The position numbers and the translations under genes are program-made. Shown one piece after another: positions 1 through 64,000 of a stretch of DNA of 64,000 nt (the stretch's first letter is position 1; each line of letters starts with the position of its first letter). Source of the stretch: a virus. Taxonomy: Duplodnaviria > Heunggongvirae > Uroviricota > Caudoviricetes. The notes beneath the pieces were generated by a model. That model saw nothing but the letters and a program-made list of their open reading frames with translations, was not told the DNA's origin and searched no databases. The DNA lies in the IMG/VR virus record IMGVR_UViG_3300021976_000008, positions 25,164 to 89,163 of that record; one strand, given 5' to 3'.

Positions 1-1
1 C

Positions 2-274
2 GCTGTCGCCGGCAACGCCACTCGCAAGAACGTGACGGCAGCCTTCCCGGCCGCGGCAGGCAACAGCGGGATCGTCAGCAACGATGTCGCTATCTCCTGG
101 ACCATCGTCGAGGTGGACACGGGTGAGGACTACACCCACTGGGCGCTCTTTGATGCCTCCACTTCTGGCACCTTCCTGGCCAGTGGGTTGATGACAGCCA
201 ACGCTGTTCTGGTCGGGGATGAGTTCATCATCCCGATCGGGGACTTGGACCTGAGCTTCCTCGTGACGGCGTGA
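2..274 (+). CDS. 3' end of an upstream structural (tail-region) gene, partial
   Basis: Reading frame is open from the window edge; GC3-rich codon usage; stop overlaps next start (GTGA). Confidence 0.4.
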   Translation, partial: AVAGNATRKNVTAAFPAAAGNSGIVSNDVAISWTIVEVDTGEDYTHWALFDASTSGTFLASGLMTANAVLVGDEFIIPIGDLDLSFLVTA

Positions 275-534
275 CAGTTCCAGAGATAGACCAAGCCGCG
301 GCGGATCACGACATGGCCGCGATGCGGGAAGCGACACGAGCGGCGGTTGTGTCTGGGACACCAGCGGCCGTCGTAGCCGAGTCGATCGTCGCGTACGCCG
401 AAGAACGGAGCCTGGCGGGCGACTCGCGCGCCGTGGGCATGGCCATGTTCCATGCAGTCCACGACGGGGTGCCCCCTGAGGCCCTGTTCGAGGAGGTCAA
501 GCGAATGGCCCGGATACCGAAGGAGAGGCCTTGA
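271..534 (+). CDS. hypothetical protein (87 aa)
   Basis: ORF with typical codon bias, translationally coupled to neighbours. Confidence 0.45.
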   Translation: MTVPEIDQAAADHDMAAMREATRAAVVSGTPAAVVAESIVAYAEERSLAGDSRAVGMAMFHAVHDGVPPEALFEEVKRMARIPKERP

Positions 535-675
535 ATGACTGTTAACGCTTCGTTCGTCATCTGTTCACGCTGCGGTGATGAGCGACCCATCCGTAGCAAC
601 GCGTTTCATGTGTGCTCCTGTGGTCAAACCCGCGTGAAGCTCGGGACGATCAACATCGTGGGTCAGGCGAACTGA
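535..675 (+). CDS. small zinc-ribbon protein (46 aa, CxxC..CxC)
   Basis: ATG 8 nt after AAGGAGAGG RBS; stop overlaps next ATG (TGATG). Confidence 0.5.
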   Translation: MTVNASFVICSRCGDERPIRSNAFHVCSCGQTRVKLGTINIVGQAN

Positions 676-1466
676 TGGCCGCTATCACCACCATGGACGG
701 CATCGCAGCAGGGCTCCAAGCCCAGGAACGCAAGGGCTTCCACAAGGGGTCGTTCACCCCGGCAGTGGCCGGCGGGTATTACTCGCTGTGGCTGACCAAC
801 GGGCAGCCGGGGCCAGGCGCGGCGCCAGGTGCCGTCAACGGAGTGGTGCCCACCGACGCGACGGCGGGGGCATTCCCATTCACCAACGCCGTGGGGGACA
901 GCTACCTCGGCTACGTAGCGGCCACTGGCCTCGCCGTGGGCACGCTCGTCATCTATGACCGCCTGTGGGCCAACAGCACCACCAACGTGACCGCAGGCGC
1001 GCAGGCGATCACCTTCCCCGGTCTATCTCGCTACACCTCTGGGGTTGGCGTCGAGGCATGGGTGGAGTGGTACGTGGCCGGCAGTGCCACAGCGGCCACG
1101 ATGACGGGCACCTTCACCGACCAGGACGGCAACACCTTGCAGCCCGGCACCTTCACTGTCCCGGCGGTGACCAAGGCCGTCGGGCAGATGTTCCCCATGG
1201 ACATGCCCACCGGTGACAGCGGTGTTCGGGCCTTCAGCTCGATGAACATCGGCACCACCCACGCAGCGGGCACGTGGGGCATCACGATGATGAAGCGTCT
1301 GGCGGAGATCCCCATCCGGCCTTCCGACCAAGGAGCGTCCGCTCTCAACATCATCGACCTCGCCATGCCGGAGATCACCGATGACGCCTGCCTGGCGTTC
1401 ATGTTCCAAGGAGCTGCCGCTGCCAACACGCTCGCAGGGTCCCTGGCGATAGCCAAGAGCCTCTGA
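675..1466 (+). CDS. putative minor tail protein (263 aa)
   Basis: Gly/Thr/Ala-rich structural-type protein in tail gene block; start by coupling to upstream stop. Confidence 0.5.
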   Translation: MAAITTMDGIAAGLQAQERKGFHKGSFTPAVAGGYYSLWLTNGQPGPGAAPGAVNGVVPTDATAGAFPFTNAVGDSYLGYVAATGLAVGTLVIYDRLWANSTTNVTAGAQAITFPGLSRYTSGVGVEAWVEWYVAGSATAATMTGTFTDQDGNTLQPGTFTVPAVTKAVGQMFPMDMPTGDSGVRAFSSMNIGTTHAAGTWGITMMKRLAEIPIRPSDQGASALNIIDLAMPEITDDACLAFMFQGAAAANTLAGSLAIAKSL

Positions 1467-1469
1467 CTC

Positions 1470-4400
1470 GTGGGTAGCGTCTCCGGGCTCGCCAGAGTCC
1501 TGAAGTCCTCTCGATCGCCTGTCCGGCTCTCCAACCTCATGGAGTTCCGGGGCACGGCCTGGGAGGCGATGAGTGACTACTTCTTTGGCGTTTCCGCCGT
1601 TGACTACGAGTGGTCTGACGTCGCTGATGAGAACCGGCTGACGAAGTGGGTCTACACCCAGGACGGCGTCGCCGTTAGCGACGCGACCGTCGATCCCGCC
1701 CTTCACGAGCTTGACATTGGGTTAACCGCTGGTCCGGACCCGATCTCCAACCAGCGTGAGATGTATACGATCCCCGAGACGGCGACCTGGGGCATCGCTC
1801 ACGCTCTCGTGGAGATCAAGGGAGAGGCGTACGAGGCTGGGATGGCGCTACCCCAGCACGGTATTGGGTTGCGAGCGCAGGAGGACACCGTCCGACGTGC
1901 GATCGTCGCTTGGCATGACGTCTTCATTGGCAATCCGCACGCGATCAACGTAGGGGTCTGGCAGGGCAACCTGGACGGCTCCGGCTTCACGAACCGGCAG
2001 GGCAACGCCAACCTCGATCTCAAGCAGATATACAACATCCTTTCCGGCGCTCGCGTCGGAGGGACGGTCACGGCTGTCACCAATGTGGCGCACGGGATGG
2101 TGGTCGATGACTATTTGAACATCTCTTGGACCCGGGAGTTTGCCGGGGCCACCCTGAACCGGGCAAGCAACGTTGTCACGGCGACGCTCGGCAGCGGCCA
2201 CCAGATGCAAGCCGGGGATATCGCTTTCTTGTTCGGTGCTGGGTCGTTCAGTGGCACCCATACCGTGACGAGTGCCAACGCCACGCAGGTGTTCTGGGCG
2301 CAAGTGGGCGCCAACGAAGGCGGGTCCGGGACTGTCAAGGATCGCTCTAGCGATGTCCGTCAGGTACAAGTCACCGAGATAGTCAACTCCACCACGTTCC
2401 GCTACGTGGACGGCAAGCACGACCTCACCAACCTCGGTACGTCGACCACTGCGAACGAGCGGCTGTTCCCCTACTTCATGGAGATGCGAGTCTCCGGCAC
2501 CGTGGTCCAGGTTCGCTGTTGGAGCCGACACCAGAGCATCCCTGTTTGGAACGAGCCCACCCGTAGCTTCAACATCGACCTCGACAAGGCGGACCGCGTC
2601 TACACGGTCACCGCTGGCAGTCGCACCTCGGGAATCTCCACCCTCACGATCGGAGCCCACGACTTCGCTGTTGGAAACATCATCACCGTCGATGTCACCG
2701 ATGCGAGTGGCGATGTCGCCAATGGATTTGTCACCGGGATCACCGCCACCGAGGTCCGGTATTGGAACCCAGGGACGGACAACGGCACCCTCGGCACGGG
2801 GACATGCACCCGCCACGGTGGAGCCACGACCGCTGCCGACATAGCAACCATCCCGACTCCTCGTGGCTCGGGGCGTGTCGCTGTCGCCGCGGCGCACGAG
2901 GGAATCACTCAGATCTCCCATTGTTCCTACGGGACGATCGTCGGCTCCAACTCCTACGACAGCAACCTCTTGCCGGTCTCAGCCACCGGAGTCTTCGGAT
3001 TCACCGGGGTCGCGTCGGGAGTGGTTCGGGTTGTAGGAGCTGGTGTCGGGTCATTCGGGTTTACCGGCACGGCTGCCGGCAGGCCACGGGTTGTGGCCGC
3101 GGCTACCGGCAGCTTCGGCTTCACGGGTGTAGCGAGTGGCATCACGAGAGTACGTGGCGCTGCTACGGGTAGCTTCGGGTTCGCTGGTGCCGCTTCTGGT
3201 GTGGTCCGGAAGCTTGGTGCAGCCACGGGGCTGTTTGGGTTCACCGGATCTGCGAGTGGCGAGACGGTGAGTGGCCCTGTGACCGGTAGTGGCACGGGCC
3301 TCTTCGGATTTACAGGTGCTGCTAGTGGTGGTGTCAGGAAGCTGGGCGCCGCATCTGGCTCCTTCGGCTTTACCGGAATTGCCGCCGGTAGACCTCGGGT
3401 CGTGGGAGCGGCTACGGGGAGCTTTGGCTTCACTGGTATAGCGAGCGGACGTCCTCGCGTGGTCGGTGTAGCTGTCGGCAGCTTTGGCTTCATTGGTGTA
3501 GCCGGCGGACACCCTCGTGTGTTCGGGGTGGCTGTAGGTAGCTTCGGTTTCACTGGTGTTGCGCAAGGACGGACGCCAGCCTTCGTATCCTCACATCGCT
3601 GGGCTCCGACAACCGAAGAGATCCTTGACCTCGACGGCGTGAGACGCCGCATCGACCGCTTCCGCTTCGAGCTATGCGATCGCGAGCTGAATCCGATCGG
3701 CGAACTCCATCCCGATCGAAGCGGGACCGTCCCGCAGATCCAGAACGACGCCTCGGACAACACGTCTCGTCGTCTGACCGGTCTCAAGCTAACCCCTGAT
3801 GAGTCCAGCGAAGTCAATACCCTCACCGACCGTCTGCGTGTCTACATGACATTGCAGAATGACGTCGAGTTCCGTCTCGGCACGTTCCTCTGGGCCGATG
3901 ACAGTCGGCCCGAACGGTCTTGGGGTAGCGAGCAGAACGCCGAGCTGGTGGATTTCAGCTACATCCTTAGCCAGCCATCGGCTACCGCCTATGGCTGGGG
4001 TAAGAACGCCACGATTTCGCTGATCATCTACTTCCTCATGTTCCGGGCTGGTTTCTCTCTTGAGGACATCGCCGTTGTTGGAGATGAGGCCAACCGTGGC
4101 CTAGCTGACCCTAAGACATGGGAGCCCGGAGCCACGTGGCTTCAAATGCTCACGGATATCGGGGCGGTGGTCGGATTTACGGCGCCATGGTTCGATCGAG
4201 ATGGGCGAGTCCACTTTGACCAGGCGCCGAACCCAGACGTAGATCGCGTCAGCATCCCCAGCTATGACACTGACACCAGGATCATAGCTGACTCGATTGT
4301 CCGATCAGACGACATGCTGGCCGCCCCAAACATCTTCACCGTCTACGACTCAGGCTCCGACCGACTCCGCTCGGGGACTTACGAGATTCCCTCCTCTGCC

Positions 4401-4682
4401 CCGCACAGCTTCGCTAAGCGAGGCTTCCGGATCGCCAAGGTCGAATCGGTGCAGGGTTTGAGTAATCAGACCATAGCGAATCAGGCCGCCCGCAACCTCG
4501 CCCGCAGTGGCGACGCGTTCGAGTGGTTGACATTCAGCTCGACCGCCGACCCTCGCCACGAGACCCTTGATGTCATAGAGGCGTTTGGTGAGCGATGGCT
4601 CGAAACAGCGTGGACCCTCGAACTTCGTTCTGGCGGGGCGATGCAACACACGATGAAGCGAGTCACCTATGACGTTGTCTGA
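1470..4682 (+). CDS. minor tail protein, 1070 aa, with 13 tandem Gly-rich ~20-aa repeats (GSFGFTGvASG..RVvGAA)
   Basis: Very large ORF in tail region; internal 60-bp DNA tandem repeats; C-terminal globular domain. Confidence 0.7.
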   Translation: MGSVSGLARVLKSSRSPVRLSNLMEFRGTAWEAMSDYFFGVSAVDYEWSDVADENRLTKWVYTQDGVAVSDATVDPALHELDIGLTAGPDPISNQREMYTIPETATWGIAHALVEIKGEAYEAGMALPQHGIGLRAQEDTVRRAIVAWHDVFIGNPHAINVGVWQGNLDGSGFTNRQGNANLDLKQIYNILSGARVGGTVTAVTNVAHGMVVDDYLNISWTREFAGATLNRASNVVTATLGSGHQMQAGDIAFLFGAGSFSGTHTVTSANATQVFWAQVGANEGGSGTVKDRSSDVRQVQVTEIVNSTTFRYVDGKHDLTNLGTSTTANERLFPYFMEMRVSGTVVQVRCWSRHQSIPVWNEPTRSFNIDLDKADRVYTVTAGSRTSGISTLTIGAHDFAVGNIITVDVTDASGDVANGFVTGITATEVRYWNPGTDNGTLGTGTCTRHGGATTAADIATIPTPRGSGRVAVAAAHEGITQISHCSYGTIVGSNSYDSNLLPVSATGVFGFTGVASGVVRVVGAGVGSFGFTGTAAGRPRVVAAATGSFGFTGVASGITRVRGAATGSFGFAGAASGVVRKLGAATGLFGFTGSASGETVSGPVTGSGTGLFGFTGAASGGVRKLGAASGSFGFTGIAAGRPRVVGAATGSFGFTGIASGRPRVVGVAVGSFGFIGVAGGHPRVFGVAVGSFGFTGVAQGRTPAFVSSHRWAPTTEEILDLDGVRRRIDRFRFELCDRELNPIGELHPDRSGTVPQIQNDASDNTSRRLTGLKLTPDESSEVNTLTDRLRVYMTLQNDVEFRLGTFLWADDSRPERSWGSEQNAELVDFSYILSQPSATAYGWGKNATISLIIYFLMFRAGFSLEDIAVVGDEANRGLADPKTWEPGATWLQMLTDIGAVVGFTAPWFDRDGRVHFDQAPNPDVDRVSIPSYDTDTRIIADSIVRSDDMLAAPNIFTVYDSGSDRLRSGTYEIPSSAPHSFAKRGFRIAKVESVQGLSNQTIANQAARNLARSGDAFEWLTFSSTADPRHETLDVIEAFGERWLETAWTLELRSGGAMQHTMKRVTYDVV
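2984..3575 (+). repeat. about 10-13 copies of a 60-bp tandem repeat encoding GSFGFTG(V/I)ASG..R(V/K)(V/L)GAA(T/V)
   Basis: Directly visible periodicity in DNA and protein (ggtagcttcgggttcaccggt... motif). Confidence 0.8.
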
Positions 4683-6495
4683 GCGGAGCATCGCCAGGAT
4701 CATTCGTCGGGCTGTCAAGTCGGCGATCGCTGAAGCTGTCTCGACGGCTCGGGTGTCGACGCAGCTCTCCGGCACTGTTGAGCAGGTGGACGAAGATCTC
4801 GATGTTGTCTGGGTTCGCATGGACAACGAGGTACTCGGCGCCGACCCCATGCAGTCGCTCAACTACGAGGCCCCTGGCATCGTTCCCGCGACGCGCCTGG
4901 GAGAGACCTTCACCGACGAACAGGTTCGAGTCACCTTCGATGGCCCTGCCGGTGCGACGGCTCAGCGCACCAGCGTCGAGAACCGGATCGTGCTGCCTTT
5001 CGGTGCTGAAGGTGAGCGCATCGTTCTTGACGGTGAAGAGGGAGCGATTGGCTTCTATGACATCGACGGTGATCTGGTCGGGTACCTGGACCCGGCTCAA
5101 TGGTTCATTGGCAAGTCTGGTGAATCTCTGCTCCGACTCGACCCCCTAGGCGGGCTTCGCCTGCGGGACAGCAACGACATCCTCAGGGCACAGCTCTCGG
5201 CCCCTGAGGGGCTCGTCATCTCAGACCCAGTAAGCGGCATCTCGGGCCTGATCGCCAACCACGACGGCCTGATGATCCTCGACCCGGCGACCGGGGAGCG
5301 GATCTCGATCACGAGTGGAGGAACGTCAGGCACGCCGACGCCGAGCTGGGCTGGGACCGTGGCGCTCAGTCCCGGCGCCACGCACAGCACGCCAGCGGTC
5401 ACTGACTTCGGGACGGGCGACGATCTCGATATCCGCTTCACGGCGTGCTCGGCCGCCGCCAACCTGGGCGCCCAGAGCTACACCCCGCCCGCCGGATGGA
5501 CCGAGCAGACCGATCAGAACGTGTCGGCGAGCGGGATCACGTTGGGATCCTCGTGCGCGACCAAGGACCCCGCGGACGCCGTGCCGGGCGTGGCCAACTT
5601 CACCAACACATCCGCAGCGTTCACGCGACGCAACGGTCATAGCGTCATCGTTCGAGGCGGAGGCGGGGTCTCGCCCGCCTTTCGCTCCGCCAGCACCGAG
5701 GCCGTCGTTTCCACCGCTGCATCCATCGGGTTCGACATTGACGCTCCGGCCGGGCTAGCTGCTGGCGACCTGGCCCTGGCGCACGTCTCTATCGCATCCA
5801 ACCGAGTCCCGATCGGCTGGACCGTGCCGGATGGCTGGAAGCAGGTCGGGATCGTGGTCGCTGGCCTCGGGACCACCCACATCCTCGCCTCGGGGATCTG
5901 GTACATCCAGGCGCCCGCCTCGCCCCCCTCGATGGAGCACGTCGCCATCAACATGGGCTCGACCGGACTTACCCGAGTGCAGGCCACCGTCGTGGCCATC
6001 AGCGATCCCTATGAGTTCCCGACTGGGCTCGACATCCGCCAGGGCAACCGGTCGATGCCAAGAGGTCTGATGGGTGAGGCAATCGGGACCTCCACTACCA
6101 CGAACTGGGCGAACGCCGCGCTACCGCAGACCGTCGAGACGATCAGCAACGTGGATCTGCTGGCCGGTCGGAGCTACAAGATCGCCTACGACGTCCCGAA
6201 CTACACGTTCAACGGGATCAGTTCTGCTTCTCGCTTCGCTATCGACATTGAGATGGACACGGGGTCGGGGTTCACGCTCTTCCATACGATCATCGCTCGA
6301 TCCATGAGCGTGGCCGGCACGGAAAACGGACCAGCGAGCGGCAGCATCTCCTATGTTCCAGCGGGGAATGAGACGATCAGCCTGCGTAGCCGGGTACGAC
6401 AGATAGCCGCTGGGACCGGTTTCAACATCCAGTTGAGCGGCTCGGCCCAGGCTCGCAGATGGCTCTATATCGAGGACACGGGCGCGGTGTTCTAG
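4669..6495 (+). CDS. minor tail protein (608 aa)
   Basis: Large Ser/Thr/Gly-rich ORF overlapping the upstream tail gene stop; position in the tail-gene block. Confidence 0.6.
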   Translation: MTLSERSIARIIRRAVKSAIAEAVSTARVSTQLSGTVEQVDEDLDVVWVRMDNEVLGADPMQSLNYEAPGIVPATRLGETFTDEQVRVTFDGPAGATAQRTSVENRIVLPFGAEGERIVLDGEEGAIGFYDIDGDLVGYLDPAQWFIGKSGESLLRLDPLGGLRLRDSNDILRAQLSAPEGLVISDPVSGISGLIANHDGLMILDPATGERISITSGGTSGTPTPSWAGTVALSPGATHSTPAVTDFGTGDDLDIRFTACSAAANLGAQSYTPPAGWTEQTDQNVSASGITLGSSCATKDPADAVPGVANFTNTSAAFTRRNGHSVIVRGGGGVSPAFRSASTEAVVSTAASIGFDIDAPAGLAAGDLALAHVSIASNRVPIGWTVPDGWKQVGIVVAGLGTTHILASGIWYIQAPASPPSMEHVAINMGSTGLTRVQATVVAISDPYEFPTGLDIRQGNRSMPRGLMGEAIGTSTTTNWANAALPQTVETISNVDLLAGRSYKIAYDVPNYTFNGISSASRFAIDIEMDTGSGFTLFHTIIARSMSVAGTENGPASGSISYVPAGNETISLRSRVRQIAAGTGFNIQLSGSAQARRWLYIEDTGAVF

Positions 6496-6549
6496 AGGGT
6501 TTGTCATCGCGGTGTTGACGTAATTCCCCCGATCCGAGAGGAACCCATT

Positions 6550-6789
6550 ATGACCGTTCAGGCCACTGTTGTTCCTGAAGATGGCACCCCTGCGCTGATC
6601 ACCGCCCCGTCGGGTGAGTTCATTGTCAGTTACTACTACGAAGTCAATGACGCCGAAGAGGCTCAATCCATATCTGGATGGGTCCGAGCAACTCATACTC
6701 GGGATGAATCGAACCGATCCACAGCCGTCACGCTTGTCGCTGAGTACCCCGGGACAGTGACATTCGAGGCGTTCGTGCTGTCGCTGTGA
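6550..6789 (+). CDS. hypothetical protein (79 aa)
   Basis: ATG preceded by GAGAGGAA RBS. Confidence 0.5.
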   Translation: MTVQATVVPEDGTPALITAPSGEFIVSYYYEVNDAEEAQSISGWVRATHTRDESNRSTAVTLVAEYPGTVTFEAFVLSL

Positions 6790-6980
6790 CCACAGGAGCT
6801 AGCGATCGACTCGAACAAGATCTGCATTTACTGCATGGTCCTTTGGCGAAGCTCGATTCGTTGCTGGGTGTGTGGTCGTCGTGGCGCTCCATGCAGGTTG
6901 TCGCTGCAACAGATACTCGTCCGCACTGAGCGGCAGTTGAGAGGCAGATATGCACGGTTTCAACAAGAAGGGAGAGACTG

Positions 6981-7829
6981 ATGGGAACCCTTGCCGGTCA
7001 TCGGTATCTGACGCGAGCTGAGTGGGTAGCCCGTCCCCCCACTTCGCCGTTTGCCCACATGCCGTCATTGCCGACTCCCCGCTTGTGGATTCACCACTCG
7101 GGCGACGATCGGCAGGGCGCTGCGGCGGTACGAGGTCATCAGCAGTATCACCAGAACACTCGGGACTGGAAGGACATCGCCTACAACTTCCTGGTCGACG
7201 ACGACGGCATCATCTATGAGGGCCGTGGCGCCGGCATCGCTGGTGGAGCGACCGAGGGCGACAACTCGAAGTCCCATGCCATCTGCCTGCTCGGCAACTT
7301 CGAGAACCGCCCTGTCACTTCGAGAGCCTGGCAGGCGACGGTCGACCTCGCTCGACACGGCCGCGATCGCGGTTGGTGGAAGCCGACCTGCGGCGGTCAC
7401 CGCGATGCCCCTGGTGCCCAGACCTCCTGTCCTGGCCGCCTTCTCTACAACCGGCTGCCCGACATGCGCCGCGAGGTCGTCAGTGGCGCCACCATCGCAT
7501 CCGAGCCCCCTGCTGCACCGGAGGAACCTGACATGACCCCAGAAGAGTGTCGCACCGTGGTGCGCGCCGAGAACCAGCGTCTCGCGCAGTACCTCATGAC
7601 CGGAGCAGGCAATCAGGCGTTCAACCCGAACATCCAGAAGTGGATGGCAGCAGCGACTACCTTGCCCCGGCTCTTTGCCGCTGTCCGCGCCGAAGGCACT
7701 GACGTCGATGAGGCGGAGATCGCTGCGCTCGTGCTCGCTGGGCTCAGCCCGCAGGCGATCGCCGATGCGATCCCTGCTGTCATCGCTGTTGAGGTGGTCG
7801 ATCTGCTGGCTGCGCGTCTGGCCGGTTGA
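6981..7829 (+). CDS. lysA: endolysin, N-acetylmuramoyl-L-alanine amidase (PGRP/Amidase_2 domain) with C-terminal extension
   Basis: PGRP-like motifs HHSGDD..YNFLVDDDGIIYEGRG..GHRD..C; located directly after tail genes. Confidence 0.8.
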   Translation: MGTLAGHRYLTRAEWVARPPTSPFAHMPSLPTPRLWIHHSGDDRQGAAAVRGHQQYHQNTRDWKDIAYNFLVDDDGIIYEGRGAGIAGGATEGDNSKSHAICLLGNFENRPVTSRAWQATVDLARHGRDRGWWKPTCGGHRDAPGAQTSCPGRLLYNRLPDMRREVVSGATIASEPPAAPEEPDMTPEECRTVVRAENQRLAQYLMTGAGNQAFNPNIQKWMAAATTLPRLFAAVRAEGTDVDEAEIAALVLAGLSPQAIADAIPAVIAVEVVDLLAARLAG

Positions 7830-8204
7830 GTGATCATCGCCGTCGGCCTAATAGCGGCTGGCCTAATGGAGCCGATCACCATTGTCGCGCTCATTGGCGC
7901 AAGCTCGACGCTGCTCAGTGCAGCGTTCGCCGCGTGGGCGGCGGTCAAACAGCGCCGCACCGAGGACGTCAGGCTCGGCTATGACGCCATGCGTTCCGCC
8001 CTGGACAACTACCGCACCGACAACGTCGATCTGCGGGGCCGAGTGGAGAAGGCCGACGTTCGTATCTATAACGCTGAGCAGCGCGTCTACACCGCGGAAC
8101 AGCGAATGATTGATCTCATCTCAAAGGTCGATCGATGTGAAGCGGACAAGGCTGTTCTTGGCGAGAAGGTCGCCGATCTCGAACGGAGGGCATCTGGTGC
8201 CTAG
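7830..8204 (+). CDS. holin-like membrane protein (N-terminal TM helices, C-terminal coiled coil)
   Basis: GTG start abutting the lysin stop; hydrophobic N-terminus MIIAVGLIAAGLMEPITIVALIGASSTLL. Confidence 0.5.
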   Translation: MIIAVGLIAAGLMEPITIVALIGASSTLLSAAFAAWAAVKQRRTEDVRLGYDAMRSALDNYRTDNVDLRGRVEKADVRIYNAEQRVYTAEQRMIDLISKVDRCEADKAVLGEKVADLERRASGA

Positions 8205-8523
8205 AGCGTTTTCAGCCCCAAATATCAATCTCCTCTCGGGGATCATCGGCGCCATTGCGTCGGTGTTCTTGAGCATAGCGGTGGTGGTGCTTGTCAATCA
8301 GAACAGCGGCCAAGCGGACGAGCTTGCGTGTCGCTCAGAACTCGCCGCTGAGGTTGACGTCCTGCGGAGCGAGATCACTATTGCCTTGAGTCAGGGCTTG
8401 ATCGCCATAACCAACGGTGATGACGCTGATGTCGTTGTCGTTGTCGAGCGGCTGCGTGGCCTTCAGGATGAGCTGGCCGAGGCGTCAGAGCGTCGGGCGC
8501 AAACCGTGGAGATCTGCGGATGA
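8197..8523 (+). CDS. membrane protein, possible second holin or lysis accessory protein
   Basis: GGAGGG RBS then GTG; TM segment LLSGIIGAIASVFLSIAVVVLV. Confidence 0.45.
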   Translation: MPRAFSAPNINLLSGIIGAIASVFLSIAVVVLVNQNSGQADELACRSELAAEVDVLRSEITIALSQGLIAITNGDDADVVVVVERLRGLQDELAEASERRAQTVEICG

Positions 8524-8711
8524 CGACCACCTGTCCAGCCGCCAAAGCAATGCAGCAGTTGACCGACCGGGAACGTGCAGAGATGCAGTCCATCCTCGAC
8601 AACGGCATCGCATCACACGTCATCGCTGTCTGGTTCTCCACCCAGCGCAACATCAAGGTCACGGCTGCTGCCGTGAACTCACATCGGAGAGGACTCTGTG
8701 GGTGTAGCTGA
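8520..8711 (+). CDS. hypothetical protein (63 aa)
   Basis: ATGA start/stop overlap with upstream gene. Confidence 0.4.
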   Translation: MTTTCPAAKAMQQLTDRERAEMQSILDNGIASHVIAVWFSTQRNIKVTAAAVNSHRRGLCGCS

Positions 8712-9798
8712 CGAGATTGCCGATCTTCAATTTGGGCAACGTGTCGCTGAGCTTGAGCTGCAAGTAGAGCAACAGAAGGCGAAGCTTTCGGCGAAGAGCG
8801 CGGCGTTCCGTTTGGTGACGAAGAAGCTCACGGAGCTTGAACGGCACGTACTTCTCAACGAGGCATTCTTCACAGCGACACCTGAGCCACCTCAGTGGCT
8901 CGTGCAGAAGCCGGCGCTGCGGACCCGACACGTGACTGTCTGCGCCATGCTCTCCGACACTCACTTCGATGAGGTCGTGAACCCTCGTGAGGTCAACAGC
9001 GTCAACGCCTACAACCGAGAGATAGCGACACAGCGGCTACGACGGTTCTTCGACAAGGTCATCAGCCTGCCTCGTGACCACTTCGGTGGTCACGAGTACC
9101 AGGGCGTCGTCATCTTCATGGGCGGCGACATGATCTCTGGCGACATCCATGAAGAGCTGCGCGAGACCAACGAGGACACCATCCTCGGCACCTGCCTCTA
9201 CTGGTCCGAGCAACTCGCCGCCGGTTTCAGCATGCTCGCCGATGCCTATGAGCAAGTACACGTCATCAGCGTGTGCGGCAATCACGCTCGACGCACTCGC
9301 AAGGAGAGAGCGAAGCTTCGGGCTCGGGACTCCTTCGACTGGCTGCTTGCCCACATGACAGCTCGTGCGGTGTCGGCCGAGAACGTGACATGGCAGATCC
9401 CAGAAGAGACCGACGCTCGGGTCACGGTGCAGAACACTCGTTATCTCCTCACTCACGGGAACCTGGGTTTCAGTGGAGGCGGAGGAATTGGCGGGGCCTG
9501 GATGTCGATTGTTCGAGGGGACCTGAGACGCCGGCAGCGCGAGAACGCTGCCGGCGAAACGTACGACACCTTGCTCGTCGGTCATTGGCACTGTTACCGA
9601 ACCGGCGGTGAGTTCGTCATCAATGGGTGCTTAAAGGGCGTGGACGAATATGCGTACTCGCGCTCGTTCGGCCTAGAGCCTCCGAAGCAGGCGCTTTGGT
9701 TGGAGACAGCGGACTATGGCCCCTTTGGTCACACGCCGATCTACTGCGCCCCCATGCTCCCCGATGGCCGGATCGATCGCAAGAACGAAGGTTGGTAA
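8698..9798 (+). CDS. calcineurin-like metallophosphoesterase with N-terminal coiled coil
   Basis: Motifs DTHFDE, GDMISGDIHEE, GNHAR, THGN typical of the metallophosphatase superfamily. Confidence 0.7.
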   Translation: MGVADEIADLQFGQRVAELELQVEQQKAKLSAKSAAFRLVTKKLTELERHVLLNEAFFTATPEPPQWLVQKPALRTRHVTVCAMLSDTHFDEVVNPREVNSVNAYNREIATQRLRRFFDKVISLPRDHFGGHEYQGVVIFMGGDMISGDIHEELRETNEDTILGTCLYWSEQLAAGFSMLADAYEQVHVISVCGNHARRTRKERAKLRARDSFDWLLAHMTARAVSAENVTWQIPEETDARVTVQNTRYLLTHGNLGFSGGGGIGGAWMSIVRGDLRRRQRENAAGETYDTLLVGHWHCYRTGGEFVINGCLKGVDEYAYSRSFGLEPPKQALWLETADYGPFGHTPIYCAPMLPDGRIDRKNEGW

Positions 9799-9987
9799 GT
9801 GACCCGGCGAAGGCTTGACCCGAAGGGCAGCCTGCCGGACTTTCCCTGGCTCTACAAGAACCCCAAGGCCTTCACCAATAGTCCGTCGAGGTACTCGCGG
9901 CGGTGCTCTTGGTGCAACGAGCCTTTCTGGATTCTCAAGAACATGTTCCGAGTCTGCCCCAAATGCGACATGAGTGAGGGTGAGTGA
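9799..9987 (+). CDS. zinc-ribbon protein (62 aa)
   Basis: CxxC...CxxC pairs; GTG start after upstream stop. Confidence 0.45.
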   Translation: MTRRRLDPKGSLPDFPWLYKNPKAFTNSPSRYSRRCSWCNEPFWILKNMFRVCPKCDMSEGE

Positions 9988-9988
9988 G

Positions 9989-10903
9989 ATGGCTCGCATC
10001 GGAATCGATCTCGACGGTTGCGTCTACAACTTCGTAGCCGCTCTCCGCAACTATCGCTCTTCGAAGGGCGTCTCATTCGAGTCGATGCCCGAGCCGACAT
10101 CTTGGGAGGTGTGGCGCGACTGGGGAATAACCAAGGAAGAGTTCATCCAGGCGCAGATCGACGCCGAGGCTGTCGGGCTCTTCCACCAGGGTCAAGCGTA
10201 CTTCGGAGCCATTGAAGCCTTGAAGCAGCTCAAAGAGGCTGGGCACTCCATCCACATCATCACCCACCGCCTGCGTCCGGCTGCTCAGACGAGCACGATC
10301 GGATGGCTCAACGCCAACGACGTCCCCTACGACACGCTCACCTTCACTGGGGAGAAGGGCGGCTACCCGGTCGATATCTGCATCGAGGACAACATCGACA
10401 ACGCCCGCGCCATCGAAGCATCGGGCGTTCCGTGCGTCCTTATGAACCGTAGCTGGAACTCTCGCGACACCTGGAGTCGACGTGTCGTCTTCTGGCATCA
10501 GTTCGTGGAGCTGGTACGCAAAGAGGACGTCCTCCTCCGTACGGCTCGCCCGGCTACAGGCGAGGTCCGTGAGACCTCGCCGACTGGTGGAGAGAAAGGC
10601 TCGAAGCCCGAGCAATACTCGATGATCCCGGTAGCCGCTCTGGCTGAGGTGGCCCGAGTCTACGCGATGGGCGCCGATAAGTACTCGCGAGACAACTGGC
10701 GCAAGGGATACCCATGGCACCTGTCCTACGACGCCCTACAGCGCCACATCAACTCCTTCTGGGCCGGGCAGGACTTCGACACCCAGAGCGGGCTCCACCA
10801 CCTTGCCCATGCGACCTTCCATCTCTTCGCTCTCATGACCTATGGCGGAGATCTTGAGAAGTATGCGCAGTACGACGACCGCTATCGGGAGGTGTCGGGA
10901 TGA
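9989..10903 (+). CDS. fusion protein: HAD-type 5'(3')-deoxyribonucleotidase-like N-domain plus dATP/dGTP diphosphohydrolase-like C-domain
   Basis: N-term IGIDLDGCVYNF (HAD motif I); C-term WRKGYPW..SYDALQRH..HHLAHATFHL resembles dGTP_diPhyd_N family. Confidence 0.55.
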   Translation: MARIGIDLDGCVYNFVAALRNYRSSKGVSFESMPEPTSWEVWRDWGITKEEFIQAQIDAEAVGLFHQGQAYFGAIEALKQLKEAGHSIHIITHRLRPAAQTSTIGWLNANDVPYDTLTFTGEKGGYPVDICIEDNIDNARAIEASGVPCVLMNRSWNSRDTWSRRVVFWHQFVELVRKEDVLLRTARPATGEVRETSPTGGEKGSKPEQYSMIPVAALAEVARVYAMGADKYSRDNWRKGYPWHLSYDALQRHINSFWAGQDFDTQSGLHHLAHATFHLFALMTYGGDLEKYAQYDDRYREVSG

Positions 10904-11136
10904 GGGGTATCTGCACCAACTGCATGGCGTTCGGGAACGTCCGGAATGTTCCCGTCGGCAACGACAAGGGGCACCAGCGAGATCCCTATCGGGATCAGAT
11001 CCCCCTCTGCTCCCTCTGCGAAGAGGCGCTTGGGAAGGGCTCGCTGCGCGAGTTCCATGAGCGCTATGAGGACAGCACGACGGTTTACCGCGACGCACTC
11101 GAACCGGAGAAGGAAACCGATGGCAGGGTCACGTAA
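10900..11136 (+). CDS. zinc-finger protein (78 aa)
   Basis: CTNCMAF..CSLCEE cysteine pairs; ATGA coupling. Confidence 0.45.
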   Translation: MRGICTNCMAFGNVRNVPVGNDKGHQRDPYRDQIPLCSLCEEALGKGSLREFHERYEDSTTVYRDALEPEKETDGRVT

Positions 11137-11503
11137 GCCCAACCCCACTCACATCACTCGCTACGAGAGCGAGAGCCACGGTACGAAAGACAGCCAGGGA
11201 ACGCCGTGGCGGTCTTCCCACTACGACCACGGGATCAACGTGCCGGCGGAGTACACGGACGAGATCCGACGCAAGGGGTTCGTTCGAGTCGATGAGACCA
11301 ACGCTGACTACTGGGGTCGCTTGCTCGACGAGCAGGACGATGGCCGTGGCGTCGGCTGGACCGATGGGTACCGGCGGATGGTGGAGAGTCGAGCCGGCGA
11401 CGAGGGGCTCCACTCGGTGCGGACGTGGACCGTTGGCCACATCGTCTGGCCCGGCAAGGCCGACGAGGCATGCAGGGACTGTTCTTATCGGGGAGAAGCG
11501 TGA
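11120..11503 (+). CDS. hypothetical protein (127 aa)
   Basis: ATG at codon 59 of the longer ORF; protein-like composition from MAGSRKPNP. Confidence 0.45.
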   Translation: MAGSRKPNPTHITRYESESHGTKDSQGTPWRSSHYDHGINVPAEYTDEIRRKGFVRVDETNADYWGRLLDEQDDGRGVGWTDGYRRMVESRAGDEGLHSVRTWTVGHIVWPGKADEACRDCSYRGEA

Positions 11504-12102
11504 TGCGACCCGGCGTCACGGTCGTGATTCCGACCATCCCACCTCGCGTTGACATGCTCGAACGCGCTATCCGCTCGACCATGCTTCAGACAAGGTCACC
11601 AGAGGCCCTCAGCGTCGCCCTGGACCTCTCGCACGAGGGCGCGGGTCCCACAAGGACCCGAGCCCTCCGCAACGTCTCTACGGAGTTCAGCGCCTTCCTA
11701 GACGACGACGACTACCTCTATCCCAACCACCTCGAAACGCTCATGGCCGTGCAGGAGCAGACAGGCGCCCTCGTCTGTTGGTCATGGTGGGACGGGAACC
11801 GAGTCTGGGACTACGAGTGCGAGGAACGGCGCTGCCCGGATAACTGCCATCGACACAAGGCGATGGACTTCGAGCACCCGCACCTCTTCGGGATCACCTA
11901 CCTGGTGAACACGGAACTCGCACAGCAGTGCGAGTTCCCCGGACCGGAGCCTGGCGAGGAGTTCTATGGCAACGAGGACTACCACTTCCTTCTACAACTG
12001 ACCAAGCTTACCAAGCCGAGCGACTGGGCTCACGATCCCCGGATCACCTGGCACTACTCCGTCCACGGGGGCAACACGAGCGGCCGAGGCGACCGATGGT
12101 GA
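11503..12102 (+). CDS. glycosyltransferase family 2
   Basis: VTVVIPTIPPRVDMLERAIRS...AFLDDDD (GT-A DxD) ; start overlaps upstream stop. Confidence 0.75.
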   Translation: MRPGVTVVIPTIPPRVDMLERAIRSTMLQTRSPEALSVALDLSHEGAGPTRTRALRNVSTEFSAFLDDDDYLYPNHLETLMAVQEQTGALVCWSWWDGNRVWDYECEERRCPDNCHRHKAMDFEHPHLFGITYLVNTELAQQCEFPGPEPGEEFYGNEDYHFLLQLTKLTKPSDWAHDPRITWHYSVHGGNTSGRGDRW

Positions 12103-12746
12103 GCATCTCCGTCGTCGTGCCGAGCATCCCGCCTCGGGTCGAGCAGCGCGCCGATATCCAAAGGCAGATCGAAGCGCAGACGCGTCCACCAGATGAGCTG
12201 ATCGTTTGGATAGACGAGGTTGGTGCAGGAGCCGCGGTTACTCGCAACATCGGAATGGCACAGGCCAGCTCTGAGTTCATCGCCTTCTTTGATGACGACG
12301 ACGAGATGTACCCCAATCATCTCGAACTGCTCGAACGCACGCAGCGGAGAACAAACGCCGACTTCGTCTACCCGTGGCACCACATCAGGCCCCCGATGCG
12401 CAATCCACTAGCGGTCTGCGGCGAAGATCCGTTCGGGCGACCATTCGATTACGCCGCGAGGCGACAGATCCTGCATGGCATCAACTTCATCCCGATAGCC
12501 GTGCTGGTCCGTCGCGAGCTGATGCTGAGCATCGGTGGCTTCCATGACTTCAAATTGGACGAATGGGACCCGGAGCGCTGCGAGATCCTCAACGCCTGGC
12601 AAAAGCTCCTACGAGCTGGGGCCTCCTTCGCCCACTGCCCATATAGGACGTGGGCCGCTGTGCGGAATGGCCAGAACACGGCCGGGCTCGGCTGGCGGGA
12701 ACACATCGGCACCAAGCAACGCGGCTACGACGAAGGAGACCGCTAG
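12096..12746 (+). CDS. glycosyltransferase family 2 (paralogue of previous)
   Basis: ISVVVPSIPPRV...AFFDDDDEMYPNHLE; ATGGTGA overlap. Confidence 0.75.
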   Translation: MVSISVVVPSIPPRVEQRADIQRQIEAQTRPPDELIVWIDEVGAGAAVTRNIGMAQASSEFIAFFDDDDEMYPNHLELLERTQRRTNADFVYPWHHIRPPMRNPLAVCGEDPFGRPFDYAARRQILHGINFIPIAVLVRRELMLSIGGFHDFKLDEWDPERCEILNAWQKLLRAGASFAHCPYRTWAAVRNGQNTAGLGWREHIGTKQRGYDEGDR

Positions 12747-13354
12747 TGCTGGAAGTCGTCCAGGAACCTTTCCCTCACGCCATCGTCGACGGCTACTGGG
12801 ATCAAGACCTTCTCCGCGACGTACGCGAAGAGATCTGTCTCATCGACGTCGCCCTCTGCCGCCGCTACAACAACGAACGCGAGAACAAGTACGACGCCGG
12901 GGTGCACCTGTTCGGAGCGCAGACGCGGGCGCTCTTCGATCAGATCCGCTCCTTGACTCCGCTACTCAGCGAAGCCTTCGGTGTCCCCGATCTGGAAATG
13001 GAGGAGAACAGCGGGTGTCACCTGATCCCCCCGGGCGGGTATCTCGCTGTCCACACTGACTGGAATCGCAGCCAGGTGACCAAGCTCTACCGGCGGCTGA
13101 ACCTCCTCATCTATCTCAATGAGGGATGGTCGGAGGAGGGGGGCTGCTTGCACATCGAGGGGGTCGATCCTCCGACGCTCATCCGCATCGAGCCCGAGTT
13201 CAACCGGATGGTCGCTTTCGAGGCAAGTGACCGGAGCTGGCATGGGCATCCGCTACCAGCGGAGCGGTGGCGCTTCAGCGCCGCCGGCTACTTCTCGTCA
13301 CCCGAGCCTCCTCCGGGCTACATGGAAGAGCACGACACGCTGTGGCTCCGATGA
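12746..13354 (+). CDS. 2OG-Fe(II) oxygenase superfamily protein (prolyl-4-hydroxylase-like)
   Basis: HTDWN..(Hx D) ...LNLLIYLNEGW...RMVAFEASDRSWHGHP (distal His, RxS). Confidence 0.65.
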   Translation: MLEVVQEPFPHAIVDGYWDQDLLRDVREEICLIDVALCRRYNNERENKYDAGVHLFGAQTRALFDQIRSLTPLLSEAFGVPDLEMEENSGCHLIPPGGYLAVHTDWNRSQVTKLYRRLNLLIYLNEGWSEEGGCLHIEGVDPPTLIRIEPEFNRMVAFEASDRSWHGHPLPAERWRFSAAGYFSSPEPPPGYMEEHDTLWLR

Positions 13355-13983
13355 CCCATATCGCAGTCTGCATCCCGTCGATCGGCAAGTCCGGGCAGAT
13401 GCTCGATGACCTCATTGCCGTGTGTCGTGCGGAGCGAAGCGTCATCCACATCGGCGTCTACGACAACAGCGCAGATGGCTCCTGTGGTCAGGGGATGCCT
13501 CGCCCAGGCTGGACGATCTACGAGGAGTTCAACGAATTCGGCGAGCTGTGGAACAACCACGCACACATGGCCTACCTGAATGACGACATCGTCATGGCCC
13601 CCGGCACACTCGACGCTCTCGCTGCTGAGTTCGTAGGCAATGCTGACCTCGGACTCATATCCGTCGATCGTGACGAGGCACGAGCGAGGGTTCGGCCTAG
13701 TCGTGTACGGCGCACCGCTGGCACGGTGCGCCAGGGTGGCATCAACTCCTGGCTGTTCATGGTTAGGCGCTTCTGCTGGCCGGGAATCGATGAGCGATTC
13801 CAGGTGTGGTATGGGGACGATGATCTCATTTGGAAGATCAGAGAGCGAGACAAGGAAGTCGCTGTCCTCGAAGGTGTAAGCGTCGAGCATCGCCATTCGC
13901 TGACACTGAACACGATCCCCGGTGTCGGTGAACTGCAAGCTGCCGACGCGGATCTGTGGCATCGACAGATGGGGCGCCCGTGA
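13351..13983 (+). CDS. putative glycosyltransferase (GT-A-like)
   Basis: ATGA-coupled; N-terminal Rossmann-like start HIAVCIPSIGK and YGDDDL motif. Confidence 0.5.
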   Translation: MTHIAVCIPSIGKSGQMLDDLIAVCRAERSVIHIGVYDNSADGSCGQGMPRPGWTIYEEFNEFGELWNNHAHMAYLNDDIVMAPGTLDALAAEFVGNADLGLISVDRDEARARVRPSRVRRTAGTVRQGGINSWLFMVRRFCWPGIDERFQVWYGDDDLIWKIRERDKEVAVLEGVSVEHRHSLTLNTIPGVGELQAADADLWHRQMGRP

Positions 13984-14600
13984 TCGGCTACGGAATTTGC
14001 GTTGGCTCGTGGGACAAGTTCCATCGCTACATCGCGCCGAAGGTCAGAGATCGACCCGTCATCGCCATGTCGGGACAGAAGTCGATCAGCATCGCATACA
14101 ACAAGATCCTCAACGAGTTCTACGACTACGACCCAGAGCTTGAGGCCGTCGTGTTGCTGCATGACGACCTTGAGATGGCAGACACCCACGTCGAGGAGAA
14201 GATCCGAGCGGCGATCGAACCCGACGTTGGGCTTATCGGCGTAGCCGGCGGCGGACCAAGCATGTGGTGGTGGAACCATGACCCGATCGGCCATCAGATA
14301 ACTGACACTCGCCTGCTTGAGTTTGGCAATAGGCGCTCCGGTGACGTCGCCATGATCGAAGGCAGCTTCATGGTGTTCACCCGCCGGGCGGTCAAGTGTC
14401 TTCGATTTGATGAGCGCTACGAGTTCTTGGGCTACGACGATATCTGTCTACATGCTCGGGAGATCGAGCTGCGTGTGGTGGTCGCTGACATCACCACCCA
14501 CCATCACTCGACCCTTGGCTTCAAATCGAAAGAGGTCGAGGCGATGTGGAAGCGATCCGAGCGGATCTTCGAGTCCAAATGGGGAAGGCCCCATGACTGA
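13980..14600 (+). CDS. glycosyltransferase (GT-A fold)
   Basis: VIGYGICVGSWDKF...VVLLHDDLEM...GYDDICL motifs; GTGA coupling. Confidence 0.6.
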   Translation: MIGYGICVGSWDKFHRYIAPKVRDRPVIAMSGQKSISIAYNKILNEFYDYDPELEAVVLLHDDLEMADTHVEEKIRAAIEPDVGLIGVAGGGPSMWWWNHDPIGHQITDTRLLEFGNRRSGDVAMIEGSFMVFTRRAVKCLRFDERYEFLGYDDICLHAREIELRVVVADITTHHHSTLGFKSKEVEAMWKRSERIFESKWGRPHD

Positions 14601-14838
14601 AGACTGTCGCTGTATCTGCTACTGCGAGCACACGCTAAGCGAGCACGGCGAGGGCATCTTCGGTCGTCCATGTCTAAAGGACTGCTACTGCTCAGCGTTC
14701 GAGCGCTACCTCGAAAACGACGCTGAGCCCTGCGGGAAGCACCCCGGCTGCGGCGTCCATCTCGACGGCTGGTGCTACTGCGGTGACATCGATGCCAGCG
14801 GGCACGCCATGGTCTGCGCGGAGTGCTTCGATGGCTAA
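14593..14838 (+). CDS. Cys-rich small protein (81 aa, 12 Cys)
   Basis: MTEDCRCICYCEH...; embedded in glycosylation operon by ATGA coupling. Confidence 0.5.
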   Translation: MTEDCRCICYCEHTLSEHGEGIFGRPCLKDCYCSAFERYLENDAEPCGKHPGCGVHLDGWCYCGDIDASGHAMVCAECFDG

Positions 14839-15796
14839 GCGAGTCCTGGTCACAGGCGGCCGGGGCTTCGCCGGCCGCCACACGATCGAGCATCTGCTTG
14901 CTACGACGGATTGGCACATCACCACGCTCGAACGGCCACGGCACCAGCCGTCCATCAGCGATCGCCTCGTGCAACTGCCACACGATCTACGCAAGCCGAT
15001 CCCCGACTGGCTGAGCGAGGATTGGATCGGCCACGTGGATGCGGTGATCCACCTCGCCGCCTCGGCGGATGTGCATCAGTGCTTAAAGGCCCCGTCTGAG
15101 CACGTGCTCAACAACGTGGGTGGCGTACTGACAATGCTCGAATGGGCACGCTCACGGCGCCTGAGCCACTTCGTGCTGGTATCGACCAACGAAGTCTACG
15201 GGCCGACCCTCGTCGGCCCGGACGGGAAGAAGGAGTGGTCGCCGATCATTCCCGCGACGCCCTACTCCGGCAGCAAGGCGGCGCAGGAAGCACTGGCGAT
15301 CTCGTGGTGGCGAACGTTCGATGTTCCCGTCGTCATCACCAACACGATGCAGCTCTTTGGCATTGGGCAACCGAACGAGCGATTCATCCCGACTGTCGTC
15401 AGGCACTTGACGCGAGGCGAGCCCGTACCGGTCTATGCCCTCTGGACCGGCAGCGAATGGCGTTCGGCTAGTCGATGCTGGACCTATGTCAACAACCACG
15501 CTGACGCCCTCAGATGGATTCTGAGCCGCGGGCCTCAAGCCTCGCCTTCGCGCCCCGCTCGATGGAACATCGCTGGCCCAGAGTTGAGCTGTGAGCGACT
15601 CGTGCGGCGCATCGCTGAGCTGCTTGGAGTCGAACCGGAGTTCGAGTTTGTCGAGAGTGACACCGCTCGTCCTGGCCATGAGCTGAGGTACTCGCTCGAC
15701 ACCACGAAGATCCATGACGCGGGTTGGAGCGAGCCATTCGACTTCGATTACGCGTTGGCGGAGACCGTAACGGAACTAGCGAGGGGAAAGCGATGA
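14831..15796 (+). CDS. NAD-dependent epimerase/dehydratase (NDP-sugar 4,6-dehydratase/4-epimerase family)
   Basis: VLVTGGRGFAGRH (GxxGxxG) and YSGSKAAQE (YxxxK) catalytic motifs. Confidence 0.8.
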   Translation: MAKRVLVTGGRGFAGRHTIEHLLATTDWHITTLERPRHQPSISDRLVQLPHDLRKPIPDWLSEDWIGHVDAVIHLAASADVHQCLKAPSEHVLNNVGGVLTMLEWARSRRLSHFVLVSTNEVYGPTLVGPDGKKEWSPIIPATPYSGSKAAQEALAISWWRTFDVPVVITNTMQLFGIGQPNERFIPTVVRHLTRGEPVPVYALWTGSEWRSASRCWTYVNNHADALRWILSRGPQASPSRPARWNIAGPELSCERLVRRIAELLGVEPEFEFVESDTARPGHELRYSLDTTKIHDAGWSEPFDFDYALAETVTELARGKR

Positions 15797-16989
15797 AGCG
15801 CCATTTCTGTGCCGCCTGCGGCTACGACAACCTTGAGATGTTCCTCGACCTCGGGCTGTCGCCAATCGCCGATGCCTATACGAGCGAGCCACGCGAGGTC
15901 AGTCCTCGATTCCCGCTTCAGGTGGGGGTCTGCACGGGCTGCTGGCTCGTGCAGCTCTTGGAAGTCGTTGACCATCAGATCCTGTTTGGCACCGGCTACA
16001 GCTTCTACAGCTCTGCATCGGCGCCGCTCTCGGCTTACCACGAGGACTACGCCACCGATGTCCTGAAGGATTTCCGTCCTTTGGCAGAACGGCTGACTGT
16101 CGAGATCGGATGCAACGACGGCGACATGCTGTATCACTTCGCCGAGGCGGGATGCAGGGTACTAGGAGTCGACCCGGCCTCTGGGCCGGTGTCGGTCGCT
16201 CGCACCCACGGGCTCGATGTCCGAGAAGAGCCGTTCTGCCTGAACACCGCTAAGCAGATCGTCGGCGAGCATGGCCCGGCCGGCGTCGTCATTGCCAACC
16301 ACGTCCTCGCTCATGTCGAGTCGGTGAGCGGTGTCCTTGAGGGCATTGCCTATCTACTGGCCGACGATGGCATTGCTTTCATCGAGGTGCAGTACCTGCC
16401 GGACCTCCTCGTGAACAATGCCTTCGATCTCATCTACCACGAGCACCGCAACTTCTTCTCGCTCACGAGCCTGACAAGCGCCCTAAGCCAATGGGACCTA
16501 CACGTAGCCAAGGTCGAGCTGACCGACCGACAGGGGGGCTCTCTTCGTGTCTGCGTCACCAAGCGGCCAGGCCACAACTCCGGCAGCGATCGCATCATTG
16601 CCAAGGAAGCCTGGCTCAATCAGGTCGGGGTCTACCGCGGGTTCCAGGGGCGAATCGAGCGCATCCGAGATCGACTGCTCGACCTGATCCACGGTGAGTT
16701 CGAGGGGCAATGCGTCGCTGGCTACGGCGCCCCGGCCAAGGCGACCACGCTTCTCAACTACTGCTCGTTGACCGACAGCGACATCAGCTTCGTGATCGAC
16801 TCCACGGCCGCCAAGCAAGGCCGCTACATCCCGGGCACGGGCATCCTGATCGTCAGTCCAGAGACCCCAATTGACTCTGCCGACGCGATGCTTCTTTTGA
16901 GTTGGAATTACTCCGCGCAGATCATCCGCAACAACGCCGACTATCGAGGTAAGTGGATCATCCCGATCCCGGCACCGATGGTCCTATGA
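15793..16989 (+). CDS. NDP-hexose C-methyltransferase (TylC3-like: Zn-ribbon N-domain, class I SAM MTase, C-MTase C-domain)
   Basis: CAACGYDNLEMFLDLGLSPIADAY N-terminal zinc domain; GCNDGDML SAM motif; C-terminal GYGAPAKATTLLNYC. Confidence 0.75.
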   Translation: MKRHFCAACGYDNLEMFLDLGLSPIADAYTSEPREVSPRFPLQVGVCTGCWLVQLLEVVDHQILFGTGYSFYSSASAPLSAYHEDYATDVLKDFRPLAERLTVEIGCNDGDMLYHFAEAGCRVLGVDPASGPVSVARTHGLDVREEPFCLNTAKQIVGEHGPAGVVIANHVLAHVESVSGVLEGIAYLLADDGIAFIEVQYLPDLLVNNAFDLIYHEHRNFFSLTSLTSALSQWDLHVAKVELTDRQGGSLRVCVTKRPGHNSGSDRIIAKEAWLNQVGVYRGFQGRIERIRDRLLDLIHGEFEGQCVAGYGAPAKATTLLNYCSLTDSDISFVIDSTAAKQGRYIPGTGILIVSPETPIDSADAMLLLSWNYSAQIIRNNADYRGKWIIPIPAPMVL

Positions 16990-17981
16990 AGGTCTTCGTG
17001 TCGCCAGGTGATACCGGCCCCTGTGGCTACTACCGCCTTATCTGGCCGGCACGTGCGGCCGCTTGGCACGAGGAAGTCGAGATCGCCGACGATCGCTACA
17101 TCGGCTGGCGGATGGATGACTACATCAACTATCTGACCAAGCCTCACGCTGACGTCGTCGTTATCCAGCGGCCATCGAATCAGACCACGGTCGACGCAGT
17201 ACCCAGGCTCCGTGCTCGGGGGATCGCCGTCGTCGTGGACATGGACGACGACCTCTCCTCCGTCCACCCCGACAACGCCGCCTACTACTGGGCTCAGGAG
17301 TTCAACGACTACGCGATGAAGGCATGCGCTCAGGCCAGCCTCGTCACTGTCACAACAGAAGCACTCGCCAAACGCTACGCGCCTCACGGGCGCGTACGCA
17401 TCCTGCCCAATTGCGTGCCGGCCTCGTATCTCAAGATCCCACATCGAGATAGCGGCTTGGTTGGCTGGGGAGGCGCCCTCAGGTCACACCCGAACGATCT
17501 CGACGTGCTCGGAGACTCGATAGCGAACCTGATCGCTGCCGGCGTTGACTTCAAAGTCGTCGGTCCCAAGGGCGGCCTCGGACGGGCACTGAAGTTGGAG
17601 AAAGAACCCTTCGCTACCGACGGGGTGCCGCTGGACTATTGGCCAACCGAGTTGAGCAAGATCGGCATCGGGATCGCTCCCCTCGCACTGACGGAGTTCA
17701 ACGCAGCGAAGTCACGGCTGCGGCCGTTGGAGTACTCGGCCCTAGGTGTGCCATGGGTCGCCTCGCCGACTGCTGACTATCAGAAGTTCCATGCGCTCGG
17801 CGTTGGACGCCTCGCTAGCTCTCCTGAGGAATGGGAGTCCGAGCTATGGGGCCTTGTGATCAATCGGCACCTTCGCGACGAGCTGGCCGACGCCGGTCGA
17901 GAACTCGCTAAAGCGAACACCATCGAGGCGAACGCTTCCCAATGGATCGAGGCTTGGTCTGATGCCACGAAGAACGCATAG
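16986..17981 (+). CDS. glycosyltransferase (GT-B-like)
   Basis: ATGA-coupled last gene of the cassette; two Rossmann-like halves. Confidence 0.55.
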   Translation: MKVFVSPGDTGPCGYYRLIWPARAAAWHEEVEIADDRYIGWRMDDYINYLTKPHADVVVIQRPSNQTTVDAVPRLRARGIAVVVDMDDDLSSVHPDNAAYYWAQEFNDYAMKACAQASLVTVTTEALAKRYAPHGRVRILPNCVPASYLKIPHRDSGLVGWGGALRSHPNDLDVLGDSIANLIAAGVDFKVVGPKGGLGRALKLEKEPFATDGVPLDYWPTELSKIGIGIAPLALTEFNAAKSRLRPLEYSALGVPWVASPTADYQKFHALGVGRLASSPEEWESELWGLVINRHLRDELADAGRELAKANTIEANASQWIEAWSDATKNA

Positions 17982-18051
17982 GAGCCCGCAGTGATCCCCA
18001 GTCGAGAAGTCATCGAAGAGATCATCATCCGGGAACAACACAGGAGAGAAC

Positions 18052-18255
18052 ATGCTCAACGATCTCCTGCACAAGGTGTCCCTCGTTCGGAACATCCGGG
18101 ATCGATCGAAGATCCGACGCGCTGCTGAGCGCTACCTCGATTCGCGGCACTACACGCTCTACGCCGATTGGGACATCTCTCATCCCGATCGTAAGGCAGA
18201 GGCTGCTGAGTGGCTGACGAATCAAGTCATCAACGTACTCGACGAGATCAACTGA
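18052..18255 (+). CDS. hypothetical protein (67 aa)
   Basis: ORF with RBS ACAGGAGAGAA upstream. Confidence 0.45.
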   Translation: MLNDLLHKVSLVRNIRDRSKIRRAAERYLDSRHYTLYADWDISHPDRKAEAAEWLTNQVINVLDEIN

Positions 18256-18271
18256 TCAAAGGAGAAGCGAC

Positions 18272-18445
18272 ATGCTCAAATACATCAAGGCCATCGCTGC
18301 TGCGGCGTCATCGTTTGCTGCCACGCTTGGCCTCGTCTTGCAGGACGACGCCATCTCCCTGGACGAGCTGAGCGTGCTCAAGGCGGCTGCCGTGGCGATC
18401 CTGGTCGCCGTTGGCGTGGCGTTCTCGCCCAAGAACCAGCCCTGA
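18272..18445 (+). CDS. small membrane protein (57 aa)
   Basis: AAAGGAGAAG RBS then ATG; hydrophobic AAVAILVAVGVAF. Confidence 0.45.
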   Translation: MLKYIKAIAAAASSFAATLGLVLQDDAISLDELSVLKAAAVAILVAVGVAFSPKNQP

Positions 18446-18453
18446 CCAGCGAC

Positions 18454-18481
18454 TTGACGGCGCGGTGCGGTGTGATACCAT
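18454..18481 (+). promoter_or_regulatory. SigA-like promoter TTGACG-16-TACCAT overlapping an operator half-site (GTGATAC)
   Basis: Hexamer match and spacing read from sequence; lies in a 120-bp intergenic gap before a rightward gene block. Confidence 0.3.
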
Positions 18482-18563
18482 ACCGAAGTGACGGCGAGTC
18501 ACCTGCAAGAGCCCTCGGCCTACCCCCCTGGTCCGGGGGCTCTTCCGCGTCCGACGGAGAGTC

Positions 18564-18731
18564 ATGGACATAACCGCTTGCTCCGAGTGTCGAGCTTTCT
18601 ACGTCAGCAACCGCGACGCCTTGATGTACGCGTGCGCGTCGGTTGGGATTGTTGAGGGGAAGTCCACTGGCGCGATGTTGCGGCTCTACATGGAGGGCTA
18701 CCACAACGACGGACATCGGGAGCCGGATTGA
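18564..18731 (+). CDS. hypothetical protein (55 aa)
   Basis: GACGGAGAG RBS; stop overlaps next start. Confidence 0.4.
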   Translation: MDITACSECRAFYVSNRDALMYACASVGIVEGKSTGAMLRLYMEGYHNDGHREPD

Positions 18732-19012
18732 TGGCAATCGAGAAGCCCGAAGATATCGACGAGGTCTTGGACGCACTAGATCGGGCGGGCGACTTGGACT
18801 CGGGCAATATCGAGGACGGCATCCTGCAACTGCACGAGGTATTGCTCAACAGCGGTGCCAACCCCGAGGACCCGACGAACTACCGAGCCATCATCGCCGT
18901 AGGAGCGGTCATCGCCAGCTTGCCCCCGGTGTTGTGGGTACCCATCACGGAAGAGCTGATTCGGGTAAGCATGCGAGCCCTGCGGGACCTGAGGAACCGT
19001 GGCGGGTCCTAG
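18731..19012 (+). CDS. hypothetical protein (93 aa)
   Basis: ATG coupled to upstream stop. Confidence 0.5.
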   Translation: MAIEKPEDIDEVLDALDRAGDLDSGNIEDGILQLHEVLLNSGANPEDPTNYRAIIAVGAVIASLPPVLWVPITEELIRVSMRALRDLRNRGGS

Positions 19013-19235
19013 AACCCGCTTCCGCTACCGGCGGGAGCGGGCGGACAACAAGGAGAACGACACCACCGACCGCAAGGCCTTCGAGCGCTGGCTCAGAGAG
19101 GCCGAGCCAGGCGATAGGTTCTTCGTCGCCGATTGCCGCTGGGTGCAATGCGAGCAGGACGGCACGGTCATCTCCGGCGGCGACGAGATCCCCCACGTGC
19201 GGTGGGTGACCGAAGCCGATGCAGTGGAGAACTAG
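18999..19235 (+). CDS. hypothetical protein (78 aa)
   Basis: GTG start overlapping upstream gene end. Confidence 0.4.
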   Translation: MAGPRTRFRYRRERADNKENDTTDRKAFERWLREAEPGDRFFVADCRWVQCEQDGTVISGGDEIPHVRWVTEADAVEN

Positions 19236-19310
19236 ACAGGGCTAGGTCGAGTGCTCGGGGGTTGACATGGCGTGGTACACTTCTTTCGGAAGCTACGGAA
19301 GGAAGCGTAC

Positions 19311-19733
19311 ATGCCTAGTCAGATACGGCCAGGGGATCTCGATCTAGTCGAGCCCGGCGACGATGCAGGGGTCGGCTGGGAGCCCCCGCCGCCGCTCACG
19401 GGACGCACGAGGAGCAAGCAGCCGTCCAAGTACCTCGAAGTCATTGCTCGGGCGAGTCGGGGCGCCGATGCTGGCACCCGGCCCGAGCAGATCGGAGATG
19501 AGAAGGTGCAGGTTGGTCCGTGGGCGTACTACCCCACGGACCGCAAGCCCGTGGTTGGATACGAGGCCCGCAGGCTCCTGCTCGACACCTTCGGCTCTGA
19601 CACCAGCTATCACAAGGAGAACGGCTTCTACTACGAGGTCTTGCTTCGGGAGAAGGTTGAGGTGCCGTCGAGCAGCGGCAGTAGCACGCGCACCAAGGGC
19701 GTGCTCTGGGTGCGCAGGGTCGTGACCAAGTGA
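19311..19733 (+). CDS. hypothetical protein (140 aa)
   Basis: GGAAGGAAG RBS then ATG (MPSQIR). Confidence 0.5.
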   Translation: MPSQIRPGDLDLVEPGDDAGVGWEPPPPLTGRTRSKQPSKYLEVIARASRGADAGTRPEQIGDEKVQVGPWAYYPTDRKPVVGYEARRLLLDTFGSDTSYHKENGFYYEVLLREKVEVPSSSGSSTRTKGVLWVRRVVTK

Positions 19734-20062
19734 AGACACCCGCCGACAAGCTACGAGCGATGGTCGACGCTGACCGACTGCGAGCCCCAGCAGCGCTAGA
19801 GATCCTCGAAGAGTGGGAGTCGGTCGAGCAGTGGGCCGAAGCACTCACCGAGATCGCCAGCGCGATTGCCACCGCCAAGGACAGCATCGAGGCGTACCAG
19901 TACGCCGAGGGCCGCGATGAGAAGGCAGACGCTCGCGACGACGCCCTCACTGTCATCGAAGAGCTGCTCGGCTCGATCATGACGCTGGATGAGCTGCCGG
20001 ACCTGCCGAACGTCAGCGAGACCCCGGCCATGTTCGAGATCGTCACCAAGGCAGCATCGTGA
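19730..20062 (+). CDS. hypothetical acidic protein (110 aa)
   Basis: GTGA coupling. Confidence 0.5.
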   Translation: MKTPADKLRAMVDADRLRAPAALEILEEWESVEQWAEALTEIASAIATAKDSIEAYQYAEGRDEKADARDDALTVIEELLGSIMTLDELPDLPNVSETPAMFEIVTKAAS

Positions 20063-20251
20063 GCACCGCCGAGCGCTACATCGAGCTGTGCGAGCTGGCC
20101 AAGTGCGTGGATGAAGATGAGCTGTGATGGACACACTCTCTACCGGAGCGCTGGTTCTAGCGATAGCGGGAGCCACCTACCAAGACGGGCGTTGGTTTGT
20201 CGCCGCTGGTGTGTGCGTCGGACTCAGGCTCGCTGCTGAGTGGTGGGCAGG

Positions 20252-20677
20252 ATGAGCACCGACACCACCGAGTTCGAGACTGTCGAGTGGGTCTATCTCG
20301 GCCGGCGGATCTTCAAGGGCGGCAAGCTGTCCCACGTGTTCCAATCGGACGACGACATCAAGATCTTCTCCAAGGCCCCGAGGCACCCGGTAGTGGGCGA
20401 CCTTTACGCCATCGAGTGGAACGGGCAGAGCGCGAGACTCGCTGACGCCAAGAGGCTCAGCGCAACCCACGATGAGCGCCTCTCCGAGTGGCGACTCCGC
20501 GATCGCGAAGCTCTGACCAACGACGAGGCACGCAAGGCGACCAAGCGGCTTCATGACCGCAATGGTGACCTCGGTGAGCTGACTCTGGATGATCTCAAGG
20601 CGATCATGAGCAAGCAGCCTCAACACATCCGTGCTGGCACTGTCGCTACCGTTCTGTCCTACCTGGGGGCGGTCTGA
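20252..20677 (+). CDS. hypothetical protein (141 aa)
   Basis: ATG MSTDTTEFE; coding bias. Confidence 0.5.
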   Translation: MSTDTTEFETVEWVYLGRRIFKGGKLSHVFQSDDDIKIFSKAPRHPVVGDLYAIEWNGQSARLADAKRLSATHDERLSEWRLRDREALTNDEARKATKRLHDRNGDLGELTLDDLKAIMSKQPQHIRAGTVATVLSYLGAV

Positions 20678-21027
20678 TGGTCGCCACTCAGGCGCACGGC
20701 AAGATCGGCCATACGCTTTACCGGTGGAGCCTCACTCGATGGCACGAGGAGTTCGGTGACAACGTGCTGCTAGCCGACGGCGAATGCTACGCCGGCATTC
20801 GCGAGCCCGCCCAATGGCGGGCTCGGGTCTTCGCCAAGAGGGCGCTGGATCGGTACCCCGGAGCCGACCAAATCGAAATCACCCGCGGCACCTACGAGGA
20901 GTCGATCATCGAAGATCAAGAGGTCGGCACCATCTACGACGCCGATTGGGTCAGGGATGAACGCTGGGTCGAGCACGGTTGGCCGCAGGGGTCGAGCGAG
21001 ATCGAGTGGGAAGAGGAGTCGCTGTGA
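20677..21027 (+). CDS. hypothetical protein (116 aa)
   Basis: ATG overlapping upstream stop. Confidence 0.5.
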   Translation: MVATQAHGKIGHTLYRWSLTRWHEEFGDNVLLADGECYAGIREPAQWRARVFAKRALDRYPGADQIEITRGTYEESIIEDQEVGTIYDADWVRDERWVEHGWPQGSSEIEWEEESL

Positions 21028-21320
21028 GTCACGAACGCTTCCGACTGAACGTCGACCTCGCCGCGATGAACCTGCCCCACCCGAAGCAGGAGCTGGCCGA
21101 CATGCTGCGCTACATCGCTCGGGATATCGAGAAGGGCCGCGGCGGTGACGCCGCTACAACCTGCCGTGGCGACAAGGTTGGCGAGTGGGCGCTTGAGGAC
21201 ATCTCATGTCCAAGGTGCCGTCGTGACGGCGGCTCCCGTGCCACCAACGTGCTCATCTACGCCGACGGCCGCCTCTATCGCTGCGATCAGCACGCACTCG
21301 AAGGGTCGGTGCCGTTATGA
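21024..21320 (+). CDS. hypothetical protein (98 aa) with CxxC pair
   Basis: GTGA coupling. Confidence 0.5.
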   Translation: MSHERFRLNVDLAAMNLPHPKQELADMLRYIARDIEKGRGGDAATTCRGDKVGEWALEDISCPRCRRDGGSRATNVLIYADGRLYRCDQHALEGSVPL

Positions 21321-21538
21321 GGGCCAAGCCGAAGAGACGATTCGCCGAGCTGGCTACCATCGGCTTCGAGGACGGTGCGATGTGGATCGAGTGTGAGTTG
21401 ATGGCGCCCCCCTCGATGGCGGGTCGGTCGGTCGACGTGTACTTCGACCCGGCCGAAGTGACGGAGCTGCTGCTGGACGCACGTCGCGCCGCCGTGCGTG
21501 GGCGCTCGAACAGTGAGGTAGGTCGAGTCGATGGCTGA
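21317..21538 (+). CDS. hypothetical protein (73 aa)
   Basis: ATGA coupling. Confidence 0.45.
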   Translation: MRAKPKRRFAELATIGFEDGAMWIECELMAPPSMAGRSVDVYFDPAEVTELLLDARRAAVRGRSNSEVGRVDG

Positions 21539-21773
21539 GGAAGAGCGAGGTCAGTGCCCCGACGAAGGCACGTGTCACCACGAGTGCGGTGATGCCGGCT
21601 GCTGGCGAGTCACGTTCTGTGCCCCGCTGTCGAGCTACGGCGACGACTGGACAGACGAGGATCGAGCAGCGAACCCCAACCCTCCGCTCCGGATCGAGGC
21701 GGCGCTCATCATCGAGAAGCCCCTCGGGCTGCCGAGGGGGCCGATCCTCCGTAGAGCTGGCTACGAGCCATGA
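21531..21773 (+). CDS. hypothetical Cys/His-rich protein (80 aa)
   Basis: Coupled ORF. Confidence 0.45.
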   Translation: MAEEERGQCPDEGTCHHECGDAGCWRVTFCAPLSSYGDDWTDEDRAANPNPPLRIEAALIIEKPLGLPRGPILRRAGYEP

Positions 21774-21931
21774 GCGAGACCGAGATCAAGCTGACCTGCA
21801 TGCACTGCCAGCGACCCGTCGGCAGGATCGGCGGCTGTCTCGCCAGGGCGTACACGATCGAGATGACCGGCCAGGGCGTGGGGCCGGCGTGCAGGGACAA
21901 GGGCTCGTGCCGGCGTGCCCGGCACGAGGAC
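21770..21931 (+). CDS. zinc-ribbon protein (53 aa)
   Basis: CMHCQ...C..C; ATGA coupling. Confidence 0.4.
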
Positions 21932-22023
21932 GGAAAGTAGCGACCCCCTCTTCCACCCCGCCGTGGCCGCTGCTACCGTAACGCCGTGATGCGGTATCAC
22001 ACCGGGCGGACCGGGGGAACGAA

Positions 22024-22290
22024 GTGAGCGGCGAGCACGTGTTCAAGGACCTGAAACGGCAGGTAGCGAGGGACTTCGGCGCCATGAGCCCGATGGCTCT
22101 GCAAGTCAACGCGATGCAGGCGGCCCTCGATCGCAAAGACCAGAGGATCGCCGATCTCGAACGGCAGAACGCCAGCCTGTATGCGGCGGTCGGCACCCTT
22201 GAGGGGAAGATCCTGCGGGTGGTCAGCGAGACCCGCCTCGGGCTCGCCGTGGAGAAGCTGGTCGACCACAAGAACGGCGATGGCAAGTAA
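22024..22290 (+). CDS. hypothetical coiled-coil protein (88 aa)
   Basis: GTG start 24 nt downstream of a palindromic operator-like site. Confidence 0.45.
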   Translation: MSGEHVFKDLKRQVARDFGAMSPMALQVNAMQAALDRKDQRIADLERQNASLYAAVGTLEGKILRVVSETRLGLAVEKLVDHKNGDGK

Positions 22291-22308
22291 AGCCCCCCAA
22301 GGAGAGCG

Positions 22309-22563
22309 ATGAAGATCATCCGGCGGACAGCAATGCTGATCGTGGTCATGCTGCCGGCGATTGCCTGCGGTAGTGACGACGATGGCATAGACGAATCTGC
22401 ACCACCCGAAGAGTGGTGCGAGAGTCTATGGGAAGAAGGGCTCGCCCCGTCCGACTGGGATCACGCCCGGTTCATGCGCGACTGCTTAACCGCTCTCGAA
22501 GCCGGGTTCGCCCGCGACGTGACGCTTGACATCTACGAGGAACGCAAGGCTGCCGGTGGATGA
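22309..22563 (+). CDS. lipoprotein (84 aa, signal peptide + lipobox AIACG)
   Basis: MKIIRRTAMLIVVMLPAIAC. Confidence 0.5.
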   Translation: MKIIRRTAMLIVVMLPAIACGSDDDGIDESAPPEEWCESLWEEGLAPSDWDHARFMRDCLTALEAGFARDVTLDIYEERKAAGG

Positions 22564-22614
22564 TCCGGTCGGAAGACTCGTCGCTGCGTTGGCGCGACGT
22601 AGCGGAGGCGAACC

Positions 22615-22803
22615 ATGTCTGAACAACACCGTGCCCCACGTTGGTGGCGCTGGCTGCGAGCGTTCATCGGTGGCTACTTTTGGTGGCCGTGCCCGAGATG
22701 CGGGGAGCCGTTCGCTGGGTACGAAGTCACTGGTGCCACCATCGAGCGTGGGGGCAAATCCTGGGCCGTGTGCCCGCCCTGCGCCAGAGACATCAGAGAA
22801 TGA
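22615..22803 (+). CDS. zinc-ribbon protein (62 aa)
   Basis: CPRCGEP...CPPC. Confidence 0.45.
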   Translation: MSEQHRAPRWWRWLRAFIGGYFWWPCPRCGEPFAGYEVTGATIERGGKSWAVCPPCARDIRE

Positions 22804-22900
22804 CCCCATCGCCCGCCTGGTGGCCGATGGGCGGCGCCTCAGCGCCGCCTGGGGACAAGCCCTACTCGAACCCAACTCACGCAACGAGGGCGCAACCTAA

Positions 22901-23212
22901 GTGGTGAAACGAGTCCACGATCTACATGCGCTCCTGGCGCTCAGTCGCCCCGGCGAACTCATACTCGACACCGATTCCATCGTCGGCCAGCACCGACGAC
23001 TCGACGTCGTAGACGAGCCCGTCGAAGGCATCCCTGCTGTCAGGAGCGTTGACGGCATGGCCATGCCGCTGATGCGCTGCCACATCGACGGCGAAGGCAG
23101 CGGCCTCGAAGACCTCATGCGCCTAGGACAACTAGTCGCCACGCAGCAACAGGTGCGGCTAGAGCTAGTCCGGTTCACCTTTCGCCACCACATCCAATGG
23201 ATCGAGCCATGA
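22901..23212 (+). CDS. hypothetical protein (103 aa)
   Basis: GTG start; ATGA coupling to next gene. Confidence 0.4.
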   Translation: MVKRVHDLHALLALSRPGELILDTDSIVGQHRRLDVVDEPVEGIPAVRSVDGMAMPLMRCHIDGEGSGLEDLMRLGQLVATQQQVRLELVRFTFRHHIQWIEP

Positions 23213-23601
23213 GAACATTCCACAAGGACGGCACGTTGCCCGATGACGACGACGTGATCTTCGTGTTCGGCAGCAACATGGCCGGCTTCCACGGTGCTGG
23301 CGCCGCCAGGGTCGCAGCGCATCAGTTCGGGGCCGTGCATCGCATCGGTGTCGGGCGTCGGGGCTCGTCATATGCCATCCCGACCAAGGACTTCGAGATC
23401 CGCACGCTGCCTCTACCGATCATCAGGGTCTATGTAGACAGGTTCGTCGCCTACGCCAGTGAGAACTCGGATCTGACATTCTTCGTCACCTCGATCGGCT
23501 GCGGGCTGGCGGGCTACGAGCCTGCAGCGATCGCGCCGTTGTTCAAGGGTGCCCCAGAGACATGCAGCTTCCCCGACACCTGGGAGGAGCGTCTTGGCTA
23601 A
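23209..23601 (+). CDS. conserved phage protein with Rossmann-like motif VIFVFGSNMAGFHGAGAA
   Basis: Gly-rich loop GSN.AG.HG.GAA..A and SYAIPT resemble a widespread phage/bacterial small domain; family name not recalled with certainty. Confidence 0.45.
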   Translation: MRTFHKDGTLPDDDDVIFVFGSNMAGFHGAGAARVAAHQFGAVHRIGVGRRGSSYAIPTKDFEIRTLPLPIIRVYVDRFVAYASENSDLTFFVTSIGCGLAGYEPAAIAPLFKGAPETCSFPDTWEERLG

Positions 23602-23815
23602 CGCGATACATCCAGCCAGGATCGATCACGTTATATACGTCGCCTACGGTCTCGAAGAGTTCACCATCGTCGAGTTAGCTAATAAATCTGACGAACTGGT
23701 GACGGTCGTCAGGAAGTTAGTTGACAAGAAATTCGCTGCTGGCGAGTTGATTCGGATGAACAAAGGCAGCAGATACAACCCAAGTAAGTACAGGTGGGCT
23801 TCCGATGACAGGTGA
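23594..23815 (+). CDS. hypothetical protein (73 aa) in a low-GC patch
   Basis: TTG start 5 nt after GGGAGGAG RBS; local GC about 50%. Confidence 0.4.
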   Translation: MANAIHPARIDHVIYVAYGLEEFTIVELANKSDELVTVVRKLVDKKFAAGELIRMNKGSRYNPSKYRWASDDR

Positions 23816-23923
23816 CGACCAATTAGAGAGGAAGGCCGTAATGATCAAGGTTCTCGGAATAGCACTCTTCACCGGATGCGTTGCCGTCTGGCTCTACGCA
23901 CACCTGCGCGGGAGGAAGCAGTG

Positions 23924-24073
23924 ATGAACGAGGACAAGGCGACCGAGGACTTTGGGTTCCTAACCCGGATGTTCCAGGAAGTCGATCTTGCCCTGTACGA
24001 CGCGGAGCTGAAGGTGCAGGCGTTCAAGCGCGGTTCGAGACGGTGGCTCCCGGAACGTGGGGTGGCGTCATGA
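23924..24073 (+). CDS. hypothetical protein (49 aa)
   Basis: Short ORF with ATGA coupling to the next gene. Confidence 0.3.
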   Translation: MNEDKATEDFGFLTRMFQEVDLALYDAELKVQAFKRGSRRWLPERGVAS

Positions 24074-24324
24074 ACGGCTGGCTCCTTGCCATGGAGACGG
24101 AGTCGGCGAACGCGATCTTCTACATCTGCGTGGCAGCCGTTGCCGTCGTCTTCATCATCTGCGCAGCGTGGGTCTTGCGGGGCTGGGGTCCTCTGCAGGG
24201 GCCAGCGGTCAAGGTGAGTGATCCGCCCATGTGGTCAGAGACGACGGTTGAGTACGGGCCAGCAGCGGCATCGAGTGCTCCCGCTGCGGACAAGACCGAA
24301 GAGGCGACAGGAGAACAGCAGTGA
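24070..24324 (+). CDS. membrane protein (84 aa)
   Basis: TM helix AIFYICVAAVAVVFIICAAWVL. Confidence 0.45.
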   Translation: MNGWLLAMETESANAIFYICVAAVAVVFIICAAWVLRGWGPLQGPAVKVSDPPMWSETTVEYGPAAASSAPAADKTEEATGEQQ

Positions 24325-24809
24325 GATCCCCCACAGTCAACGGAGACCTCGATGGGGCCGCATTTGCCGTCCAGGTTGGAGCCCGACTCCGAGCCTTGCG
24401 TAAGGCCAGGATGTGGTCGCTTCAAGACGTCGTGAACCGGCAGGCCGGTTGGAGCGCCTCGGCGATAGGAGCCTGGGAGCGAGGCTCACGCGCCATCAGC
24501 GTGCCCCTCCTCTACGAGGTCGCTGCTTTCTACGGCGTCTCTGTCTCGCTTCTACTCGGCGGCGACCGTGAACTGAAGCCGAAGCCCAAGCAACGCCGGC
24601 TGGTCTTCGATCTCGAAGCCCTGCAAAGCACTCCCGACGCTGCCATGGTCGAGCGCTTCGTCCGGACGATCATCGTCGAGCGCGGCGACTACAACGGTCG
24701 GGTCCTGACGATCCGCGACGACGACATGAACGCGATCTGCACGCTGGTCGGCGTCGAGACCCACGCCGAGGCGATCGCTCAGCTCGACAACTGGGGCGTA
24801 CTCGCGTGA
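24321..24809 (+). CDS. helix-turn-helix (XRE-like) DNA-binding protein
   Basis: LRALRKARMWSLQDVVNRQAGWSASAIGAWERG HTH; GTGA coupling. Confidence 0.55.
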   Translation: MRSPTVNGDLDGAAFAVQVGARLRALRKARMWSLQDVVNRQAGWSASAIGAWERGSRAISVPLLYEVAAFYGVSVSLLLGGDRELKPKPKQRRLVFDLEALQSTPDAAMVERFVRTIIVERGDYNGRVLTIRDDDMNAICTLVGVETHAEAIAQLDNWGVLA

Positions 24810-24894
24810 GCCGAGCCGTCGCCTGGACCGTGGGCGTCTCCGGTCTCCTGGCCTTCTGGCTCTACGTCGTCATCGGCACCCAGAAGGGATGGCT

Positions 24895-25059
24895 GTGAAC
24901 CAGCGCAAGTGGGTGCTCCACCTCGATCTCACCCGGTTCGGCGATCAGGGCGACGAGATCCAACACGAGATCGAGCACCTGCTTCAGGGCCACGCCTACC
25001 TCGCTGATGTCGCTCCCCATGACATCCGCACGTGGAAAGAGGTCGAGGGGACTTGACGA
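24895..25059 (+). CDS. hypothetical protein (54 aa)
   Basis: Short ORF after a 30-aa membrane peptide ORF. Confidence 0.3.
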
Positions 25060-25248
25060 CCAGCGCCATCTGGCCCTAGCTTTACCCCTGTCGTCAGTAC
25101 GGCGGCAATCCATCATCAACACCAACTGAATGCCGATTCCGTAGAACACCCGCCCAGGCGGGTGTTCTACGTTTGTATCTCCGTGACTCGGAGAGCCCCG
25201 GGCGATCGTATGAACGCCAGCTCGGATGTCGTCCGGTAGACGCGGAAA

Positions 25249-25279
25249 GGCCCGGCCCTTTGGGGCCGGGCCTTTGTCG
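25249..25279. terminator. bidirectional rho-independent terminator GGCCCGGCCC-TTTG-GGGCCGGGCC with T-runs on both strands
   Basis: Perfect 10-bp stem plus flanking TTTG / TTTCC. Confidence 0.7.
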
Positions 25280-25285
25280 AGGAGA

Positions 25286-25888
25286 TCACTCCGGCGTCGG
25301 CGTCTCCGCCGGCTTGACCTGGTACAGATGCGGTGCCCGGCCGCGACCGGTGTAGTCGGGCGTCGGACCCAGCTTCTCGACCTGACCAGAGGCAACCAGC
25401 TCATCGAGGGCGCCGCGGACGGTGGCCTGGCTGCTGCCGATGGCCTCGATGACCTCGGCGAGCTGGAAGGGCTTCGTCAGGGTGAGCACGTGGGCCTTGA
25501 CCGCCTCGACCGGCACGGCCTTCGCCCGCAGACGAGCGGCACCGCCGAGCTTCGGACGAGAGACGGTGATGTCGAAGCCGGCGGCACGCAGCACCTCGGG
25601 CGGCACCTTCAGATCCGTGAACGCCTTCCACGGGACACCCGCCTCCTCACTCCATGCCTTCGCATGGGCGACGAACCCCTCACGCAGCGGTGCCTCGTCC
25701 ATGTTGGTGGCCGCGTCCAACGCAGCGAAGGCCTTCAGCTTGTCGATCGGGTCGATCGCCCCGGCGACATCCTTGGTCGCCTTCTCGACCTCGTCGGCGT
25801 CGATGAGCTGCCTCGGGTCGTCGAGATAGAGCATGTAGTTGCGGACGGCGTCCTCGGGCTTGGTCTTATCGGTGGTGGTCTTCGGCAT
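25286..25888 (-). CDS. winged-helix DNA-binding protein (200 aa), terminator-flanked stand-alone unit; candidate regulator
   Basis: C-terminal QATVRGALDELVASGQVEKL wHTH; hairpin terminators on both sides. Confidence 0.5.
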   Translation of the reverse strand: MPKTTTDKTKPEDAVRNYMLYLDDPRQLIDADEVEKATKDVAGAIDPIDKLKAFAALDAATNMDEAPLREGFVAHAKAWSEEAGVPWKAFTDLKVPPEVLRAAGFDITVSRPKLGGAARLRAKAVPVEAVKAHVLTLTKPFQLAEVIEAIGSSQATVRGALDELVASGQVEKLGPTPDYTGRGRAPHLYQVKPAETPTPE

Positions 25889-25969
25889 AGCCGGCACCCT
25901 AGCGCTTAGAGAGAAGGATGCGATGGATCATCACGAAACAGGCAAGAAAAATCCCCGTCGACGCGGAAA

Positions 25970-25993
25970 GGCCGGCTCTCATCGGAGCCGGCC
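25970..25993 (-). terminator. terminator hairpin GGCCGGCTC-loop-GAGCCGGCC followed by TTTCC on minus strand, downstream of integrase
   Basis: Stem-loop 40 bp after the integrase stop codon. Confidence 0.6.
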
Positions 25994-26033
25994 TGATCCT
26001 AAAGTCCTGGTAGATCGGCGCTTCTGCGATCTC

Positions 26034-27578
26034 CTAAGCCGCCGCTTCCCCGGTACCCGCTGGCGCATTGTCCATCGCGATGGGTGTAAGGCAGCGAGTC
26101 CCATCGCGCCCGGGGAGGTCTCGGGGGACGCTGGGGTCGTTGCGAGTCCAGATGCGGAACTCCCCGCCACGCTGGACGGCGATGACCTCGAAGGCATCGG
26201 CTAGGAACGCTCGCCTCTCTTCGATACCGAGCGTCTCCCAGATCTCGCTGAGGTTCACGGGCAGAGCAACGCCGAGCACGGCGTTGCGAGCTTCAGCGAC
26301 AGCCTCGCGAGCTTCCATTACCCGAGCCAGACGAGCCTGTTGCCCGTCCTCGACCCAGGACTTGCCCAGAACCCGCCCCATTTCGATCGTGCTGTCCGAG
26401 ACGAGGAACTCCCTCAGCTCTGCCTCTGCGGTCTCCTGCTCCAACAGCGCGGCTTCTAGGGCGTCTGTGGACACCTCGCCACGAGCGAAGCGATCGCAGC
26501 ACGGACCGAGGAACTTGGTCCTGAAGACCTCCTCGACCGCTGCCTCGATGACGTCAGCTCGGATACGGGCCGGCGCCGGGCACTTGCCGAACGTGTGGTT
26601 GCGGCGGCAGTCGTAGTAGCGGTAGTGGCCGTAGGCGTTCTTGGTGCCGACGCCGCGCATGGTGACACCGCAGCCGGTGCAGCGGATGATGCTGGTGAGC
26701 TTGTACGTGGCCTCGTCGTTCCGCAGGACGTTCCGGTTGTGAGCGTTGGCTCGCTGCCACAGATCGAGCGACACGATGCCCTTGTGGGCGTTGAGGTTCA
26801 CGAACTCACCCGAGGTGATCTCGCCGAGGTAGACGCGAGACTGGACGAGGCGGCGCACACTGTTGATCCCCCAGAGGCCGCCTTCTCTAGTCCGGATGCC
26901 CCCTTCGTTGAGCCAGTCGGCGATCTTGGCCCAGGCCATTGGCCCGGTAGTGCCGTCGGGTCGGGGAGCTTCGGCTCGCCGCTCGAACATGCCGACGACC
27001 CAGTCCTCCTCGTCGGGGACGGACACCAAGCGACGCGTTCCGATGAGCTTGCCGTTCGGACCGGGCACGCCGTCCTTGCGGTAGCCGTAGGGCTCGGCTG
27101 TGTGGACACCGTTGGCGACGCGGCGCCGGGTGACGTCCTCCCAGCCCTTGGTGACGGACTTGAGGTACCACTCAGCCATCCACAGCAGCACGGCCAGGAT
27201 CAACTGCGACAACTCGCTACCGTCGCCGTAGATGCCGTCCTTGACGGCGATGAACACCTTGCCGTTGTTCTCCAACTCGCGCACGGCCAGGAGACCACCG
27301 ATCATGTCGCGAGCGAGGCGATCGACCTTCATGACGATGATCCCGTCGGCCTCGTCAGCAAGAACCCCAGCGACGGCTTTCTGAAGCTCCTTGCGCTCGA
27401 CCGTCTTGCCCGAGACCGAGTCGGACTCATCGAACCAGTGCACGATGCGGTGGCCGTTGGCCTTGGCCCAGGCCTCGCAGGAATCGACCTGCTCGAAGGG
27501 CGAGTGGTACGAACCGTTGTCCGAATCCGAGCGGTTGTTGTCTCGGGAGACACGCTTGATGCCGAAGAGGTCAGCCAT
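26034..27578 (-). CDS. int: large serine recombinase (phage integrase, resolvase catalytic domain + recombinase domain + zinc ribbon/coiled coil)
   Basis: N-terminal resolvase motifs with catalytic Ser (VSRDNNRSDS...), RLARD, long C-terminal recombinase domain with Cys cluster CTGCGV..C. Confidence 0.9.
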   Translation of the reverse strand: MADLFGIKRVSRDNNRSDSDNGSYHSPFEQVDSCEAWAKANGHRIVHWFDESDSVSGKTVERKELQKAVAGVLADEADGIIVMKVDRLARDMIGGLLAVRELENNGKVFIAVKDGIYGDGSELSQLILAVLLWMAEWYLKSVTKGWEDVTRRRVANGVHTAEPYGYRKDGVPGPNGKLIGTRRLVSVPDEEDWVVGMFERRAEAPRPDGTTGPMAWAKIADWLNEGGIRTREGGLWGINSVRRLVQSRVYLGEITSGEFVNLNAHKGIVSLDLWQRANAHNRNVLRNDEATYKLTSIIRCTGCGVTMRGVGTKNAYGHYRYYDCRRNHTFGKCPAPARIRADVIEAAVEEVFRTKFLGPCCDRFARGEVSTDALEAALLEQETAEAELREFLVSDSTIEMGRVLGKSWVEDGQQARLARVMEAREAVAEARNAVLGVALPVNLSEIWETLGIEERRAFLADAFEVIAVQRGGEFRIWTRNDPSVPRDLPGRDGTRCLTPIAMDNAPAGTGEAAA

Positions 27579-27808
27579 CAGCGGACTTCCATGAACTCGG
27601 CAATGCCTTCGACCGCCTGGGACTTGGTCTTCCAGTAGTGCCCGCATTCGCATGACACCGAGGCGAACCCGCCAGCTTCAGCGAGGGCCTCGCCCATGAT
27701 CATCTCGCCGGTCTCCTCATCGATCGAGACGTCCTGCACGAGGACGCCTCGACGGATTACGCGGAAGGTGAGTGAGCCGCAGCTGGTCGGGCAGTAGAGA
27801 CGGCGCAT
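27578..27808 (-). CDS. zinc-ribbon protein (76 aa) translationally coupled to integrase
   Basis: CPTSC...CECGHYW; TGATG overlap with int start. Confidence 0.5.
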   Translation of the reverse strand: MRRLYCPTSCGSLTFRVIRRGVLVQDVSIDEETGEMIMGEALAEAGGFASVSCECGHYWKTKSQAVEGIAEFMEVR

Positions 27809-28185
27809 CACTTGGCCTTCCTCAGACTCATCCGCAGAGCGTCGACGGTGATCGGGGCGACGTAACCATGCGGGCTGCGAACGTGCTGCTTGTAGCAGCC
27901 GGCATCTTCGACCCACACCGGAGAGCCGACGACCTCGTACTCGCCGATCGGGTCGCTGAACTTCGATCCGACCGGCACGCCGTTGACCTCTGGCTGCTCG
28001 GGCAGCGTGATCTTGGCCGGAGCCCATTCGGCGCTGGCCAGCTCGACTCCGCCGATGTCGGTGGAGAGCCGGTGTCGCAGATCCTCGGTGAACGTGTCGA
28101 TGATGTCGGCGGCGAGATCCTCGGGGTCGGTCAGGGCCGGGTCAAGGTCGTCAGAGACCTTGACCCGGATGATCAGCTCGGCCAT
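27808..28185 (-). CDS. hypothetical acidic protein (125 aa)
   Basis: Coupled ORF in the int operon. Confidence 0.5.
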   Translation of the reverse strand: MAELIIRVKVSDDLDPALTDPEDLAADIIDTFTEDLRHRLSTDIGGVELASAEWAPAKITLPEQPEVNGVPVGSKFSDPIGEYEVVGSPVWVEDAGCYKQHVRSPHGYVAPITVDALRMSLRKAK

Positions 28186-28352
28186 CAGGCCACCATCCCG
28201 TTGTTCAGGTCGTCGTCCATCGTGCGACCTTTGGCCTCGTACCAGGCCTGCACCTGCGCCCGAGACGCGAGTCCCAGGCGGCCGTAGAAGGCGTTGATCT
28301 GTCGTCGGGTGTCGTCGTCCACCTCGACGGTGTAGCTCACTCGTACTCGCAT
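28185..28352 (-). CDS. small protein (55 aa), ribbon-helix-helix-like N-terminus (low confidence)
   Basis: MRVRVSYTVEVDDDTRRQINAFYGRLGL; coupled ORF below the 60-aa ORF-track cutoff. Confidence 0.35.
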   Translation of the reverse strand: MRVRVSYTVEVDDDTRRQINAFYGRLGLASRAQVQAWYEAKGRTMDDDLNNGMVA

Positions 28353-28573
28353 CACTCAGCCGCCTTGTGCTTGTGCGTGTTGAACTCGTCGTCCGCCTCT
28401 GCCCGGCTCACCGCTTGAGCGGGGAAATCGTCGCACTCCTCGCAGTGGACGTCGTAGGCGGTGTGCTTCGACTCGCCGACCACTCGGCCGTACCGCTCGA
28501 TCTCGTAGGTGACCTCCGTCTCTACGAGCTGCAACGGCCCGTTCTCCTCGATGACGTGGCTCGTGATGGACAT
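28352..28573 (-). CDS. hypothetical protein (73 aa)
   Basis: ATGA coupling. Confidence 0.45.
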   Translation of the reverse strand: MSITSHVIEENGPLQLVETEVTYEIERYGRVVGESKHTAYDVHCEECDDFPAQAVSRAEADDEFNTHKHKAAE

Positions 28574-28881
28574 CAGGTGTTCTCCTTCAGGTTGTCGTAG
28601 CCAATTCGGACAGCGTGCTTGCCCCACTGCTCATCGAGCAGTATCAACAAGCTGCGGCCAGTCTCGGTCAGGTGGCTCACGTGCTCACCCTCACCGATCT
28701 GGACCTTCTCGACGCATCCCCAGCGACGCAAGGTCGCCAGGCACGTGCGCATGCCCCTGGCCTCCGAAAAGGGGGTCGTGGGGCCGGAGAGTTTCAGATC
28801 GAGGGATAGGCACGTGAGCACCTTGTGATGACCGCTGAGCGACCGAGCTGCCATCTGCTTGAGCGTCGGGGCTGCTGCCAT
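28573..28881 (-). CDS. winged-helix transcriptional regulator (102 aa), first gene of the integrase operon
   Basis: LATLRRWGCVEKVQIGEGEHVSHLTETGRSLL wHTH pattern. Confidence 0.5.
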   Translation of the reverse strand: MAAAPTLKQMAARSLSGHHKVLTCLSLDLKLSGPTTPFSEARGMRTCLATLRRWGCVEKVQIGEGEHVSHLTETGRSLLILLDEQWGKHAVRIGYDNLKENT

Positions 28882-28898
28882 AACCGCAGCGTACAGCT

Positions 28899-28948
28899 AG
28901 TTGTACCAAGTTGACATCCCCCAACGGCAGCGAGAACTTGGTACAACT
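28899..28948. promoter_or_regulatory. 50-bp element with perfect 14-bp terminal inverted repeats (AGTTGTACCAAGTT-22 bp-AACTTGGTACAACT): candidate serine-integrase attP or operator
   Basis: Read directly from sequence; 18 bp upstream of the int-operon start; contains TTGACA. Confidence 0.4.
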
Positions 28949-28987
28949 ACTCTGACCAGGAGGTTCAGGGGAAACGGGTGACGGATG

Positions 28988-29305
28988 TCATGATCGTGAG
29001 GGCCGTCGTCGTTCCTGCAAGTCAGTCTCATCGTCGCTGTCGCCAGGAACCAGTCCTATCGCCACCCACACCTTGCGAGCGCAGGATTGGCACACGACGA
29101 CCATCTCCGGATCAGCGGCCATCTCACGAACGAGTTCGTCGTCCTCGACCTCGGCGCCACACTGGTGGCAGGCGAAGTCACTCACGAGAACCTCCGACGG
29201 CTGGCCCGGCTCGCCGCACCAGTGACACGCCGACTCGGGCCAGTGAGCGCAGTGGTCGCAAGGGGGGATGGCCAAGCGGCCCGGCTCTACGACGGTCACA
29301 CTCAT
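28988..29305 (-). CDS. zinc-finger protein (106 aa, three CxxC pairs, acidic tail)
   Basis: CDHCAHW..CHWCGE..CHQCGA..CQSCA. Confidence 0.45.
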   Translation of the reverse strand: MSVTVVEPGRLAIPPCDHCAHWPESACHWCGEPGQPSEVLVSDFACHQCGAEVEDDELVREMAADPEMVVVCQSCARKVWVAIGLVPGDSDDETDLQERRRPSRS

Positions 29306-29334
29306 GAGCGTACTACTTGTCCGGGAACGAGGGC

Positions 29335-29359
29335 GGCCCCCGGCCGAGAGCCGGGGGCC
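29335..29359. terminator. GC-rich stem-loop GGCCCCCGGC-CGAGA-GCCGGGGGCC (no U-tract)
   Basis: Perfect 10-bp stem between convergent/tandem leftward units. Confidence 0.4.
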
Positions 29360-29571
29360 GCAGCGTGAGTCACGCAGAGCGCGACCGCACATGTTTGGCG
29401 GGAGAGACACTACTCGAAGGGTCGCCCGTCAACAAACATGCGAGCATCGGAGCTGGCTACTGATTCATGGGTTCTGATGGCGGACCGGCCGAGGATCTCC
29501 CTCGGCACCACAACACCAGCTCCGACGCTGGCAATGATCCTAGTCGTCCTCGATGTCGCGGGGAGCCGCAT

Positions 29572-29847
29572 TCAGCTCGACCACTGCTGCTTGACGGATG
29601 CGACGAGAGCGAACACTTCGGCGATGCGGCGGACCCGACGAATGGCAGAGTGATAGGTGAATGCACTGCCACGCGCGTCGAAGGGTCCCACAGCGACGCG
29701 ATAGTGGTACCGGAGCCTCTTGTGGGTGATCGTCATGATGAGTGGATAGCGGATCGCATTCGACTCATCGAAGACCTCGGTCTGGCTACTCACTCGCCTG
29801 CCTCCGTCGAGAGAATGGGTCATTCCGCAGGATTGGGACGACGACAA
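29572..29847 (-). CDS. hypothetical protein (91 aa), weak
   Basis: ORF at the end of the leftward island; composition only moderately protein-like. Confidence 0.3.
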   Translation of the reverse strand: MSSSQSCGMTHSLDGGRRVSSQTEVFDESNAIRYPLIMTITHKRLRYHYRVAVGPFDARGSAFTYHSAIRRVRRIAEVFALVASVKQQWSS

Positions 29848-29892
29848 CCACGCCCGCTACACCGAGGCCCATCGAGGCGAGGAGGAGGGCGA

Positions 29893-30513
29893 TCATGCGA
29901 TGACCGGATATCTCTGCTTGAAGAACTCCTCGACTTCACCTCGACGCCAAGCCGGACCCATGGCCAGGACAAGGGCCGGCTCAGGGAAGCCAGACTCCTT
30001 GGAAAGCTGGTTCGCTCGCTGCCTGCTGAACCCACGCATCTCACCGATCTCCGCGAGGCCGACGAAATCCGGGATCTCGATGCCCTCCCGGCGGTAGCCG
30101 GCCAGCTCGAACTCGGCCTCAACCTCCACGCTGTCGGGTAGCGCTGACAGCTCATCCAGGTCTTGCTCGTAGAGCCAGATCAGGAAGGGCTCGAACAGCG
30201 GACACACCCAGATGCGGTGCTTGCTGAGGTCGTGGCTAGCATCACCGCCCGGAAAGAAGGCGGCGCCTTCCTGGGTCTGAAGGTCGAACACGATGATGTG
30301 ATTCAAGCCCCAGCCGATCTGCGCCAGCAGAGAGCGATCGGCGATGTGCTCGGGTTCCCAGCCAAGCATCGCCAGTATCTCCGGAGCGGCCTCTACCTCA
30401 CACCCCGGAGTCGCGGCCGATCGCTTCCACTCGACGTCGGGGTGCATCACCATGAACTTGCCCCAGTTCTGAGGGACACCCGGTTGCACGGCCTCAATGA
30501 TCTTGGTTTGCAT
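29893..30513 (-). CDS. protein with C-terminal AlpA/excisionase-type HTH_17 domain (206 aa)
   Basis: C-terminus LAEIGEMRGFSRQRANQLSKESGFPEPALVL..WRRGEVEEF resembles HTH_17. Confidence 0.5.
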   Translation of the reverse strand: MQTKIIEAVQPGVPQNWGKFMVMHPDVEWKRSAATPGCEVEAAPEILAMLGWEPEHIADRSLLAQIGWGLNHIIVFDLQTQEGAAFFPGGDASHDLSKHRIWVCPLFEPFLIWLYEQDLDELSALPDSVEVEAEFELAGYRREGIEIPDFVGLAEIGEMRGFSRQRANQLSKESGFPEPALVLAMGPAWRRGEVEEFFKQRYPVIA

Positions 30514-30522
30514 CAGAGCCTC

Positions 30523-31116
30523 CTAGAAAACGATGCCGGGCCGGACGTGTGTCCCACCCATGGACGAGACCATGAGCAAGGTGTCGGCCATGTACCGCAG
30601 ACCCTCGGGGATGGCTCCTTCAAGCGTCGCCTCGCGCTCGTTGTCGGGGAGCGCAATGATCTCGTTCTGTCGGCGAAATCGGATGACAGAGTAGACCGTC
30701 GATCCGGCCATGAGAGTCCCGAGCACGATGCGGTTCTCGCGCCGATTGACGTGTTGGTGGATGCGGCGCTCCCGAGCGACCCGCTCGACGTCTTCTGCCT
30801 CATCGGTGCCAAGCGCCCAACCCTCACAGACGACGCCCACTCCGATCATGTCAGGACGTATCAGCTTGGACGTCATGCCCTGATGCTGTGAGATCAGGTC
30901 AGCGCTGCGATGCAGGAACCCGCCCAACGTGCGATTCATGCCCCAGACCCATGGCTCAAGCCTGACATCGTTGGCGGTCACCCCGTCTCTGCCCTTGTTG
31001 TAGAGGAGGTACAGGTACGGCGTGGCTTGGCCCGAAGGACGCCATCCGTCGACCCCGTTGTGGTGTGCCTCTAGCTCTAGCAAGCACGCCTGTAAGCGCT
31101 CGACCAGCTTGCCCAC
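30523..31116 (-). CDS. hypothetical protein (198 aa)
   Basis: GTG start 10 nt after AAGAGGGG RBS; upstream part of the long ORF is Arg-rich artefact. Confidence 0.45.
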   Translation of the reverse strand: MGKLVERLQACLLELEAHHNGVDGWRPSGQATPYLYLLYNKGRDGVTANDVRLEPWVWGMNRTLGGFLHRSADLISQHQGMTSKLIRPDMIGVGVVCEGWALGTDEAEDVERVARERRIHQHVNRRENRIVLGTLMAGSTVYSVIRFRRQNEIIALPDNEREATLEGAIPEGLRYMADTLLMVSSMGGTHVRPGIVF

Positions 31117-31391
31117 TACGGATCTACCCCTCTTATCCGGCGGATAATATGGCGGAGGTAGAAGAGCCCCCCGACACCCGCTGCCGCGTCCACGGCAGCC
31201 CAGAACCAGTTGCCGAGGGCAAGGTTGAGGAGCACAATCGCCGTAAAGGGGAGAGTGGCGGCGAGGTACGGATACCTCTGCACGAGCTTCAACAAGGGGT
31301 CGCCTCCCGGAAGCGAGCCCCCACGTTTCCGTGGGGTGCAGTGGGCCTGACTCTCGGGAACGGAAGGCGACCCCTTGCAGGATGTTAGCAC
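31116..31391 (-). CDS. small membrane protein (91 aa)
   Basis: TM segment LAATLPFTAIVLLNLALGNWFWAAV. Confidence 0.4.
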   Translation of the reverse strand: MLTSCKGSPSVPESQAHCTPRKRGGSLPGGDPLLKLVQRYPYLAATLPFTAIVLLNLALGNWFWAAVDAAAGVGGLFYLRHIIRRIRGVDP

Positions 31392-31394
31392 GGC

Positions 31395-31595
31395 CTAGCA
31401 GGTTGGAGGATCGAACTGCCCAGAGGTGGCCTCGGCCAGGAACGCCTTCCACGCGGCGGTTGTGAAGTGGAGGACCAGGCCATCCGGTGCTGTCGAGCTG
31501 CGCACCATGACTCCTTCCGGAGTCACGCACACTTCGACACAGGCAGCATCTTCGCACGCGAAGCTTCGTTGCCAGAGCAGTGCCTTTTCCGTCAT
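31395..31595 (-). CDS. DUF397 domain protein (66 aa)
   Basis: WQRSFACEDAACVEVCV..VMVRSS..GLVLHFT..AWKAFL matches DUF397 pattern (WRKSSYS..CVEVA..VRDSK). Confidence 0.7.
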   Translation of the reverse strand: MTEKALLWQRSFACEDAACVEVCVTPEGVMVRSSTAPDGLVLHFTTAAWKAFLAEATSGQFDPPTC

Positions 31596-32692
31596 CGCTC
31601 GATCCCTGCCTTGACGTGCTCACCGTTCCCGTTCTTCTTCTCGAACACCTCTTCGTCCATCGCCGCGAAACCAGGTGCCGTGGGGACTTGACGATCATGG
31701 CGGCGACCACGTCGCCGGAGAACCTTCTTGCGAAGCACCTTCCCATGTCTGTCGTATAGTGCCGGGAAGTCCTCTGCCGCGTAGCCCGCGCCACGCCAAC
31801 TCAAAGCGCCGTTGATCTCATCACCCATCACCCACGCGTTCCATGCCTTGACCGTGACGGCAAGACGTGTAACTTGGCTCGGATTCTCACGGTCCGAATG
31901 CTTCCGCCCAGACCACCTGCGTAGCTGATATGTACCACTGCGCTCAGTTAGATCCACCCCCCGCATCAACTCATCATGGAACTTGTCCGAAAGCTCGGGC
32001 TCATAGCTGCTGATGACGTAGTGAAAGGCAGTGGTCACCGACTCGACGAAACCTAGTGCCTTCTCGCGACGAGCTAGAGCCCGAGCGAGTCGAAGCGATG
32101 CGTGGACCTCGTCATGGTTGCCCAGCCAACGAAGCACCTGATTCGCTGTTGGAGGCGTGTTCGACATCAGAGTGCCGAGGTCCCATCGAACGAGCAGTCG
32201 TGCAGCCGGCGCCAACTTGGCTGGTTGGGCGTATTTGTGCATCGCCAGGACATGCTGAAGGCTGCGCCTTCGACCGGTATCGATGGTGTCCCACGCGTCA
32301 GGCGAGGCGTGAGTGAGAACGATTGTGCGGAACGTCTCACTCTTCTCGATGCATGCTTCCAGACGTGTTTGCCCGTCCATCAACCGACCCCAGGGTGGGA
32401 AGCGTTCATCGTCACAGAAGGAGATCGTGCTCCCGTTGACGAACCACACCCCATCCGCCATGTCCTCGCCATAGCGATCGATGTGGCCGTCGCTCTTCGG
32501 ACGGTTGCGTTCGTTGCCAGCGAGCATCTGCTTGGCGATCTCGGGGGTGATCCACATGATCCGGACCTCTTCGGTCCAGACCTCTTCCTCCGACGGCGTC
32601 TTCTCGGATCTAACTGTCGAGGCCATCTGCACCACCTTGGGGTTCGAGGACTGTGTCGCCATCGTAGCAAAACTTGGTGGGCCGAGGGGCAT
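31592..32692 (-). CDS. ParB/Srx-fold protein (ParB-like nuclease domain; DGQTRLEA motif resembling DUF262 DGQQR)
   Basis: N-terminal domain with DGQTRLEA; start may be at a downstream Met (codon 11 or 23). Confidence 0.55.
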   Translation of the reverse strand: MPLGPPSFATMATQSSNPKVVQMASTVRSEKTPSEEEVWTEEVRIMWITPEIAKQMLAGNERNRPKSDGHIDRYGEDMADGVWFVNGSTISFCDDERFPPWGRLMDGQTRLEACIEKSETFRTIVLTHASPDAWDTIDTGRRRSLQHVLAMHKYAQPAKLAPAARLLVRWDLGTLMSNTPPTANQVLRWLGNHDEVHASLRLARALARREKALGFVESVTTAFHYVISSYEPELSDKFHDELMRGVDLTERSGTYQLRRWSGRKHSDRENPSQVTRLAVTVKAWNAWVMGDEINGALSWRGAGYAAEDFPALYDRHGKVLRKKVLRRRGRRHDRQVPTAPGFAAMDEEVFEKKNGNGEHVKAGIER

Positions 32693-32721
32693 ACCCTTGC
32701 CCCCCGGCCCGGGGAAGTGTT

Positions 32722-32795
32722 TAGCGATGACGGGACTTGAACCCGCGACATCACGCGCCAGAGGCGTGCGCTCATACCAACTGAGCTACATCACA
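32722..32795 (-). tRNA. tRNA with anticodon CUG (Gln) on minus strand
   Basis: Hand-folded cloverleaf: D-arm GCTC/GAGC, anticodon stem CACGC/GCGTG loop CTCTGGC, T-arm GCGGG-TTCAAGT-CCCGT, 7-bp acceptor with one T-T mismatch at 1:72; no CCA encoded. Confidence 0.65.
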
Positions 32796-32866
32796 CTTTT
32801 GATATCGGACGTTGGCTTGCCCGTGTCTAAACCGGAAGAATCTTGCCATTAGATCATCCCGCCATG

Positions 32867-32912
32867 TGGAGGCGGGAGCGGGGATCGAACCCGCATGTCC
32901 CCGGATTGGGCT
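32867..32912 (-). pseudogene. tRNA 3'-half-like fragment (T-arm GCGGG-TTCGATC-CCCGC + acceptor strand + encoded CCA) without a matching 5' half
   Basis: Perfect T-arm and ...TCCCGCCTCCA; no GGCGGGA 5' acceptor strand within 100 nt. Confidence 0.4.
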
Positions 32913-32924
32913 CACCTGTCCGAA

Positions 32925-33000
32925 GGTTTAGCTTGAGCTTAAGCTTGGAGCGAGAGCTTCAGCTTGATTCATGAGCTTGAGCTTGAACTTGAACTTGTGC
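32925..33000. repeat. array of about 10 degenerate hexamers AAGCT(C/T)/GAGCTT including two AAGCTT palindromes
   Basis: gcttgagcttaagcttggagcgagagcttcagcttgattcatgagcttgagcttgaacttgaactt. Confidence 0.5.
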
Positions 33001-33020
33001 TCCACTCCCTCTCGGGAGAT

Positions 33021-33758
33021 CTATGGGGCGAGAAGATACTCGAACACAGGGCTGCCGACCTTGAGGTCGGTGACCGGGGTCCGGTTGGCTTCCTCTCGCG
33101 CGAACGTGACGGCGTCGATGAGAACGTCGATGCGATCGAGCAACTGCTGCCGCCGAGAACCGTCGATGGCGCCGGAGAGCTTGGTCACCGTCCAGGTCCC
33201 TTCCGGCTCGCTGACCGTGTAGACGTGGACTTTCTCAGGATGCTCCTTCGTCGCCGGGGAGATGCGGTGGTTCTTGAACACCTCGTGAGTCTTCTGCCGC
33301 TCTTCGGGTTCCGATCGGGAGACACCGGTCGTTTCATCGGTGTTCCAGATCTCAGCCGGGTCGAGGATTGGGAGGTGAACCAGGAAACCGCGCAACTCGA
33401 TGAGCTGCTTCTCGAACCACACCAGGTACGAAGCAGGGACATCCGCGAGCAGCACGTCCCCCTCGACCACGATGTTCGCCTTGGCCTCGGTGTTCGTCCT
33501 GTCGCGACTGGCCGTGATGTCCCACCAGCGACCGAGATCGGCGGCGAGGCGATCGGTGATGCCCTTCACCGTGAGCTGCACTTGGGTCGACTCCTGCGGG
33601 TACCCCTGCTCGCCGTCCACCTTGGGCGCGTACTTCCGAGCTAGCCCATTCAGTGGACCGCTCTTGTTGATGTCATCCGTCGCCTGAGCCCGAGTGCTTT
33701 CGGCCTTCGCTCGGGCTCGCCCCTCGACCCCGAGGAGCTGGTTAAGTAGTGTCGGCAT
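33021..33758 (-). CDS. hypothetical protein (245 aa)
   Basis: Long protein-like ORF; no recognisable motif. Confidence 0.5.
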   Translation of the reverse strand: MPTLLNQLLGVEGRARAKAESTRAQATDDINKSGPLNGLARKYAPKVDGEQGYPQESTQVQLTVKGITDRLAADLGRWWDITASRDRTNTEAKANIVVEGDVLLADVPASYLVWFEKQLIELRGFLVHLPILDPAEIWNTDETTGVSRSEPEERQKTHEVFKNHRISPATKEHPEKVHVYTVSEPEGTWTVTKLSGAIDGSRRQQLLDRIDVLIDAVTFAREEANRTPVTDLKVGSPVFEYLLAP

Positions 33759-33969
33759 GGCTCGATACCGTACCGAACGGTTGGTCGTCGGGGCAAGGGG
33801 TTTCTAGCCGGGCGTGAACAGCCTTCCGCGCCTCGGCTTGAACAGTTGAGGTGACCGGCCCGCAGAACCAGCACGTGCAGCCTTCCCTCGTGCACGGGAA
33901 GTTCGCTATCACTCCGTTTCCGAGGTCGTAGTGACCCTTGCGGCAGTCGGCGCAGCGTCCGTCGGTCAC
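33742..33969 (-). CDS. Cys-rich protein (75 aa)
   Basis: CADC..C..C.C.FC cysteine cluster. Confidence 0.35.
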   Translation of the reverse strand: MTDGRCADCRKGHYDLGNGVIANFPCTREGCTCWFCGPVTSTVQAEARKAVHARLETPCPDDQPFGTVSSHADTT

Positions 33970-35084
33970 GGCCCGATGAGACTCAGCGTGGACACGATGT
34001 GTTCCCGCAGGTCGTCCGCCTCGGGTCCTCTGAACCTGGCCGGGTCGAGGATGTTGTGCATGCGAGTGATGCGGTCAACGACTCGACGAGACATCATCCC
34101 GTTGCGCTCCACGCGCGACAGCATGTCGTGGCCGAGGGTGTAACCCCTTTCGATCTCGACCCCGCCGTCTGTCAGGTGGAGCCAAACGAGCGAACCGCAG
34201 ACGAGAATCCCGCTTCGCTCGTTTGCGTCTGCCGTGCCGGTGAGCGCCTGCTCGTAGAGCCCGATGGCGGCTGAGCGGTGTCGGTAGCCATGGCCCACCA
34301 GGGCTCGTAGCGCGGCGCCCGTGTCGCCCTGGTGGTGGGCGACGTCGTAGTGGCTGATCCACGGTCGGTCGGCCGCGTCATCGGGGCTGCTCTTGGAGTA
34401 CATGAATTTGTCAGCTTCGCCGATCTCTGTGAGCGTGGCTTGCTCGTCGCCGAGCTTGCCGTACGCACGAGCCCGTAGGGCGTGCAGCATGGCTAGGTCC
34501 GTACCCGACAGCTCCTTACGTCGGTCACCCTCGATCGCATGCGAGAGGTCGGCGAGGGCCTTGTCGGGCTGGCCGATCGCCAAGTGCTGACGCGACTGCT
34601 GGCCGAATATGCGCGCGGCCAAAGGCCAGTTGTTCGCTGACTTGACCGTCTCAATTGCCAGCCACCACAAGCGGTAGGCCTCCAAGTGTTCGCCGACGTC
34701 GTGACGAGCGAACGCCGCGTTGTTGAACACCCACGCTGCTGCTGCTGCTCGCTCGCCGAACAAGTTCGGCTTGCTGGACGGTCGACAGGGTGCTTCGAGG
34801 ACCATCTTGGCCTGCTTGACCTGCGCATCCGCTTGCCGCAGGGCGTAGCCCCCTCCGTTGCGCATGTCTGCCCGCTTGAGACGCATTGCTGCGCCTCGGA
34901 GCCCTTCGACTTCCGCCCAGCCCACCGAGGTGGGCGGTTCCGTGAGCAACATCTGTCTGCCTCCCATTCCAAGGAAGAGCGCAGCGGCGGTCCCACCCAC
35001 GACGAAGGTTCGACGTTCCATGCCGTCTATGGTAACCCCTGCACTGCTCCGTGTTGATCGGTCAACCCTCCACGACACCCTCAA
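33966..35084 (-). CDS. hypothetical protein (372 aa; alternative start at codon 22 gives a twin-arginine-like N-terminus MERRTFVVGG)
   Basis: Long ORF with helical repeat-like composition. Confidence 0.45.
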   Translation of the reverse strand: MRVSWRVDRSTRSSAGVTIDGMERRTFVVGGTAAALFLGMGGRQMLLTEPPTSVGWAEVEGLRGAAMRLKRADMRNGGGYALRQADAQVKQAKMVLEAPCRPSSKPNLFGERAAAAAWVFNNAAFARHDVGEHLEAYRLWWLAIETVKSANNWPLAARIFGQQSRQHLAIGQPDKALADLSHAIEGDRRKELSGTDLAMLHALRARAYGKLGDEQATLTEIGEADKFMYSKSSPDDAADRPWISHYDVAHHQGDTGAALRALVGHGYRHRSAAIGLYEQALTGTADANERSGILVCGSLVWLHLTDGGVEIERGYTLGHDMLSRVERNGMMSRRVVDRITRMHNILDPARFRGPEADDLREHIVSTLSLIGP

Positions 35085-35418
35085 CCGTCGCTCCGGTTGC
35101 GCACTCGATCAGCTCGATCAGGGCTCCGATGTCAGCGGAGTCACGGAACCGAGCCACCAGGTCTGATCGTTCCTCGACCCGTTGAACGACATCGAATCGG
35201 GTCGAGAGCTTCCAGGCGACGGGCAGCGGCTCGCCGCCGGTGATGCCGGCGTCGAGCACTCGGAGGTGTCCGACGAGATCGTCGAGCATCCGGAAGCAGT
35301 CGAGGGGCGGGTCGAACCAAGGCCCAGCCGCGTCGTACTGGGCGATGAGCTGGCGCAAGCGCTTCAGGCGCTCATCGAGCGTCAGTAACACTTCGCTAGA
35401 CCTCTTCAAGGTAGCCAT
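35062..35418 (-). CDS. hypothetical protein (118 aa)
   Basis: ORF in the leftward island; helical composition. Confidence 0.45.
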   Translation of the reverse strand: MATLKRSSEVLLTLDERLKRLRQLIAQYDAAGPWFDPPLDCFRMLDDLVGHLRVLDAGITGGEPLPVAWKLSTRFDVVQRVEERSDLVARFRDSADIGALIELIECATGATVEGVVEG

Positions 35419-35642
35419 TCAGAAACCTGTCTCTTGCGGCGACGATCGATGAACCACAGCCCGAGCAGCAGACAGGCGCCATGAGAGACCGCCAACCCGG
35501 CGATGAGCGGCCAGGCGCTCCATAGCAGCCAGTAGCTGTACAGCACCGCCCAAGCCGGAACAGGCAGAGCAGCGATCACGAGCACCCTCGTTGCCCTCGG
35601 TGGAGGCCGGCGAAGCGCGGTCACGAGTGTGCCCAGTCCCAC
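35406..35642 (-). CDS. membrane protein (78 aa, two TM helices)
   Basis: VLVIAALPVPAWAVLYSYWLLWSAWPLIAGLAV. Confidence 0.4.
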   Translation of the reverse strand: MGLGTLVTALRRPPPRATRVLVIAALPVPAWAVLYSYWLLWSAWPLIAGLAVSHGACLLLGLWFIDRRRKRQVSEWLP

Positions 35643-35953
35643 ACAGCAAGGGCATCTTCGCGGTCAGTGCGGCCCGCGGCCTTCTGTAGCTCGTTGCAGT
35701 GGCCGATGTACTCACATCGACCTTCGACGTGATCGAGCCCTCCCAGGATCATCCGTAGCTGGCACTCTCGGTGGATCGGCAACTGCTCGGGAGCCAGGCT
35801 CTTGAACGCTGTCTGTATGAACCCGCGGTCGGCCTCAGCGATCTCCTCGCGGCAGTACAGGCAAGGCTCGCCGACGGGCGTAGGCACCTGTCGAACGTCG
35901 CCGTCATCGAAGATGGCGGCGTCCCAGCGCTCACCGAAGTACATGACCGTCAT
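35621..35953 (-). CDS. Cys/His-rich zinc-binding protein (110 aa)
   Basis: CLYC..HREC..C..C; start at internal Met MTVMYFGERW. Confidence 0.45.
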   Translation of the reverse strand: MTVMYFGERWDAAIFDDGDVRQVPTPVGEPCLYCREEIAEADRGFIQTAFKSLAPEQLPIHRECQLRMILGGLDHVEGRCEYIGHCNELQKAAGRTDREDALAVWDWAHS

Positions 35954-36122
35954 GACGATCCACACCGGGCGGGGCGGACCCCTCGCGCCCCACCCGGTGC
36001 CTGCGAGTGCTCCCGGGAGGCAGACCCTCCTCCACATACGGCCACGCGAAGCGGTCTAGGTCCAACGTGGCCGCGCGTGGGGAGAATGGGATAACGTCCG
36101 CTCCCCCGGGAGCGCAGGGACC

Positions 36123-36827
36123 CTAACACGGGACTAGGCCCGGTGTGCGTTGCTGGTACAGGAACTGCGCATAGGCGGTTTGACCAGCGAGAGTTTGATG
36201 GACCGGGTCGATGTACCACTCCGGATGACCCGTCGAGCAGGCTTGGAAGTCAGCGACCCGCAGCGCTCGCCAGGTGGGGTCGGCGGAAGCGTCGACCTGT
36301 CGCAGCCAGGCGTTCCACTGCTGGGTCTTGGTCAGACGAGCCCCGGTGAGTGCAGTCGTCGAGAGGTTCGGCACCACGACGGCGCTTGCTCTGGCGTTCG
36401 TCGTCTTGATCACCGCGTCGGCCAGTTGGAGCTTCGTAATGTCGAGGTTGGCGTCGAGGGTGATGTCGTTCGAGCCGAGAGCTATGACCACAACCGCCCC
36501 TGACTGGGATGGAGCATTGCCCACGAGGCTGTACTTCTGCACCCAAGAGGGGCTCTCGAACTGAGTCCCGCCGAAGCAGTTCAGCGACGTCCGCCAGGCG
36601 GGGTCAGCTACGTAGAAGACCGTCAGTCTGCTGGAAGCATCCCAGCAGAGCGAGTCGCCGAAATACACGGCGATGTTCGAGCCGACGTCGCCCGGTACCG
36701 GCGTGTTGACCGGAGTCCCGTCGGCGGGGAGGCAACCCACGATCAGCACCGTCAGAGCAGCGGCTGCGAGGGCAACCTTCAATCGACCTATCACTATCCA
36801 CCCACCATCCAGTTGTTCGCGTCGCAA
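36123..36827 (-). CDS. secreted SGNH/GDSL hydrolase lipoprotein
   Basis: Lipobox LIVGC; GDSL block VYFGDSL, GSND block, DPVH catalytic His block. Confidence 0.65.
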   Translation of the reverse strand: MRREQLDGGWIVIGRLKVALAAAALTVLIVGCLPADGTPVNTPVPGDVGSNIAVYFGDSLCWDASSRLTVFYVADPAWRTSLNCFGGTQFESPSWVQKYSLVGNAPSQSGAVVVIALGSNDITLDANLDITKLQLADAVIKTTNARASAVVVPNLSTTALTGARLTKTQQWNAWLRQVDASADPTWRALRVADFQACSTGHPEWYIDPVHQTLAGQTAYAQFLYQQRTPGLVPC

Positions 36828-37009
36828 TCATGGTGATCGGCGTACCAATGCACGCGCCTGTCGCGGTCGACCTCGTTGATCGGCGGCACGAAGTTCACGT
36901 AGCTTCCGCACTCGTCATGGAACATACGTACCCATCGCCGGACGGTCGGCACGAGCCTGAACCGTCCCCCTCCGCGACCGGTGATCTCCTGATCGCTAAG
37001 CTCCGCCAT
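36794..37009 (-). CDS. hypothetical protein (71 aa)
   Basis: First ORF of the leftward island. Confidence 0.4.
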   Translation of the reverse strand: MAELSDQEITGRGGGRFRLVPTVRRWVRMFHDECGSYVNFVPPINEVDRDRRVHWYADHHDCDANNWMVGG

Positions 37010-37475
37010 CGGGTCGTGACCTCCCGTTAGGTCCGACTCGCCCCGGGCGCTGTGCGATCGGCGCCTGGGGCACTATGCAACTTTGCAGGGTCGAGCGTAC
37101 CGCTTGTTACGTCATCAAGCAACAGCTTCCTTGGACGCGAGACAGCCCGCCGCGGGGACGAGGCGGGCTGTCTCTGGGGGAGTGGTTATGGCCGGAAGGC
37201 AAACCCCCGGTGTCCTGCCGGAGTGTCGCGCCCCGCCACCGCCCCAACCCCAACCGGGCCTCGACAGTAGCCAGGTTGTTGCCGTGATGGTCTATCACGG
37301 CGTCGGATGGGGATCAAGGGGCTGTGGCGAGGAGACCGCAGCGCCTCCCCGCCACAAACCCCAACGGCGAGCACGGGGGCTGGCGGTAACTCCCGTCGCT
37401 CACGCGTCACCCATGCTAACGCTCTGACCGCTCCTCGTCCAACGGCTTGATACGTCATCACACGCCGAGTGAGAC

Positions 37476-37490
37476 CGTGATACGGTATCG
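37476..37490. promoter_or_regulatory. palindromic operator-like site GTGATAC-G-GTATCGA immediately upstream of 37496 gene
   Basis: Member of a recurring GTGATAC-N-GTATCAC family (also 21986-22000, 39701-39715). Confidence 0.4.
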
Positions 37491-37495
37491 AGCCG

Positions 37496-37780
37496 ATGAC
37501 CAGCAAGGCGACGTCCATGCTCCGGGCTCTCACCCCGCCAGCAGCAGCCGGCGATGATGTCGCTCTCAAGCTGAGGGACCGCATGTCGATGGCCCTCGAC
37601 GCCGGGATGGACCCCGACGAGGTGGCCGACGCCGTCCTCGACCAGCTCTTCCATCATCTCGACCACAGCGACTGCGAGTACCACCGCACCGCTCTGCTCA
37701 TGTGGAAGGGGCTCGTGAACTGGGGCATCACCGACGCGTACCTGTACATCAACGATCCAACGAACCATGGGAACACGTAG
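37496..37780 (+). CDS. hypothetical protein (94 aa)
   Basis: ATG 5 nt after an operator-like site. Confidence 0.45.
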   Translation: MTSKATSMLRALTPPAAAGDDVALKLRDRMSMALDAGMDPDEVADAVLDQLFHHLDHSDCEYHRTALLMWKGLVNWGITDAYLYINDPTNHGNT

Positions 37781-37813
37781 CCTGGTAAGTTCACTCCCGG
37801 TGGTGAACGAGCC

Positions 37814-38536
37814 ATGCTGATCGTGGCCGGCGTGATCCTCGCGATCGCGTTGGCAGCCGGGTCACTGGTCGTATCGACGCGCACTCGGCGCTCACAGCAG
37901 GATCTTCAGAGTCGGGTCATGGAGGCCCTTGATGTGCTCGACGCCGAGACCGCTGCGGCCACCGATGCCAAGCGCATCATCAGCGAGGCCCGAGGCGGGA
38001 AGCTGGTGTCGGTTCCAGCGGCGGCATGGCTGGCCAAGAAAGCCGGAGAGAACAAGCGGACCACCGGGGTGTTGCTCGCCCTGGCGATCATGGCGTCGAC
38101 CGGAGTCGGAGTCGTGGCCCATCGGGACCCGAAGCCAGAGCCAACAAGGCAAGAACCCACCGTTGGCCTGACGACCGCTATTCCATCGACTTCGACCACG
38201 ACCGTGCCGTCGAGCACGACGAGCCCCAGCCAGCCGGCGCCGTCGCTTCCCGCTGGCGAGACGACCACGACCACCACGGCATCCACGTCGACGTCACCTC
38301 CGCCTGCGACGACAGCGCCCCTATCCGACGAGCTGCTGGTCCTCGCCAGCCTGCAACTCGGCAACGAGTTGCAGGCGAGTGTCCTGGGGCAGGACATCGT
38401 GCTCCATGATCTGACGGACGTCCTGGCGGGTCAGATCGGGGACGACTTGGCGGGCGCTAAAGAGCTGCTTGACGTGGTCGAGCGCTGCCTCACCGGAGAC
38501 GTACCCAGCCCGACAGAGGACTGCCCCCCGCTGTAG
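37814..38536 (+). CDS. membrane protein with S/T/P-rich linker (240 aa); 3' end overlaps the convergent HTH gene
   Basis: N-terminal TM MLIVAGVILAIALAAG and a second TM; Thr/Ser/Pro tract. Confidence 0.4.
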   Translation: MLIVAGVILAIALAAGSLVVSTRTRRSQQDLQSRVMEALDVLDAETAAATDAKRIISEARGGKLVSVPAAAWLAKKAGENKRTTGVLLALAIMASTGVGVVAHRDPKPEPTRQEPTVGLTTAIPSTSTTTVPSSTTSPSQPAPSLPAGETTTTTTASTSTSPPPATTAPLSDELLVLASLQLGNELQASVLGQDIVLHDLTDVLAGQIGDDLAGAKELLDVVERCLTGDVPSPTEDCPPL

Positions 38537-38716
38537 ACCGCAGCAGTCCTCGATCTGGATGATCTTGCGCAGATCGGGCTCGAAGCGACCCAGCGCCCAA
38601 TCCGACACGGCGCTCTGTTGCACACCAAGCGCTGTAGCCACGTCACGCTGCCGGAGACCGGCACTCGTGTACGCCCAGCGGATGGCTTCGCCCAGCGGTG
38701 ACCTCACGCCTGACAT
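38321..38716 (-). CDS. XRE-family HTH regulator (131 aa as ORF; functional protein may be shorter)
   Basis: LRQRDVATALGVQQSAVSDWALGR HTH; divergent from the 38866 gene. Confidence 0.5.
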   Translation of the reverse strand: MSGVRSPLGEAIRWAYTSAGLRQRDVATALGVQQSAVSDWALGRFEPDLRKIIQIEDCCGLQRGAVLCRAGYVSGEAALDHVKQLFSARQVVPDLTRQDVRQIMEHDVLPQDTRLQLVAELQAGEDQQLVG

Positions 38717-38865
38717 CGTAACGTAACAGTGCAGCCCTTACAACCAGAGCCCCCTTAGCGGGCCTGAGCAGGGAAAACGCCTGCTGCCCATAGGTGCTTG
38801 ACTGTTATGACCGCCACTGCCAAACTGAGCCGCTTATTGACGCCTCTTGGAACCGAGGAAAGCTA

Positions 38866-39162
38866 ATGGCGATCACGGACAGTGCTGTGCGTGACGACCC
38901 GGCGGAAGATGCGGCCGTTCGCATTGCACTGCTGGAAGCCGCTGTCGAGCGCTTGCGTTCGGAGATCGAAGCGTACCGGCGGGCCTTCGAGATCATCAGG
39001 GTGGCTGGCAAGATCATCGCCATGGGAGTGAGCCCCCTGTGCGAGCAAGGCGGCCCCCCGTCCGGATCATCCAGGGGAAAGGATGAGAAACCCCTGAACA
39101 TCGCAGACGAGGGACCGCTTGGTCAGCCCCTGTGGTATCCCGTCTCATCCACCGGGGGCTGA
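38866..39162 (+). CDS. coiled-coil protein (98 aa)
   Basis: GAGGAAAGCTA RBS region then ATG. Confidence 0.45.
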   Translation: MAITDSAVRDDPAEDAAVRIALLEAAVERLRSEIEAYRRAFEIIRVAGKIIAMGVSPLCEQGGPPSGSSRGKDEKPLNIADEGPLGQPLWYPVSSTGG

Positions 39163-39172
39163 GACCTAAACC

Positions 39173-39556
39173 CTATCCGGTCCACTCCTTGACGACAAAC
39201 GCCCGGTAGAGTTCGCGGAAGGCGCCCTTCTGAGCGAGGTTCAACTCGCGCCGGGACATGACGAACGTCTCGAAGTCCGTGTCATCCTCGACGGCGTGTA
39301 GCCGCTTGAAGATGGCCCCTCTCGGCAGCTCGAAGACATCTTCGAGCGCCATGACGTTGTGGATGTGCAGGCCCCCGAAGTGACGGCCGCCGTTCTCCCA
39401 CGTAGAGACGCCCGACTGGCGCATCCCGAGCCTCTCGGCGAGCTGCGCCGCGGTCCAGTCGCGACGCTCGCGCTCCGCCTTGATGAGCGCGCCCAACGCC
39501 GCGGAAAGCTCCAAGGCGTGAGCCTCACGCCGTGCCGCCACGTCTTCACCAGGCAT
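39173..39556 (-). CDS. XRE-family HTH protein with C-terminal domain; candidate immunity repressor (cI-like)
   Basis: WTAAQLAERLGMRQSGVSTWENG HTH; divergent from a promoter/operator region. Confidence 0.5.
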   Translation of the reverse strand: MPGEDVAARREAHALELSAALGALIKAERERRDWTAAQLAERLGMRQSGVSTWENGGRHFGGLHIHNVMALEDVFELPRGAIFKRLHAVEDDTDFETFVMSRRELNLAQKGAFRELYRAFVVKEWTG

Positions 39557-39681
39557 TTTTAGCCCCACTCCTCTTATCTGCATATCGAGGGTCCACAGTA
39601 CGTTATCGCACCGCGACTTGCAACGAGTCCTATGTCACGAATCCTACCCGTGGTAGGGGTCGCGGACTGTGGTCGAGTTGT

Positions 39682-39715
39682 TTGACCAGCCAAAAGGGGC
39701 GTGGTACGGTATCAC
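39682..39715 (+). promoter_or_regulatory. promoter TTGACC-17-TACGGT overlapped by palindromic operator GTGGTAC-G-GTATCAC
   Basis: Hexamers and spacing read from sequence; intergenic between the divergent HTH gene and rightward early genes. Confidence 0.4.
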
Positions 39716-39944
39716 ATCACACAGCACGGATGGTGGATGGAAGGAGGTCAGAGGTGCCGTCTGTTCGTCGCCGACCCCGTGGTTCCGGGGGAGTTACCAG
39801 CGCGTCACTACTCGCCCAGTGTAGGCGATGCGGCGCCACGAGCACAGCTCGCCTGACCCGTCGAGGAGCGACGGTCTACCTTCCCATCGAGAAGGGCCGC
39901 CACGCCGGCTGCGGTGGCTGGTTCCGCCTGTTCAGGAACGTCCC

Positions 39945-40403
39945 GTGAGCGGCGGCAAGGAACCGTTCACCGGAGCGGAGCTGCGCAGGTTCTTCGAGAG
40001 ACGCTACTCGGCGAAGAGCTTACGGCAGACCGGCTCTCACCTCTCGATGGAGTTGCCCGACGGCCGCGTGCTGCGCTGCACGGACGACAAGGGCACCGTG
40101 ACCAAGGTGTTGATGCAGTGGAACGCCAAGGTGCTCGGCGTCAGCTATGCGGAGCTACGGGCTCAGCTCGCTCCGATCCAGAACAAGAACAAGCCCCGCT
40201 TCAGACCTCGTACGCATCCTCCCGCTCGACCGGTGTCGAGGAAGGATGCGCTGTCATGCCTCGATGAGCTGATCGGCGACGCGAGGCAGATCAAGCACCA
40301 GATCTGCAATGGCGACCGGGACCCGTCTGTCTACCGCCGCATCCACGATGCAGCTCGCTCAGCGCGTGGATCACTGCGCCAACACAACCGGGTGAAGAGA
40401 TGA
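39945..40403 (+). CDS. HicA/YcfA-like domain protein (possible mRNA-interferase-type toxin fold), 152 aa
   Basis: TGSHLSMELPDGRVLRCTDDKGTVTKVL resembles the HicA GSH...P.G...TV motif; GTG start. Confidence 0.35.
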   Translation: MSGGKEPFTGAELRRFFERRYSAKSLRQTGSHLSMELPDGRVLRCTDDKGTVTKVLMQWNAKVLGVSYAELRAQLAPIQNKNKPRFRPRTHPPARPVSRKDALSCLDELIGDARQIKHQICNGDRDPSVYRRIHDAARSARGSLRQHNRVKR

Positions 40404-40579
40404 CAGATGGCCCGGTTGACGCGGTGAGCCTCTACGGCGATGACCCGAGCGTCATCCTGGCTGGCCTGACCGATGGCGCCCAACACGCGACTTGCGAGTC
40501 ATGTCGAGACGTGATGCGACGTGCTCACGACCTGATCGAACAACTGCTGCTAGGAAGCGACCGTGGCCTTCAGTCCTAA
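40400..40579 (+). CDS. hypothetical protein (59 aa)
   Basis: ATGA coupling. Confidence 0.4.
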   Translation: MTDGPVDAVSLYGDDPSVILAGLTDGAQHATCESCRDVMRRAHDLIEQLLLGSDRGLQS

Positions 40580-40850
40580 CCTCATCCCCATGACCTGCGG
40601 CAACTGCGGTCGAATTCTTGACTGCCATCATTCGCTCTTCCGGTCGGGGGCGACTCCGTCTGATGGTGACGCCATGTTATGCGCCAAGTGTGGAGCCCTT
40701 GGTGTCTGCGAGGCAGGAGTGCTTCGGCCACCCACACCGGCCGAAGCCAAGCGGCTACGTGGTGACCCCCGGATCGCCATGGCGCTCTTCAGCGCAGCCT
40801 CCATCTCTTCCGTCGATGAGGCGATCAAGCGGTGGGGCAAGTGGACATAG
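40563..40850 (+). CDS. zinc-ribbon protein (95 aa)
   Basis: CGNCG...CAKCG. Confidence 0.4.
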   Translation: MAFSPNLIPMTCGNCGRILDCHHSLFRSGATPSDGDAMLCAKCGALGVCEAGVLRPPTPAEAKRLRGDPRIAMALFSAASISSVDEAIKRWGKWT

Positions 40851-41154
40851 ACCTAGTACAAGGAGATGACGACCATGGCTAACATCGGCCGGCCAACGAG
40901 CGACGAGCCCCTTCAGGTCCCGGCGCCATGGGAGTGGCCTGAGCCCAAGCGCGAGACCACGCCGGAGCCCGAGCGCAAGCCGGAGCAGGTGCCAGCGGGG
41001 GTCTAGGTGTTCTGCTCGATCCTCGAATGTGTTGAGCACGGGCGTCAGGGTGTGATCGGCGTTCAACGGACGCAGGGCTACACCGTCACGCTCGACAACG
41101 GCACTCGCTCAGAGGGCACCTGGCCGGCGACGCCGCGATCGCGATGTCCCATCT

Positions 41155-42546
41155 GTGATGGACGGCTCTCCTTCTACACCTACCCCGGCGGGGCCTGAGC
41201 TTCGCGGTATACGTCAAGCTGAAGAAGATCTAGACAGACTGCGTCGATGGCCACCGGACTCCCTGGTCTTCTCGCCAGACGGAGAGCCATGGTGTCGCTT
41301 CATCGTCGGTACGACAGAGTGCGTCTATCAGGACGCCTGTCTCAATCCCCGTCACAACATCCCGAGCTGTAAGCGCTGTGGTTGGCAGTGGGATGGCTTT
41401 GGCGACCCTCCGCGGGCCTGTCAGAGGTGTAAGTGCTCGAAGTGTGGCTGGCAATATCCAGGCACCAAGGAACTGCCAGATCCATGCAGTGTCTGCAAGG
41501 CGAATCTCTATCTCGAACCCGCCGACCCGAAGGACCCATGGAACGTGGACGTACGAATCAAGCACGATCACTGGGGACGCTACGTTCTCCCCCATCCGAT
41601 CACCGGCAAGGAGACCCACTTCACTCGGGTCACTACGGCGGCAGGTGCTCTTGAAGACACGTACGGGCTCATGGACTGGAAGGCCCGCATGGTCGCCTTC
41701 GGCATGGGTCAACGTGCAGACCTCGTCACCCTTGCTGCATCGGCGAACGGCTCGGATGACAAGGACGTCCTGAACCAGGTAGTCAAGCAAGCGGAGCAAG
41801 CAGCCGCTGTTGACAAGAAGGCAAACATCGGTACGGCACTGCATGCGATGACCCAGCGGATTGACTTGGGCGAGGCCGTGAAGATTCCGCCTGACCATCG
41901 CGACAGGATCATCCGCTACAAGACCGCCGTCGCTCAGCACCGACTGGACTTCATCCCCATCTTCATCGAAGCAGTCGTGTGCGTTCCTGATCTCGGGCTC
42001 TGCGGCACCATGGACCGTGGGGCCATCTGGCCCCACGCTTCCCTACCAGTGATCTATGACCTGAAGACTGGCTCTCTCGACTACATCAAGGTCAAGACAG
42101 CGCAGCAGTTGGCGGCCTACGCCAATGCGACACATCGGTGGGATGGCTCTCGCTGGCACGAGATGCCGCCGTTCAACAAAGAGATGGCTCTCGTCATGCA
42201 CCTGCCAGCCGAGGGCGATGACGAGCCCAAGCTCTACCGAGTGAACATCAGAGAAGGCTGGCGGCTACTAAACCAGGCGATCGACGTGCGCAGCCTGCGC
42301 TCAGGACGGGGCAAGCACCTCTTCACCGAGATCACCGCTGACGCCATTCCGACGCCTTCCGCCAATCGCGAGGAAGAGCTGCGGGAGCGCATCACGAAGA
42401 TCGTGGCGGTCGCTGCGGCGAAGCAGGCGCTGCTCGGCATGTGGCCTCAATCCATGCCCACGCTGTCCGAGGGGGGCCTGAGCGATACCCAGCTCGATCT
42501 CATCGAGGGATGGTGCGGTGAGGTCGAGAGGGAGCACGGGCTATGA
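41155..42546 (+). CDS. PD-(D/E)XK nuclease (Cas4/RecB-like exonuclease) with N-terminal multi-CxxC zinc-finger region
   Basis: CVPDLGLCGTMDRG...VIYDLKTGS matches the D..(D/E)xK core; N-terminal CKRCGW..CQRCKC..CGW..CSVC. Confidence 0.6.
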   Translation: MMDGSPSTPTPAGPELRGIRQAEEDLDRLRRWPPDSLVFSPDGEPWCRFIVGTTECVYQDACLNPRHNIPSCKRCGWQWDGFGDPPRACQRCKCSKCGWQYPGTKELPDPCSVCKANLYLEPADPKDPWNVDVRIKHDHWGRYVLPHPITGKETHFTRVTTAAGALEDTYGLMDWKARMVAFGMGQRADLVTLAASANGSDDKDVLNQVVKQAEQAAAVDKKANIGTALHAMTQRIDLGEAVKIPPDHRDRIIRYKTAVAQHRLDFIPIFIEAVVCVPDLGLCGTMDRGAIWPHASLPVIYDLKTGSLDYIKVKTAQQLAAYANATHRWDGSRWHEMPPFNKEMALVMHLPAEGDDEPKLYRVNIREGWRLLNQAIDVRSLRSGRGKHLFTEITADAIPTPSANREEELRERITKIVAVAAAKQALLGMWPQSMPTLSEGGLSDTQLDLIEGWCGEVEREHGL

Positions 42547-42953
42547 CCGGTGCTCTGGCTCGTGTCTACGAGTCGCTAATGAGAGAAGCACAGTTTGAGA
42601 GGCTGAGGAACTACGCCGAGGCGATCGGGTTGCCGAGAACCAGAGCGGACGAGGTAATGGTACACCTCGTCGCCCGGCGACAACGGGTGGAGTCATACGA
42701 GGCGGTAGCGCGTCAGTGCCTCATGGCTGAGGTGGCGTACCGAGTCGGGGCTTTCGACATGGGCTTGGGTTCGCTAGTCGCTTCTTCGATAAATGCCGCG
42801 GCAGCCATACAGGCGGTCAGCGGAGTCCTCGGCAACTCTGACCAGATGGCCTACGACGCTAGCCCTGATGATTGCTGGCGCTGTGATGCCAAGCCCGCCG
42901 ATGGGGCACTCGGGCTATGCACAACTTGCCGGCGGGATCTGACGGAGAAGTGA
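42543..42953 (+). CDS. hypothetical protein (136 aa)
   Basis: ATGA coupling. Confidence 0.5.
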   Translation: MTGALARVYESLMREAQFERLRNYAEAIGLPRTRADEVMVHLVARRQRVESYEAVARQCLMAEVAYRVGAFDMGLGSLVASSINAAAAIQAVSGVLGNSDQMAYDASPDDCWRCDAKPADGALGLCTTCRRDLTEK

Positions 42954-43147
42954 GGGCTCGGTTTCGACGCCCACACATAGAAGGTAGCCGTTGGCGTTAT
43001 GGATTACTGATGACGCACTACGACGAGGACACGCAAACCGCTGCCATCAAGGACGACAACACAGGCGGACTCTACGTCATAAGCCGAGAACATGTGCAGG
43101 TGCAGGGTAAAGGCCCACGAGGAGGAGCTAAGTGGTTGCCACTCTAG
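42950..43147 (+). CDS. hypothetical protein (65 aa)
   Basis: GTGA coupling. Confidence 0.35.
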   Translation: MRARFRRPHIEGSRWRYGLLMTHYDEDTQTAAIKDDNTGGLYVISREHVQVQGKGPRGGAKWLPL

Positions 43148-43347
43148 CGAGACCGCTCGATGCCACTAGCGACGGCGATGAGGAGATCGACCACATCGTC
43201 TGTTGCATCGATGACGACGTTTCTTTCTGCGGGGAGGACGTTGAAGGTGCGGTGTGGATTACCGATGGTCCCGCCGTCGCCTGCCTTGCCTGCCGCGAAG
43301 TCGACCGACGAACCAGTGGATGTCCATTCGGGAAGAAGTGCCCCTAG
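43132..43347 (+). CDS. zinc-finger protein (71 aa)
   Basis: CCIDDD..FCGED...CLACRE. Confidence 0.4.
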   Translation: MVATLARPLDATSDGDEEIDHIVCCIDDDVSFCGEDVEGAVWITDGPAVACLACREVDRRTSGCPFGKKCP

Positions 43348-44009
43348 TGACCGTCTACGACCTCGCTGAGCCCATCGAGGCATATCGCTGGTGGCGGAGC
43401 ACCCCACTGTGGCAGCCGGCCGCTCAAAAGCTGGCCTCAGTCTCCTTCCAATTCGTCTGGGACAGGGAAGTCACCGCTAGCCCCTGTCATACGACCGCCA
43501 TACGGTACAACTTCGGTCCACGAGCCTTGCCGGCATGTGACGGGCCGCCATGCTCTGAGCCCAAGAGCGACCAAATCAACGCTCGGCAGTCCTTCTCGAT
43601 AGCCAGCGGCTGTGGGATATACGCCCTCAAGACTCTGACAGATGCGCTGCTCCAAGTCGAGAGCGGCGGGATACTCGGGAAGGTGCTCCTTGGCGGGAAG
43701 GTGTGGCCATACGAGAAGGGCTATCGCGCCGAGAAGGCACAAATAGTCGGCCTCTATCCGCCTAGCGCCTTCGAGCGATACAACAGGTACTTCGACGACA
43801 GGATGTTTCTGACGTTGAGCTGCCCGGTTGAAGAGCTGGCACATCGCTACGACGTGGAAGTGCTAGAGCCGACGAGCGGCGAACACGAAGGCATCCTCTA
43901 CGCAGCCGAGGCACACTTCGTCGCGTCACGCGTGGGTGCGGCGGTTTCGGCTTCGCGGTACTACAGCCATTCACGGGTCTACAGCCAGACCAGAAAGTTT
44001 CCCTGGTGA
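43347..44009 (+). CDS. hypothetical protein (220 aa)
   Basis: GTG start overlapping the upstream TAG stop. Confidence 0.5.
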   Translation: MTVYDLAEPIEAYRWWRSTPLWQPAAQKLASVSFQFVWDREVTASPCHTTAIRYNFGPRALPACDGPPCSEPKSDQINARQSFSIASGCGIYALKTLTDALLQVESGGILGKVLLGGKVWPYEKGYRAEKAQIVGLYPPSAFERYNRYFDDRMFLTLSCPVEELAHRYDVEVLEPTSGEHEGILYAAEAHFVASRVGAAVSASRYYSHSRVYSQTRKFPW

Positions 44010-44377
44010 GCGGCAGCAAGTCTCGCCGCAAGGGAGACAACTACGAACGCGATGTCGTCACGTATCTGAACTCGATCGGTCTGCCTGTGCGTCGAGCAAA
44101 GCGGGGCAACGACACGGGCGACATCCTCGGGACTCCAAGGCTCGTCCTTGAGTGCAAGGACGCGGTGCAATTCAAGTTGGCCGCTTGGGTTGATCAGATG
44201 CAGGTCGAGAAGTTAGCAGGCAACGCTACCTTCGGTGCCGTCATCGCAAAGCGGCCCAGGAAACGAAACGTTGGCGAGCACTACTTCGTGATGACCGTTG
44301 AGGACGGCCTGCTGCTCTTGCAGCAGGCCGGCGTGATCGAGCTAGCCGAGCCAGAGGCTCGTCATGGCCTTACATGA
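44006..44377 (+). CDS. Holliday-junction resolvase-like endonuclease (Hjc/PD-(D/E)XK type)
   Basis: KGDNYERDVVTYL...GDILG...LECKD resembles archaeal Hjc / actinophage resolvases. Confidence 0.5.
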   Translation: MSGSKSRRKGDNYERDVVTYLNSIGLPVRRAKRGNDTGDILGTPRLVLECKDAVQFKLAAWVDQMQVEKLAGNATFGAVIAKRPRKRNVGEHYFVMTVEDGLLLLQQAGVIELAEPEARHGLT

Positions 44378-44606
44378 TGAGGATATCGCCACCATCATCA
44401 ACGTCGAGATCGGTGATGAAGGCATGGCCGATCTGCTGGCCATGGTTGGCCTTGAGTCATCGGGCAACTCCGTAGACGACATGAAAACCATGGCTGGGGC
44501 GATGGGCGTCGAGGCCGAAGATCTGCTCTATGCGTTGTTCGTCAACGAACCTCTCTTTGATGACGACACATGGACGAACCTGACGACAGGGGATGGATCA
44601 TCATGA
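44364..44606 (+). CDS. hypothetical acidic protein (80 aa)
   Basis: Coupled ORF. Confidence 0.4.
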   Translation: MALHDEDIATIINVEIGDEGMADLLAMVGLESSGNSVDDMKTMAGAMGVEAEDLLYALFVNEPLFDDDTWTNLTTGDGSS

Positions 44607-44887
44607 TCGTGTTGAAGATAGTTGGAATCCTCATTGCGACAGCGATCATCGCATATGCGCTTTACCTGCCCATCATCGCTGAACGCAAGCGTCAGGGGAT
44701 CGTCAAAGTGGGCGCTGATCTCATTCCCCCGAATCGATTCTTGGTGGTCTACACCCACGATCTCCAAGCAACCCGTTGCCTTGAGCGGGTGCTCCAACAA
44801 GACCGCACTCTCGCAATCCTCAGTGATGAGGATCGAGTGGAAGCGGAACGCCTAGTCAAGGCGTTCTACAACGACAAAGGAGATTGA
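44603..44887 (+). CDS. membrane protein (94 aa), NfeD-like partner of the SPFH protein (inferred)
   Basis: TM MIVLKIVGILIATAIIAYALYL; immediately upstream of the SPFH gene. Confidence 0.45.
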   Translation: MIVLKIVGILIATAIIAYALYLPIIAERKRQGIVKVGADLIPPNRFLVVYTHDLQATRCLERVLQQDRTLAILSDEDRVEAERLVKAFYNDKGD

Positions 44888-44891
44888 GCAC

Positions 44892-45893
44892 GTGATCTGG
44901 TTCATTAGTGCCGTGGTTCTCTTGCTCTTCGCTGTGGGCTGCTTGGCCGCTCCTGGTATCCCCGCAGAAGAGAAGGTGGCGTCCCGCGTCATCGGTGTCG
45001 TGCTGGCCCTGATCGCGTTGATCTTCCTCGCCGTGTCGGGCTCGTACACGCAATCGACCGGCGAGACCGTGCTCATCCGCGGTGCCGGCGGCAACGTCAT
45101 CGACACCGACAGCACCTCTGGCTTCGGGTGGACGGCGCCATGGAACAAGCGAGAGAAGTGGGACACCCGCCTGCAACGGATCGAGCTGGCCGGCAAGGGC
45201 GATGATGTCGATGGCCCGGCGGTCCCGGTCCCGAGCCTCGGCAACGACGCTTCGATCAACGTGGCGCTCGTCTACAACATCGAAGGCGAGAGCGTCGAGA
45301 AGCTCGACAACGAACACCGCGATCAGGGCAAGCTCGAAGACAACCGCCTGCGGCTCGCCCTTCGCGACGTCACGGCGACCGTCGGATCGGACTACAACGC
45401 GGTCGAGATCAGCGGGCAGCGCGATGAGCTACAAGAAGAGCTGACGCGACGCCTGAACGAGGAGCTGACCGAGGTCGACGTCGAGCGAGTCGAGGTCGGC
45501 GACATCAACCTGCCGAAGTCGACGCGGGACGCCCTCGACCGGGTGAACCAGCGCCAGCTCGAAGTCGAGGAAGCTCGGGCCAACCTCAACACGGTTCGGA
45601 TCAACGGCAACGCCAGGCGAGAGGAATCGCTCGCCGACGCCGACGCCGACCAGATCGCCCGCTGCGGAGCCACCGTCGAGAGAGTCGACACCGAGGTTGC
45701 CGGCGCCACCACCGAGGAGATCATCGTCACTCCGATCCCCAATGCGCAGTGCCAGAACCGGCTCAACGAGCAGGTGCTGATCTCGAAGTGGATCGACGCC
45801 ATGACGGAGATGAGCAAGGACGGCACGGTCTTCGTCCTTCCCGATGACCCGAGCCAGATCCTTCAGCTCCCCGTGCCGGCGGTGCAGGAGTGA
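44892..45893 (+). CDS. SPFH/Band-7 (stomatin/prohibitin-like) membrane protein
   Basis: N-terminal TM then the SPFH-like block TVLIRGAGGNVID...INVALVYNIEG and a long coiled coil. Confidence 0.55.
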   Translation: MIWFISAVVLLLFAVGCLAAPGIPAEEKVASRVIGVVLALIALIFLAVSGSYTQSTGETVLIRGAGGNVIDTDSTSGFGWTAPWNKREKWDTRLQRIELAGKGDDVDGPAVPVPSLGNDASINVALVYNIEGESVEKLDNEHRDQGKLEDNRLRLALRDVTATVGSDYNAVEISGQRDELQEELTRRLNEELTEVDVERVEVGDINLPKSTRDALDRVNQRQLEVEEARANLNTVRINGNARREESLADADADQIARCGATVERVDTEVAGATTEEIIVTPIPNAQCQNRLNEQVLISKWIDAMTEMSKDGTVFVLPDDPSQILQLPVPAVQE

Positions 45894-46309
45894 CAGCCAA
45901 GGGCGGGGACGGTGACGTCCCCGCCCGCTTCCCTGAGTTCGAAGCTGTGCTGAGCAGGTATGTGAATCGCCTCATGGGCGGCCTGCTGCACCTCGCCATG
46001 TTCGGCGAGTACTACGCCCCGGGCGGTGGACCGAACTGCGGCTACCGCGGCAATGGTCAACCACTAGCGAACCTGCGCGGCCTACCCGTCACCCTAGGCG
46101 TCGCGGGCATGTCGCTTCGGGAGTGGATCGACAAGGGCACTGAGCACATCTGTGGTCAACAGTTCCACTCCTGTCGCTGCGGGGTGGCCGCTGGTACGGA
46201 GCATGATCTTCATGTCTGCAAGTGCGGCGGGAGTTGGCGTGGCGAGCCGGGCAGCGAATGGGTTGTCCAGCTCCCCCATGGGCCATGGGATCTGTGGAGC
46301 AATGACTAA
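45890..46309 (+). CDS. hypothetical Cys-rich protein (139 aa)
   Basis: GTGA coupling. Confidence 0.45.
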   Translation: MTAKGGDGDVPARFPEFEAVLSRYVNRLMGGLLHLAMFGEYYAPGGGPNCGYRGNGQPLANLRGLPVTLGVAGMSLREWIDKGTEHICGQQFHSCRCGVAAGTEHDLHVCKCGGSWRGEPGSEWVVQLPHGPWDLWSND

Positions 46310-47051
46310 GGCGATCGAGACCGCCAAGGCGGCGCTGCGGGCGATGTACCCCGACGTGCCAGACATCGAGGCGATAGCGGAGACAGCGATCGAGGTGGCG
46401 CTCGAAGCCCTCTATCCCACCAAGAGCAGCGTTGTCGCCTGCTACCCATGGCGCACCAACGCTGACCTCATCTACGACGCGTGGCGACTCGGGTATGTGA
46501 CGGGCTTCGTCTACGACGCCACGCCCGGCGCAGGAGGGCTCTGGTCTTCCAGGCTCGGACCAACTCCAACTTCGCAATGCCCTGAGGGCATCGAGCAGAT
46601 CACGCTCAACCTCAACGGCAGCGACTTCCGGCGATTCTCATTCGAGGACAAGTCCTTCGACACGGTCTTCTTCGATCCGCCCTACAAGCTCAACGGCAAC
46701 CCCGATGGACTGTCAGAGCTGAGCAAGCGCTACGGCGTCGACGTGCCCGCAAAGGTCGTCGACCGTCACGTGCTGATGCTCGACGGGCTCGCCGAGTGCA
46801 TCCGCATCTCACGCAAGTACGTACTGGTCAAGTGCCAGGACCAGGTGGCCAACGGTCGCGTCTACTGGCAGACAGAAATGCTGACTCGGTTCACCGAGGA
46901 ATCCAGCGAAGCGACCCTCGTGGACCGCTTCGACATGCTCGGCCACCACATCCCTCAGCCCATGGCGCCGTCAGAGCGCTATCCCAACGGGCGCGAGCAG
47001 CGCCACGCCCATGGCCGACCCTCGACATTGCTGGTCTTTGAAAGGACTTGA
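46302..47051 (+). CDS. DNA methyltransferase (amino-MTase, DPPY motif)
   Basis: VFFDPPYKL catalytic motif IV of N6A/N4C DNA methyltransferases. Confidence 0.7.
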   Translation: MTKAIETAKAALRAMYPDVPDIEAIAETAIEVALEALYPTKSSVVACYPWRTNADLIYDAWRLGYVTGFVYDATPGAGGLWSSRLGPTPTSQCPEGIEQITLNLNGSDFRRFSFEDKSFDTVFFDPPYKLNGNPDGLSELSKRYGVDVPAKVVDRHVLMLDGLAECIRISRKYVLVKCQDQVANGRVYWQTEMLTRFTEESSEATLVDRFDMLGHHIPQPMAPSERYPNGREQRHAHGRPSTLLVFERT

Positions 47052-47368
47052 TGATGGACACAATCGTGATCGTCTTGGTCTTGGCGGGCCTGGCCGTCTT
47101 GTCCGAGTTCCAGCGACGAATGGGCAACAAGCTGCTCGTCGCCATGCTCGACAAGATCCACCTCCTGGTCAACAGCAACCTGACCACAGTGATGCAGTCT
47201 GAGCTGAACTCGCTACAGGGACAACTCATCCTCATGAGGAGGGTGGAAGCGGTGCCCGGAGAAACCGTGGTCGATCCGAGCGTCGAAACAATCGAGGCGC
47301 GGATCAGCGAGCTATCAGCGCAACTGAACGATCGTTACAAGACGGCAGATCGAGAGGCAGCCCAATGA
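47048..47368 (+). CDS. membrane/coiled-coil protein (106 aa)
   Basis: TM IVIVLVLAGLAVL. Confidence 0.45.
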   Translation: MMMDTIVIVLVLAGLAVLSEFQRRMGNKLLVAMLDKIHLLVNSNLTTVMQSELNSLQGQLILMRRVEAVPGETVVDPSVETIEARISELSAQLNDRYKTADREAAQ

Positions 47369-47508
47369 AGCGCAAAGACGACGATCTCGACAACCTCGTG
47401 AACGGCTGCGCGGCGGCGTTCGGCTGTGTTTGGCTGGTGTACGCAGCTCTGATCATCTCCATCGTGGCCGCTGTGTCGGTGATCCTGTGGAGGATCGCGT
47501 TCGGATGA
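47365..47508 (+). CDS. small membrane peptide (47 aa)
   Basis: Coupled ORF with a TM helix. Confidence 0.3.
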   Translation: MKRKDDDLDNLVNGCAAAFGCVWLVYAALIISIVAAVSVILWRIAFG

Positions 47509-47831
47509 GCAAGGGGCTGAACATCAAGTTCAACATCACTGCGCCCGAGGGCATCAAGTTTGAGGACATCAAGGCCAGCCTTGATCACAGCCTGCGGGCG
47601 CCGACCTTCCGATGCGTGTTCTTCGACGGTCCCTTTCATGGCGAGGTCCGATATATCTACGACGGTGAGCCCAAGCAGTACCTCATCCTCGCAGAGCCTC
47701 CAAGGATGGAGGATTGGAACATCGCCGATCGCAACCCGCTGTTGCCCGACCTTCGTGAGCACCACTACCGGCTAGCGAGAACCTTCCGCGAGTTCATGAC
47801 GGTGCTCTACAACTATGACGGTCCGCGTTGA
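47505..47831 (+). CDS. hypothetical protein (108 aa)
   Basis: ATGA coupling. Confidence 0.5.
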   Translation: MSKGLNIKFNITAPEGIKFEDIKASLDHSLRAPTFRCVFFDGPFHGEVRYIYDGEPKQYLILAEPPRMEDWNIADRNPLLPDLREHHYRLARTFREFMTVLYNYDGPR

Positions 47832-48058
47832 TGATGCAGACGTATGAAGGTTTCCGGACACGAGTCTCACTCTCCCTTGAGGAGCAACGACTTGACGTCC
47901 GTCCTGGACAACACGCCTTCATTGCCCTGAACCGAGCACGGCCTGATATCGCCAACCAGATCCGTGGGCGCTACCGGGTCGATCCGTTCTACATAGACGA
48001 GAACCTGCCGGAGTTCTGGGCCGCTGTCGAGAAGCTATGGGGATCTGATGTCTCCTGA
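47828..48058 (+). CDS. hypothetical protein (76 aa)
   Basis: Coupled. Confidence 0.45.
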   Translation: MMMQTYEGFRTRVSLSLEEQRLDVRPGQHAFIALNRARPDIANQIRGRYRVDPFYIDENLPEFWAAVEKLWGSDVS

Positions 48059-48072
48059 GAGGAACCTAATCA

Positions 48073-48372
48073 ATGGCTGTTGATTACGATGTTGATGCTG
48101 CGAGGATCACGCTTTGGCGCGATCATCACCGCGCCCGGTCTCGCGTGCATAAGAAACGAGCAACAATGATGAACGCCGAATCAACACGCTGGAAGGAGGA
48201 CCAAAGAGAGATTGAACACAGGTTGGACCAACTACATGAACGCGCAGGTAACGAATGTTCGGCGCTCAAGTCAACACTCAAAGAGCTTGACTCGTTGTAT
48301 ATTGAATATTGGCGTCTATTCTATGAGGGTTCCCAAAAGTTCCCAGACGGGAAGTGGAATGACACCCCGTGA
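48073..48372 (+). CDS. hypothetical protein (99 aa) in a low-GC patch
   Basis: Local GC about 48-50% against 66% background. Confidence 0.45.
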   Translation: MAVDYDVDAARITLWRDHHRARSRVHKKRATMMNAESTRWKEDQREIEHRLDQLHERAGNECSALKSTLKELDSLYIEYWRLFYEGSQKFPDGKWNDTP

Positions 48373-50116
48373 GCTTGCACAAGACCTGATGGCTCGTGGC
48401 GCAGCGGTGCTACCGCTGCGCTCCGACAAGAGCCCGGTGACACACCTCGTGCATGATGGATTCCATGACGCTTCGAGCGATACCCGGGATCTGTGGTGGT
48501 TCGAGCACGAGGACACCGAGATGGTCGGGCTCGTCCCTGGCAGCTTGGGGCTCATTGTCCTCGACGTCGACACCAAGGGAGAGAGGAGTGGGATCGATGA
48601 ATTGAACGAGATCGCTCCGGGCTGGGGTCACAACGACGCCTGGGGGGCGGTAGTCGGAACGCCATCTTACGGTCGGCCGTATGGACGGCCGACCGGCTAT
48701 CACGCCTATCTTGCCAAGCCGATCACAGCCGAACACATCGGCAACCATGATCTATGCCCCGGCGTGAACGTGCGCAGCGACGCCGGCTACGTCGTCGCTC
48801 CCGGCAACATGGCCTATGAGTTCACCCATGGCGACCTCACGGGGTGTCTCCTCGCCCCTGACTGGGTCATGGAGCGGCTGCGGGCAGCAGCGAAGGCCGA
48901 GGCTGAGGTGTCGCTCGACGACCCGTATGACATCCCTGACGCCCGCATGGAGGCAGTGCACGAGTGGCACCCGAAGGTGACCGCGGCATTCAGCAGCTTC
49001 GACCCCCAGGGGGACCGTCACACGTCCATGACTGTCGCTGTAGCCGCCTTGTGCAACCACGAGTTGCTCGGCTATCCCGGGGCGACGCGAGCACTGTTCA
49101 TCCTCGAAGAGAACTTCACGAAGGCAGTAAGGGATCGCTCCGACGAATGGGCAGCGAGGCGGGAGTTCCGGCGAGCCCTCGATGGGGGTCGGGCTCGGGT
49201 GCGGAGCACCGTAAGCATCGGGCTCGAAGAGCGGGACAAGGATCGTCAGTTCGTGGAGCAGATCATCCTCGAACACGGCGGTAGCCAGGAGGACGTCGAG
49301 AAGGTGCTGAGTCAGCACCCGTCGCATCTGCGCATGTTCACGATGCGAGAGCTGATGGCGTCGGACCTCACGTTGAACTGGCTGGTGCGCAACGTCATGG
49401 TCGTGCCGACCTATGGCCAGATAGCCGGCGAGAAGAAGACGCTCAAGACCTATTTGTCGCAGTACCTGGCGGTGGCGGTGGCGACCGGCGAGCCCTTCCT
49501 GCGTCAATTCCCGGTGGAGAAGCAGGGCAACGTGGTCATGTTCGTCGGCGAGGGCGGCAAGATCCCCTGGACGAGGCGCATGCCTCGCATCGCCGAGTCC
49601 GTCGGCATCCGTGACATCGGTGATGCGCCGATACACGCGGTGTTCCAGACAGCACCGCTGCTATCGCCGGCCTTCAAGGGGACGGTGGAGACGGCGATAG
49701 AGCAGCTCGACCCGGTGCTCACGATCATCGACCCGTTCTACGCCTATCACGGGTCCGAGACGAACTCGGCGAACATACATGAGGAGGGTGCCCTGCTGAC
49801 CGCGGTAGCCGCTCCGTTCATCGAGCATGGAAGTAATTTACTGATAGTAAATCACTTCAAGAAGGGCTCGGAGTCGAGGGGGATCAACCGCATCACGATG
49901 GCGGGCTCGGGTGAGTGGGTCGACTCCTGGATCTTCACCGAGGAGAGGGAGTCGGCTGACCTCAACAGTGGCGACTTCTACATCGCTGCGGAGTTCGGCT
50001 CCCGCCAGTGGGGCGGGAGCCGCTGGGAGATCGACTTCAACATCGGGGTGCAGAACGCCATGGGGGAAGAGCCAGACTCTCCGATCCACTTCGAGCTACG
50101 GAGGAGCTACTCGTGA
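48359..50116 (+). CDS. bifunctional DNA primase/polymerase (Prim-Pol N-domain) with C-terminal RecA/RepA-like NTPase region
   Basis: Prim-Pol-like N-terminus (AAVLPLRSDKSP...LIVLDVDTK...YHAYL...GYVVAPG); C-terminal P-loop-like segment. Confidence 0.65.
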   Translation: MTPRELAQDLMARGAAVLPLRSDKSPVTHLVHDGFHDASSDTRDLWWFEHEDTEMVGLVPGSLGLIVLDVDTKGERSGIDELNEIAPGWGHNDAWGAVVGTPSYGRPYGRPTGYHAYLAKPITAEHIGNHDLCPGVNVRSDAGYVVAPGNMAYEFTHGDLTGCLLAPDWVMERLRAAAKAEAEVSLDDPYDIPDARMEAVHEWHPKVTAAFSSFDPQGDRHTSMTVAVAALCNHELLGYPGATRALFILEENFTKAVRDRSDEWAARREFRRALDGGRARVRSTVSIGLEERDKDRQFVEQIILEHGGSQEDVEKVLSQHPSHLRMFTMRELMASDLTLNWLVRNVMVVPTYGQIAGEKKTLKTYLSQYLAVAVATGEPFLRQFPVEKQGNVVMFVGEGGKIPWTRRMPRIAESVGIRDIGDAPIHAVFQTAPLLSPAFKGTVETAIEQLDPVLTIIDPFYAYHGSETNSANIHEEGALLTAVAAPFIEHGSNLLIVNHFKKGSESRGINRITMAGSGEWVDSWIFTEERESADLNSGDFYIAAEFGSRQWGGSRWEIDFNIGVQNAMGEEPDSPIHFELRRSYS

Positions 50117-50268
50117 ACGTCTTCCGTCTCTGGCTACGTCGTCGGCGTCAGCGACGCTGCCTGCATGCCTGGCGGCCAGATCCACCCGGCTGGTGCTGTA
50201 TGTGGTGTGACGCTCCCGCACCTCCGGGCCACGGCGGCATGTTCAGCTACGAAGGTGAGGGGCAGTGA
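50113..50268 (+). CDS. hypothetical protein (51 aa)
   Basis: GTGA coupling. Confidence 0.3.
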   Translation: MNVFRLWLRRRRQRRCLHAWRPDPPGWCCMWCDAPAPPGHGGMFSYEGEGQ

Positions 50269-50843
50269 AGAAGATCCCGACGCTCTTCAAGCGCGACCCC
50301 GACGACATGCGTCGCCTGTTACCCGAGGTCACTCCCGGCTGCGAGTGGGTGCTAGCCGGCGAAGGCATAGCGACTCGCAAGTACGACGGAGTCTGTGTCC
50401 GGCTGACGGCGGATGCTCAGTGGTGGGCTCGGCGAGAGGTGAAGCCCGGGAAGGAAGCGCCGACTGCGTTTGTAGAGGTCGACTACGACCCGGTGACCGA
50501 CAAGCGATACGGCTGGGAGCCGATCGAGCAGACCGGCTGGGGCAAGTTCCTGGCCGAGGCGGACTTTGACGTCGAGTCGCTTCTAGACGCCGGCACCTTC
50601 GAGCTGTGCGGCCCGAAGATCAACGGCAACCCTGAGCACTATGAGACGCATCGACTGGTGCGCCACGCCAGCGCACAAGTCGCCCCTGACGCGGAGCTGC
50701 GTCTATCCGGCGTCTCCATCGAGCAGGCGTACGAACGACTCAAGCCCTGGATTCTCGACCTGGGTCAATACGGCTGGGAAGGCGTGGTCTGGCATCACCC
50801 CGACGGGCGCATGGCCAAGCTCAAGGCACGGGACTTCGTGTGA
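50265..50843 (+). CDS. minimal ATP-dependent ligase-like nucleotidyltransferase (RNA/DNA ligase KxDG family), 192 aa
   Basis: Motif I TRKYDGVCVRL (KxDG), motif IV-like WEGVVWH, motif V-like KLKARDF. Confidence 0.45.
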   Translation: MKKIPTLFKRDPDDMRRLLPEVTPGCEWVLAGEGIATRKYDGVCVRLTADAQWWARREVKPGKEAPTAFVEVDYDPVTDKRYGWEPIEQTGWGKFLAEADFDVESLLDAGTFELCGPKINGNPEHYETHRLVRHASAQVAPDAELRLSGVSIEQAYERLKPWILDLGQYGWEGVVWHHPDGRMAKLKARDFV

Positions 50844-51031
50844 TGAAGGCCTACCTCATGCCGGGAGCTGACCTTCGTCTCATTCGGGAGGGCCTTTGCC
50901 CTCATGGACATGGCCCGCTTGAGCGCCGCGACGACTATGGCTGGTGTGCAGAGTGCAGTGCCGGCTGGTCGATAACTGCCAGCACGTTCGCTGTTCACTT
51001 CGAGTTCGAGTTCCGGCAAAGCCACGCATGA
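50840..51031 (+). CDS. zinc-finger protein (63 aa)
   Basis: CPHGHG...CAEC. Confidence 0.4.
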   Translation: MMKAYLMPGADLRLIREGLCPHGHGPLERRDDYGWCAECSAGWSITASTFAVHFEFEFRQSHA

Positions 51032-51357
51032 TGAAATACGAATCGCCCGAGGAAGTCGCGGGGGTGGTGGAGCGCGTCCGTATGTGCATGGCCGAAGCCG
51101 GCTATGTGGACCACGTAGATGGGCGTATCGACGTAGTTGAACACGACGACGGCTTCTATGAGATTCGTTGGTGGTGGTTCGTTGATGAGCGTCGACCACC
51201 AGCCGAGACCCTTTGGCGAGCACGTGAGCTGTCGAGTGTCGGTGAGCCGGCATGCTTCAAGCATTACGAGGAGGAGTGCTACGAAAACTACGACACAGGG
51301 CGAGGGCTTTACCCATGCCAGGCCAGTAGCCGCCTGGTCAAGGATTGCAAGGAGTGA
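51028..51357 (+). CDS. hypothetical protein (109 aa)
   Basis: Coupled. Confidence 0.45.
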   Translation: MMKYESPEEVAGVVERVRMCMAEAGYVDHVDGRIDVVEHDDGFYEIRWWWFVDERRPPAETLWRARELSSVGEPACFKHYEEECYENYDTGRGLYPCQASSRLVKDCKE

Positions 51358-51674
51358 TGAATTTGCCGGCGGCCTGTCCAGCGCTGGGCTACGGCTCTTA
51401 CATGTGTCCGTCGTACTCGCACACCTTCATCATCACGGACTGCTGGTACTGCGAGAGCCTGCTGCCCGAGGTGATGCGGAAGATGGAGGAGTTGAAGGAT
51501 AGGCAACCGGGGCGGTTCCCGAACCTGCGCGAACTCATACACCCGGCGAACCTCATATACGACGATGCCTACCTAGAGGTCTTTGATGTCGCGGTCAGCA
51601 ACACGATCGGACTCTGTCCTCGCTGTCTCGCGAGGTTGAGCAGAGTTCGCCCTAGTTCTCCTGGCTATCGGTGA
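51357..51674 (+). CDS. Cys-rich protein (105 aa)
   Basis: CPALG..CPSYSH..CWYCE..CPRC. Confidence 0.45.
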   Translation: MNLPAACPALGYGSYMCPSYSHTFIITDCWYCESLLPEVMRKMEELKDRQPGRFPNLRELIHPANLIYDDAYLEVFDVAVSNTIGLCPRCLARLSRVRPSSPGYR

Positions 51675-51704
51675 TGCAAGCGGCTACTTCGACTTTCAAT
51701 GCAG

Positions 51705-51729
51705 CCAGGTCGCCTCTAGGGCGACCTGG
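51705..51729 (+). terminator. terminator hairpin CCAGGTCGCC-TCTAG-GGCGACCTGG
   Basis: Perfect 10-bp stem 30 nt after the stop of the upstream gene. Confidence 0.55.
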
Positions 51730-52130
51730 CTCTATGACCTCACCGGTGGCGGGCGCCAGAGCCTCCCGCGGAGGCGACCGCCTTCTATGCTTCTTCAGAG
51801 ATCTCTGTAAACCCCGCCCTGGGGAGGCCCACCGAACCTTTTACCGAATGAATCGCAGTTTCCTGCGAGGCTTCGGAGAGCTGTCCTCGCTCGGCCTGTC
51901 GTCCTTTTGCTTCGGCCTCGAAGAGCACTCGTTGCTCTCCAAGGCCGCGACGACTAATGCCCCTCTGACGGGCGAAGCGACCTCGGGTGGCCAAGCCTCT
52001 GAGGTCCGCATGACCGTTCCCCGACCGTTCGGGAAACTCTGCTTGTCCCTGACTTCAACCAGTACTCTACCCAACATATGCCCAGATAATACATCATTGT
52101 TATTACAACCGTGTAACTTCCGTGTTGCAA

Positions 52131-52361
52131 ATGAATGACACTTGTCGGCTTTGCAGAAAGAGTGAGGCGAAGTGGCTCGTCCTCGACGAGAAGCAGCACG
52201 TCTACTGGGAGGTGTATCTCACTCCCCGGCTGGTGCTCGACCTGAAACGTAGGACTCAGCAGGACGCCTACGTCGTATGCAGGCAATGCAGGAAGCAGAT
52301 CGAACGCTACAACTCTCGATCCAAGTGGCCCAGAGGACTGAAATTCCTACCTTGGAGCTGA
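52131..52361 (+). CDS. zinc-finger protein (76 aa) preceded by an AT-rich promoter-like region
   Basis: CRLCRK...CRQCRK. Confidence 0.4.
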   Translation: MNDTCRLCRKSEAKWLVLDEKQHVYWEVYLTPRLVLDLKRRTQQDAYVVCRQCRKQIERYNSRSKWPRGLKFLPWS

Positions 52362-52364
52362 CCT

Positions 52365-52946
52365 ATGCACAGCCAAGCCCCCCGCCCTCGGCTCATCGCC
52401 AAGAGGATGATCTCGACCTGTGAGAAGTTGATGAACGGTGGCGACACCGCACTGAGGGTCGCGAGGGAGCAGCAGTCCCCCCTCCGGGCTCGGAACTACA
52501 GCTCCGACCGTGCCCATGGCCGGAACCAGAACGAGGACCACGAGGAAGACCCTGGCTACAACGATCAGACTGGCGCGGTGGCCTGCGCCAGGGCCACTCG
52601 TAAGGGCACGTCCTACGACTCCTTCGTGCGGGCGCTGCGTGGCCTCGACCTCAGCCTCACCAAAGTCGATGGCGTCTACGAGGACATCATGGGCAAAGCG
52701 AGGCGTCACGAGGCGCAGCGCAAGCTCAGAGAGGAGGGGCAGGTTGCCGGTTCTGGGCGTTGCGTGGCCTGTCATGAGTGGATGCCAGGTGGCGAGGACC
52801 GAGCCAATCGGATCGTGAATGGGTTCTGTCCTGGGCATAACAAGGGATGGGACCGGGCCAAGCGAGGCGGTGAGATCAGGTCCGACTACATCGCTCGGGT
52901 GAGGCGGAATCGGGGCGTAGACTTGGAGGATGCCGATGAGTCGTGA
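52365..52946 (+). CDS. hypothetical basic protein (193 aa) with C-terminal CxxC
   Basis: Protein-like ORF; antisense ORF rejected. Confidence 0.45.
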   Translation: MHSQAPRPRLIAKRMISTCEKLMNGGDTALRVAREQQSPLRARNYSSDRAHGRNQNEDHEEDPGYNDQTGAVACARATRKGTSYDSFVRALRGLDLSLTKVDGVYEDIMGKARRHEAQRKLREEGQVAGSGRCVACHEWMPGGEDRANRIVNGFCPGHNKGWDRAKRGGEIRSDYIARVRRNRGVDLEDADES

Positions 52947-53319
52947 CCGACACACCTGCCCTCGTCGCATGCAGGAGATGGGACCCTGGGATCGCGAGGA
53001 GAACCTTGATCGCTGGTCAAAGCGCAGCGGTCTTGTCAAGTCCAAGGAGCCGGCGTGCACCTTCTGTGGCTCGATGCAGCCGGATCGATTCATGCACCTG
53101 ATCGAGCACGGCTACGAGCTGGGCACGACCGTTAAGGACTACAAGGCGTACTTGCATAACCCCACCGGAGGAACGGTTGGCAAGTTCTACTACCAGCACT
53201 TGGATGAAGAGCAGAAGCTTCGCTTCATCCATTTGCTGAACAGCCGAGAGGTGAACATCGGAGTGCCCGGCTACTTCCCTGTGCTCCCCTTCTTCTGTCG
53301 ACCGAACCCAGCGGGGTGA
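52930..53319 (+). CDS. hypothetical protein (129 aa)
   Basis: Coupled ORF. Confidence 0.45.
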   Translation: MPMSRDRHTCPRRMQEMGPWDREENLDRWSKRSGLVKSKEPACTFCGSMQPDRFMHLIEHGYELGTTVKDYKAYLHNPTGGTVGKFYYQHLDEEQKLRFIHLLNSREVNIGVPGYFPVLPFFCRPNPAG

Positions 53320-53326
53320 CAATCCA

Positions 53327-53569
53327 GTGAGTGAAGTGCAACGTCCGACAGTGCGTGCGTTCCCTAATGGGGAAGACGAGGACCACTGGCGATACGACAT
53401 CTTCCTGCACGATGAGGACCGCTGGACTGGGATGGTGATCGCCTCTGAGGCACGGCTACTGCTCCGGTCCAAGGGTCTCAACAAGAAGCAGGTGATTCAG
53501 AGGTTACAGGGCGCTCGACGCCGCTATGCCGGCAAGGTCAACGGTACGTGGAAGGGTGACCGGAGGTAA
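53327..53569 (+). CDS. hypothetical protein (80 aa)
   Basis: GTG start. Confidence 0.4.
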   Translation: MSEVQRPTVRAFPNGEDEDHWRYDIFLHDEDRWTGMVIASEARLLLRSKGLNKKQVIQRLQGARRRYAGKVNGTWKGDRR

Positions 53570-53919
53570 TGGCGCGACCCAAGTCCATTGATGTCCGTCG
53601 ACTAGCGGTCGAGCTGCACCAGAAGCGTGGCCATCCTGCTGAGTACGACGGTCCATGTTGGGGTCCGACGCCGGCTGATTTTGCTGAGGCTCGACGGCAC
53701 GTGGAGGAAGACCCCCAAGCCACCTCCGAGGTCCCCTCGAAGGGCCATACGGGTTCGCCACATGAACCCCTATGGGGGGTCGCTGGGATCTCGGGATTTC
53801 GTGGGGCCGGATTTGAAAAGACCGTATGGGGGGTCGGCTACGCCCCAGGAAAGGGTATGGGGGTGTTTTCAAATTCTCGGATTTCTCTGGGACGGATTTC
53901 GGATTTGTCATGCACATAG
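53569..53919 (+). CDS. hypothetical protein; the 3' half runs through a DNA repeat region so the true stop is uncertain
   Basis: N-terminal 60 aa protein-like; C-terminal part encoded by TATGGGGGGTCG / GGATTTC repeats. Confidence 0.3.
   Translation: MARPKSIDVRRLAVELHQKRGHPAEYDGPCWGPTPADFAEARRHVEEDPQATSEVPSKGHTGSPHEPLWGVAGISGFRGAGFEKTVWGVGYAPGKGMGVFSNSRISLGRISDLSCT
53750..53910. repeat. short direct repeats (TATGGGGGGTCG x2-3, GGATTTC x4) upstream of the SLOG gene
   Basis: cccctatggggggtcgctgggatctcgggatttcgtggggccggatttgaaaagaccgtatggggggtcgg... Confidence 0.5.
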
Positions 53920-54278
53920 TGACGACCGGACCGCGCGACTGTCGCAACAGCGAGGTGATTCGGTTGCTAATGGTCCACCTGCGCGAGGCGATCGGGCCTG
54001 ACCTCCTAGTCATCCAGGGTGGGGCTCGTGGCTCTGATCGACACGTCAAGGAGGCATGTAGAGCCCTTGGCGTGGTATGTGAGACGGAGTGGGCCAACTG
54101 GACTGGCCCCTGCGATATCGAGGGAGGCTGGTGCCGCCCCTTCCATCGACGCCGGCGCGCTGATGGCACCGAATACTGCCCTGCAGCTGGCCCCCGACGC
54201 AACGCCATGATGCTCTACAAGTGGGAGCCGGCGCTTGTCATCGCCCTCTATCGGAGACCAGGGGCACCAAGGACATGA
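53910..54278 (+). CDS. DUF2493/YspA-type SLOG domain protein
   Basis: IVTTGPRDC...LLVIQGGARGSDRHVKEACRALG pattern typical of DprA/LOG-like SLOG proteins common in actinophages. Confidence 0.55.
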   Translation: MHIVTTGPRDCRNSEVIRLLMVHLREAIGPDLLVIQGGARGSDRHVKEACRALGVVCETEWANWTGPCDIEGGWCRPFHRRRRADGTEYCPAAGPRRNAMMLYKWEPALVIALYRRPGAPRT

Positions 54279-54388
54279 TCGAGCGAGCAGAGAGGGCCGG
54301 TTGTATGTACGTCGAGGTCGACGTGCGCTTCGGGCTGGGCAGGGCCGTCGCTGCTGTCGAGTCGAAGCTTGCCGAGCTGGCCGCTTGA
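54275..54388 (+). CDS. hypothetical peptide (37 aa)
   Basis: ATGA-coupled short ORF. Confidence 0.25.
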   Translation: MIERAERAGCMYVEVDVRFGLGRAVAAVESKLAELAA

Positions 54389-54409
54389 ACTTTGCCTAGC
54401 CTCTCTCCC

Positions 54410-54520
54410 CTAGGTATTTTTTTTTTCTATTATGTATTATATATATATATATATATAAAGTAGGGACGATATCGGCCCTATATCGGCCTCGATCCTCGGT
54501 TTTTTTTTTCGGGGTACAGG
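54410..54520. repeat. AT-rich tract: T10, (AT)9 microsatellite, ATATCGGCC direct repeat, T10
   Basis: ttttttttttctattatgtattatatatatatatatataaagtagggacgatatcggccctatatcggcc...tttttttttt. Confidence 0.8.
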
Positions 54521-54527
54521 TGTTCGT

Positions 54528-54640
54528 ACGAACAGACGTTGGGGGTACGGGCGTTCGCCCCGAACAGGTGCGCGGGGAACGGGCGTTCGCAGGCGAACAC
54601 GTGCGCGCACGTACAGACGTTCGTACCGATCGGCCGATAG
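54528..54640. repeat. cluster of four palindromes with GTTCG...CGAAC arms (GTTCGTACGAAC, GTTCGCCCCGAAC, GTTCGCAGGCGAAC, GTTCGTACCGATCGG)
   Basis: Read directly from sequence. Confidence 0.7.
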
Positions 54641-54799
54641 CGCTCTAGGCGCGCACTCCGCCGCTCTACGTGGGAGACCCGGAAATCGGCGCCGATAGAT
54701 GCCCTGGTCAAGGCTCTTGACAAGTCGCGATTCGTCCCAGATCTCCCGCGAGGGTCGCCCATGGGTGCTAGGTGCTGCCAGCACTTCAAATGGAGTAGG

Positions 54800-54860
54800 C
54801 GACCCTCTAGACCCCAATGGGAGCACGTCAGTCGGTAGACCCCAATGGGTGGACTAGACC
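54800..54860. repeat. direct repeat TAGACCCCAATGGG x2 plus CTAGACC motifs
   Basis: ctctagaccccaatgggagcacgtcagtcggtagaccccaatgggtggactagacc. Confidence 0.6.
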
Positions 54861-55396
54861 GGGGAGACTGTAACGGGATCGCAACACGTTCTAGACCTCC
54901 GGCACTAGAGCAGGGACTACGCTGGGGGTTGATCCCAGGAGAGACCGAGCACCCCGCGAGGGACGGTCCCCAGCTAGAGCACCTAGCGAGCGATAGGGCA
55001 GGGATTCACCCCTAGGGGATGCGCTCCGATCTCGGGAGCGTCCCCCTATCTCTTGGTGGGTGACGGCCAGTGCCAGGCCAGGGATATATGGCAGGCCAGA
55101 CTTAGCCACCGTTGACGGTTCGGCAGTCGTTCCGCGTGAGGGAAGCAATCCGCGGCAGTAGACGACACTTGACCTAGGGGTGAAGGGTCTCCGTAGCGCA
55201 CGGGGGTTTACGGCTCAGCTATCGGGCTAGTTCCCCGGTAGCGAGCTAGTGGACACTGCCTAGGCCTTCCCGGTCTGCCGCTAGTAGCTATACGGACCGC
55301 GCTAGCGAGACCTCGGAGACCTAATGGTCTCTAACGTTGCTCGCTTTAACGACTCGACATCGTCGCGGTTCACTGACCTAGAAGAGGGATGAGGCT

Positions 55397-55606
55397 ATGC
55401 CTAGCAACGAAATCGTTACTGAGGATGGTGTCACGGTTCACAAGGGTGACCGCGTGTTCAACTACTACGATCGCGTCTACTGCGTGATCACGGAAGATCC
55501 CGACTCTCAGGGATGGTTCAACACAACCGAGGACGATGGCAGGCGGACGCCACTGAACGGGGCTCGTATCTGTTCCGTTGCTTTCGCAGAAAGGAAGGGT
55601 TGGTAA
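55397..55606 (+). CDS. hypothetical protein (69 aa), first gene of the compositionally distinct right-hand segment
   Basis: GAGGGATGAGG RBS; lower-GC codon usage. Confidence 0.5.
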   Translation: MPSNEIVTEDGVTVHKGDRVFNYYDRVYCVITEDPDSQGWFNTTEDDGRRTPLNGARICSVAFAERKGW

Positions 55607-55818
55607 TGGCAGTCACAACGCGGGCCATCAACGGCCGTACCTATGAGGTTTACCGGCCGGTAGGTCACAAGCGCGGTGGCAACGCGGCGGTAGCGATCTC
55701 TGGTCACCTCACGGACGACTTGCGAGGAGAGATCTCGCATGCTGGCAGACAGTTGAATGTCGACCAGGTCGCGGTATGGCGCGGTGATGAGGTGATCGCC
55801 ATGGTCCCCGCATCATGA
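55606..55818 (+). CDS. hypothetical protein (70 aa)
   Basis: TAATG coupling. Confidence 0.45.
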   Translation: MAVTTRAINGRTYEVYRPVGHKRGGNAAVAISGHLTDDLRGEISHAGRQLNVDQVAVWRGDEVIAMVPAS

Positions 55819-56246
55819 GCACCCACCAATGCGACATCGCTACGTGCACGCTCACGTTCCCGACTGATCGGGAGCGCTACTTGCACCGTATGAACGATCA
55901 CACCGCGGACGAACGCGGCGACGTCGTTCCGGACGGACCTACCACTAGGGCCAGCTCGGGCGCGCCACCCGCGGAGTACGCGGAAGCGAAGAGCAACCGT
56001 CGCGCCGCTCGCCGCGCCGCTCGTGCCGATCACGTGATGTCAATGCGAACGACACTAGGGCTCGTGCGCTTCAGCGAAGCTACGGAGGACGGCGCGTGTC
56101 CTCGTTGCCACGGCTACACATTCAAGGCTAAGCGCTCCGCTGGTGCGAAGCTCTTTGGCGCCGTGTTCGGGGGGATCGGAATCCTCGCCATGCCAAAGGG
56201 TGACGTTCAGTGCGAGTCGTGCGGAATCACATTCAAGAGGGGATGA
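55815..56246 (+). CDS. zinc-finger protein (143 aa)
   Basis: CDIATC..H..H and CPRCHG...CESCG. Confidence 0.45.
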   Translation: MSTHQCDIATCTLTFPTDRERYLHRMNDHTADERGDVVPDGPTTRASSGAPPAEYAEAKSNRRAARRAARADHVMSMRTTLGLVRFSEATEDGACPRCHGYTFKAKRSAGAKLFGAVFGGIGILAMPKGDVQCESCGITFKRG

Positions 56247-56250
56247 GGAA

Positions 56251-56640
56251 ATGAGCTACTACGACACTCCGACCTGGTCGGATTTCAACTACCAAGAGCG
56301 TCACGGACACCTACCGGACAAGGGCTCTAGCGCGGAGGAAATGCGCGAGTACTTCGGAGATCCCGACGGTGGCGACTACGATCATGAGCACGTGCGCGAC
56401 GTCATGCGCGCCGTTGGGGAAGAAAGCATGTCGCAACGTATGCGCGAGTTAGAGGACGAGAACGCGGCGCTGCGCGAAGAGCTTGACGTCAACTACTGCG
56501 GTACTTGCGGGAGACGAGAGGTTAAGGGCGTGCCCTTCCCGACTCGCGCTCGCCACGTGGCAAGCGGAGAGGTACACGCGACCGACGGTCTCGTTTGTGG
56601 CATATGCCTAGTTCGGGACGGTTACGAGCATGTCGGTTAA
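56251..56640 (+). CDS. hypothetical protein (129 aa) with C-terminal CxxC pairs
   Basis: AAGAGGGGATGAGGAA RBS. Confidence 0.5.
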   Translation: MSYYDTPTWSDFNYQERHGHLPDKGSSAEEMREYFGDPDGGDYDHEHVRDVMRAVGEESMSQRMRELEDENAALREELDVNYCGTCGRREVKGVPFPTRARHVASGEVHATDGLVCGICLVRDGYEHVG

Positions 56641-56872
56641 GCGACTTACCCCGCATCAACGCGAAGTGTGGAAGCGCCTTTGCAAGTACGCAAGCAACGA
56701 TAACGCTCGCGGCGGCGACGGTTGGGTTAGCGCTAAGGACATTGGGAGTCGGGGCGCGCTTGACCACCTAGTGGCTAAGGGCTACGCGGAGCGGAAAGAG
56801 GACATCGGCCCGCGGGGCGGTAGCCACTACTTCTATCGCCAGACCGGCGCCAATTGGGACTGGCAGGGCTAG
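56630..56872 (+). CDS. winged-helix DNA-binding protein (80 aa)
   Basis: RGALDHLVAKGYAERKE wHTH-like. Confidence 0.4.
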   Translation: MSVKRLTPHQREVWKRLCKYASNDNARGGDGWVSAKDIGSRGALDHLVAKGYAERKEDIGPRGGSHYFYRQTGANWDWQG

Positions 56873-57120
56873 TGACGACACTTCTATTCGCACTCGCCTA
56901 CTACGCGTCGCGACCATTCAACCGCAAGCGCTCCGACCCCTACCGGTCAACGCGAATCGGTCCTAACGGAAACGTCATCGTCGTCTATCGCTATCCCGAC
57001 CCAGGACCGATCCCCGATCCTGGCCAGGGGGACTAGCACCTACCGAGCGATACCGGTCTAGGCGGAATCGGTATTAGCTCGGATGGCTACTAGGCCAGTA
57101 GAGCAACAAAGGATGGGAAA

Positions 57121-57261
57121 CATGAACGCATTTCGTTTCTTCGCAATCGTCGCGGGCAAGATCACCCGCGGGACTGTCCTGGCAATCGATGCCGCGGAAG
57201 CGCGAGCGATGGTCCGCGAGCACTTCGACAATGTCGCCAACGTCAACGTTCGTGGCATCTA
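57121..57261 (+). CDS. small protein (46 aa) after the conserved leader CAAAGGATGGGAAAC
   Basis: RBS motif shared with genes at 57477 and 62993. Confidence 0.4.
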
Positions 57262-57476
57262 GGTGGACGCACTCGACTACTACGACGCTTGGTTTCGTGG
57301 CGTCAATGACGCTAGTCGCCAAGCGATGGTCTACGTTCCCCCGCCGAACGCACAAGAGCGTAAGGCCTATAGCGAGGGATGGCACGCCTACAGCGCTTGC
57401 TAGTCGCTAGATCTAGGCGCACTCTCGCGAGTGCGCCTACACCTAGTTATTAGGGCAAAGGATGGGAACACAAAGG

Positions 57477-57641
57477 ATGTTGGAAACCGAGAGAGTGCGT
57501 TCGCTCATGGATGGGGTCGAGCGCGTGATCAGTGAGTATCAGAACAAGGACGCTCCGACCCCTACCGATAGCGCTATCGCGTTTGGTCGCGTTCTCGGAG
57601 TGATCGACTACTACCGCGAGCGATTCGGCGTGACGTCATGA
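57477..57641 (+). CDS. small protein (54 aa)
   Basis: Preceded by CAAAGGATGGGAACACAAAGGATG leader. Confidence 0.4.
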   Translation: MLETERVRSLMDGVERVISEYQNKDAPTPTDSAIAFGRVLGVIDYYRERFGVTS

Positions 57642-57841
57642 GTCGTCTCATAGAGGACTACCTAGACGCCGCGGAGCGCATGCGTTGGACACCAGCGACG
57701 TTCCTAAAGCGCAAGGGTCATGATTTCGTGCGACATCACGCCGCGCTAATCTGTGCGCTAGATGAGCGCGTGTCCGCCGGACGTGTCGTCGCGGTGTCAT
57801 CGAAGAATGGTGGCATTGCCTACCTAGAGGTAATCGAATGA
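57638..57841 (+). CDS. hypothetical protein (67 aa)
   Basis: ATGA coupling. Confidence 0.45.
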   Translation: MSRLIEDYLDAAERMRWTPATFLKRKGHDFVRHHAALICALDERVSAGRVVAVSSKNGGIAYLEVIE

Positions 57842-58002
57842 TGAGGCATGATGTTGACATTACCTACGGTCCGCATCAATGCCCTGACTGCAACTACGTA
57901 ATGATCCCTCCCGAACCTTTGGGGACTCCGGGCGATGATTCGTGGTACTGCGATCGTTGCGGACAATCCTGGTCGTTAGACCTAACCACCCGCGTACTGT
58001 GA
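57838..58002 (+). CDS. zinc-ribbon protein (54 aa)
   Basis: CPDCNY...CDRCG. Confidence 0.4.
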   Translation: MMRHDVDITYGPHQCPDCNYVMIPPEPLGTPGDDSWYCDRCGQSWSLDLTTRVL

Positions 58003-58016
58003 ATAGAGGTAATCAA

Positions 58017-58226
58017 ATGAGCGACTATATCAAAGACATCGCTGGTGAGACCGTTGCGACGGTCGTTGGCGACATGGGCGCGGTGCGCTGGTTTCTCGAT
58101 AACGGTCGGAGAGGTGATCGCCTAGCCAGTACCAACGAGCTAATGAGCGATCTCACCTCCGATCTCATGCCAGACCTGGCAGTCACCTTTGACGGTGACG
58201 GACAAGTGAAAGGTGAAAGGAAATGA
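58017..58226 (+). CDS. hypothetical protein (69 aa)
   Basis: AGAGGTAATCAA RBS then ATG. Confidence 0.45.
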   Translation: MSDYIKDIAGETVATVVGDMGAVRWFLDNGRRGDRLASTNELMSDLTSDLMPDLAVTFDGDGQVKGERK

Positions 58227-58552
58227 GCAATAGCGCTCCGATCTTTCTCCGGGCGGATAATTCGCCATGGGAAGAGCAGGGTGACGCGATCCGCGCCGCG
58301 CTCTTTGGCGAGCTGGTCAAGGTTGGCCACGATGTCGTCAAGCACTATCACTCCGACATCTACCACGATGCGACATGGGTTCAGGAGTACGTGGACGGAC
58401 CCATGACGTTCTACTACGCGGTACGTGATACCGGTACGTCTATCGGTACCGATCTCGCGCTGGTCGACCGTATAGCAGCAGCAGCGACTTACCGCGTTGA
58501 TCTCTCCGAGAACCGTGGCCGTTGGACCGTGACTATCCGAGAGGTGAATTGA
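58223..58552 (+). CDS. hypothetical protein (109 aa)
   Basis: ATGA coupling. Confidence 0.45.
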   Translation: MSNSAPIFLRADNSPWEEQGDAIRAALFGELVKVGHDVVKHYHSDIYHDATWVQEYVDGPMTFYYAVRDTGTSIGTDLALVDRIAAAATYRVDLSENRGRWTVTIREVN

Positions 58553-59328
58553 TGAGTAAGACCCTTACGTCTGACGAAATGGTCGTCATACTCCGCGAGG
58601 ACGCGGGCGACCATTTCTCGTTCCTGACATCAACGCGAGACCGGGTAAACGAATGGCTGGCGCGAGGTGATGGGATCGCGGTCTATCAGAACGAGGACTT
58701 AGGTTCTCGTAATGTTGGGGCGCGTCGATTCGTCTCTTTCGGCTCCCACGATGCGATGATCGAAACCGATGATCCCACGCGACAAATGCCAGGTGCTAGG
58801 GGTGAGATCACGTGGCGTTATCAACTAGAGGCTACGTATCGCGGCGCTCCGTTGGTGTTCGTTGTCGACAACCCTCGTGATCTCCGCCAAACGAGCAAGC
58901 GTTCCGATCTCCGCGACGTGGTCGATTTGTGGTGGTCCGCGACACTGGACAATCACGAGCCTGCGCGTTCGTGGGGATCGGGATACGCGCAAGAGTATTC
59001 GACCGATCATGGCACTCGCTCCATTGTCCTCTGGGATAGCGAGGAATTGCGTGATGCTGACAAGTGCGTATTCCTCATCGATGATGGGGATACGGTGCGT
59101 CCGTACTACGTATCTGGGCATCCTGCCGATAACGAGAGTCTTTGGCTTAAGCCCTTCCCGACAACGATTCACGCATGCGATGAGTGCGGAATCGAGTTCA
59201 CGGAACGCGAAGAGGCTTGCGACTCTTGCTACTCGCGTAAGCAGCGCAATGGATTCCGTCCGATCGAATTCGGCACGTGGTCGCTCGGACCGCGTCGCGC
59301 CTATCACTTGAAAGTGAGGAGAGGTTAG
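58552..59328 (+). CDS. hypothetical protein (258 aa) with C-terminal CxxC..CxxC
   Basis: Long protein-like ORF. Confidence 0.5.
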   Translation: MSKTLTSDEMVVILREDAGDHFSFLTSTRDRVNEWLARGDGIAVYQNEDLGSRNVGARRFVSFGSHDAMIETDDPTRQMPGARGEITWRYQLEATYRGAPLVFVVDNPRDLRQTSKRSDLRDVVDLWWSATLDNHEPARSWGSGYAQEYSTDHGTRSIVLWDSEELRDADKCVFLIDDGDTVRPYYVSGHPADNESLWLKPFPTTIHACDECGIEFTEREEACDSCYSRKQRNGFRPIEFGTWSLGPRRAYHLKVRRG

Positions 59329-59331
59329 GCA

Positions 59332-59544
59332 ATGGTGACACTTACGGGTTTCGAGCATGATATTGAGCGCGCTCACTATTATGCACTAGGCGCGATGCAT
59401 CGCGTTTATATCGCTGGTGTCGCGTGGGATGATCTCTACGCGGTTGCTACCGGTTTCACTTACTACTACACGCGGCACGTAGGCAAGGGTCTCGGCCACG
59501 CGTGGGAGGAGTACGCGAAGGCGCTAAGCGAGTTGAGTTCGTAG
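59332..59544 (+). CDS. hypothetical protein (70 aa)
   Basis: GAGGAGAGG RBS. Confidence 0.45.
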   Translation: MVTLTGFEHDIERAHYYALGAMHRVYIAGVAWDDLYAVATGFTYYYTRHVGKGLGHAWEEYAKALSELSS

Positions 59545-59612
59545 CTCTACTACGCGTAGCGAGCCTTAAGGGTTCGGTACGCGTCATGGCACTACGAAAG
59601 GGAAGGAAGGCT

Positions 59613-60050
59613 ATGCGAGCAATTGAGTTTGTGCGTAAGTATCGGATCACCGGTGAGATCATCGATGGTCCGAATACGTCAAGCGATGGTGGTTGGGAGC
59701 ACTACGCAATGCAAGTGCGTCTATCCCTCACAACTGGCGTGGGCGAGATTCGACACTTTGAAATGTCGTTCATGGCAGGCGTTGCGTGGAGCATGCCGGA
59801 GTTCACCGGTGATAGCGACACTCTTCCTGCTAAGTCGGTTGGGGAGATCATCGGCTCGTTGGCTGACAATCTCCGTAGCCGCGATAAGTCATGGGGCGAG
59901 TACGCGAGCGACTTTCATCCCGGTGACCCCAATGACTTGACGGTGCGCGAGCACAACACGTGGGAAGAAGTGATCGCGCAGGGTCGCAAGGTCGCCGATT
60001 GGCTTTACAGTCAAGCCATGCTTGACGACATGGAAAGTGTGGTTGAGTGA
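59613..60050 (+). CDS. hypothetical protein (145 aa)
   Basis: GAAAGGGAAGGAAGG RBS then ATG. Confidence 0.5.
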   Translation: MRAIEFVRKYRITGEIIDGPNTSSDGGWEHYAMQVRLSLTTGVGEIRHFEMSFMAGVAWSMPEFTGDSDTLPAKSVGEIIGSLADNLRSRDKSWGEYASDFHPGDPNDLTVREHNTWEEVIAQGRKVADWLYSQAMLDDMESVVE

Positions 60051-61240
60051 TCGAACTATTCCTCTTAGGCGCCGCGGCTGGCGCGGTGGTCAAGGCGCGG
60101 CAAGCGCGCCCGGCCAGGGTCGGCCCTAGACGTCGTAGGGGGCGAGCGTGGGAGCTACCCGGCCTAGATGTACTGGCAAGCGCTCCGCGGCCCTTAGGGG
60201 GCGATCTAGGGGGCTATGGCGAGACCCTGATCTCCGGACTCTCTGCCCGTGGCCTAGAGGTCCGCTTAGCTGGGACCGTCACCGGTCCCAGCGTCGTCCG
60301 GTACGAACTAGACCTAGGCGACGCTCGACTCTCACGGTTGACGGGGCTTACGAGGGATATTGGCTACCTATTGGGTGCTTCTAACCCTCGCATCCTGACT
60401 CCCGTAGACGGTCGGAGCGTCGTAGGTATCGAAGTGCCGCGTAGGGAGCGTGAGCTAGTCACGCTTGCGTCCGTCCTCGGACGCAAGCGTCTAGGGGTCC
60501 TAGACGTAGCCATAGGGCTAACGACTGACGCCATGCCAGTAATGGCAAACCTCGCGCAGCTACACCACGTGCTAGTAGCGGGAGCTACTGGCGCGGGCAA
60601 GTCGACATTCCTCAATTCGCTTATCGTAAGTCTGCTAGTAGGTGCTAGCCCTAAGGACTTGCAGCTACTGCTAATCGACCCTAAGCGAGTTGAGCTATCA
60701 CAGTACGCAGGCTTACCTCATTTGTGGCGACCGATAGCCAAGGATGGCGGTGACGCCATAATCGCATTGGTGGCAGTCGTAGAGGAAATGAACCGACGCT
60801 ATGCGTTCATGGAGCGCAAGGGTTTCCGGAACATCGCGGAGGCTAGGGCGAAAGGCGTTGACCTTCCTTACTTGGTTGTCATCATCGATGAGGTAGCAGA
60901 GTTGATGATGGTCGCTAGGGAGCACGTAGAGCCTGCCATAGCGGGTATAGCTCGCTTAGGACGGGGCGCGGGAATTCACCTCGTGCCAGCTACGCAGAGA
61001 CCAGACGTGAAAGTCATTACCGGAGAGATCAAAGCAAACATCCCGGCTCGTGTTGCCTTTGCAGTCGCTAGCAACACTGATAGCAGGGTGATACTTGACG
61101 CCAACGGAGCGGAGAATCTCACCGGTAAAGGTGATCTCCTCTTTAGTACCGGCGGACATGAGTTGACACGAGCGCAAGGCGCGTACGTGACAGACGACGA
61201 AATTAGGAAGGTAGTGCAATGGTGGATAAAGCAAAGGTGA
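60047..61240 (+). CDS. FtsK/SpoIIIE-family DNA translocase (TraB-like), 397 aa
   Basis: Walker A VLVAGATGAGKSTFLNSL, Walker B VVIIDEVAEL, N-terminal TM helix. Confidence 0.8.
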   Translation: MIELFLLGAAAGAVVKARQARPARVGPRRRRGRAWELPGLDVLASAPRPLGGDLGGYGETLISGLSARGLEVRLAGTVTGPSVVRYELDLGDARLSRLTGLTRDIGYLLGASNPRILTPVDGRSVVGIEVPRRERELVTLASVLGRKRLGVLDVAIGLTTDAMPVMANLAQLHHVLVAGATGAGKSTFLNSLIVSLLVGASPKDLQLLLIDPKRVELSQYAGLPHLWRPIAKDGGDAIIALVAVVEEMNRRYAFMERKGFRNIAEARAKGVDLPYLVVIIDEVAELMMVAREHVEPAIAGIARLGRGAGIHLVPATQRPDVKVITGEIKANIPARVAFAVASNTDSRVILDANGAENLTGKGDLLFSTGGHELTRAQGAYVTDDEIRKVVQWWIKQR

Positions 61241-61620
61241 CGACGACGGTAAAGATTGACGTGGAGATCACGTCAGTCCGCTACGTCAAGGCGGTTGACC
61301 CTGACCCTGACCTTTCGTGGTTAGAGCAGGAGTGCTTTAACGACGCGACAGATACCGAACCGGCTGATTACGGTAAGCGTCGTATTGAGGCTTACCGTCA
61401 AGGGGAATGGTGGGCGGTTGGGATCTACGCGGAAGCGTTGACTCGCGACGAGACCGTCATTGCTCGGAGCGGAGGAGTGTGGGGAATCGAAAGCGATTCC
61501 GATGACGCTCATTTCAACGAGGTTGCTAGTGACGAACGTTCCGAGCTTTCCTCATCACTAGGGCTCGGCGTTGACGGACTCGATAGCGTTCGGACCGATT
61601 GGGTTGAGTTAGATGTCTAA
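61219..61620 (+). CDS. hypothetical acidic protein (133 aa)
   Basis: Overlaps translocase 3' end. Confidence 0.45.
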   Translation: MVDKAKVTTTVKIDVEITSVRYVKAVDPDPDLSWLEQECFNDATDTEPADYGKRRIEAYRQGEWWAVGIYAEALTRDETVIARSGGVWGIESDSDDAHFNEVASDERSELSSSLGLGVDGLDSVRTDWVELDV

Positions 61621-61795
61621 GGACGAACGTATTCCGCTTCCCGATAACACGTTCTATCGTCCGATGCGAAGGGGTCATCTTATCCTTAAGGGGCATGAGC
61701 TTGACGCTTACTACGGTCCGTTCGACGAGACGACCGGTATCGGTACCGGCATTATCCGCGTGTGTTGCGGAGAGGACAAGTGCGATGACGACTAA
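61613..61795 (+). CDS. hypothetical protein (60 aa)
   Basis: Coupled ORF. Confidence 0.4.
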   Translation: MSKDERIPLPDNTFYRPMRRGHLILKGHELDAYYGPFDETTGIGTGIIRVCCGEDKCDDD

Positions 61796-62399
61796 CGCAT
61801 TTCGCGTGTGGTCAGAACGCTTGGATACTGGCACTTTGACCAAATCGCAAGTGCAGCAATTCGCGGGTGCTATCAGTACCGTTGCGCTAGGTCGAATGCA
61901 ACGCGGCAGGCACTCCGCCTTGACTCATGAGGAGTGCGTCTCTCTGTATAGGCGCATTCGTTCGCAGTCCGTTCGCTTGACCGATGATCACACGCGGCAA
62001 GGTCACGATTGGCTAAGTCGCTATGGCGCAAAGGTGCTCGCTATGGATAGCGAGACTCATTCCGCCATGATGCTCGCATTCGACCATTTCTCATGGGACG
62101 GTCAAATCGTAGATGGGTCGGTATTGCCTATCTGGACTGTTCACCTCACGACTGGCGCGGTTCTGCAATACTTCAATGCGTCATGGGTCAGCAAGGCTTA
62201 CGACAACGAGCGTGACTCTGCTTACTGGTGGGGTATTCGTGATAGCGAGCCTATCGAACGGTCGGATTACGACTATCTCGATTCGTTTGCTGACGCGGAA
62301 CGCGTGTCTGTCTTTGCAGACAACGAGATCGACGAATGGAATTCGTTCGTTGATGGCATCCGCGAGCGTACTAAGAGCTTGCGAGGGAAGGTGCGCTAG
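61785..62399 (+). CDS. hypothetical protein (204 aa)
   Basis: GGAGAGGACAAG RBS then ATG. Confidence 0.5.
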   Translation: MTTNAFRVWSERLDTGTLTKSQVQQFAGAISTVALGRMQRGRHSALTHEECVSLYRRIRSQSVRLTDDHTRQGHDWLSRYGAKVLAMDSETHSAMMLAFDHFSWDGQIVDGSVLPIWTVHLTTGAVLQYFNASWVSKAYDNERDSAYWWGIRDSEPIERSDYDYLDSFADAERVSVFADNEIDEWNSFVDGIRERTKSLRGKVR

Positions 62400-62918
62400 A
62401 TGGCACTCATACTGAAATCCGAATGGTGCAAGCACTGCCGCGAGCGAATCACGCTTAGGCGTTATGCCGCGGCTCGACCGTTACCCGGATTCCCCGCGGC
62501 GGATAGCGTTGATCTCTGGGTCAACGGTAACGGCGCGTTCCCTGGTGATCAGTCATTGTGCGAGCATCACGACATAGGCGACGACATCGGTTCCTATGGG
62601 CATCACGAGCCGGCCGGTAACTCTCTGGTCGTTAGTGTCTGGTCTGCCTATGGGCATCGGTTCCTTTGGGAAGATGGCAGAAAGGCCTGTTTCGCATGCG
62701 GAGCGGTTTATGATCTAGTAGCGGACTCCGATGACCCAACCCGCGGCGAGTATGTCAATCGACGCGGTGATGCTGCTATGTCTTGCGCTGACTTGCGAGA
62801 TCTCGTTCATGGCATAGAGCGCAATTGCGAAGTTGACAATGGGAAACCCTGCAATGGCGGTAGCGAGCCGTGCGAGCACACTGACCACGATTGCAACTGC
62901 CTACAGTGCCAAACCTGA
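62400..62918 (+). CDS. Cys/His-rich protein (172 aa)
   Basis: Coupled ORF; multiple CxxC/H pairs. Confidence 0.45.
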   Translation: MALILKSEWCKHCRERITLRRYAAARPLPGFPAADSVDLWVNGNGAFPGDQSLCEHHDIGDDIGSYGHHEPAGNSLVVSVWSAYGHRFLWEDGRKACFACGAVYDLVADSDDPTRGEYVNRRGDAAMSCADLRDLVHGIERNCEVDNGKPCNGGSEPCEHTDHDCNCLQCQT

Positions 62919-62992
62919 CCCTCTAGTCCCTGATAGTCTCCGGTACCGAGCGCTACCGTAAAGCGCTCATCAACAAAGGATGGGAATCCAAC

Positions 62993-63496
62993 ATGCGTAA
63001 GTTCATGATCATGGCCGCACTCGCGGCAACCGTGGTGATGCTGGGAGCGTGCGATGCCGCGCCCGAGCGCGAAGGTCCGACCGCGGAATCTATCGAATCC
63101 GCCCTAGAGAACTACGATCGCCGCACGTCTGACACGACCACCCCCGACGCGGATGGTCCCGCGGTCGACCGCGAGGACACCATGACGTCAACCGAGCGTG
63201 AGCGTTTCGGTTCGTGGGATGGCACGGGCGACACGCCCTATGGCGACGACTCTGACAACGATGGTCGGTTCTCGGACGTCACGTGCGGAGGGTGGCACGG
63301 TAGCGAGCACAAGATGACGTGCACGTATGGCGATGGCACCATTGCTGCTATCGGCATCGACTACGTCAACGCTGGTTGGGTGTGGGGCATCACGCCTATC
63401 TCCCAGCCTGGCCAATGTCCCAGCGAGTCAATGTGTCTGGTCACGTGGGACCATGCCACGACGAGCCCCGTGGTCGTGCCAGTCCCAGGAGGCTAG
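62993..63496 (+). CDS. lipoprotein (167 aa; signal peptide, lipobox LGAC)
   Basis: MRKFMIMAALAATVVMLGAC; CAAAGGATGGGAATCCAAC leader. Confidence 0.6.
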   Translation: MRKFMIMAALAATVVMLGACDAAPEREGPTAESIESALENYDRRTSDTTTPDADGPAVDREDTMTSTERERFGSWDGTGDTPYGDDSDNDGRFSDVTCGGWHGSEHKMTCTYGDGTIAAIGIDYVNAGWVWGITPISQPGQCPSESMCLVTWDHATTSPVVVPVPGG

Positions 63497-63535
63497 GCCT
63501 AGCCCTAACCCTCTAGCCCCCTAAGCCTTGCATTA

Positions 63536-63570
63536 GGCCCCTCCGCCTACGGGCGGAGGGGCCTTTGCGC
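63536..63570 (+). terminator. strong rho-independent terminator GGCCCCTCCGCC-TACG-GGCGGAGGGGCC-TTTGCGC
   Basis: Perfect 12-bp stem plus T-run. Confidence 0.8.
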
Positions 63571-63677
63571 GCCCGCACTCTGATTAGTTGCGCAGTCAAC
63601 TACTTTGAATGGGGTCGACCAGCTCGCACCGCGTGGCTACTGTCAACGCTCGTGCACGAGCGCTCGTGCTCCCCTCA

Positions 63678-63750
63678 GTAGCCAGGGTGGAGGAGGGGGG
63701 TAGTAGGTGGGAGGGTAGGTAGATGGGAGGAGGGATGGATGGGGACGGGG
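63678..63750 (+). repeat. 70-nt purine/G-rich C-free tract (GGTGGAGGAGGGGGGTAGTAGGTGGGAGGGTAGGTAGATGGGAGGAGGGATGGATGGGGACGGGG)
   Basis: Read directly from sequence; many GGG runs. Confidence 0.8.
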
Positions 63751-64000
63751 CGCGGTAGAGTGACAGAGTTGTCATTTGTTAAGGTAATGAACAAACTCGC
63801 CCCGCCGGCCAGCTATCCACCCTCATGCATAAGTACGCATAGCGAGCGCTATGCTGACTGCGCATACCCCCACCCCGTATACCGATCTAGGGTCACATAC
63901 CCCCGTAGGGTATGGGTGGAGAGGCGAGCCTAGATGCTAATACCCTGGTCAGAGGGTATGGGGCCGCGAAAGGTTGCGGGGTACCCCCACCCCGTAAGGC

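Follow-up and report, generated by a model that had tools for sequence, protein, structure and literature searches.

An in-frame array of 20-residue repeats in a phage fibre–hub fusion protein and its probable role as a stalk

The window, i.e. the whole stretch of 64,000 nucleotides analysed here (positions 25,164 to 89,163 of the Caudoviricetes record IMGVR_UViG_3300021976_000008), contains near its beginning a gene for a 1070-aa tail protein with a tandem repeat in its middle part. The locus raises two questions: what such an array does between the other parts of a tail protein, and whether its repetitive DNA makes it variable between isolates, as an earlier note based on the sequence alone had proposed. 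The answer given the highest probability, roughly 0.55, is that the array forms a beta-rich stalk or spacer which links an N-terminal lectin/CBM-like module to a gp27-like hub of the tail tip, the gene having been born by the insertion of a cassette and a subsequent fusion.

Anatomy and divergence of the repeat array

1470–4682, + strand: fusion ORF of 1070 aa with a GTG start (ORF list and translation)
1470–2987, + strand: N-terminal module, aa 1–506, an all-beta multi-domain region with a ConA/CBM-like jelly roll
2988–3596, + strand: repeat array, aa 507–709, with 10 tandem units
3228–3296, + strand: unit 5, the 23-aa variant GLFGFTGSASGETVSGPVTGSGT, which equals the long '..SGxxGtPPVTG..' unit of the repeat family
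3537–3596, + strand: unit 10, GSFGFTGVAQGRTPAFVSSH, of the long type ('AQG'), truncated and running into the hub

The tandem repeat of 60 bp, or 20 aa in frame, was found in the 1070-aa ORF as described earlier, and its periodicity was far above chance. At a lag of 20 residues the amino acid identity within the array was 0.57, compared with 0.14 ± 0.024 in 5000 shuffles (z = 18), and no other lag within 15–26 exceeded 0.19. At the DNA level the identity at lag 60 was 0.56, with 0.28–0.36 at the neighbouring lags. Thirteen units had been claimed, but only ten were counted, and the 592 nt assigned to them have space for only 9.9 units of 60 nt. The ten start at nt 2988, 3048, 3108, 3168, 3228, 3297, 3357, 3417, 3477 and 3537; all are anchored by FGF, nine being 20 aa and one 23 aa long, and they are arranged as two super-repeats of five units, each of 103 aa (309 nt). 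Unit 10 begins as a long-type unit, is cut by the fusion and degenerates into the junction with the hub. Glycine is found at unit positions 1, 4, 7, 11 and 17.

Neither were the units near-identical, as had been claimed. Among the eight regular units the mean pairwise identity was 67% for the protein (range 50–90%) and 58% for the DNA (range 47–80%), and divided by codon position it was 70, 73 and 31% for the first, second and third positions, respectively, the chance level for the third being 27%. The longest exact DNA word common to two units was 13 nt, and Tandem Repeats Finder reported only 2.3 copies, at 81%. The synonymous sites between the units are saturated. Since the identity of the DNA copies is low and the third positions are close to chance, the array is old, selected at the protein level and a poor substrate for homologous recombination, and it lacks the near-identical DNA copies that define hypervariable or contingency repeats. 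Selection acts on the protein repeat pattern, consisting of Gly at positions 4, 11 and 17, Gly or Ala at 1 and 7, an aromatic residue at 3 and 5, and Ala at 9 and 19.

The premise of recombination-prone repeats therefore fails, because the DNA copies are not near-identical. The suggestion that the array is a contingency element changing the fibre length or host range could still draw on the copy number, which is 10 here and 17–19 in P0002, the closest repeat-bearing relative, and which varied from 6 to 20 in a set of 60 family proteins that included only members with at least six called units. It could also draw on one pair of segments situated 309 nt, i.e. one super-repeat, apart and 79% identical over 92 nt. 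Against it, the array of the relative L001 is equally diverged (DNA identity mean 57%, maximum 72%), and three assemblies of this phage encode one and the same 1070-aa product. The saturation of the synonymous sites implies that the length of the stalk shifts only over evolutionary time and not by frequent recombination between isolates; of the expected copy-number variation, the slow part thus stood and the frequent part did not. Changes in the stalk length probably come in blocks. That the entire super-repeat of 309 nt was duplicated recently was also considered and rejected, as the block identity at lag 309 was 56–57%, the same as at lag 60.

A glycosyltransferase cassette is present at 11.4–17 kb, 7–12 kb downstream. 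The related suggestion, that the FGFTG motif provides O-glycosylation sites for this cassette, was right about the existence of the cassette, but no glycosyltransferase was found within 10 kb in L001, which is the closest relative with the same repeat. Family-wide, substitutions of the T of FGFT (position 6) give A or V (21%) more frequently than S (8%), a pattern that looks structural. A role for the array as a contingency element or as a glycosylation target is accordingly very improbable.

Fusion to the tail hub within an inserted fibre cassette

2–274, + strand: 3' part of a Gp80-type fibre gene (PF23140; Pfam E = 4.5e-14), the first gene of the inserted fibre cassette
271–534, + strand: cassette gene of 87 aa (tblastn synteny and gene tables)
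612/678–1466, + strand: cassette gene of 263/284 aa (tblastn synteny and gene tables)
3577–3587, + strand: fusion junction CAGCCTTCGTA (DNA alignment with CAGCCTTAGTG of the relative L009)
3585–4682, + strand: predicted gp27/Mu gp44-like baseplate hub (Tal) domain, aa 706–1070 (AF2 and Foldseek)
4669–6495, + strand: gene of 608 aa, overlapping the end of the hub gene; conserved partner after the hub in relatives (604–641 aa)

The protein had been called a minor tail protein. The array indeed lies in a tail protein and is shaft-like, but the name understates the gene, in which a fibre-type protein and a gp27-like hub are translationally fused. The AF2 model of the hub domain had a mean pLDDT of 89.3 and a pTM of 0.81, and Foldseek matched it to PDB structures with a probability of 1.00 and E-values from 5e-14 to 1e-8, the matches including the Mu gp44, MuSo2 and T4 gp27 hubs, VgrG, the 80alpha baseplate and gp18 of a Listeria prophage. 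By this model the C-terminal 365 aa have the fold of T4 gp27, Mu gp44, the Tal of phage 80alpha and the N-terminal region of VgrG, with query-normalised TM-scores of 0.57–0.67.

Altogether 91 homologues of the hub were found (P0018–P0108), and nearly all of them are standalone proteins of 360–367 aa starting with M..WAPTTE. Other members of the hub family have different N-terminal add-ons, one with a weak match to CBM_4_9, and the N-terminus is thus a recurrent grafting site within this family. Known 'evolved' Tal proteins begin with the gp27-like domain and carry their extensions behind it, whereas here 705 aa precede the hub; this reversal of the usual layout counts against the stalk reading, as it may not suit the assembly of the tail. 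When positions 3477–3640 were read by eye, no start codon in frame and with a clear Shine-Dalgarno sequence was seen shortly before the hub domain, but an internal start may still exist.

Remnants of the former gene boundary are present at the junction. In L009 the stop codon of the upstream 819-aa gene overlaps the GTG start of the hub gene within CAGCCTTAGTG; here GTA at 3585–3587 (Val706) is the former hub start codon (GTG to GTA), and the sequence CAGCCTT has been kept. In L013, which represents this phage, an 828-aa gene ends with GAGCCTTGA at the cassette's left border. The gene order in the relatives is tape measure protein, 814–819 aa, hub, 604–641 aa and amidase, and in this phage (L013) it is tape measure protein (1204 aa), 828 aa, cassette with the fusion gene, 608 aa and amidase. 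The fusion gene is thus part of the tail-tip block and follows the tape-measure and Dit-position genes, and the 608-aa product is 62–74% identical to its counterparts in L007 and L009. The Gp80-type gene is complete in L013 and L014, with 135 aa. The cassette genes of 87 and 263/284 aa, which had no Pfam or PHROG match, precede the gene with the N-terminal domain and repeat in every relative examined. DUF397 and HTH_31 genes present in related contigs hint at actinomycetes as the host.

This context points to the following events. A fibre cassette of four to five genes (the Gp80-type gene, small genes, a gene of about 265 aa and the N-terminal-domain/repeat gene) was inserted ahead of the hub gene, behind the gene that comes after the tape-measure gene. 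Its last gene, the fibre gene, lost a short C-terminal tail and was joined to the hub in frame, the GTG start of the latter becoming GTA. An assembly chimera at the fusion point was considered and is unlikely: the same join was produced by three assemblers, although possibly all from the same sample, it is in frame and it retains the old gene-boundary remnants.

The N-terminal module and the repeat family

The first 40 residues of the fusion protein form a highly conserved peptide that was modelled poorly, with low confidence. The N-terminal domain was modelled confidently and, according to the model, resembles CBMs, lectins and receptor-binding proteins of phages. The Douge gp23 BppU, the TM4 gp23 receptor-binding domain and the CBM2 of the evolved Dit of phage J-1 share 5–7% identity with the module; D2 of Douge gp23 has been listed as 'BppU - CBM' (PMC13033339). 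For the N-terminal architecture of about 460 aa as a whole, Foldseek gave no global match (TM about 0.1).

Homologues of the module were found in P0002–P0017. The conserved peptide of aa 1–40 may be a docking peptide, in which case the N-terminus, and not the C-terminus of the array, would be virion-proximal in the unfused relatives. Relatives sharing the N-terminal domain carry arrays of unrelated sequence with the same period of about 20 aa, as would be expected if the geometry of the array mattered and not its particular sequence. Homology of the FGFTG repeat to these other 20-aa repeats was tried with hhalign and was undetectable except for P0004, whose TFTFTG-type repeat was related with a probability of 97%.

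The array conforms to the family consensus (G/A)sFGFT(G/A)tAxGv(P/D)RxxGxAx with its 20-aa period, and also to the placing of a 23-aa '..GtPPVTG..' unit at every fifth position, which creates the 103-aa super-repeat. An HMM built from 240 family units called nine of the ten FGF-anchored units. A phmmer search with the repeat retrieved 193 cluster representatives at E ≤ 1e-10, a count inflated by low-complexity matches such as P0218, an aggrecan-like eukaryotic protein (E = 1e-15). The repeat occurs in hundreds of phage-like protein clusters (50% identity), usually between or after globular domains. In the set of 60 proteins the arrays follow N-terminal globular domains, a median of 241 aa preceding the array. 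From the end of the array to the C-terminus the median distance is 55 aa, but in other cases, such as P0190, P0109 and P0111, the array has a domain on either side.

Cultured cyanophages with members of the family include the Microcystis phages Mel-JY03 and Mae-JY02 and the Pseudanabaena phage Pan4; these and the metagenomic members have the same consensus, 23-aa variant and five-unit spacing as the present array. One of the members in cultured phages is annotated as a phosphodiesterase. Elsewhere in the family the partner domains are LamG_3, TIG, Gly_rich_2, SGNH-like and unknown ones, whereas here the partner is a tail hub, and among the family proteins inspected only this one has a tail-hub fusion.

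Pfam, NCBIfam and PDB had no significant match to the repeat, whether a single sequence or a 103-aa profile served as the query; the weak PDB matches at E ≥ 0.06 were chance matches to Ala/Gly-rich sequences. Neither the gene nor a 25-kb part of the window had a match in DNA searches of INPHARED. By tblastn, the whole protein matched only Bacillus phages, distantly and in its hub part, and P0124 matched nothing. A word-indexed protein search with the repeat region found at least three proteins. Single-query scans, two of genome contigs and one of viral contigs, confirmed nothing, and a contig scan for which alignment A2 was the query yielded a single P0003-type locus, from IMG/VR.

A stalk or a binding surface

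The predicted structure of the array has the same four short beta segments in every unit (EEEE--E----EEE--EE). The structure prediction called for by the earlier note thus returned periodic beta segments, at a low confidence for this region (pLDDT 40–52). The view that the units are neither collagen nor typical beta-helix repeats was upheld: they lack sustained, uninterrupted Gly-X-Y triplets and a Pfam Collagen match, and no curated repeat or beta-helix family was matched. The triple beta-spiral, the gp5-type triple beta-helix, the RTX beta-roll and the choline-binding/CROP solenoids are elongated elements between functional domains and built of short Gly-punctuated beta repeats, as the array would be, but they differ from it in period and consensus, and none gave an HMM match. 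The period of 20 differs from the approximately 15 residues of the adenovirus and reovirus triple beta-spiral, and the consensus differs from those of RTX (GGxGxD) and pentapeptide (A(D/N)LXX) repeats, with no Pfam match to either. The rigidity of the stalk, a solenoid-like stacking of each unit's four short beta segments and the oligomeric state are inferred, and so is the position of the N-terminal module at the distal, glycan-binding end.

As motifs, the conserved aromatics and the TxT-like sequence of the repeat could equally mark a binding surface. The array itself might then be an adhesin, a beta-solenoid binding a repetitive cell-wall glycopolymer multivalently, as choline-binding or CROP repeats do, and its recurring 23-aa unit, one in five, would make or space the binding sites. 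CW_binding_1 repeats are 20 aa long and form beta hairpins, the CROPs of clostridial toxins have a layout of short and long repeats, and CW_binding_1/CROP arrays combine a 20-aa period with an interspersed longer unit. T6/T8 of the array are conserved, and the array resembles them in its period, its conserved aromatics at positions 3 and 5 and the regular spacing of its longer unit, a similarity to be read with an array model of so low a pLDDT. Arrays are also often the C-terminal part of tail proteins, and the neighbouring domains are of carbohydrate-binding types (LamG_3 and CBM-like folds). However, no match to CW_binding_1 or any other Pfam repeat appeared even at E ≤ 1, the array lies between globular domains both here and in P0190, P0109 and P0111, and the exchange of unrelated repeats of equal period behind the same N-terminal domain argues against a sequence-specific ligand site. 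An adhesive array is thus possible, although unlikely.

Somewhat less likely still is a trimeric fibre shaft, an intertwined beta-helix or beta-spiral, for which the prediction from a monomer would be meaningless. A low monomer pLDDT despite clear periodic beta propensity, as predicted for the repeat region, is typical of obligate trimers, and the gene shares its cassette with a Gp80-type fibre protein. Also the hub points this way: gp27-like hubs are trimers, and therefore three copies of the extension would be present. On the other hand, in a hub trimer the tube occupies the axis and the N-termini of the three subunits would face away from it, so that their coalescence into one fibre is not obviously possible. 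The other N-terminal add-ons of the hub family are single globular modules, and the 20-aa period fits none of the known trimeric shaft repeats, which have 15 aa in the triple beta-spiral and 8 aa in the gp5-type beta-helix.

About as doubtful as the trimeric shaft is a more far-reaching proposal, in which the array would represent an undescribed class of beta-solenoid with a 103-aa, five-coil unit. Three separate arms would then be carried on the N-termini of the hub trimer, making the protein a Tal of inverted polarity with lectin-like heads, or the sugar-binding solenoid itself, displayed around the tail tip. If true, the hub itself would bear the receptor-binding arms, and no further proteins would be needed for attaching fibres.

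For annotation and engineering, the array cautions against taking repeats seen in the protein as a sign of unstable DNA. Repeat shafts are ordinary in phage fibres. The FGFTG repeats form a widespread family lacking database curation and structure coverage, and their conserved higher-order period of 103 aa would justify a new repeat family and structure determination. The gene illustrates how a fibre cassette can be captured and covalently grafted onto the N-terminus of a hub, the opposite of the 'evolved Tal'.

Anatomy and age of the array

The tandem repeat reported by the earlier note in the 1070-aa ORF is real and in frame, and consists of the following features:

1470–4682, + strand: ORF of 1070 codons (ORF list and translation)
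2988–3596, + strand: tandem array of ten FGF-anchored units, aa 507–709
3228–3296, + strand: unit 5, 23 aa

With the FGF motif as anchor, ten units were counted instead of the thirteen claimed earlier. Nine of the ten are 20 aa long, unit 5 being the exception with 23 aa, and unit 10 is degenerate beyond about 12 residues. Amino-acid identity at lag 20 was 0.57, compared with 0.14 ± 0.024 in 5000 shuffles (z = 18), so the 20-aa periodicity is beyond chance; at every other lag between 15 and 26 the identity was at most 0.19.

The units had also been described as near-identical, but the mean identity among the eight regular units was only 67% in protein and 58% in DNA. Identity between units was 70, 73 and 31% at codon positions 1, 2 and 3, respectively, the chance level at position 3 being 27%. 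The longest exact word common to two units was 13 nt, and Tandem Repeats Finder detected only 2.3 copies, at 81%. The DNA divergence, the near-chance third positions and the shortness of the longest shared word indicate that the copies are old, with synonymous sites saturated and the protein pattern under purifying selection. P0002 (locus L001) is the nearest relative to share this repeat, and its array is equally diverged (mean 57%, maximum 72%).

Two antisense ORFs overlap the array, one of 290 aa (2954–3826, − strand) and one of 171 aa (3051–3566, − strand). They were treated as by-products of GC-rich repetitive sequence, because all homology evidence favours the + strand gene.

The FGFTG family and its super-repeat

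A phmmer search with the array against 1.84 billion cluster representatives gave 531 matching proteins at E ≤ 1e-3, of which 193 had E ≤ 1e-10, counts that include compositional false positives such as P0218. With an HMM of 240 units, four or more units were called in at least 88 of the 152 proteins examined. Family units follow the consensus (G/A)-s-F-G-F-T-(G/A)-t-A-x-G-v-(P/D)-R-x-x-G-x-A-x, and a 23-aa variant unit reads ..A-s-G-x-x-G-t-P-P-V-T-G-x-A-x. In many unrelated proteins the variant occupies every fifth position (e.g. 20 20 20 20 23 20 20 20 20 23), and thus forms a super-repeat of 103 aa, the individual units of which keep position-specific flavours. The window array comprises two such super-repeats, with units 5 and 10 of the long type and unit 10 cut by the hub fusion.

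No sequence match to the family was found in Pfam, NCBIfam or PDB, and no occurrence of the motif in the phage literature searched; PHROG 19249 ('minor tail protein') matched aa 605–703 of the window protein weakly. Collagen was rejected, as the earlier note had maintained, and so were RTX and pentapeptide repeats, the triple beta-spiral, whose period does not fit, and membership in CW_binding_1, to which there was no HMM match. The repeat is best described as an uncurated family with its own consensus and super-repeat.

Cultured phages with members of the family are Mel-JY03 and Mae-JY02 of Microcystis and Pan4 of Pseudanabaena, where 20/23-aa units follow a Gly_rich_2 domain and the protein bears the annotation phosphodiesterase. 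Two further members lie within phage structural modules. Individual examples are:

L008 (Mel-JY03) 5104–6993: WWT39611, Gly_rich_2 and about fifteen 20/23-aa repeats, annotated 'glycerophosphodiester phosphodiesterase'
L016 (SU10-like podophage contig) 9001–9936: P0257, 311 aa with FGFTG-family repeats, between the portal and major capsid genes

Because of its composition, WWT39611 is probably a misannotated tail protein. The location of the P0257 gene, adjoining those of the portal and the major capsid protein, suggests that the repeat may occur also in head-associated or other non-tail-tip proteins.

Fusion to a baseplate hub

The 1070-aa ORF is a fusion, since its N-terminal homologues lack the hub, the hub stands alone elsewhere, and a fibre cassette interrupts the gene order of the relatives. 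The homologues of the first ~500 aa (P0002–P0017, 34–77% identical) all share this N-terminal domain, followed by an array of repeats and a short C-terminal tail; the window protein's final 360 aa are missing from every one. For the last 361 aa, 91 homologues of up to 86% identity were found, nearly all standalone proteins of 360–367 aa beginning M..WAPTTE. An AlphaFold model of this part was built from a 48-sequence alignment (mean pLDDT 89). With a Foldseek probability of 1.00, E values of 5e-14 to 1e-8 and a query-normalised TM of 0.56–0.67, its best matches in PDB were the hubs of Mu (gp44) and T4 (gp27), VgrG spikes, the baseplate of 80alpha and tail proteins of prophages. The C-terminal part is accordingly a gp27-like baseplate hub, and by structure and genomic position it belongs to that fold family.

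Unlike in the usual Tal layout, the extension of the window protein is N-terminal. Other N-terminal extensions, of 100–240 aa, are present in hub-family members P0059, P0061, P0062, P0072, P0081, P0088 and P0090, with the shared motif W(A/V/S)P(T/S)T as the point of attachment, and that of P0072 weakly matches CBM_4_9. With such different additions, binding modules seem to have been grafted repeatedly onto the hub N-terminus.

In the relatives nearest in the hub, the gene order is tube protein, chaperones, tape measure, a protein of 814–819 aa, hub (364 aa), a protein of 604–641 aa and amidase, the last following directly in L009 and after a 79-aa gene in L010 and L011. In the window's phage, of which two other assemblies encode an identical 1070-aa product, the order is tape measure (1204 aa), 828 aa, cassette, 608 aa, 79 aa and amidase. 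The cassette contains a Gp80-type gene, two small genes, a 263-aa gene and the fusion gene; elsewhere the same cassette precedes the terminase genes or ends the tail block. Comparison of the two orders places its insertion exactly at the boundary of the 828-aa and hub genes, with these edges:

3577–3587, + strand: fusion junction, CAGCCTTCGTA (DNA alignment to L009)
L013 (the window's phage in another assembly) 8374–8385: left edge, where the 828-aa gene ends, GAGCCTTGA

At the junction L009 has CAGCCTTAGTG, in which the stop of the upstream gene overlaps the GTG start of the hub; in the window this former start codon is GTA (Val706). AGCCTT is found within both GAGCCTTGA and CAGCCTTCGTA, and its presence on both sides of the cassette suggests a microhomology-mediated insertion at the gene boundary. 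The arrangement looks like a genuine microhomology-associated insertion with in-frame fusion and not an assembly artefact, though all three assemblies may derive from one sample.

Two other window ORFs were recorded. Directly 3' of the Amidase_2 endolysin (6981–7829), a 124-aa ORF (7830–8204) with a weak match to the two-transmembrane domain SLATT_1 (E = 0.0045) may encode a holin-like membrane protein. A 309-aa ORF (9974–10903), combining an NT5C 5'-nucleotidase domain with a dATP/dGTP diphosphohydrolase N-terminal domain (PF18909, E = 5.6e-30), may be involved in nucleotide-pool manipulation or modified DNA.

Proposed role of the array

Relatives with the window-type N-terminal domain carry at least five array sequence types, with a period of about 20, or 22–23 in one. 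The types of P0003 and P0005–P0017 (loci L003, L004, L006) include QAVETETAQPIxRVKxRxL, FxLPQAxESVxAGPAVIAxx, xRPLAGHADxA.. and TLTPAVITATATVQQPT... In hhalign, the FGFTG type was related to the TFTFTG type of P0004 alone; some of the other types were joined by weak signals, and none of them to FGFTG. Six or more units were called in 60 family proteins. Their arrays begin behind a globular N-terminal domain (LamG_3, TIG, Gly_rich_2 or unknown) with a median length of 241 aa, and in 47 of the proteins the array ends at most 80 aa from the C-terminus. Other arrays have domains on either side, as in P0190 (LamG-like and C-terminal SGNH-like). The constant period, exchangeable sequence and inter-domain position point to a geometric role.

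The model of the N-terminal module matched, among others, CBM66, the CBM2 in the evolved Dit of phage J-1, and a large number of lectins and GH16 enzymes; D2 of Douge gp23 is given as 'BppU - CBM' (PMC13033339). The more distant relatives P0009–P0017 carry, in our reading, an extra inserted LamG-like domain. The first 40 residues, highly conserved across the family and poorly modelled, may be a docking peptide.

The reading preferred here, with a probability of about 0.55, is that the array forms a semi-rigid beta stalk, the unit number setting its length, which would present the lectin-like module away from the tail tip. The projection from the tip is suggested by the covalent link of the C-terminal end of the array to the hub in the window protein; fold, oligomeric state and, for the unfused relatives, polarity are what we infer. 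The array was modelled at pLDDT 40–52 only, and this low-confidence model shows four short beta segments alike in every unit (FGFT, Ala at position 9, R-x-hydrophobic and Ala at position 19).

Less probably, the array itself would be an adhesive solenoid. In its 20-aa period, conserved aromatic residues and interspersed long units it resembles choline-binding and CROP arrays, but it has no HMM match, and the exchange of repeat sequences between relatives speaks against a site for a specific ligand. An obligate trimeric shaft, a slightly more doubtful option, would account for the low confidence of the monomer model but fits poorly with attachment to the hub at three separate N-termini.

The sugar-modification genes of the window are:

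11425–16989: three GT2-type glycosyltransferases, 2OG-Fe(II) oxygenase, NDP-sugar epimerase/dehydratase, C-methyltransferase

The contingency repeat or glycosylation site proposed in the earlier note is improbable, the former being contradicted by the divergence of the units and the latter by the lack of sugar-modification genes within 10 kb of the L001 gene with the same repeat, and by the family-wide replacement of T6 more often by A or V (21%) than by S (8%). Of the earlier interpretation, a shaft-like array with an evolving copy number is supported; the array is not recombination-prone, nor was any connection with glycosylation seen.

Repetitive beta shafts are well known from phage tail proteins; the FGFTG family itself, its higher-order period of 103 aa and the fusion of fibre to hub are new forms of this familiar element.

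Follow-up and report, generated by a model that had tools for sequence, protein, structure and literature searches.

A nine-gene cassette in a temperate actinobacteriophage, with a probable role in virion glycosylation by a methyl-branched deoxysugar

A gapless run of nine open reading frames occupies positions 11503-17981 on the + strand of the window, the 64,000-nucleotide stretch of phage DNA analysed here. The nine genes are identical to those in the public gene calls of the source contig (Table 1), which confirms the cassette described in an initial annotation. We consider it probable that this is a late-operon, cytoplasmic protein-glycosylation cassette with which a temperate actinobacteriophage of about 89 kb decorates its virion with a methyl-branched 6-deoxyhexose. 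Glycosylation of the virion is supported indirectly, by the synteny of related cassettes. According to the mechanism that we propose, g7 and g8 would act on an NDP-hexose supplied by the host. Their families are clear from the searches described below and their substrates are predicted: g7 would make or handle an NDP-4-keto-6-deoxyhexose, and g8 would use SAM to methylate it at C-3, so that the donor carries a 3-C-methyl-branched 6-deoxyhexose. The host or a bifunctional g7 would have to provide the nucleotidyltransferase for activation and probably also the last step, reduction of the 4-keto group. The oxygenase g3 would hydroxylate a residue of the acceptor protein, most likely a proline, and less likely a sugar. 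The GT-A-type enzymes g1, g2, g4, and g5 and the GT-B-type g9 would then build up an oligosaccharide on a structural protein of the virion, either ahead of virion assembly or in the course of it. Counting against this reading of the sugar and the protein steps, g7 does not have the canonical catalytic Asp, and PolD is among the structures nearest to g3.

Table 1. Genes of the cassette, the gene directly upstream, and the junctions between them
Gene	Position	Strand	Assignment	Junction with next gene
up1	11120..11503	+	127 aa, conserved, function unassigned; translationally coupled to g1	
g1	11503..12102	+	GT2-family (GT-A) glycosyltransferase, paralogue of g2	7-nt overlap (ATGGTGA); GTGA if g2 starts at 12099
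g2	12096..12746	+	GT2-family glycosyltransferase	1-nt overlap (TAGTG)
g3	12746..13354	+	Fe(II)/2-oxoglutarate oxygenase, putative PHD/OGFOD1/Tpa1 prolyl-hydroxylase type	ATGA
g4	13351..13983	+	Probable GT-A-like glycosyltransferase (weak matches)	GTGA
g5	13980..14600	+	GT-A-like protein, constant upstream partner of the C-methyltransferase	8-nt overlap
g6	14593..14838	+	81-aa ORFan with 13 Cys and 5 His, lineage-specific insertion	8-nt overlap
g7	14831..15796	+	Extended SDR of the dTDP-glucose 4,6-dehydratase (RmlB) clade, T-N-E for T-D-E	ATGA
g8	15793..16989	+	Predicted NDP-hexose 3-C-methyltransferase, TylC3/TcaB9 family	ATGA
g9	16986..17981	+	GT-B-like glycosyltransferase	

All eight junctions of the cassette overlap, by 1 to 8 nt, in agreement with the translational coupling proposed earlier, but the ATGA or GTGA type that had been claimed throughout is present at only about half of them. 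The ORFs at 9989-10903, 10900-11136, and 11120-11503 overlap as well, so the coupled chain begins upstream of g1. The last of these, up1, overlaps the start of g1 and had no match in a Pfam search. A homologue with the same N terminus (MAGSRKPNPTHITRYE...) lies directly 5' of g1 in three related contigs (L002, L076, and L077), and up1 may be a member of the cassette. The surroundings are those of a phage. Tail genes and an endolysin of the amidase type precede the cassette, which is separated from the lysis genes by about 3 kb of nucleotide-metabolism-like genes and is followed by small ORFs, a gene for a BldD-like HTH protein, and a serine integrase. The phage itself is uncultured, about 89 kb, and actinobacterial, and its integrase and BldD-like gene mark it as temperate. 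The cassette continues the chain of tail, lysis, and nucleotide-metabolism genes, and a consensus scan from these genes into the cassette showed no promoter-like site and no + strand terminator-like site except for a weak 5-bp stem at 13978. The highest 19-residue hydropathy among the nine proteins is 1.42, which indicates that none of them has a membrane segment.

The enzyme assignments of the initial annotation proved mostly right when the HMM searches that it proposed were run, and they hold by HMM, PDB, and fold comparisons, whereas its interpretation is only partly supported. For g8, the assignment as a TylC3-type C-methyltransferase stands. The protein matches Methyltransf_13 (7.7e-17), Methyltransf_23 (9e-18), and Methyltransf_14 (2.2e-34) in Pfam, aligns from end to end with TylC3 (PDB 4rv9; 1.2e-68) and TcaB9 (3ndi; 5e-64), and has all three expected domains, namely, a Zn-binding N-terminal domain, a class I SAM domain, and a C-terminal sugar-binding domain. 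Residues C6, C9, C47, and C50 and the motif IYHEH align with identical residues of TylC3 and TcaB9; based on TcaB9, we take the four cysteines to be the Zn ligands and Y-x-E-H to be the catalytic motif. By these alignments, g8 is a full-length sugar 3-C-methyltransferase, predicted to act on an NDP-4-keto sugar.

The NDP-sugar dehydratase/epimerase assignment of g7 holds as far as the RmlB clade, but not for the canonical active site. The protein matches Pfam Epimerase (3.7e-37), and its nearest solved structures are dTDP-glucose 4,6-dehydratases (PDB 2hun, 1.7e-38; other RmlB structures, about 1e-27). Its score of 166 bits against TIGR01181 is under the curated equivalog threshold of 365. Both the Rossmann GxxGxxG motif (TGGRGFAG) and the catalytic Y-x-x-x-K (YSGSK) are present. 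In RmlB the catalytic triad is Thr-Asp-Glu, with Asp as the acid and Glu as the base. In g7 the corresponding motif is STNEVYG, in which Asn replaces the catalytic Asp. Of the 120 closest homologues, 29 have T/S-N-E, some with as little as about 47% identity, and the remainder have TDE, so judged by these alignments the Asn is a conserved feature of an SDR subfamily. The cassette contains no nucleotidyltransferase and no recognisable 4-ketoreductase, and the sugar pathway is thus incomplete as written. The idea that the phage makes a branched deoxysugar by itself is therefore backed by the C-methyltransferase and the SDR, but not by these two missing steps or by the SDR active site. Enzymes like g7 and g8 are typical of antibiotic deoxysugar pathways, which could suggest that the cassette glycosylates a small molecule, for example, to inactivate an antiphage metabolite of the actinomycete host or its neighbours. 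We regard this as very improbable, because no other feature of the cassette points to a small-molecule acceptor and because such genes consistently follow those for the capsid or tail in many phages (see below), which would not be expected for this role.

That g3 is a 2OG-Fe(II) oxygenase was verified (Pfam 2OG-FeII_Oxy_3, 1.2e-14), but a place for it in sugar synthesis was not, as by sequence and predicted fold it resembles protein prolyl hydroxylases. The HxD...H iron triad and the 2OG-binding Arg and Ser (H103, D105, H166/H168, R176, and S178) do not vary among 48 homologues. The AF2 model (pLDDT 97) gave OGFOD1 (1.3e-9; TM 0.74), PPHD, PHD2, Tpa1, DdPhyA (6t8m), and PolD as the top Foldseek matches in the PDB. 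Among the top 50, all except PolD are protein prolyl hydroxylases, and there is no TET/JBP or AlkB structure. We consider g3 a putative PHD/OGFOD1-type protein prolyl hydroxylase and no obvious sugar enzyme. PolD, a nucleoside-modifying 2OG enzyme that acts on the nucleoside sugar, is nevertheless the best PDB sequence match (9blq; 2.7e-5) and in the top five by fold, and g3 is embedded in an operon of sugar enzymes. The virion could then still be the target, with g3 hydroxylating or oxidising the NDP-sugar or the attached glycan and with the glycan O-linked to Ser or Thr, as is assumed for mycobacteriophage virion glycans. Apart from the Foldseek result, minimal three-gene modules of a glycosyltransferase, an oxygenase, and a SAM-dependent methyltransferase occur in the absence of any sugar-nucleotide enzyme, which makes the oxygenase independent of a special sugar; this variant is therefore a minor possibility for us, and we prefer hydroxylation of the acceptor protein.

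The five glycosyltransferase-like proteins (g1, g2, g4, g5, and g9) all lack membrane segments. Two GT2 paralogues had been predicted, and Glycos_transf_2 is indeed found in g1 (2.6e-6) and g2 (2.3e-9), which are 44% identical across 91 residues. g1 contains a DDDD motif and matches PHROG 14775 (8.3e-30) and the HMM of the g1/g2 family, F3 (3e-72), while homologues of g2 are Zuko gp106 and Atuin gp169. As for the two further GT-A-like enzymes, g5 passes the Pfam threshold just barely (Glyco_tranf_2_5, 2.3e-6, 27.9 bits for a cutoff of 27), and its family profile matches the 2qgi/2nxv protein (3e-4). A g5 homologue is located directly 5' of the methyltransferase in 39 of the 42 IMG/VR loci with enough flanking sequence. 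For g4 there is no match in Pfam or NCBIfam, and weak matches to PHROG 22332 ("glycosyltransferase," 3.9e-7) and to the C-terminal GT-domain HMM of family F1 (8e-8), which includes Zuko gp108. With its NDD motif, and with homologues 3' of the C-methyltransferase in L003, L005, and L010, g4 is a probable GT-A-like glycosyltransferase. The GT-B-like assignment of g9 agrees with Glyco_trans_1_2 (25.1 bits; cutoff, 25), PHROG 7162 ("glycosyltransferase," 2.6e-37), and 37% identity to gp165 of Arthrobacter phage Atuin, annotated "glycosyltransferase." Homologues of g9 are present in 21 of 48 related loci.

The closest solved relatives of the GT2 profile are PglI (9jma; 3e-15), TarP, and TarS, which are envelope-glycan enzymes. 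Together with the temperate nature of the phage, this would fit glycosylation of host cell envelope polymers or host proteins, resulting in lysogenic conversion, superinfection exclusion, or a receptor change during infection. Phage glycosyltransferases that alter host surface glycans are well known from the Gtr serotype conversion systems, which consist of the membrane flippase GtrA, a polyprenyl-phosphate glycosyltransferase, and a GT-C transferase. In contrast, the nine proteins include no flippase, GT-C enzyme, or membrane segment, the genes continue the tail, lysis, and late genes as a single overlapping chain and do not form a moron with its own transcription, and relatives carry cassette genes inside head or tail morphogenesis modules. 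Modification of the host is thus unlikely.

The small protein g6 had been described as having 12 Cys residues; it has 13. It is the sole open frame (GC3, 0.78) of a 230-bp insert that L002, L076, and L077 lack; in these contigs, g5 and g7 are direct neighbours. A search of 5.8 billion proteins matched only g6 itself, no domain was matched, and the matches from exhaustive HMMER searching were all weak and to Cys-rich repeat proteins. A single-sequence AF2 model reached a pLDDT of 42. g6 is a recent ORFan insertion, dispensable to a conserved eight-gene unit. Those eight genes have the same order in the three contigs, with 54 to 92% amino acid identity, so the arrangement is not due to chance.

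Because of the synteny in relatives, we favour a virion structural protein as the target. A total of 48 IMG/VR contigs carry a core of g5, the C-methyltransferase, and GT2, with or without the GT-B gene. Of these, 31 have at least 6 kb upstream, and in 26 of them the core directly follows capsid or tail genes, with the protease and major capsid genes preceding it in 13 contigs and tape-measure or minor tail genes in the other 13. Homologues of g3 often lie directly 3' of the major capsid gene, adjoining a glycosyltransferase. Outside the lineage, a Lentzea atacamensis prophage and two metagenome contigs have the order portal, protease, capsid, small ORF, glycosyltransferase of about 470 aa, oxygenase, and SAM-dependent methyltransferase, and one further contig has a capsid gene, a small ORF, a 474-aa protein with no recorded Pfam match, and then the oxygenase. 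In the cultured Streptomyces phage Zuko, the oxygenase, glycosyltransferase, methyltransferase, and GT2 genes are consecutive. Several points count against a virion protein as the target: in the lineage studied here the cassette does not adjoin the capsid gene, the capsid protein of a close relative is unrelated to those adjoining other cassettes, and the tail tube and tail proteins have no obvious acceptor-like extension. The Thr/Ser-rich tail proteins, previously suggested as targets, have nothing distinctive.

Phage clusters for sugar hypermodification of DNA also combine an oxygenase, glycosyltransferases, and a sugar-nucleotide SDR, and the cassette could work likewise, with the oxygenase making a hydroxylated base and the glycosyltransferases adding sugars to phage DNA. 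The models for this are the subclass I/II clusters of Pyle et al., which contain a C5-methyltransferase with a 5mYOX/TET oxygenase, or a ThyS homologue, plus glycosyltransferases, with or without an epimerase; the cassette resembles them superficially, and they too can be located near structural genes. In addition, a nucleotide-metabolism gene (NT5C plus dGTP diphosphohydrolase) lies 600 bp upstream, and distant homologues of g9 are found in phi92-like coliphages, where their function is not established. However, g3 is of the wrong family, being placed in the prolyl-hydroxylase clade by Pfam, PDB sequence search, and fold and not TET/JBP-like, and g8 is a sugar C-methyltransferase and not a DNA C5-methyltransferase. 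No ThyS-like, DNA_methylase, or Tet_JBP domain was found among about 40 window ORFs scanned, which included part of the small ORFs, and the oxygenase-glycosyltransferase module lies repeatedly between capsid and head-tail genes. We find DNA modification quite unlikely and retain glycosylation of a virion protein.

Compared to TylC3, TcaB9, and KijD1 of actinomycete antibiotic pathways, g8 has the complete three-domain structure and retains both the Zn site and the catalytic motif. In antibiotic clusters, the step of the 3-C-methyltransferase is preceded by those of a 2,3-dehydratase/3-ketoreductase or of an aminotransferase. As the cassette encodes none of these preceding enzymes, its product would be a 3-C-methyl-6-deoxyhexose rather than a 2,6-dideoxy sugar or an amino sugar. 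For the protein side, there is an analogy with Skp1 of Dictyostelium and Toxoplasma, where the prolyl hydroxylase PhyA and then soluble cytoplasmic glycosyltransferases glycosylate hydroxyproline, and with Mimivirus L230, a collagen hydroxylase-glucosyltransferase. The cassette likewise has a PHD-type hydroxylase gene adjoining soluble GT-A genes, and DdPhyA is a structural neighbour of g3, but its glycosyltransferases show no sequence-level orthology to those of the Skp1 pathway.

Also close to the cassette are the mycobacteriophage virion glycosylation systems, namely, Che8 gp108-110, the Corndog O-methyltransferase with three glycosyltransferases (gp36-38), and Myrna (Freeman et al. 2023). 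As relayed in PMC12363180, PMC11600133, and PMC12619734, that study places glycans on the Che8 capsid and tail tube, and Che8 gp110 and Corndog gp38 are reported to be essential glycosyltransferases. No similarity to Che8 gp109 or gp110 or to Corndog gp37 or gp38 was detectable in the cassette, and for gp110 and gp38 this counts against a virion protein target. In our literature search, a sugar 3-C-methyltransferase, an RmlB-clade SDR, or a prolyl-hydroxylase-like oxygenase was not found described for phage virion glycosylation. Like the cassette, these mycobacteriophage systems are groups of soluble glycosyltransferases encoded by actinobacteriophages, in some cases accompanied by a methyltransferase. 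Moreover, the F3 HMM matches the N-terminal domain of Che8 gp108 (5e-12), a remote homology, and related cassettes are located in head or tail modules. To this plan the cassette adds, at the level of its genes, the sugar 3-C-methyltransferase, the SDR, and the oxygenase, and if our interpretation is right, the virion glycan is most likely an unusual one that goes beyond the simpler forms of virion glycosylation described for mycobacteriophages.

The cassette variant of this phage is widespread in uncultured soil actinophages. Searching IMG/VR with g8, the C-methyltransferase gene of the cassette, returned at least 48 viral contigs in which the methyltransferase is 53-72% identical, a family size that is a lower bound. 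A homologue of the glycosyltransferase g5 lies directly upstream of the methyltransferase in 39 of the 42 loci with enough flank, and a GT2 gene of the g1/g2 type follows within 4 kb downstream in 36 of 43. Other components vary: a further glycosyltransferase family is present in 38 of the 48 loci, a GMD-like SDR that lacks the catalytic Glu in 24, a g9 homologue in 21 and a small SAM methyltransferase in 19. The g9 homologues were located by tblastn in the loci retrieved with g8; used as a query itself, g9 gave no matching pattern in IMG/VR. In 31 loci the upstream flank is at least 6 kb long: in 13 of these the cassette comes straight after the genes for the S78 protease and the HK97 capsid, and in another 13 straight after those for the tape measure or minor tail proteins. 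Thirteen more contigs (L050-L062, some of 130-340 kb) carry TylC3-family methyltransferase genes of about 30% identity in unrelated contexts and without g5/GT2 partners, and the same holds for genes at about 30% identity in uncultured jumbo phage records and in Synechococcus phage DSL-LC02. From these matches, sugar C-methylation may extend to other phage groups as well.

In the window phage the nine genes of the cassette (g1 to g9) follow each other without gaps, and at each of the eight junctions between them neighbouring genes share 1-8 nt. The initial annotation described ATGA/GTGA coupling throughout; the overlaps are there at every junction, but these particular forms are found at only four or five. 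In a consensus scan the gene chain showed neither a promoter-like site nor a convincing terminator on the + strand. All nine genes have a GC3 of 0.70-0.80, and their proteins all lack membrane segments. The chain includes a nucleotidase fusion gene, which also lies upstream of the cassette in the related contig L076 and is split in L077, and up1, a conserved protein without a family match. An up1 homologue precedes g1 in every relative (L002, L076 and L077). The protein could be a tenth member of the cassette or even the acceptor.

In these three relatives g1 to g5 and g7 to g9 occur in unchanged order, 54-92% identical, and g5 abuts g7, so g6 is not part of the conserved eight-gene unit. It sits on a 230-bp insert, unique to the window phage, exactly between g5 and g7. 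The small protein had been annotated with 12 Cys; it has 13 and is absent from the relatives. It matched only itself among 5.8 billion proteins, exhaustive HMMER searches gave only weak matches to Cys repeats, PDB matches were insignificant (E 0.09-0.18) and the single-sequence AF2 model was unusable (pLDDT 42). It may be a zinc-binding ORFan.

Coordinates of the features discussed (window positions unless another locus is named)
Feature	Position	Strand	Remarks
Tail tube, tape measure and several tail genes	before window start and first 6.5 kb		
Amidase_2 endolysin	6981-7829		two small hydrophobic proteins next
Phosphoesterase/exonuclease-like gene	8698-9798		
Fusion of NT5C-type 5'(3')-deoxyribonucleotidase and dATP/dGTP diphosphohydrolase N-domain	9989-10903		start of the overlapping chain that includes the cassette
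up1	11120-11503	+	127 aa; N-terminus MAGSRKPNPTHITRYE; translationally coupled to g1
Cassette g1 to g9	11503-17981	+	
g6	14593-14838	+	81 aa, 13 Cys, 5 His; coding-like GC3
Small ORFs, then BldD-like HTH gene	3' of cassette		small ORFs span about 7 kb
Serine integrase	26034-27653	-	
SPFH/Band-7 protein	44892-45893		
Prim-Pol + AAA_25 primase/helicase-type replication protein	48212-50116		
Region of different composition	54000-64000		GC falls to 54-60%, GC skew strongly positive, few high-GC3 ORFs; unlike rest of phage
FtsK/SpoIIIE-type gene	60047-61240		within the preceding region
Small capsid-adjacent protein (F19), locus L069	6332-6601		
Three-gene module, locus L069	6598-9093		Lentzea atacamensis QGHB01000016.1
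GMD-like SDR (F5), locus L039	11098-12069		
Band-7-like membrane protein gp168, Arthrobacter phage Atuin (L065)	11535-12419		between g9-like and g1-like glycosyltransferase genes

The phage is siphovirus-like and temperate. Its contig of about 89 kb has a high GC content (about 62%), and 64 kb of it lie in the window. The same sequence was assembled with different break points in public data (Logan SRR7026477_4311, 89,157 bp; ENA ERZ27267804 k141_1022293, 89,276 bp), and a JGI copy has 89,163 bp; this indicates a complete genome that is circular or circularly permuted. As the replication protein and the serine integrase show, the window takes in the greater part of the genome of a temperate phage. 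In the nearest relative, IMG/VR UViG_3300020034_000006, the genes stand in the usual order: terminase, portal, S78 protease, HK97-type capsid, tail tube. Megablast searches of INPHARED with the cassette and with the 40-64 kb region gave no nucleotide-level match in cultured phages. Among 185,579 species-representative genomes, g8 relatives were found in three MAG contigs only, and the host can therefore be assigned no further than "actinomycete-like".

The assignment of g8 as a TylC3-type C-methyltransferase was confirmed. Its alignments with TylC3 (1.2e-68) and TcaB9 (5e-64) span the full length of the protein, and the Y-x-E-H motif and all four zinc cysteines are conserved. For g7, annotated as a dehydratase/epimerase, the outcome was mixed. 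It is an extended SDR, and its nearest solved structures are dTDP-glucose 4,6-dehydratases (2hun, 1.7e-38; bacterial RmlB, about 1e-27), followed at 1e-18 to 1e-14 by UDP-glucose 4-epimerase, GDP-6-deoxy-D-mannose reductase and UDP-glucuronic acid decarboxylase 1. Its motif is S-T-N-E-V-Y-G, where RmlB enzymes have T-D-E, and it scores 166 bits, far below the RmlB equivalog threshold of 365; on these two grounds we rejected it as a bona fide RmlB. The Asn (N120) does not reflect decay, as T/S-N-E is kept in 29 of the 120 closest homologues (at identities from 100% down to about 47%, the remainder having TDE). Both T/S-N-E homologues whose loci were looked up (P0122 on L076 and P0129 on L077) belong to the same cassette. 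In RmlB the catalytic Asp is the acid that aids departure of the 6-OH, and GDP-mannose dehydratases function with T-S-E, so g7 may still be a dehydratase; alternatively, it could have become a ketoreductase or an epimerase. The cassette has no 2,3-dehydratase, 3-ketoreductase or aminotransferase, and the sugar would thus be a 3-C-methyl-6-deoxyhexose rather than a dideoxysugar of the mycarose type. A nucleotidyltransferase is not encoded either. The GMD-like SDR of other loci (family F5), which follows the C-methyltransferase in capsid-adjacent cassettes, is closest to 1rpn (1.3e-44). Its sequence, in which Ala replaces the catalytic Glu (ASSSAIY), suggests a reductase acting on a GDP-linked sugar, a nucleotide carrier unlike that of the RmlB-like g7.

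The five glycosyltransferases were also upheld, with Pfam support for g1 and g2 as GT2 enzymes (2.6e-6 and 2.3e-9) and for g9 as GT-B-like. The paralogues g1 and g2 share 44% identity over 91 residues, and their family profile finds PglI (3e-15) and then TarP and TarS. The GT-A links of the other two are weak or near threshold: g4 has no Pfam match and is connected through PHROG 22332 (3.9e-7) and an HMM of the Zuko gp108-type domain (8e-8), whereas g5 is barely above the Glyco_tranf_2_5 cut-off (27.9 against 27 bits), its family profile matches the 2qgi/2nxv protein at 3e-4, and tblastn found no homologue in cultured phages. The g9 protein reaches the Glyco_trans_1_2 threshold, matches PHROG 7162 (2.6e-37), is 37% identical to Atuin gp165 and has no PDB match by sequence search. 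Atuin also has a g1 homologue. Band-7 genes occur in both Atuin and the window phage, which may be a coincidence.

The oxygenase g3 belongs to the expected family (2OG-FeII_Oxy_3, 1.2e-14), and its iron triad and 2OG-binding residues are invariant across 48 homologues. Its predicted structure (pLDDT 97) is nearest to OGFOD1, Pseudomonas PPHD, PHD2, Tpa1 and Dictyostelium PhyA, so that the model identifies a protein-hydroxylase-type enzyme and no obvious sugar enzyme, which corrects the initial annotation. It is possible that g3 acts on the sugar, as PolD, the sole non-protein-modifying neighbour, is among its top 50 structures. The same 50 contain no TET/JBP or AlkB structure, and a TET/JBP-like identity was rejected. 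This bears on the idea that the cassette glycosylates DNA, which we disfavour: neither the oxygenase nor the methyltransferase comes from a family that fits this role, and TET/JBP, ThyS-like and DNA_methylase domains were not found in the about 40 ORFs scanned.

A large protein database contains 231 homologues of g3, and we sampled five contexts outside the lineage of the window phage. Three of them (a Lentzea atacamensis prophage and contigs L078 and L079) have the full order portal, protease, capsid, small ORF, glycosyltransferase of about 470 aa, oxygenase and SAM methyltransferase, with overlapping genes. In the fourth, the capsid gene is followed by a small ORF, a protein of 474 aa with no Pfam match on record, the oxygenase and more glycosyltransferase genes, and the fifth has the oxygenase and a methyltransferase with a GT2 gene nearby. 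The minimal module, directly after the capsid gene in the prophage of this cultured actinomycete and in L078 and L079, thus consists of a two-domain glycosyltransferase, a prolyl-hydroxylase-like oxygenase and a small SAM methyltransferase. Because such modules include no sugar-nucleotide enzyme, we favour g3 acting on the acceptor.

In capsid-adjacent cassettes, a protein of about 80-97 aa (F19; L069, where it has 89 aa, L007, L009, L018, L025 and others) is always encoded after the major capsid gene and before the first glycosyltransferase gene. Its C-terminal end is a conserved T-A-(A/T)-A-P-G-E-R-R-x-x-R-R motif, and the protein may serve as a decoration protein or as an acceptor for hydroxylation or glycosylation. 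It is absent from the window phage and its close relative. The capsid of this relative has no BLAST similarity to capsids adjoining other cassettes, so a shared target site cannot be argued. The Thr/Ser-rich tail proteins proposed earlier as glycan targets found no support, as the tail tube, tape measure and tail proteins have no distinctive Ser/Thr/Pro-rich acceptor-like extensions. Modification of the host envelope is also disfavoured, given that the cassette has no membrane component, occupies a late-operon position and is placed in structural modules.

The analysis shows to which families the enzymes belong, that their genes are tightly coupled, that the proteins are soluble and that the genes repeatedly lie inside head or tail modules; on this basis a pathway towards virion proteins is proposed. 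A host NDP-hexose would be converted into an NDP-4-keto-6-deoxyhexose by g7 or a dehydratase of the host. TylC3-family chemistry needs this 4-keto group, and g8 would then methylate C-3, after which the keto group would be reduced by a bifunctional g7 or a host reductase. The five glycosyltransferases would assemble an oligosaccharide on a virion protein, with g3 probably preparing the acceptor by hydroxylation. A more specific and, in our judgement, rather doubtful reading is that many soil actinophages have a Skp1-like pathway, in which a phage-encoded PHD-type hydroxylase converts a residue of a capsid-associated protein to hydroxyproline (or to another hydroxylated amino acid), from which soluble phage glycosyltransferases then build, here with a glycan containing a phage-made 3-C-methyl-branched 6-deoxyhexose. 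If true, bacterial virus particles would have glycosylation linked to hydroxy-amino acids; the literature searched contains no report of a hydroxylated amino-acid glycan acceptor in phages. Parts of the proposal are directly testable in cultured phages. Streptomyces phage Zuko encodes a g3 homologue (gp109, 34% identity, annotated as hypothetical), a glycosyltransferase (gp108), a methyltransferase (gp107), a GT2 protein (gp106) and a GT-B protein (gp5), KimJongPhill has the same oxygenase, glycosyltransferase, methyltransferase and GT2 part, and Atuin offers its glycosyltransferases.

Virion glycosylation was recently shown for a few mycobacteriophages only, where it shields particles from antibodies. 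Our results suggest that it is more widespread and chemically richer than in these cases, with a branched-chain sugar and possibly a hydroxylated amino-acid acceptor. Elsewhere, sugars of this branched-chain type are known as parts of antibiotics and of a small number of bacterial surface glycans. Virion glycosylation by phage glycosyltransferases is established in Che8, Corndog and Myrna, whose capsid and tail tube subunits carry glycans at their C-termini, and Corndog has an O-methyltransferase with three glycosyltransferases (PMC11600133, PMC12363180, PMC12619734). The N-terminal GT2 domain of Che8 gp108 is a remote match to the g1/g2 family (5e-12). Compared with the cassettes of these three phages, that of the window phage adds a sugar C-methyltransferase, an RmlB-clade SDR and a prolyl-hydroxylase-like oxygenase, none of which is described for virion-glycosylation cassettes in the literature searched (Freeman et al. 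2023 via secondary sources), and it can therefore be considered a variant of the established virion glycosylation by phage glycosyltransferases.

Follow-up and report, generated by a model that had tools for sequence, protein, structure and literature searches.

Why does a large serine integrase gene stand at the end of a string of small, overlapping genes, and does any of the small proteins work with the integrase? The question is raised by a 64-kb window, the whole stretch of phage DNA analysed here, in which the integrase gene (int) is preceded by five short reading frames. On balance, the region appears to be the integration module of an uncultured temperate actinobacteriophage, made up of a site, a promoter, variable cargo and the integrase. 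From its layout, a 52-bp inverted-repeat site upstream of the unit is probably attP. The five small proteins, when compared with those of related phages, look like interchangeable accessory cargo from an exchanged gene pool and not like obligatory integrase cofactors.

The integrase and its gene unit

Six genes, A to E and int, occupy the minus strand from 28881 to 26034, with int distal:

28573..28881, minus strand: gene A, 102 aa, basic (pI 9.0), orphan
28352..28573, minus strand: gene B, 73 aa, acidic, orphan
28185..28352, minus strand: gene C, 55 aa, strongly conserved where present
27808..28185, minus strand: gene D, 125 aa, acidic (pI 4.6)
27578..27808, minus strand: gene E, 76 aa, four-Cys putative zinc-binding protein; stop codon overlaps the start codon of int
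26034..27578, minus strand: int, 514 aa, large serine integrase

Judged by its sequence, the 514-aa protein is a complete large serine recombinase. Pfam recognises Resolvase (PF00239, E 1e-17), Recombinase (PF07508) and Zn_ribbon_recom (PF13408) domains, and the protein matches the integrase family phrog_95 in PHROG (E 3e-73). The sequence features of the class are present: a resolvase domain with its serine nucleophile, and a Recombinase domain together with a four-Cys zinc beta-ribbon domain. Residues R9, S11 and R12, as well as Cys300, 303, 324 and 333, are invariant in 13 relatives. In 50,697 phage records, every integrase falls below 30% identity to this one. Its closer kin are found in 11 related uncultured phages, where the integrases are 43-62% identical to that of the window. 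No relatives were found in the INPHARED phage or PLSDB plasmid collections, nor, within the limits of pattern scans, in two scans of 185,579 species-representative genomes.

All five junctions from A to int read TGATG, with the A common to stop and start codon. The overlap of the stop of the 76-aa gene with the int ATG, pointed out in the first-pass annotation, is therefore confirmed as one of five such junctions. The same six genes were predicted by a metagenome gene caller on a near-identical 89-kb contig. Genes A-E and int carry the coding signature of the phage genome (~62% GC): GC3 is 0.80-0.89 and GC2 0.36-0.48 in the five small frames (GC3 of 0.80 in gene A and 0.89 in gene B), and GC3 is 0.83 in int. 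When the co-oriented junctions in a 16-kb locus were counted by hand from the gene table of the near-identical contig, one-base overlaps were found at 8 of 35. The run of overlaps in the int unit is denser than elsewhere in the genome, because the consecutive junctions of A to int account for five of these eight. Neither promoter-like nor terminator-like sites were predicted within the unit, whose sequence also holds no internal leaderless promoter directly 5' of int.

What marks the two ends of the unit? The following features lie beyond gene A and int:

28888..28893, minus strand: TACGCT, -10 hexamer, set 6 nt ahead of the start codon of gene A (ATG at 28881)
25945..25993, minus strand: terminator region, hairpin GGCCGGCTC/GAGCCGGCC then TTTCC, and a second hairpin with a T-run
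25286..25901, minus strand: gene of ~200 aa with its own putative leaderless promoter, TAGGGT-N7-ATG (-10 at 25896-25901, ATG at 25888)

A leaderless actinobacterial promoter was defined as a TANNNT -10 hexamer that ends 6-7 nt before a start codon, and TACGCT-N6-ATG fits such a promoter. TA(C/A/T)GCT-N6-ATG occurs at identical spacing in 11 of 11 phages, although their first genes are non-homologous, and this conservation suggests that the promoter is active. A generic sigma-70 scan made no call at the predicted promoter, and no -35 is conserved there. The proposal that int is the last gene of a leftward operon is borne out by the six packed minus-strand genes and the conserved promoter at the start of gene A. 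The accompanying remark that large serine integrase genes are usually stand-alone is misleading for this lineage, where a co-oriented string of genes ends with int in all 11 related phages.

The loci with the downstream ~200-aa gene also keep the terminator region after int. This gene, 43-60% identical between phages, lies directly 3' of int in seven of them and upstream of the conserved element in L014; it is inherited with int and is outside the operon. Its product has a C-terminal winged-helix-like region, with weak matches to the helix-turn-helix (HTH) proteins IclR, GntR, TrmB and Lrs14. The 140-bp gap after int was rejected as a place for attP: its short repeats, which most loci have in degenerate form, fold into terminator hairpins. 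In L013 the repeat after int lacks, by eye, the arm motif found in the upstream element.

A conserved inverted repeat at the head of the unit

An element of ~80 bp (28879-28957) lies upstream of the unit. It is present in 11 phages and always heads the int unit. Outside the promoter, its parts are:

28950..28957, minus strand: conserved motif GGTCAGAG, directly outside the left arm
28935..28949, minus strand: left arm TAGTTGTACCAAGTT, 15 nt, candidate P half-site of attP
28913..28934, minus strand: spacer, 22 bp, asymmetric, holding the core CCGTTGGGG at 28919-28927
28898..28912, minus strand: right arm AACTTGGTACAACTA, 15 nt, candidate P' half-site, at -17 to -31 from the proposed transcription start

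The left arm is the perfect 15-nt complement of 28898-28912, and the inverted-repeat site totals 15 + 22 + 15 = 52 bp. The dyad is centred on the TT (28923-28924) of the core, the candidate crossover dinucleotide. All 11 phages have the same core between flanks that vary, and GGTCAGAG or GGTCACAG is found outside the left arm in nine of ten aligned phages, the sequence of L075 being different there. The arms themselves covary. In ten phages they are 91.5% complementary, compared with 34-48% for a partner shifted along the sequence and 65.5% for shuffles, none of 500 of which reaches the observed complementarity. Changes on both sides are seen in 11 of 13 pairs. Symmetry is concentrated in the outer 15 nt (11-15 of 15 positions), with just 3-7 of 11 positions symmetrical in the inner 11 nt. 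Distant relatives, with integrases 35-40% identical and one partial integrase, keep the layout of inverted repeat and -10, and their altered cores are still centred on TT.

Is the element read as DNA or as RNA? The departures of the arms from complementarity are mostly (11 of 16) not G-U, so an RNA stem is not specifically indicated. A known RNA was rejected on this ground and because the element has no match in Rfam. In L009 the gene upstream is divergent, which argues that the element acts in DNA and that the unit must have its own promoter. No conserved gene was found in the relatives just upstream of the element, the position of gp52 in phiJoe. A GTGAAC-N6-GGTCAC sequence to the left of the element was considered as an operator and rejected, as it is not enriched; the motif GGTCAGAG is no repeated operator either.

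Attachment site or operator?

The attP sites of serine integrases are ~45-50 bp long and have inverted repeats around a ~20-bp spacer (PMC5311408). The 52-bp site corresponds to this in size and layout, and the same layout is seen in ten phages. In characterised systems the site is next to int, and here 1.3 kb lies between the two, with 1 to 10 genes in this interval among the 11 related phages. Scans of genomes, metagenomes and viruses turned up no integrated form, in which a half-site would be joined to host DNA; the viral search with right half-sites gave just the known contig and two chance matches. The one hint of an integrated copy is the Logan contig L003, whose sequence opens 2 nt ahead of the core. 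This break could equally stem from strain polymorphism: the 2-4 nt immediately to the left of the core are not the same in two variants of a single phage.

The element is also operator-like, in that it is a perfect inverted repeat overlapping the promoter. Could it be the operator through which a phage regulator (the repressor, the 200-aa winged-helix-like protein or the product of gene A) controls the int operon, with attP lying elsewhere? This is possible but rather unlikely. Every contig that crosses the element carries it intact, as would be expected of an operator, and candidate regulators are encoded nearby. However, both the ~200-aa gene and a BldD-like gene are absent from several loci that keep the element, and gene A has no homologue in other phages; the integrase is the sole DNA-binding protein whose gene accompanies the element at each locus. 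The half-site centres are ~37 bp apart, which is far for a simple HTH dimer and typical of serine-integrase attP. The arms occur once in 64 kb and form no operator set, and a repeated operator was rejected for this reason. Nor does the neighbourhood of int offer another attP-like repeat in its place; the repeats that follow int behave as terminator hairpins.

How might the module work? A leaderless transcript would start from the TACGCT -10, 6 nt before the ATG of gene A, cover the five small genes and int, and stop at the hairpins just past int. Translation would be handed from gene to gene via the TGATG overlaps. With one promoter and TGATG coupling, integrase output would be set by both, through whichever gene precedes int. 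The candidate attP lies immediately upstream of the promoter and partly overlaps it. The zinc-ribbon domains of the integrase would bind its co-varying outer arms, and the conserved core CCGTTGGGG would be the sequence common to attP and a shared host attB. By occupying the promoter-proximal arm (-17 to -31), the integrase may dampen its own operon; the layout suggests an enzyme that curbs its synthesis by binding to its own site. Once the phage has integrated, one end of the prophage would keep the promoter, cargo genes and int together, and the cargo genes may thus land at the prophage edge under a constant promoter.

The small genes as cargo or partners

What, then, do the five small genes encode? 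No matches for A-E were found in Pfam, PHROGs, NCBIfam, PADLOC or PDB sequence searches, and none of the proteins matches a known family of recombination directionality factors (RDFs), toxins, antitoxins, winged-helix or ribbon-helix-helix (RHH) proteins. The structure prediction and Foldseek searches that had been suggested as a check were run for genes A and E. The AF2 model of gene A, which places helices before strands, is weak (mean pLDDT 55), and Foldseek gave no winged-helix match. The description of this protein as a winged-helix regulator thus finds no support in Pfam, PHROG, NCBIfam, PDB or Foldseek, and the gene has no homologue in any related locus. Gene B similarly has no family match and no homologue in related loci. 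Gene C had been called RHH-like, and the label passed no test, with no Pfam, PHROG or NCBIfam family and no PDB match.

Gene D has no family or PDB match, and a word search found only two homologues. Its N-terminal domain of ~55 aa is the most widespread module of these units, with homologues in 6 of 11. For gene E, a word search returned only the protein itself, and a full HMMER search of 1.8 billion cluster representatives returned eight homologues, one of them labelled 'Zn finger protein' by its source. The reading of gene E as a zinc ribbon stands in part: the four Cys are invariant in the eight homologues, while no solved zinc ribbon resembles the model (mean pLDDT 76).

Across the 11 related phages the unit genes form mosaic families, none of which is universal, and the gene that adjoins int on its 5' side differs in nearly every phage. 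Several families, including the N-terminal domain of gene D, are found in other phages outside the units and on the other strand; the gene D-like homologue of L013, for example, is outside the int unit and on the opposite strand. The view of the small proteins as dedicated partners of the integrase is therefore unsupported.

One partner deserves closer attention. Small RDFs can be encoded beside int, as is phiJoe gp52 (PMC5311408), and an RDF binds the integrase at the junction of zinc ribbon and coiled coil and switches its directionality (PMC11795197). That any of the five encodes an RDF or another direct regulator of the integrase appears improbable; gene E would be the likeliest, in an arrangement like lambda xis-int. 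Its stop/start overlap with int and its small product with four invariant Cys are suggestive, and the homologue in L005 also lies within the int unit, though six genes away from int. On contig L090 the gene that follows the homologue encodes 148 aa and is not int. Cys-rich small proteins recur directly upstream of int in L003, L009, L013 and L075, but the neighbour of int is non-homologous in nearly every relative. In the closest relative, whose integrase is 62% identical, the genes before int are known by size alone and not as DNA (73, 60, 125 ... 77 aa), and the 77-aa gene ends 3 nt before int; from this list the E-int adjacency may persist there.

The demonstrated RDF gp52 is confined to phages with the cognate integrase type and co-evolves with the integrase (PMC5311408). 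By contrast, gene E is not co-inherited with the integrase, and none of A-E occurs in most of the relatives, as would be expected of a factor that co-evolves with its integrase. RDFs inhibit attP x attB recombination (PMC5311408), and one that was obligatorily co-expressed with int from a single promoter would be expected to inhibit integration. In Pfam and PHROGs, genes A-E resemble no excisionase or RDF family. The RDFs of serine integrases are structurally diverse, with no common fold (PMC11795197), so that this missing homology is still compatible with an RDF among A-E.

It is most unlikely that the products of genes C and D are instead a toxin-antitoxin-like or defence pair carried as prophage cargo. 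In favour of such a pair, C and a D-like gene adjoin each other both in the window and in the independent phage L005 (which L074 duplicates), gene C is 85% identical in L005, where the integrases are only 50% identical, and a location near a probable prophage end would be typical of accessory genes; against this, Pfam, NCBIfam and PADLOC hold no toxin, antitoxin or defence model matching C or D at E<=1, PHROG has no match, type II toxins are usually basic while the product of gene D is acidic (pI 4.6), and D-like proteins with different C-terminal halves occur without C in L004, L007 and L085.

Comparison with known systems

How does the proposed module of site, promoter, cargo and integrase compare with those already described? 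The int-attP modules of phiC31, Bxb1 and phiJoe likewise have an integrase with resolvase, recombinase and zinc-ribbon domains, and actinophage modules have a site of ~50 bp, with inverted repeats and a ~20-bp spacer, heading the int transcription unit (PMC5311408), as the candidate site does here. In phiJoe the site is 18 bp from int (PMC5311408), whereas 1-10 small genes separate the candidate site from int in the present phages. The lambda xis-int operon and the rep-int operons of BPs and of clusters G, N and P also have int distal and small genes upstream. These systems have tyrosine integrases and a conserved upstream partner (xis or repressor), in contrast to the serine recombinase and unconserved upstream genes found here. 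In phages with integration-dependent immunity, attP is inside the int transcription unit (PMC9262239). The candidate site is upstream of the -10 of the promoter, so integration would truncate no gene, unlike in the immunity systems.

Small RDFs such as phiJoe gp52 and phiRv1 Xis resemble A-E in being small proteins encoded near int. However, gp52 is transcribed divergently across attP (PMC5311408), whereas A-E are co-oriented, translationally coupled, mosaic and without detectable RDF similarity. The small-gene arrays of actinobacteriophages are likewise short, packed, mostly orphan and shuffled between phages (PMC9262239). Unlike such arrays in general, those described here lie, in every relative, between int and a conserved site with its promoter. 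It is an unusual layout, in which a candidate attachment site overlaps the promoter of the int operon and variable cargo lies between site and enzyme. For annotation, physical and translational coupling to an integrase gene is by itself no evidence of a recombination cofactor. Should the 52-bp element be attP, there would be predicted sites for about a dozen large serine integrases, all divergent and uncharacterised, and such integrases could be useful as orthogonal tools for genome engineering.

Does the block from site to hairpin also move as a unit? There is a very slim chance that it is a discrete self-mobilising module, moved or rearranged between phage genomes by the integrase. Three observations hint in this direction. 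In L013, direct copies of the same 12-nt core, CCCGTTGGGGGT, lie on either side of the block. Four phages lose their similarity to the others right past the hairpin that follows int. L014 has the block on the opposite side of the conserved 200-aa gene.

Organization of the integrase gene string

The integrase gene (int) is the last of six consecutive minus-strand genes without gaps, as seen in the minus-strand sequence and concordantly in the ORF table:

28881..28573, minus strand: A, 102 aa
28573..28352, minus strand: B, 73 aa
28352..28185, minus strand: C, 55 aa
28185..27808, minus strand: D, 125 aa
27808..27578, minus strand: E, 76 aa
27578..26034, minus strand: int, 514 aa

TGATG is present at all five junctions, so that the A of each stop codon is common to the next ATG. 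In the small ORFs A-E, GC3 is 0.80-0.89 and GC2 is 0.36-0.48 (int GC3, 0.83), which is the coding signature of a genome of about 62% GC. On a near-identical contig of 89 kb (ENA ERZ27267804 k141_1022293), a metagenome gene caller identified the same six genes. In a 16-kb locus of this contig, where overlaps were tallied by hand from the gene table, one-base overlaps are found at 8 of 35 co-oriented junctions, and five of the eight are the consecutive junctions of the int unit. The first-pass annotation had described int as the last gene of an operon with five small genes, the nearest of them overlapping it by TGATG, and the junctions, the coding composition and the independent gene caller bear this out. 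A perfect 13-bp hairpin (CCGGGTCAAGGTC/GACCTTGACCCGG; 28137-28168, minus strand) lies near the 5' end of the D coding sequence; L007 retains it, as does L005 with another sequence (L numbers denote loci of related uncultured phages). It could reflect structure in the RNA, or follow from the conserved RV...DP residues.

What kind of recombinase does int encode? Domain searches of the product find Resolvase, Recombinase and Zn_ribbon_recom, and its PHROG match is to the integrase family (E 3e-73). R9, S11, R12 and the four zinc-ribbon cysteines are invariant in an alignment with 13 relatives; the predicted protein is a bona fide large serine integrase. A protein search recovered 14 integrases with 43-62% identity to int, all of them metagenomic. 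Their contigs were compared together with further loci from viral and metagenome scans, and int is last in a co-oriented string of small genes in every relative. The size of the unit was taken as the number of genes chained between a conserved upstream element and int.

Number of genes before int in each unit
Window: 5
L003: 4
L004: 6
L005: 10
L007: 2
L008: 4
L009: 1
L011: 1
L013: 3
L075: 2
L085: 5

A conserved inverted repeat and a putative leaderless promoter

The conserved element lies at the head of the unit, followed by a hexamer:

28898-28912 and 28935-28949: arms of a perfect 15-nt inverted repeat just upstream of A, with 22 nt between the arms
28893..28888, minus strand: TACGCT hexamer, ending 6 nt before the ATG of A

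The arms have no second copy anywhere in the window. Ten other phages share this arrangement at the head of their int unit, in the order GGTCAGAG, arm, 7 nt, CCGTTGGGG, 6 nt, complementary arm, 2-4 nt, TA(C/A/T)GCT, 6 nt and ATG. The motif GGTCAGAG (28950-28957, minus strand), outside the left arm, is conserved in nine of ten aligned phages. Arm sequences vary among phages, but the two arms of any one phage still match: 91.5% of positions are complementary, compared with 65.5% after shuffling and 34-48% when the partner is slid, and 11 of 13 pairs change on both sides. The observed pairing and co-variation were reached by none of 500 shuffles. With the two halves superimposed about the centre, 11-15 of the outer 15 nt agree, against only 3-7 of the inner 11; the dyad is centred on the TT within the invariant core. 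In more distant relatives (int 35-40% identical, plus a partial int), an inverted repeat of equal size is again followed by a -10-like hexamer, and the cores, though different, still have TT at the centre (CCGTTCGGG in L014, CCGTTCGGTG in L086 and ATCTCTTGACTTT in L080).

Three results speak against a role for the element as RNA. Departures from complementarity are mostly non-G-U (11 of 16), there is no Rfam match, and in L009 the upstream gene is divergent, which indicates a signal at the level of DNA.

The spacing from the TACGCT-type hexamer to the ATG is identical in all 11 phages, though their first genes are unrelated. In actinobacteria, the promoter of a leaderless transcript is marked by a TANNNT hexamer 6-7 nt ahead of the start codon. 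It is highly probable that TACGCT is such a promoter for the int unit, a putative assignment from motif and spacing; a generic sigma-70 scan made no call at this hexamer. The int stop is followed by a conserved stretch and then by two hairpins: a strong one (GGCCGGCTC/GAGCCGGCC) with TTTCC after it, and another that has a T-run. In L013 (~11545-11580 and ~9190-9205), the loop of the hairpin right after the int stop, CCCGTTGGGGGT, is an exact direct-orientation 12-mer copy of the core of the same phage's upstream element; in other phages this loop is only loosely similar to the core.

The upstream element as a candidate attP

The genes would form one leaderless operon consisting of promoter, A-E, int and terminator, in which translational coupling makes integrase output depend on a single promoter. 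What is the function of the inverted repeat at its head? In the Bxb1 site, the distance of the outer repeats from the centre is close to that in the 52-bp element. The attP sites of serine integrases are described as 45-50 bp long, with inverted repeats flanking a spacer of ~20 bp, and adjoin int (PMC5311408). By analogy in size and layout, the element is on balance probably attP. The co-varying outer arms would be contacts of the integrase zinc-ribbon domains, and the invariant core would be the sequence common to the element and a shared attB. Integrase bound to the promoter-proximal arm (-17 to -31) might repress its own operon.

Alternatively, the inverted repeat may be an operator. Two genome scans and a half-site scan of viral contigs yielded no integrated form, and the element is intact in every contig that crosses it. 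The 46.5-kb contig of L003 (Logan contig SRR16016041_20497, positions 1-60) starts 2 nt before the CCGTTGGGG core, which could be an attP/attL branch point or equally a strain polymorphism; two variants of one phage differ exactly at this position. These observations leave room for an operator, as the less likely of the two readings.

The small genes as probable cargo

Do the small proteins assist the integrase? An all-against-all comparison of 11 units revealed mosaic content with no universal family. A and B have no homologue in any compared unit. C (28185-28352, minus strand) has one in L005 only (4789-4953; L074 and L005 are one phage), and the two are 85% identical, compared with 50% for the integrases of that pair, which would imply recent exchange or strong constraint. 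The E homologue in L005 is 40% identical and six genes away from int. The most widespread family is the N-terminal domain of D (~55 aa; 6 of 11 units), which is joined to differing C-terminal halves. The gene directly before int is different in almost every phage, yet nearly always tightly abuts it. In other phages, several of the families are also encoded beyond the unit and on the opposite strand, among them the D domain in L013.

By contrast with A-E, it is a gene of ~200 aa and a BldD-like gene that travel with the integrase:

25286-25901, minus strand: ~200-aa gene downstream of int, winged-helix-like in its C-terminal region and preceded by a putative leaderless promoter, TAGGGT-N7-ATG

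This gene follows int in seven phages (43-60% identity, weak winged-helix matches), with its own promoter, TAGAGT-N7-ATG, and has no homologue in deposited phages. In L014, it and a BldD-like gene are located upstream of the element instead.

It is likely that A-E are cargo and not integrase cofactors. The first-pass annotation had proposed a recombination directionality factor (RDF) or an integrase chaperone or regulator among them, a role that the mosaic units and the variable neighbour of int speak against. An RDF among A-E is improbable. In its favour, RDFs lack a shared fold (PMC11795197), small Cys-rich proteins are repeatedly encoded ahead of int, and the closest relative lists a 77-aa gene adjoining it. 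Against it, gp52, the small RDF of phage phiJoe, is inherited together with its integrase (PMC5311408), which holds for none of A-E, and an RDF always made along with int should prevent integration. The suggestion that C and D are a toxin-antitoxin-like pair has their adjacency as its sole point in favour and is very improbable.

Searches of Pfam, PHROGs, NCBIfam and PADLOC with lenient thresholds matched none of A-E, nor did A, C, D or E match PDB sequences. The RHH-like label given to C is putative. A search of 1.84 billion cluster representatives for E homologues turned up only 8, all of 75-86 aa with C6, C10, C53 and C55 invariant; one is named Zn finger protein by its source, and one is on a 1.1-kb contig where the next gene encodes 148 aa and is not an integrase. 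Two homologues of D are detectable by word search. A had been called a winged-helix regulator; a motif-level resemblance to wing-containing regulators stands as an impression only, and its weak predicted structure (mean pLDDT 55) gave no winged-helix match.

Comparison with known systems and phage setting

Among known systems, the int-attP modules of actinophage serine integrases come closest. In the rep-int operons of integration-dependent immunity phages, attP is also inside the int transcription unit (PMC9262239); those operons use tyrosine integrases, whereas the unit described here has a serine integrase. New here are the variable gene block between site and integrase and the predicted overlap of the site with a conserved leaderless promoter.

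The phage lineage is undescribed. Among 50,697 deposited phage records, there is no integrase at least 30% identical and no match to the window DNA. Phage-like genes extend across the whole window (tail proteins, exonucleases, primase-polymerase and FtsK-like ATPase). The BldD-like repressor candidate, DUF397 and DUF7873 proteins, GC content and leaderless promoters point to an actinobacterial host. The BldD-like Xre-family protein (HTH_31 and BldD_C; 24321-24809, plus strand), encoded convergently toward the int region, is a candidate immunity repressor, and a BldD-like gene is also near int in L007, L010 and L014. Two strong hairpins (25140-25171 and 25246-25275) separate the convergent leftward and rightward gene sets, and the first resembles a bidirectional terminator. 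Immediately upstream of the element, an ORF with four CxxC motifs (28988-29305, minus strand) clashes with the 93-aa gene that the gene caller placed on the plus strand (29087-29368); their GC3 values, 0.74 and 0.70, do not clearly separate them. A tRNA-Gln (anticodon CTG; 32722-32795, minus strand) lies within the leftward gene string, and a C-methyltransferase-type enzyme (Methyltransf_13/14 domains; 15724-16989) and an FtsK/SpoIIIE-like ATPase (60047-61240) are encoded on the plus strand.
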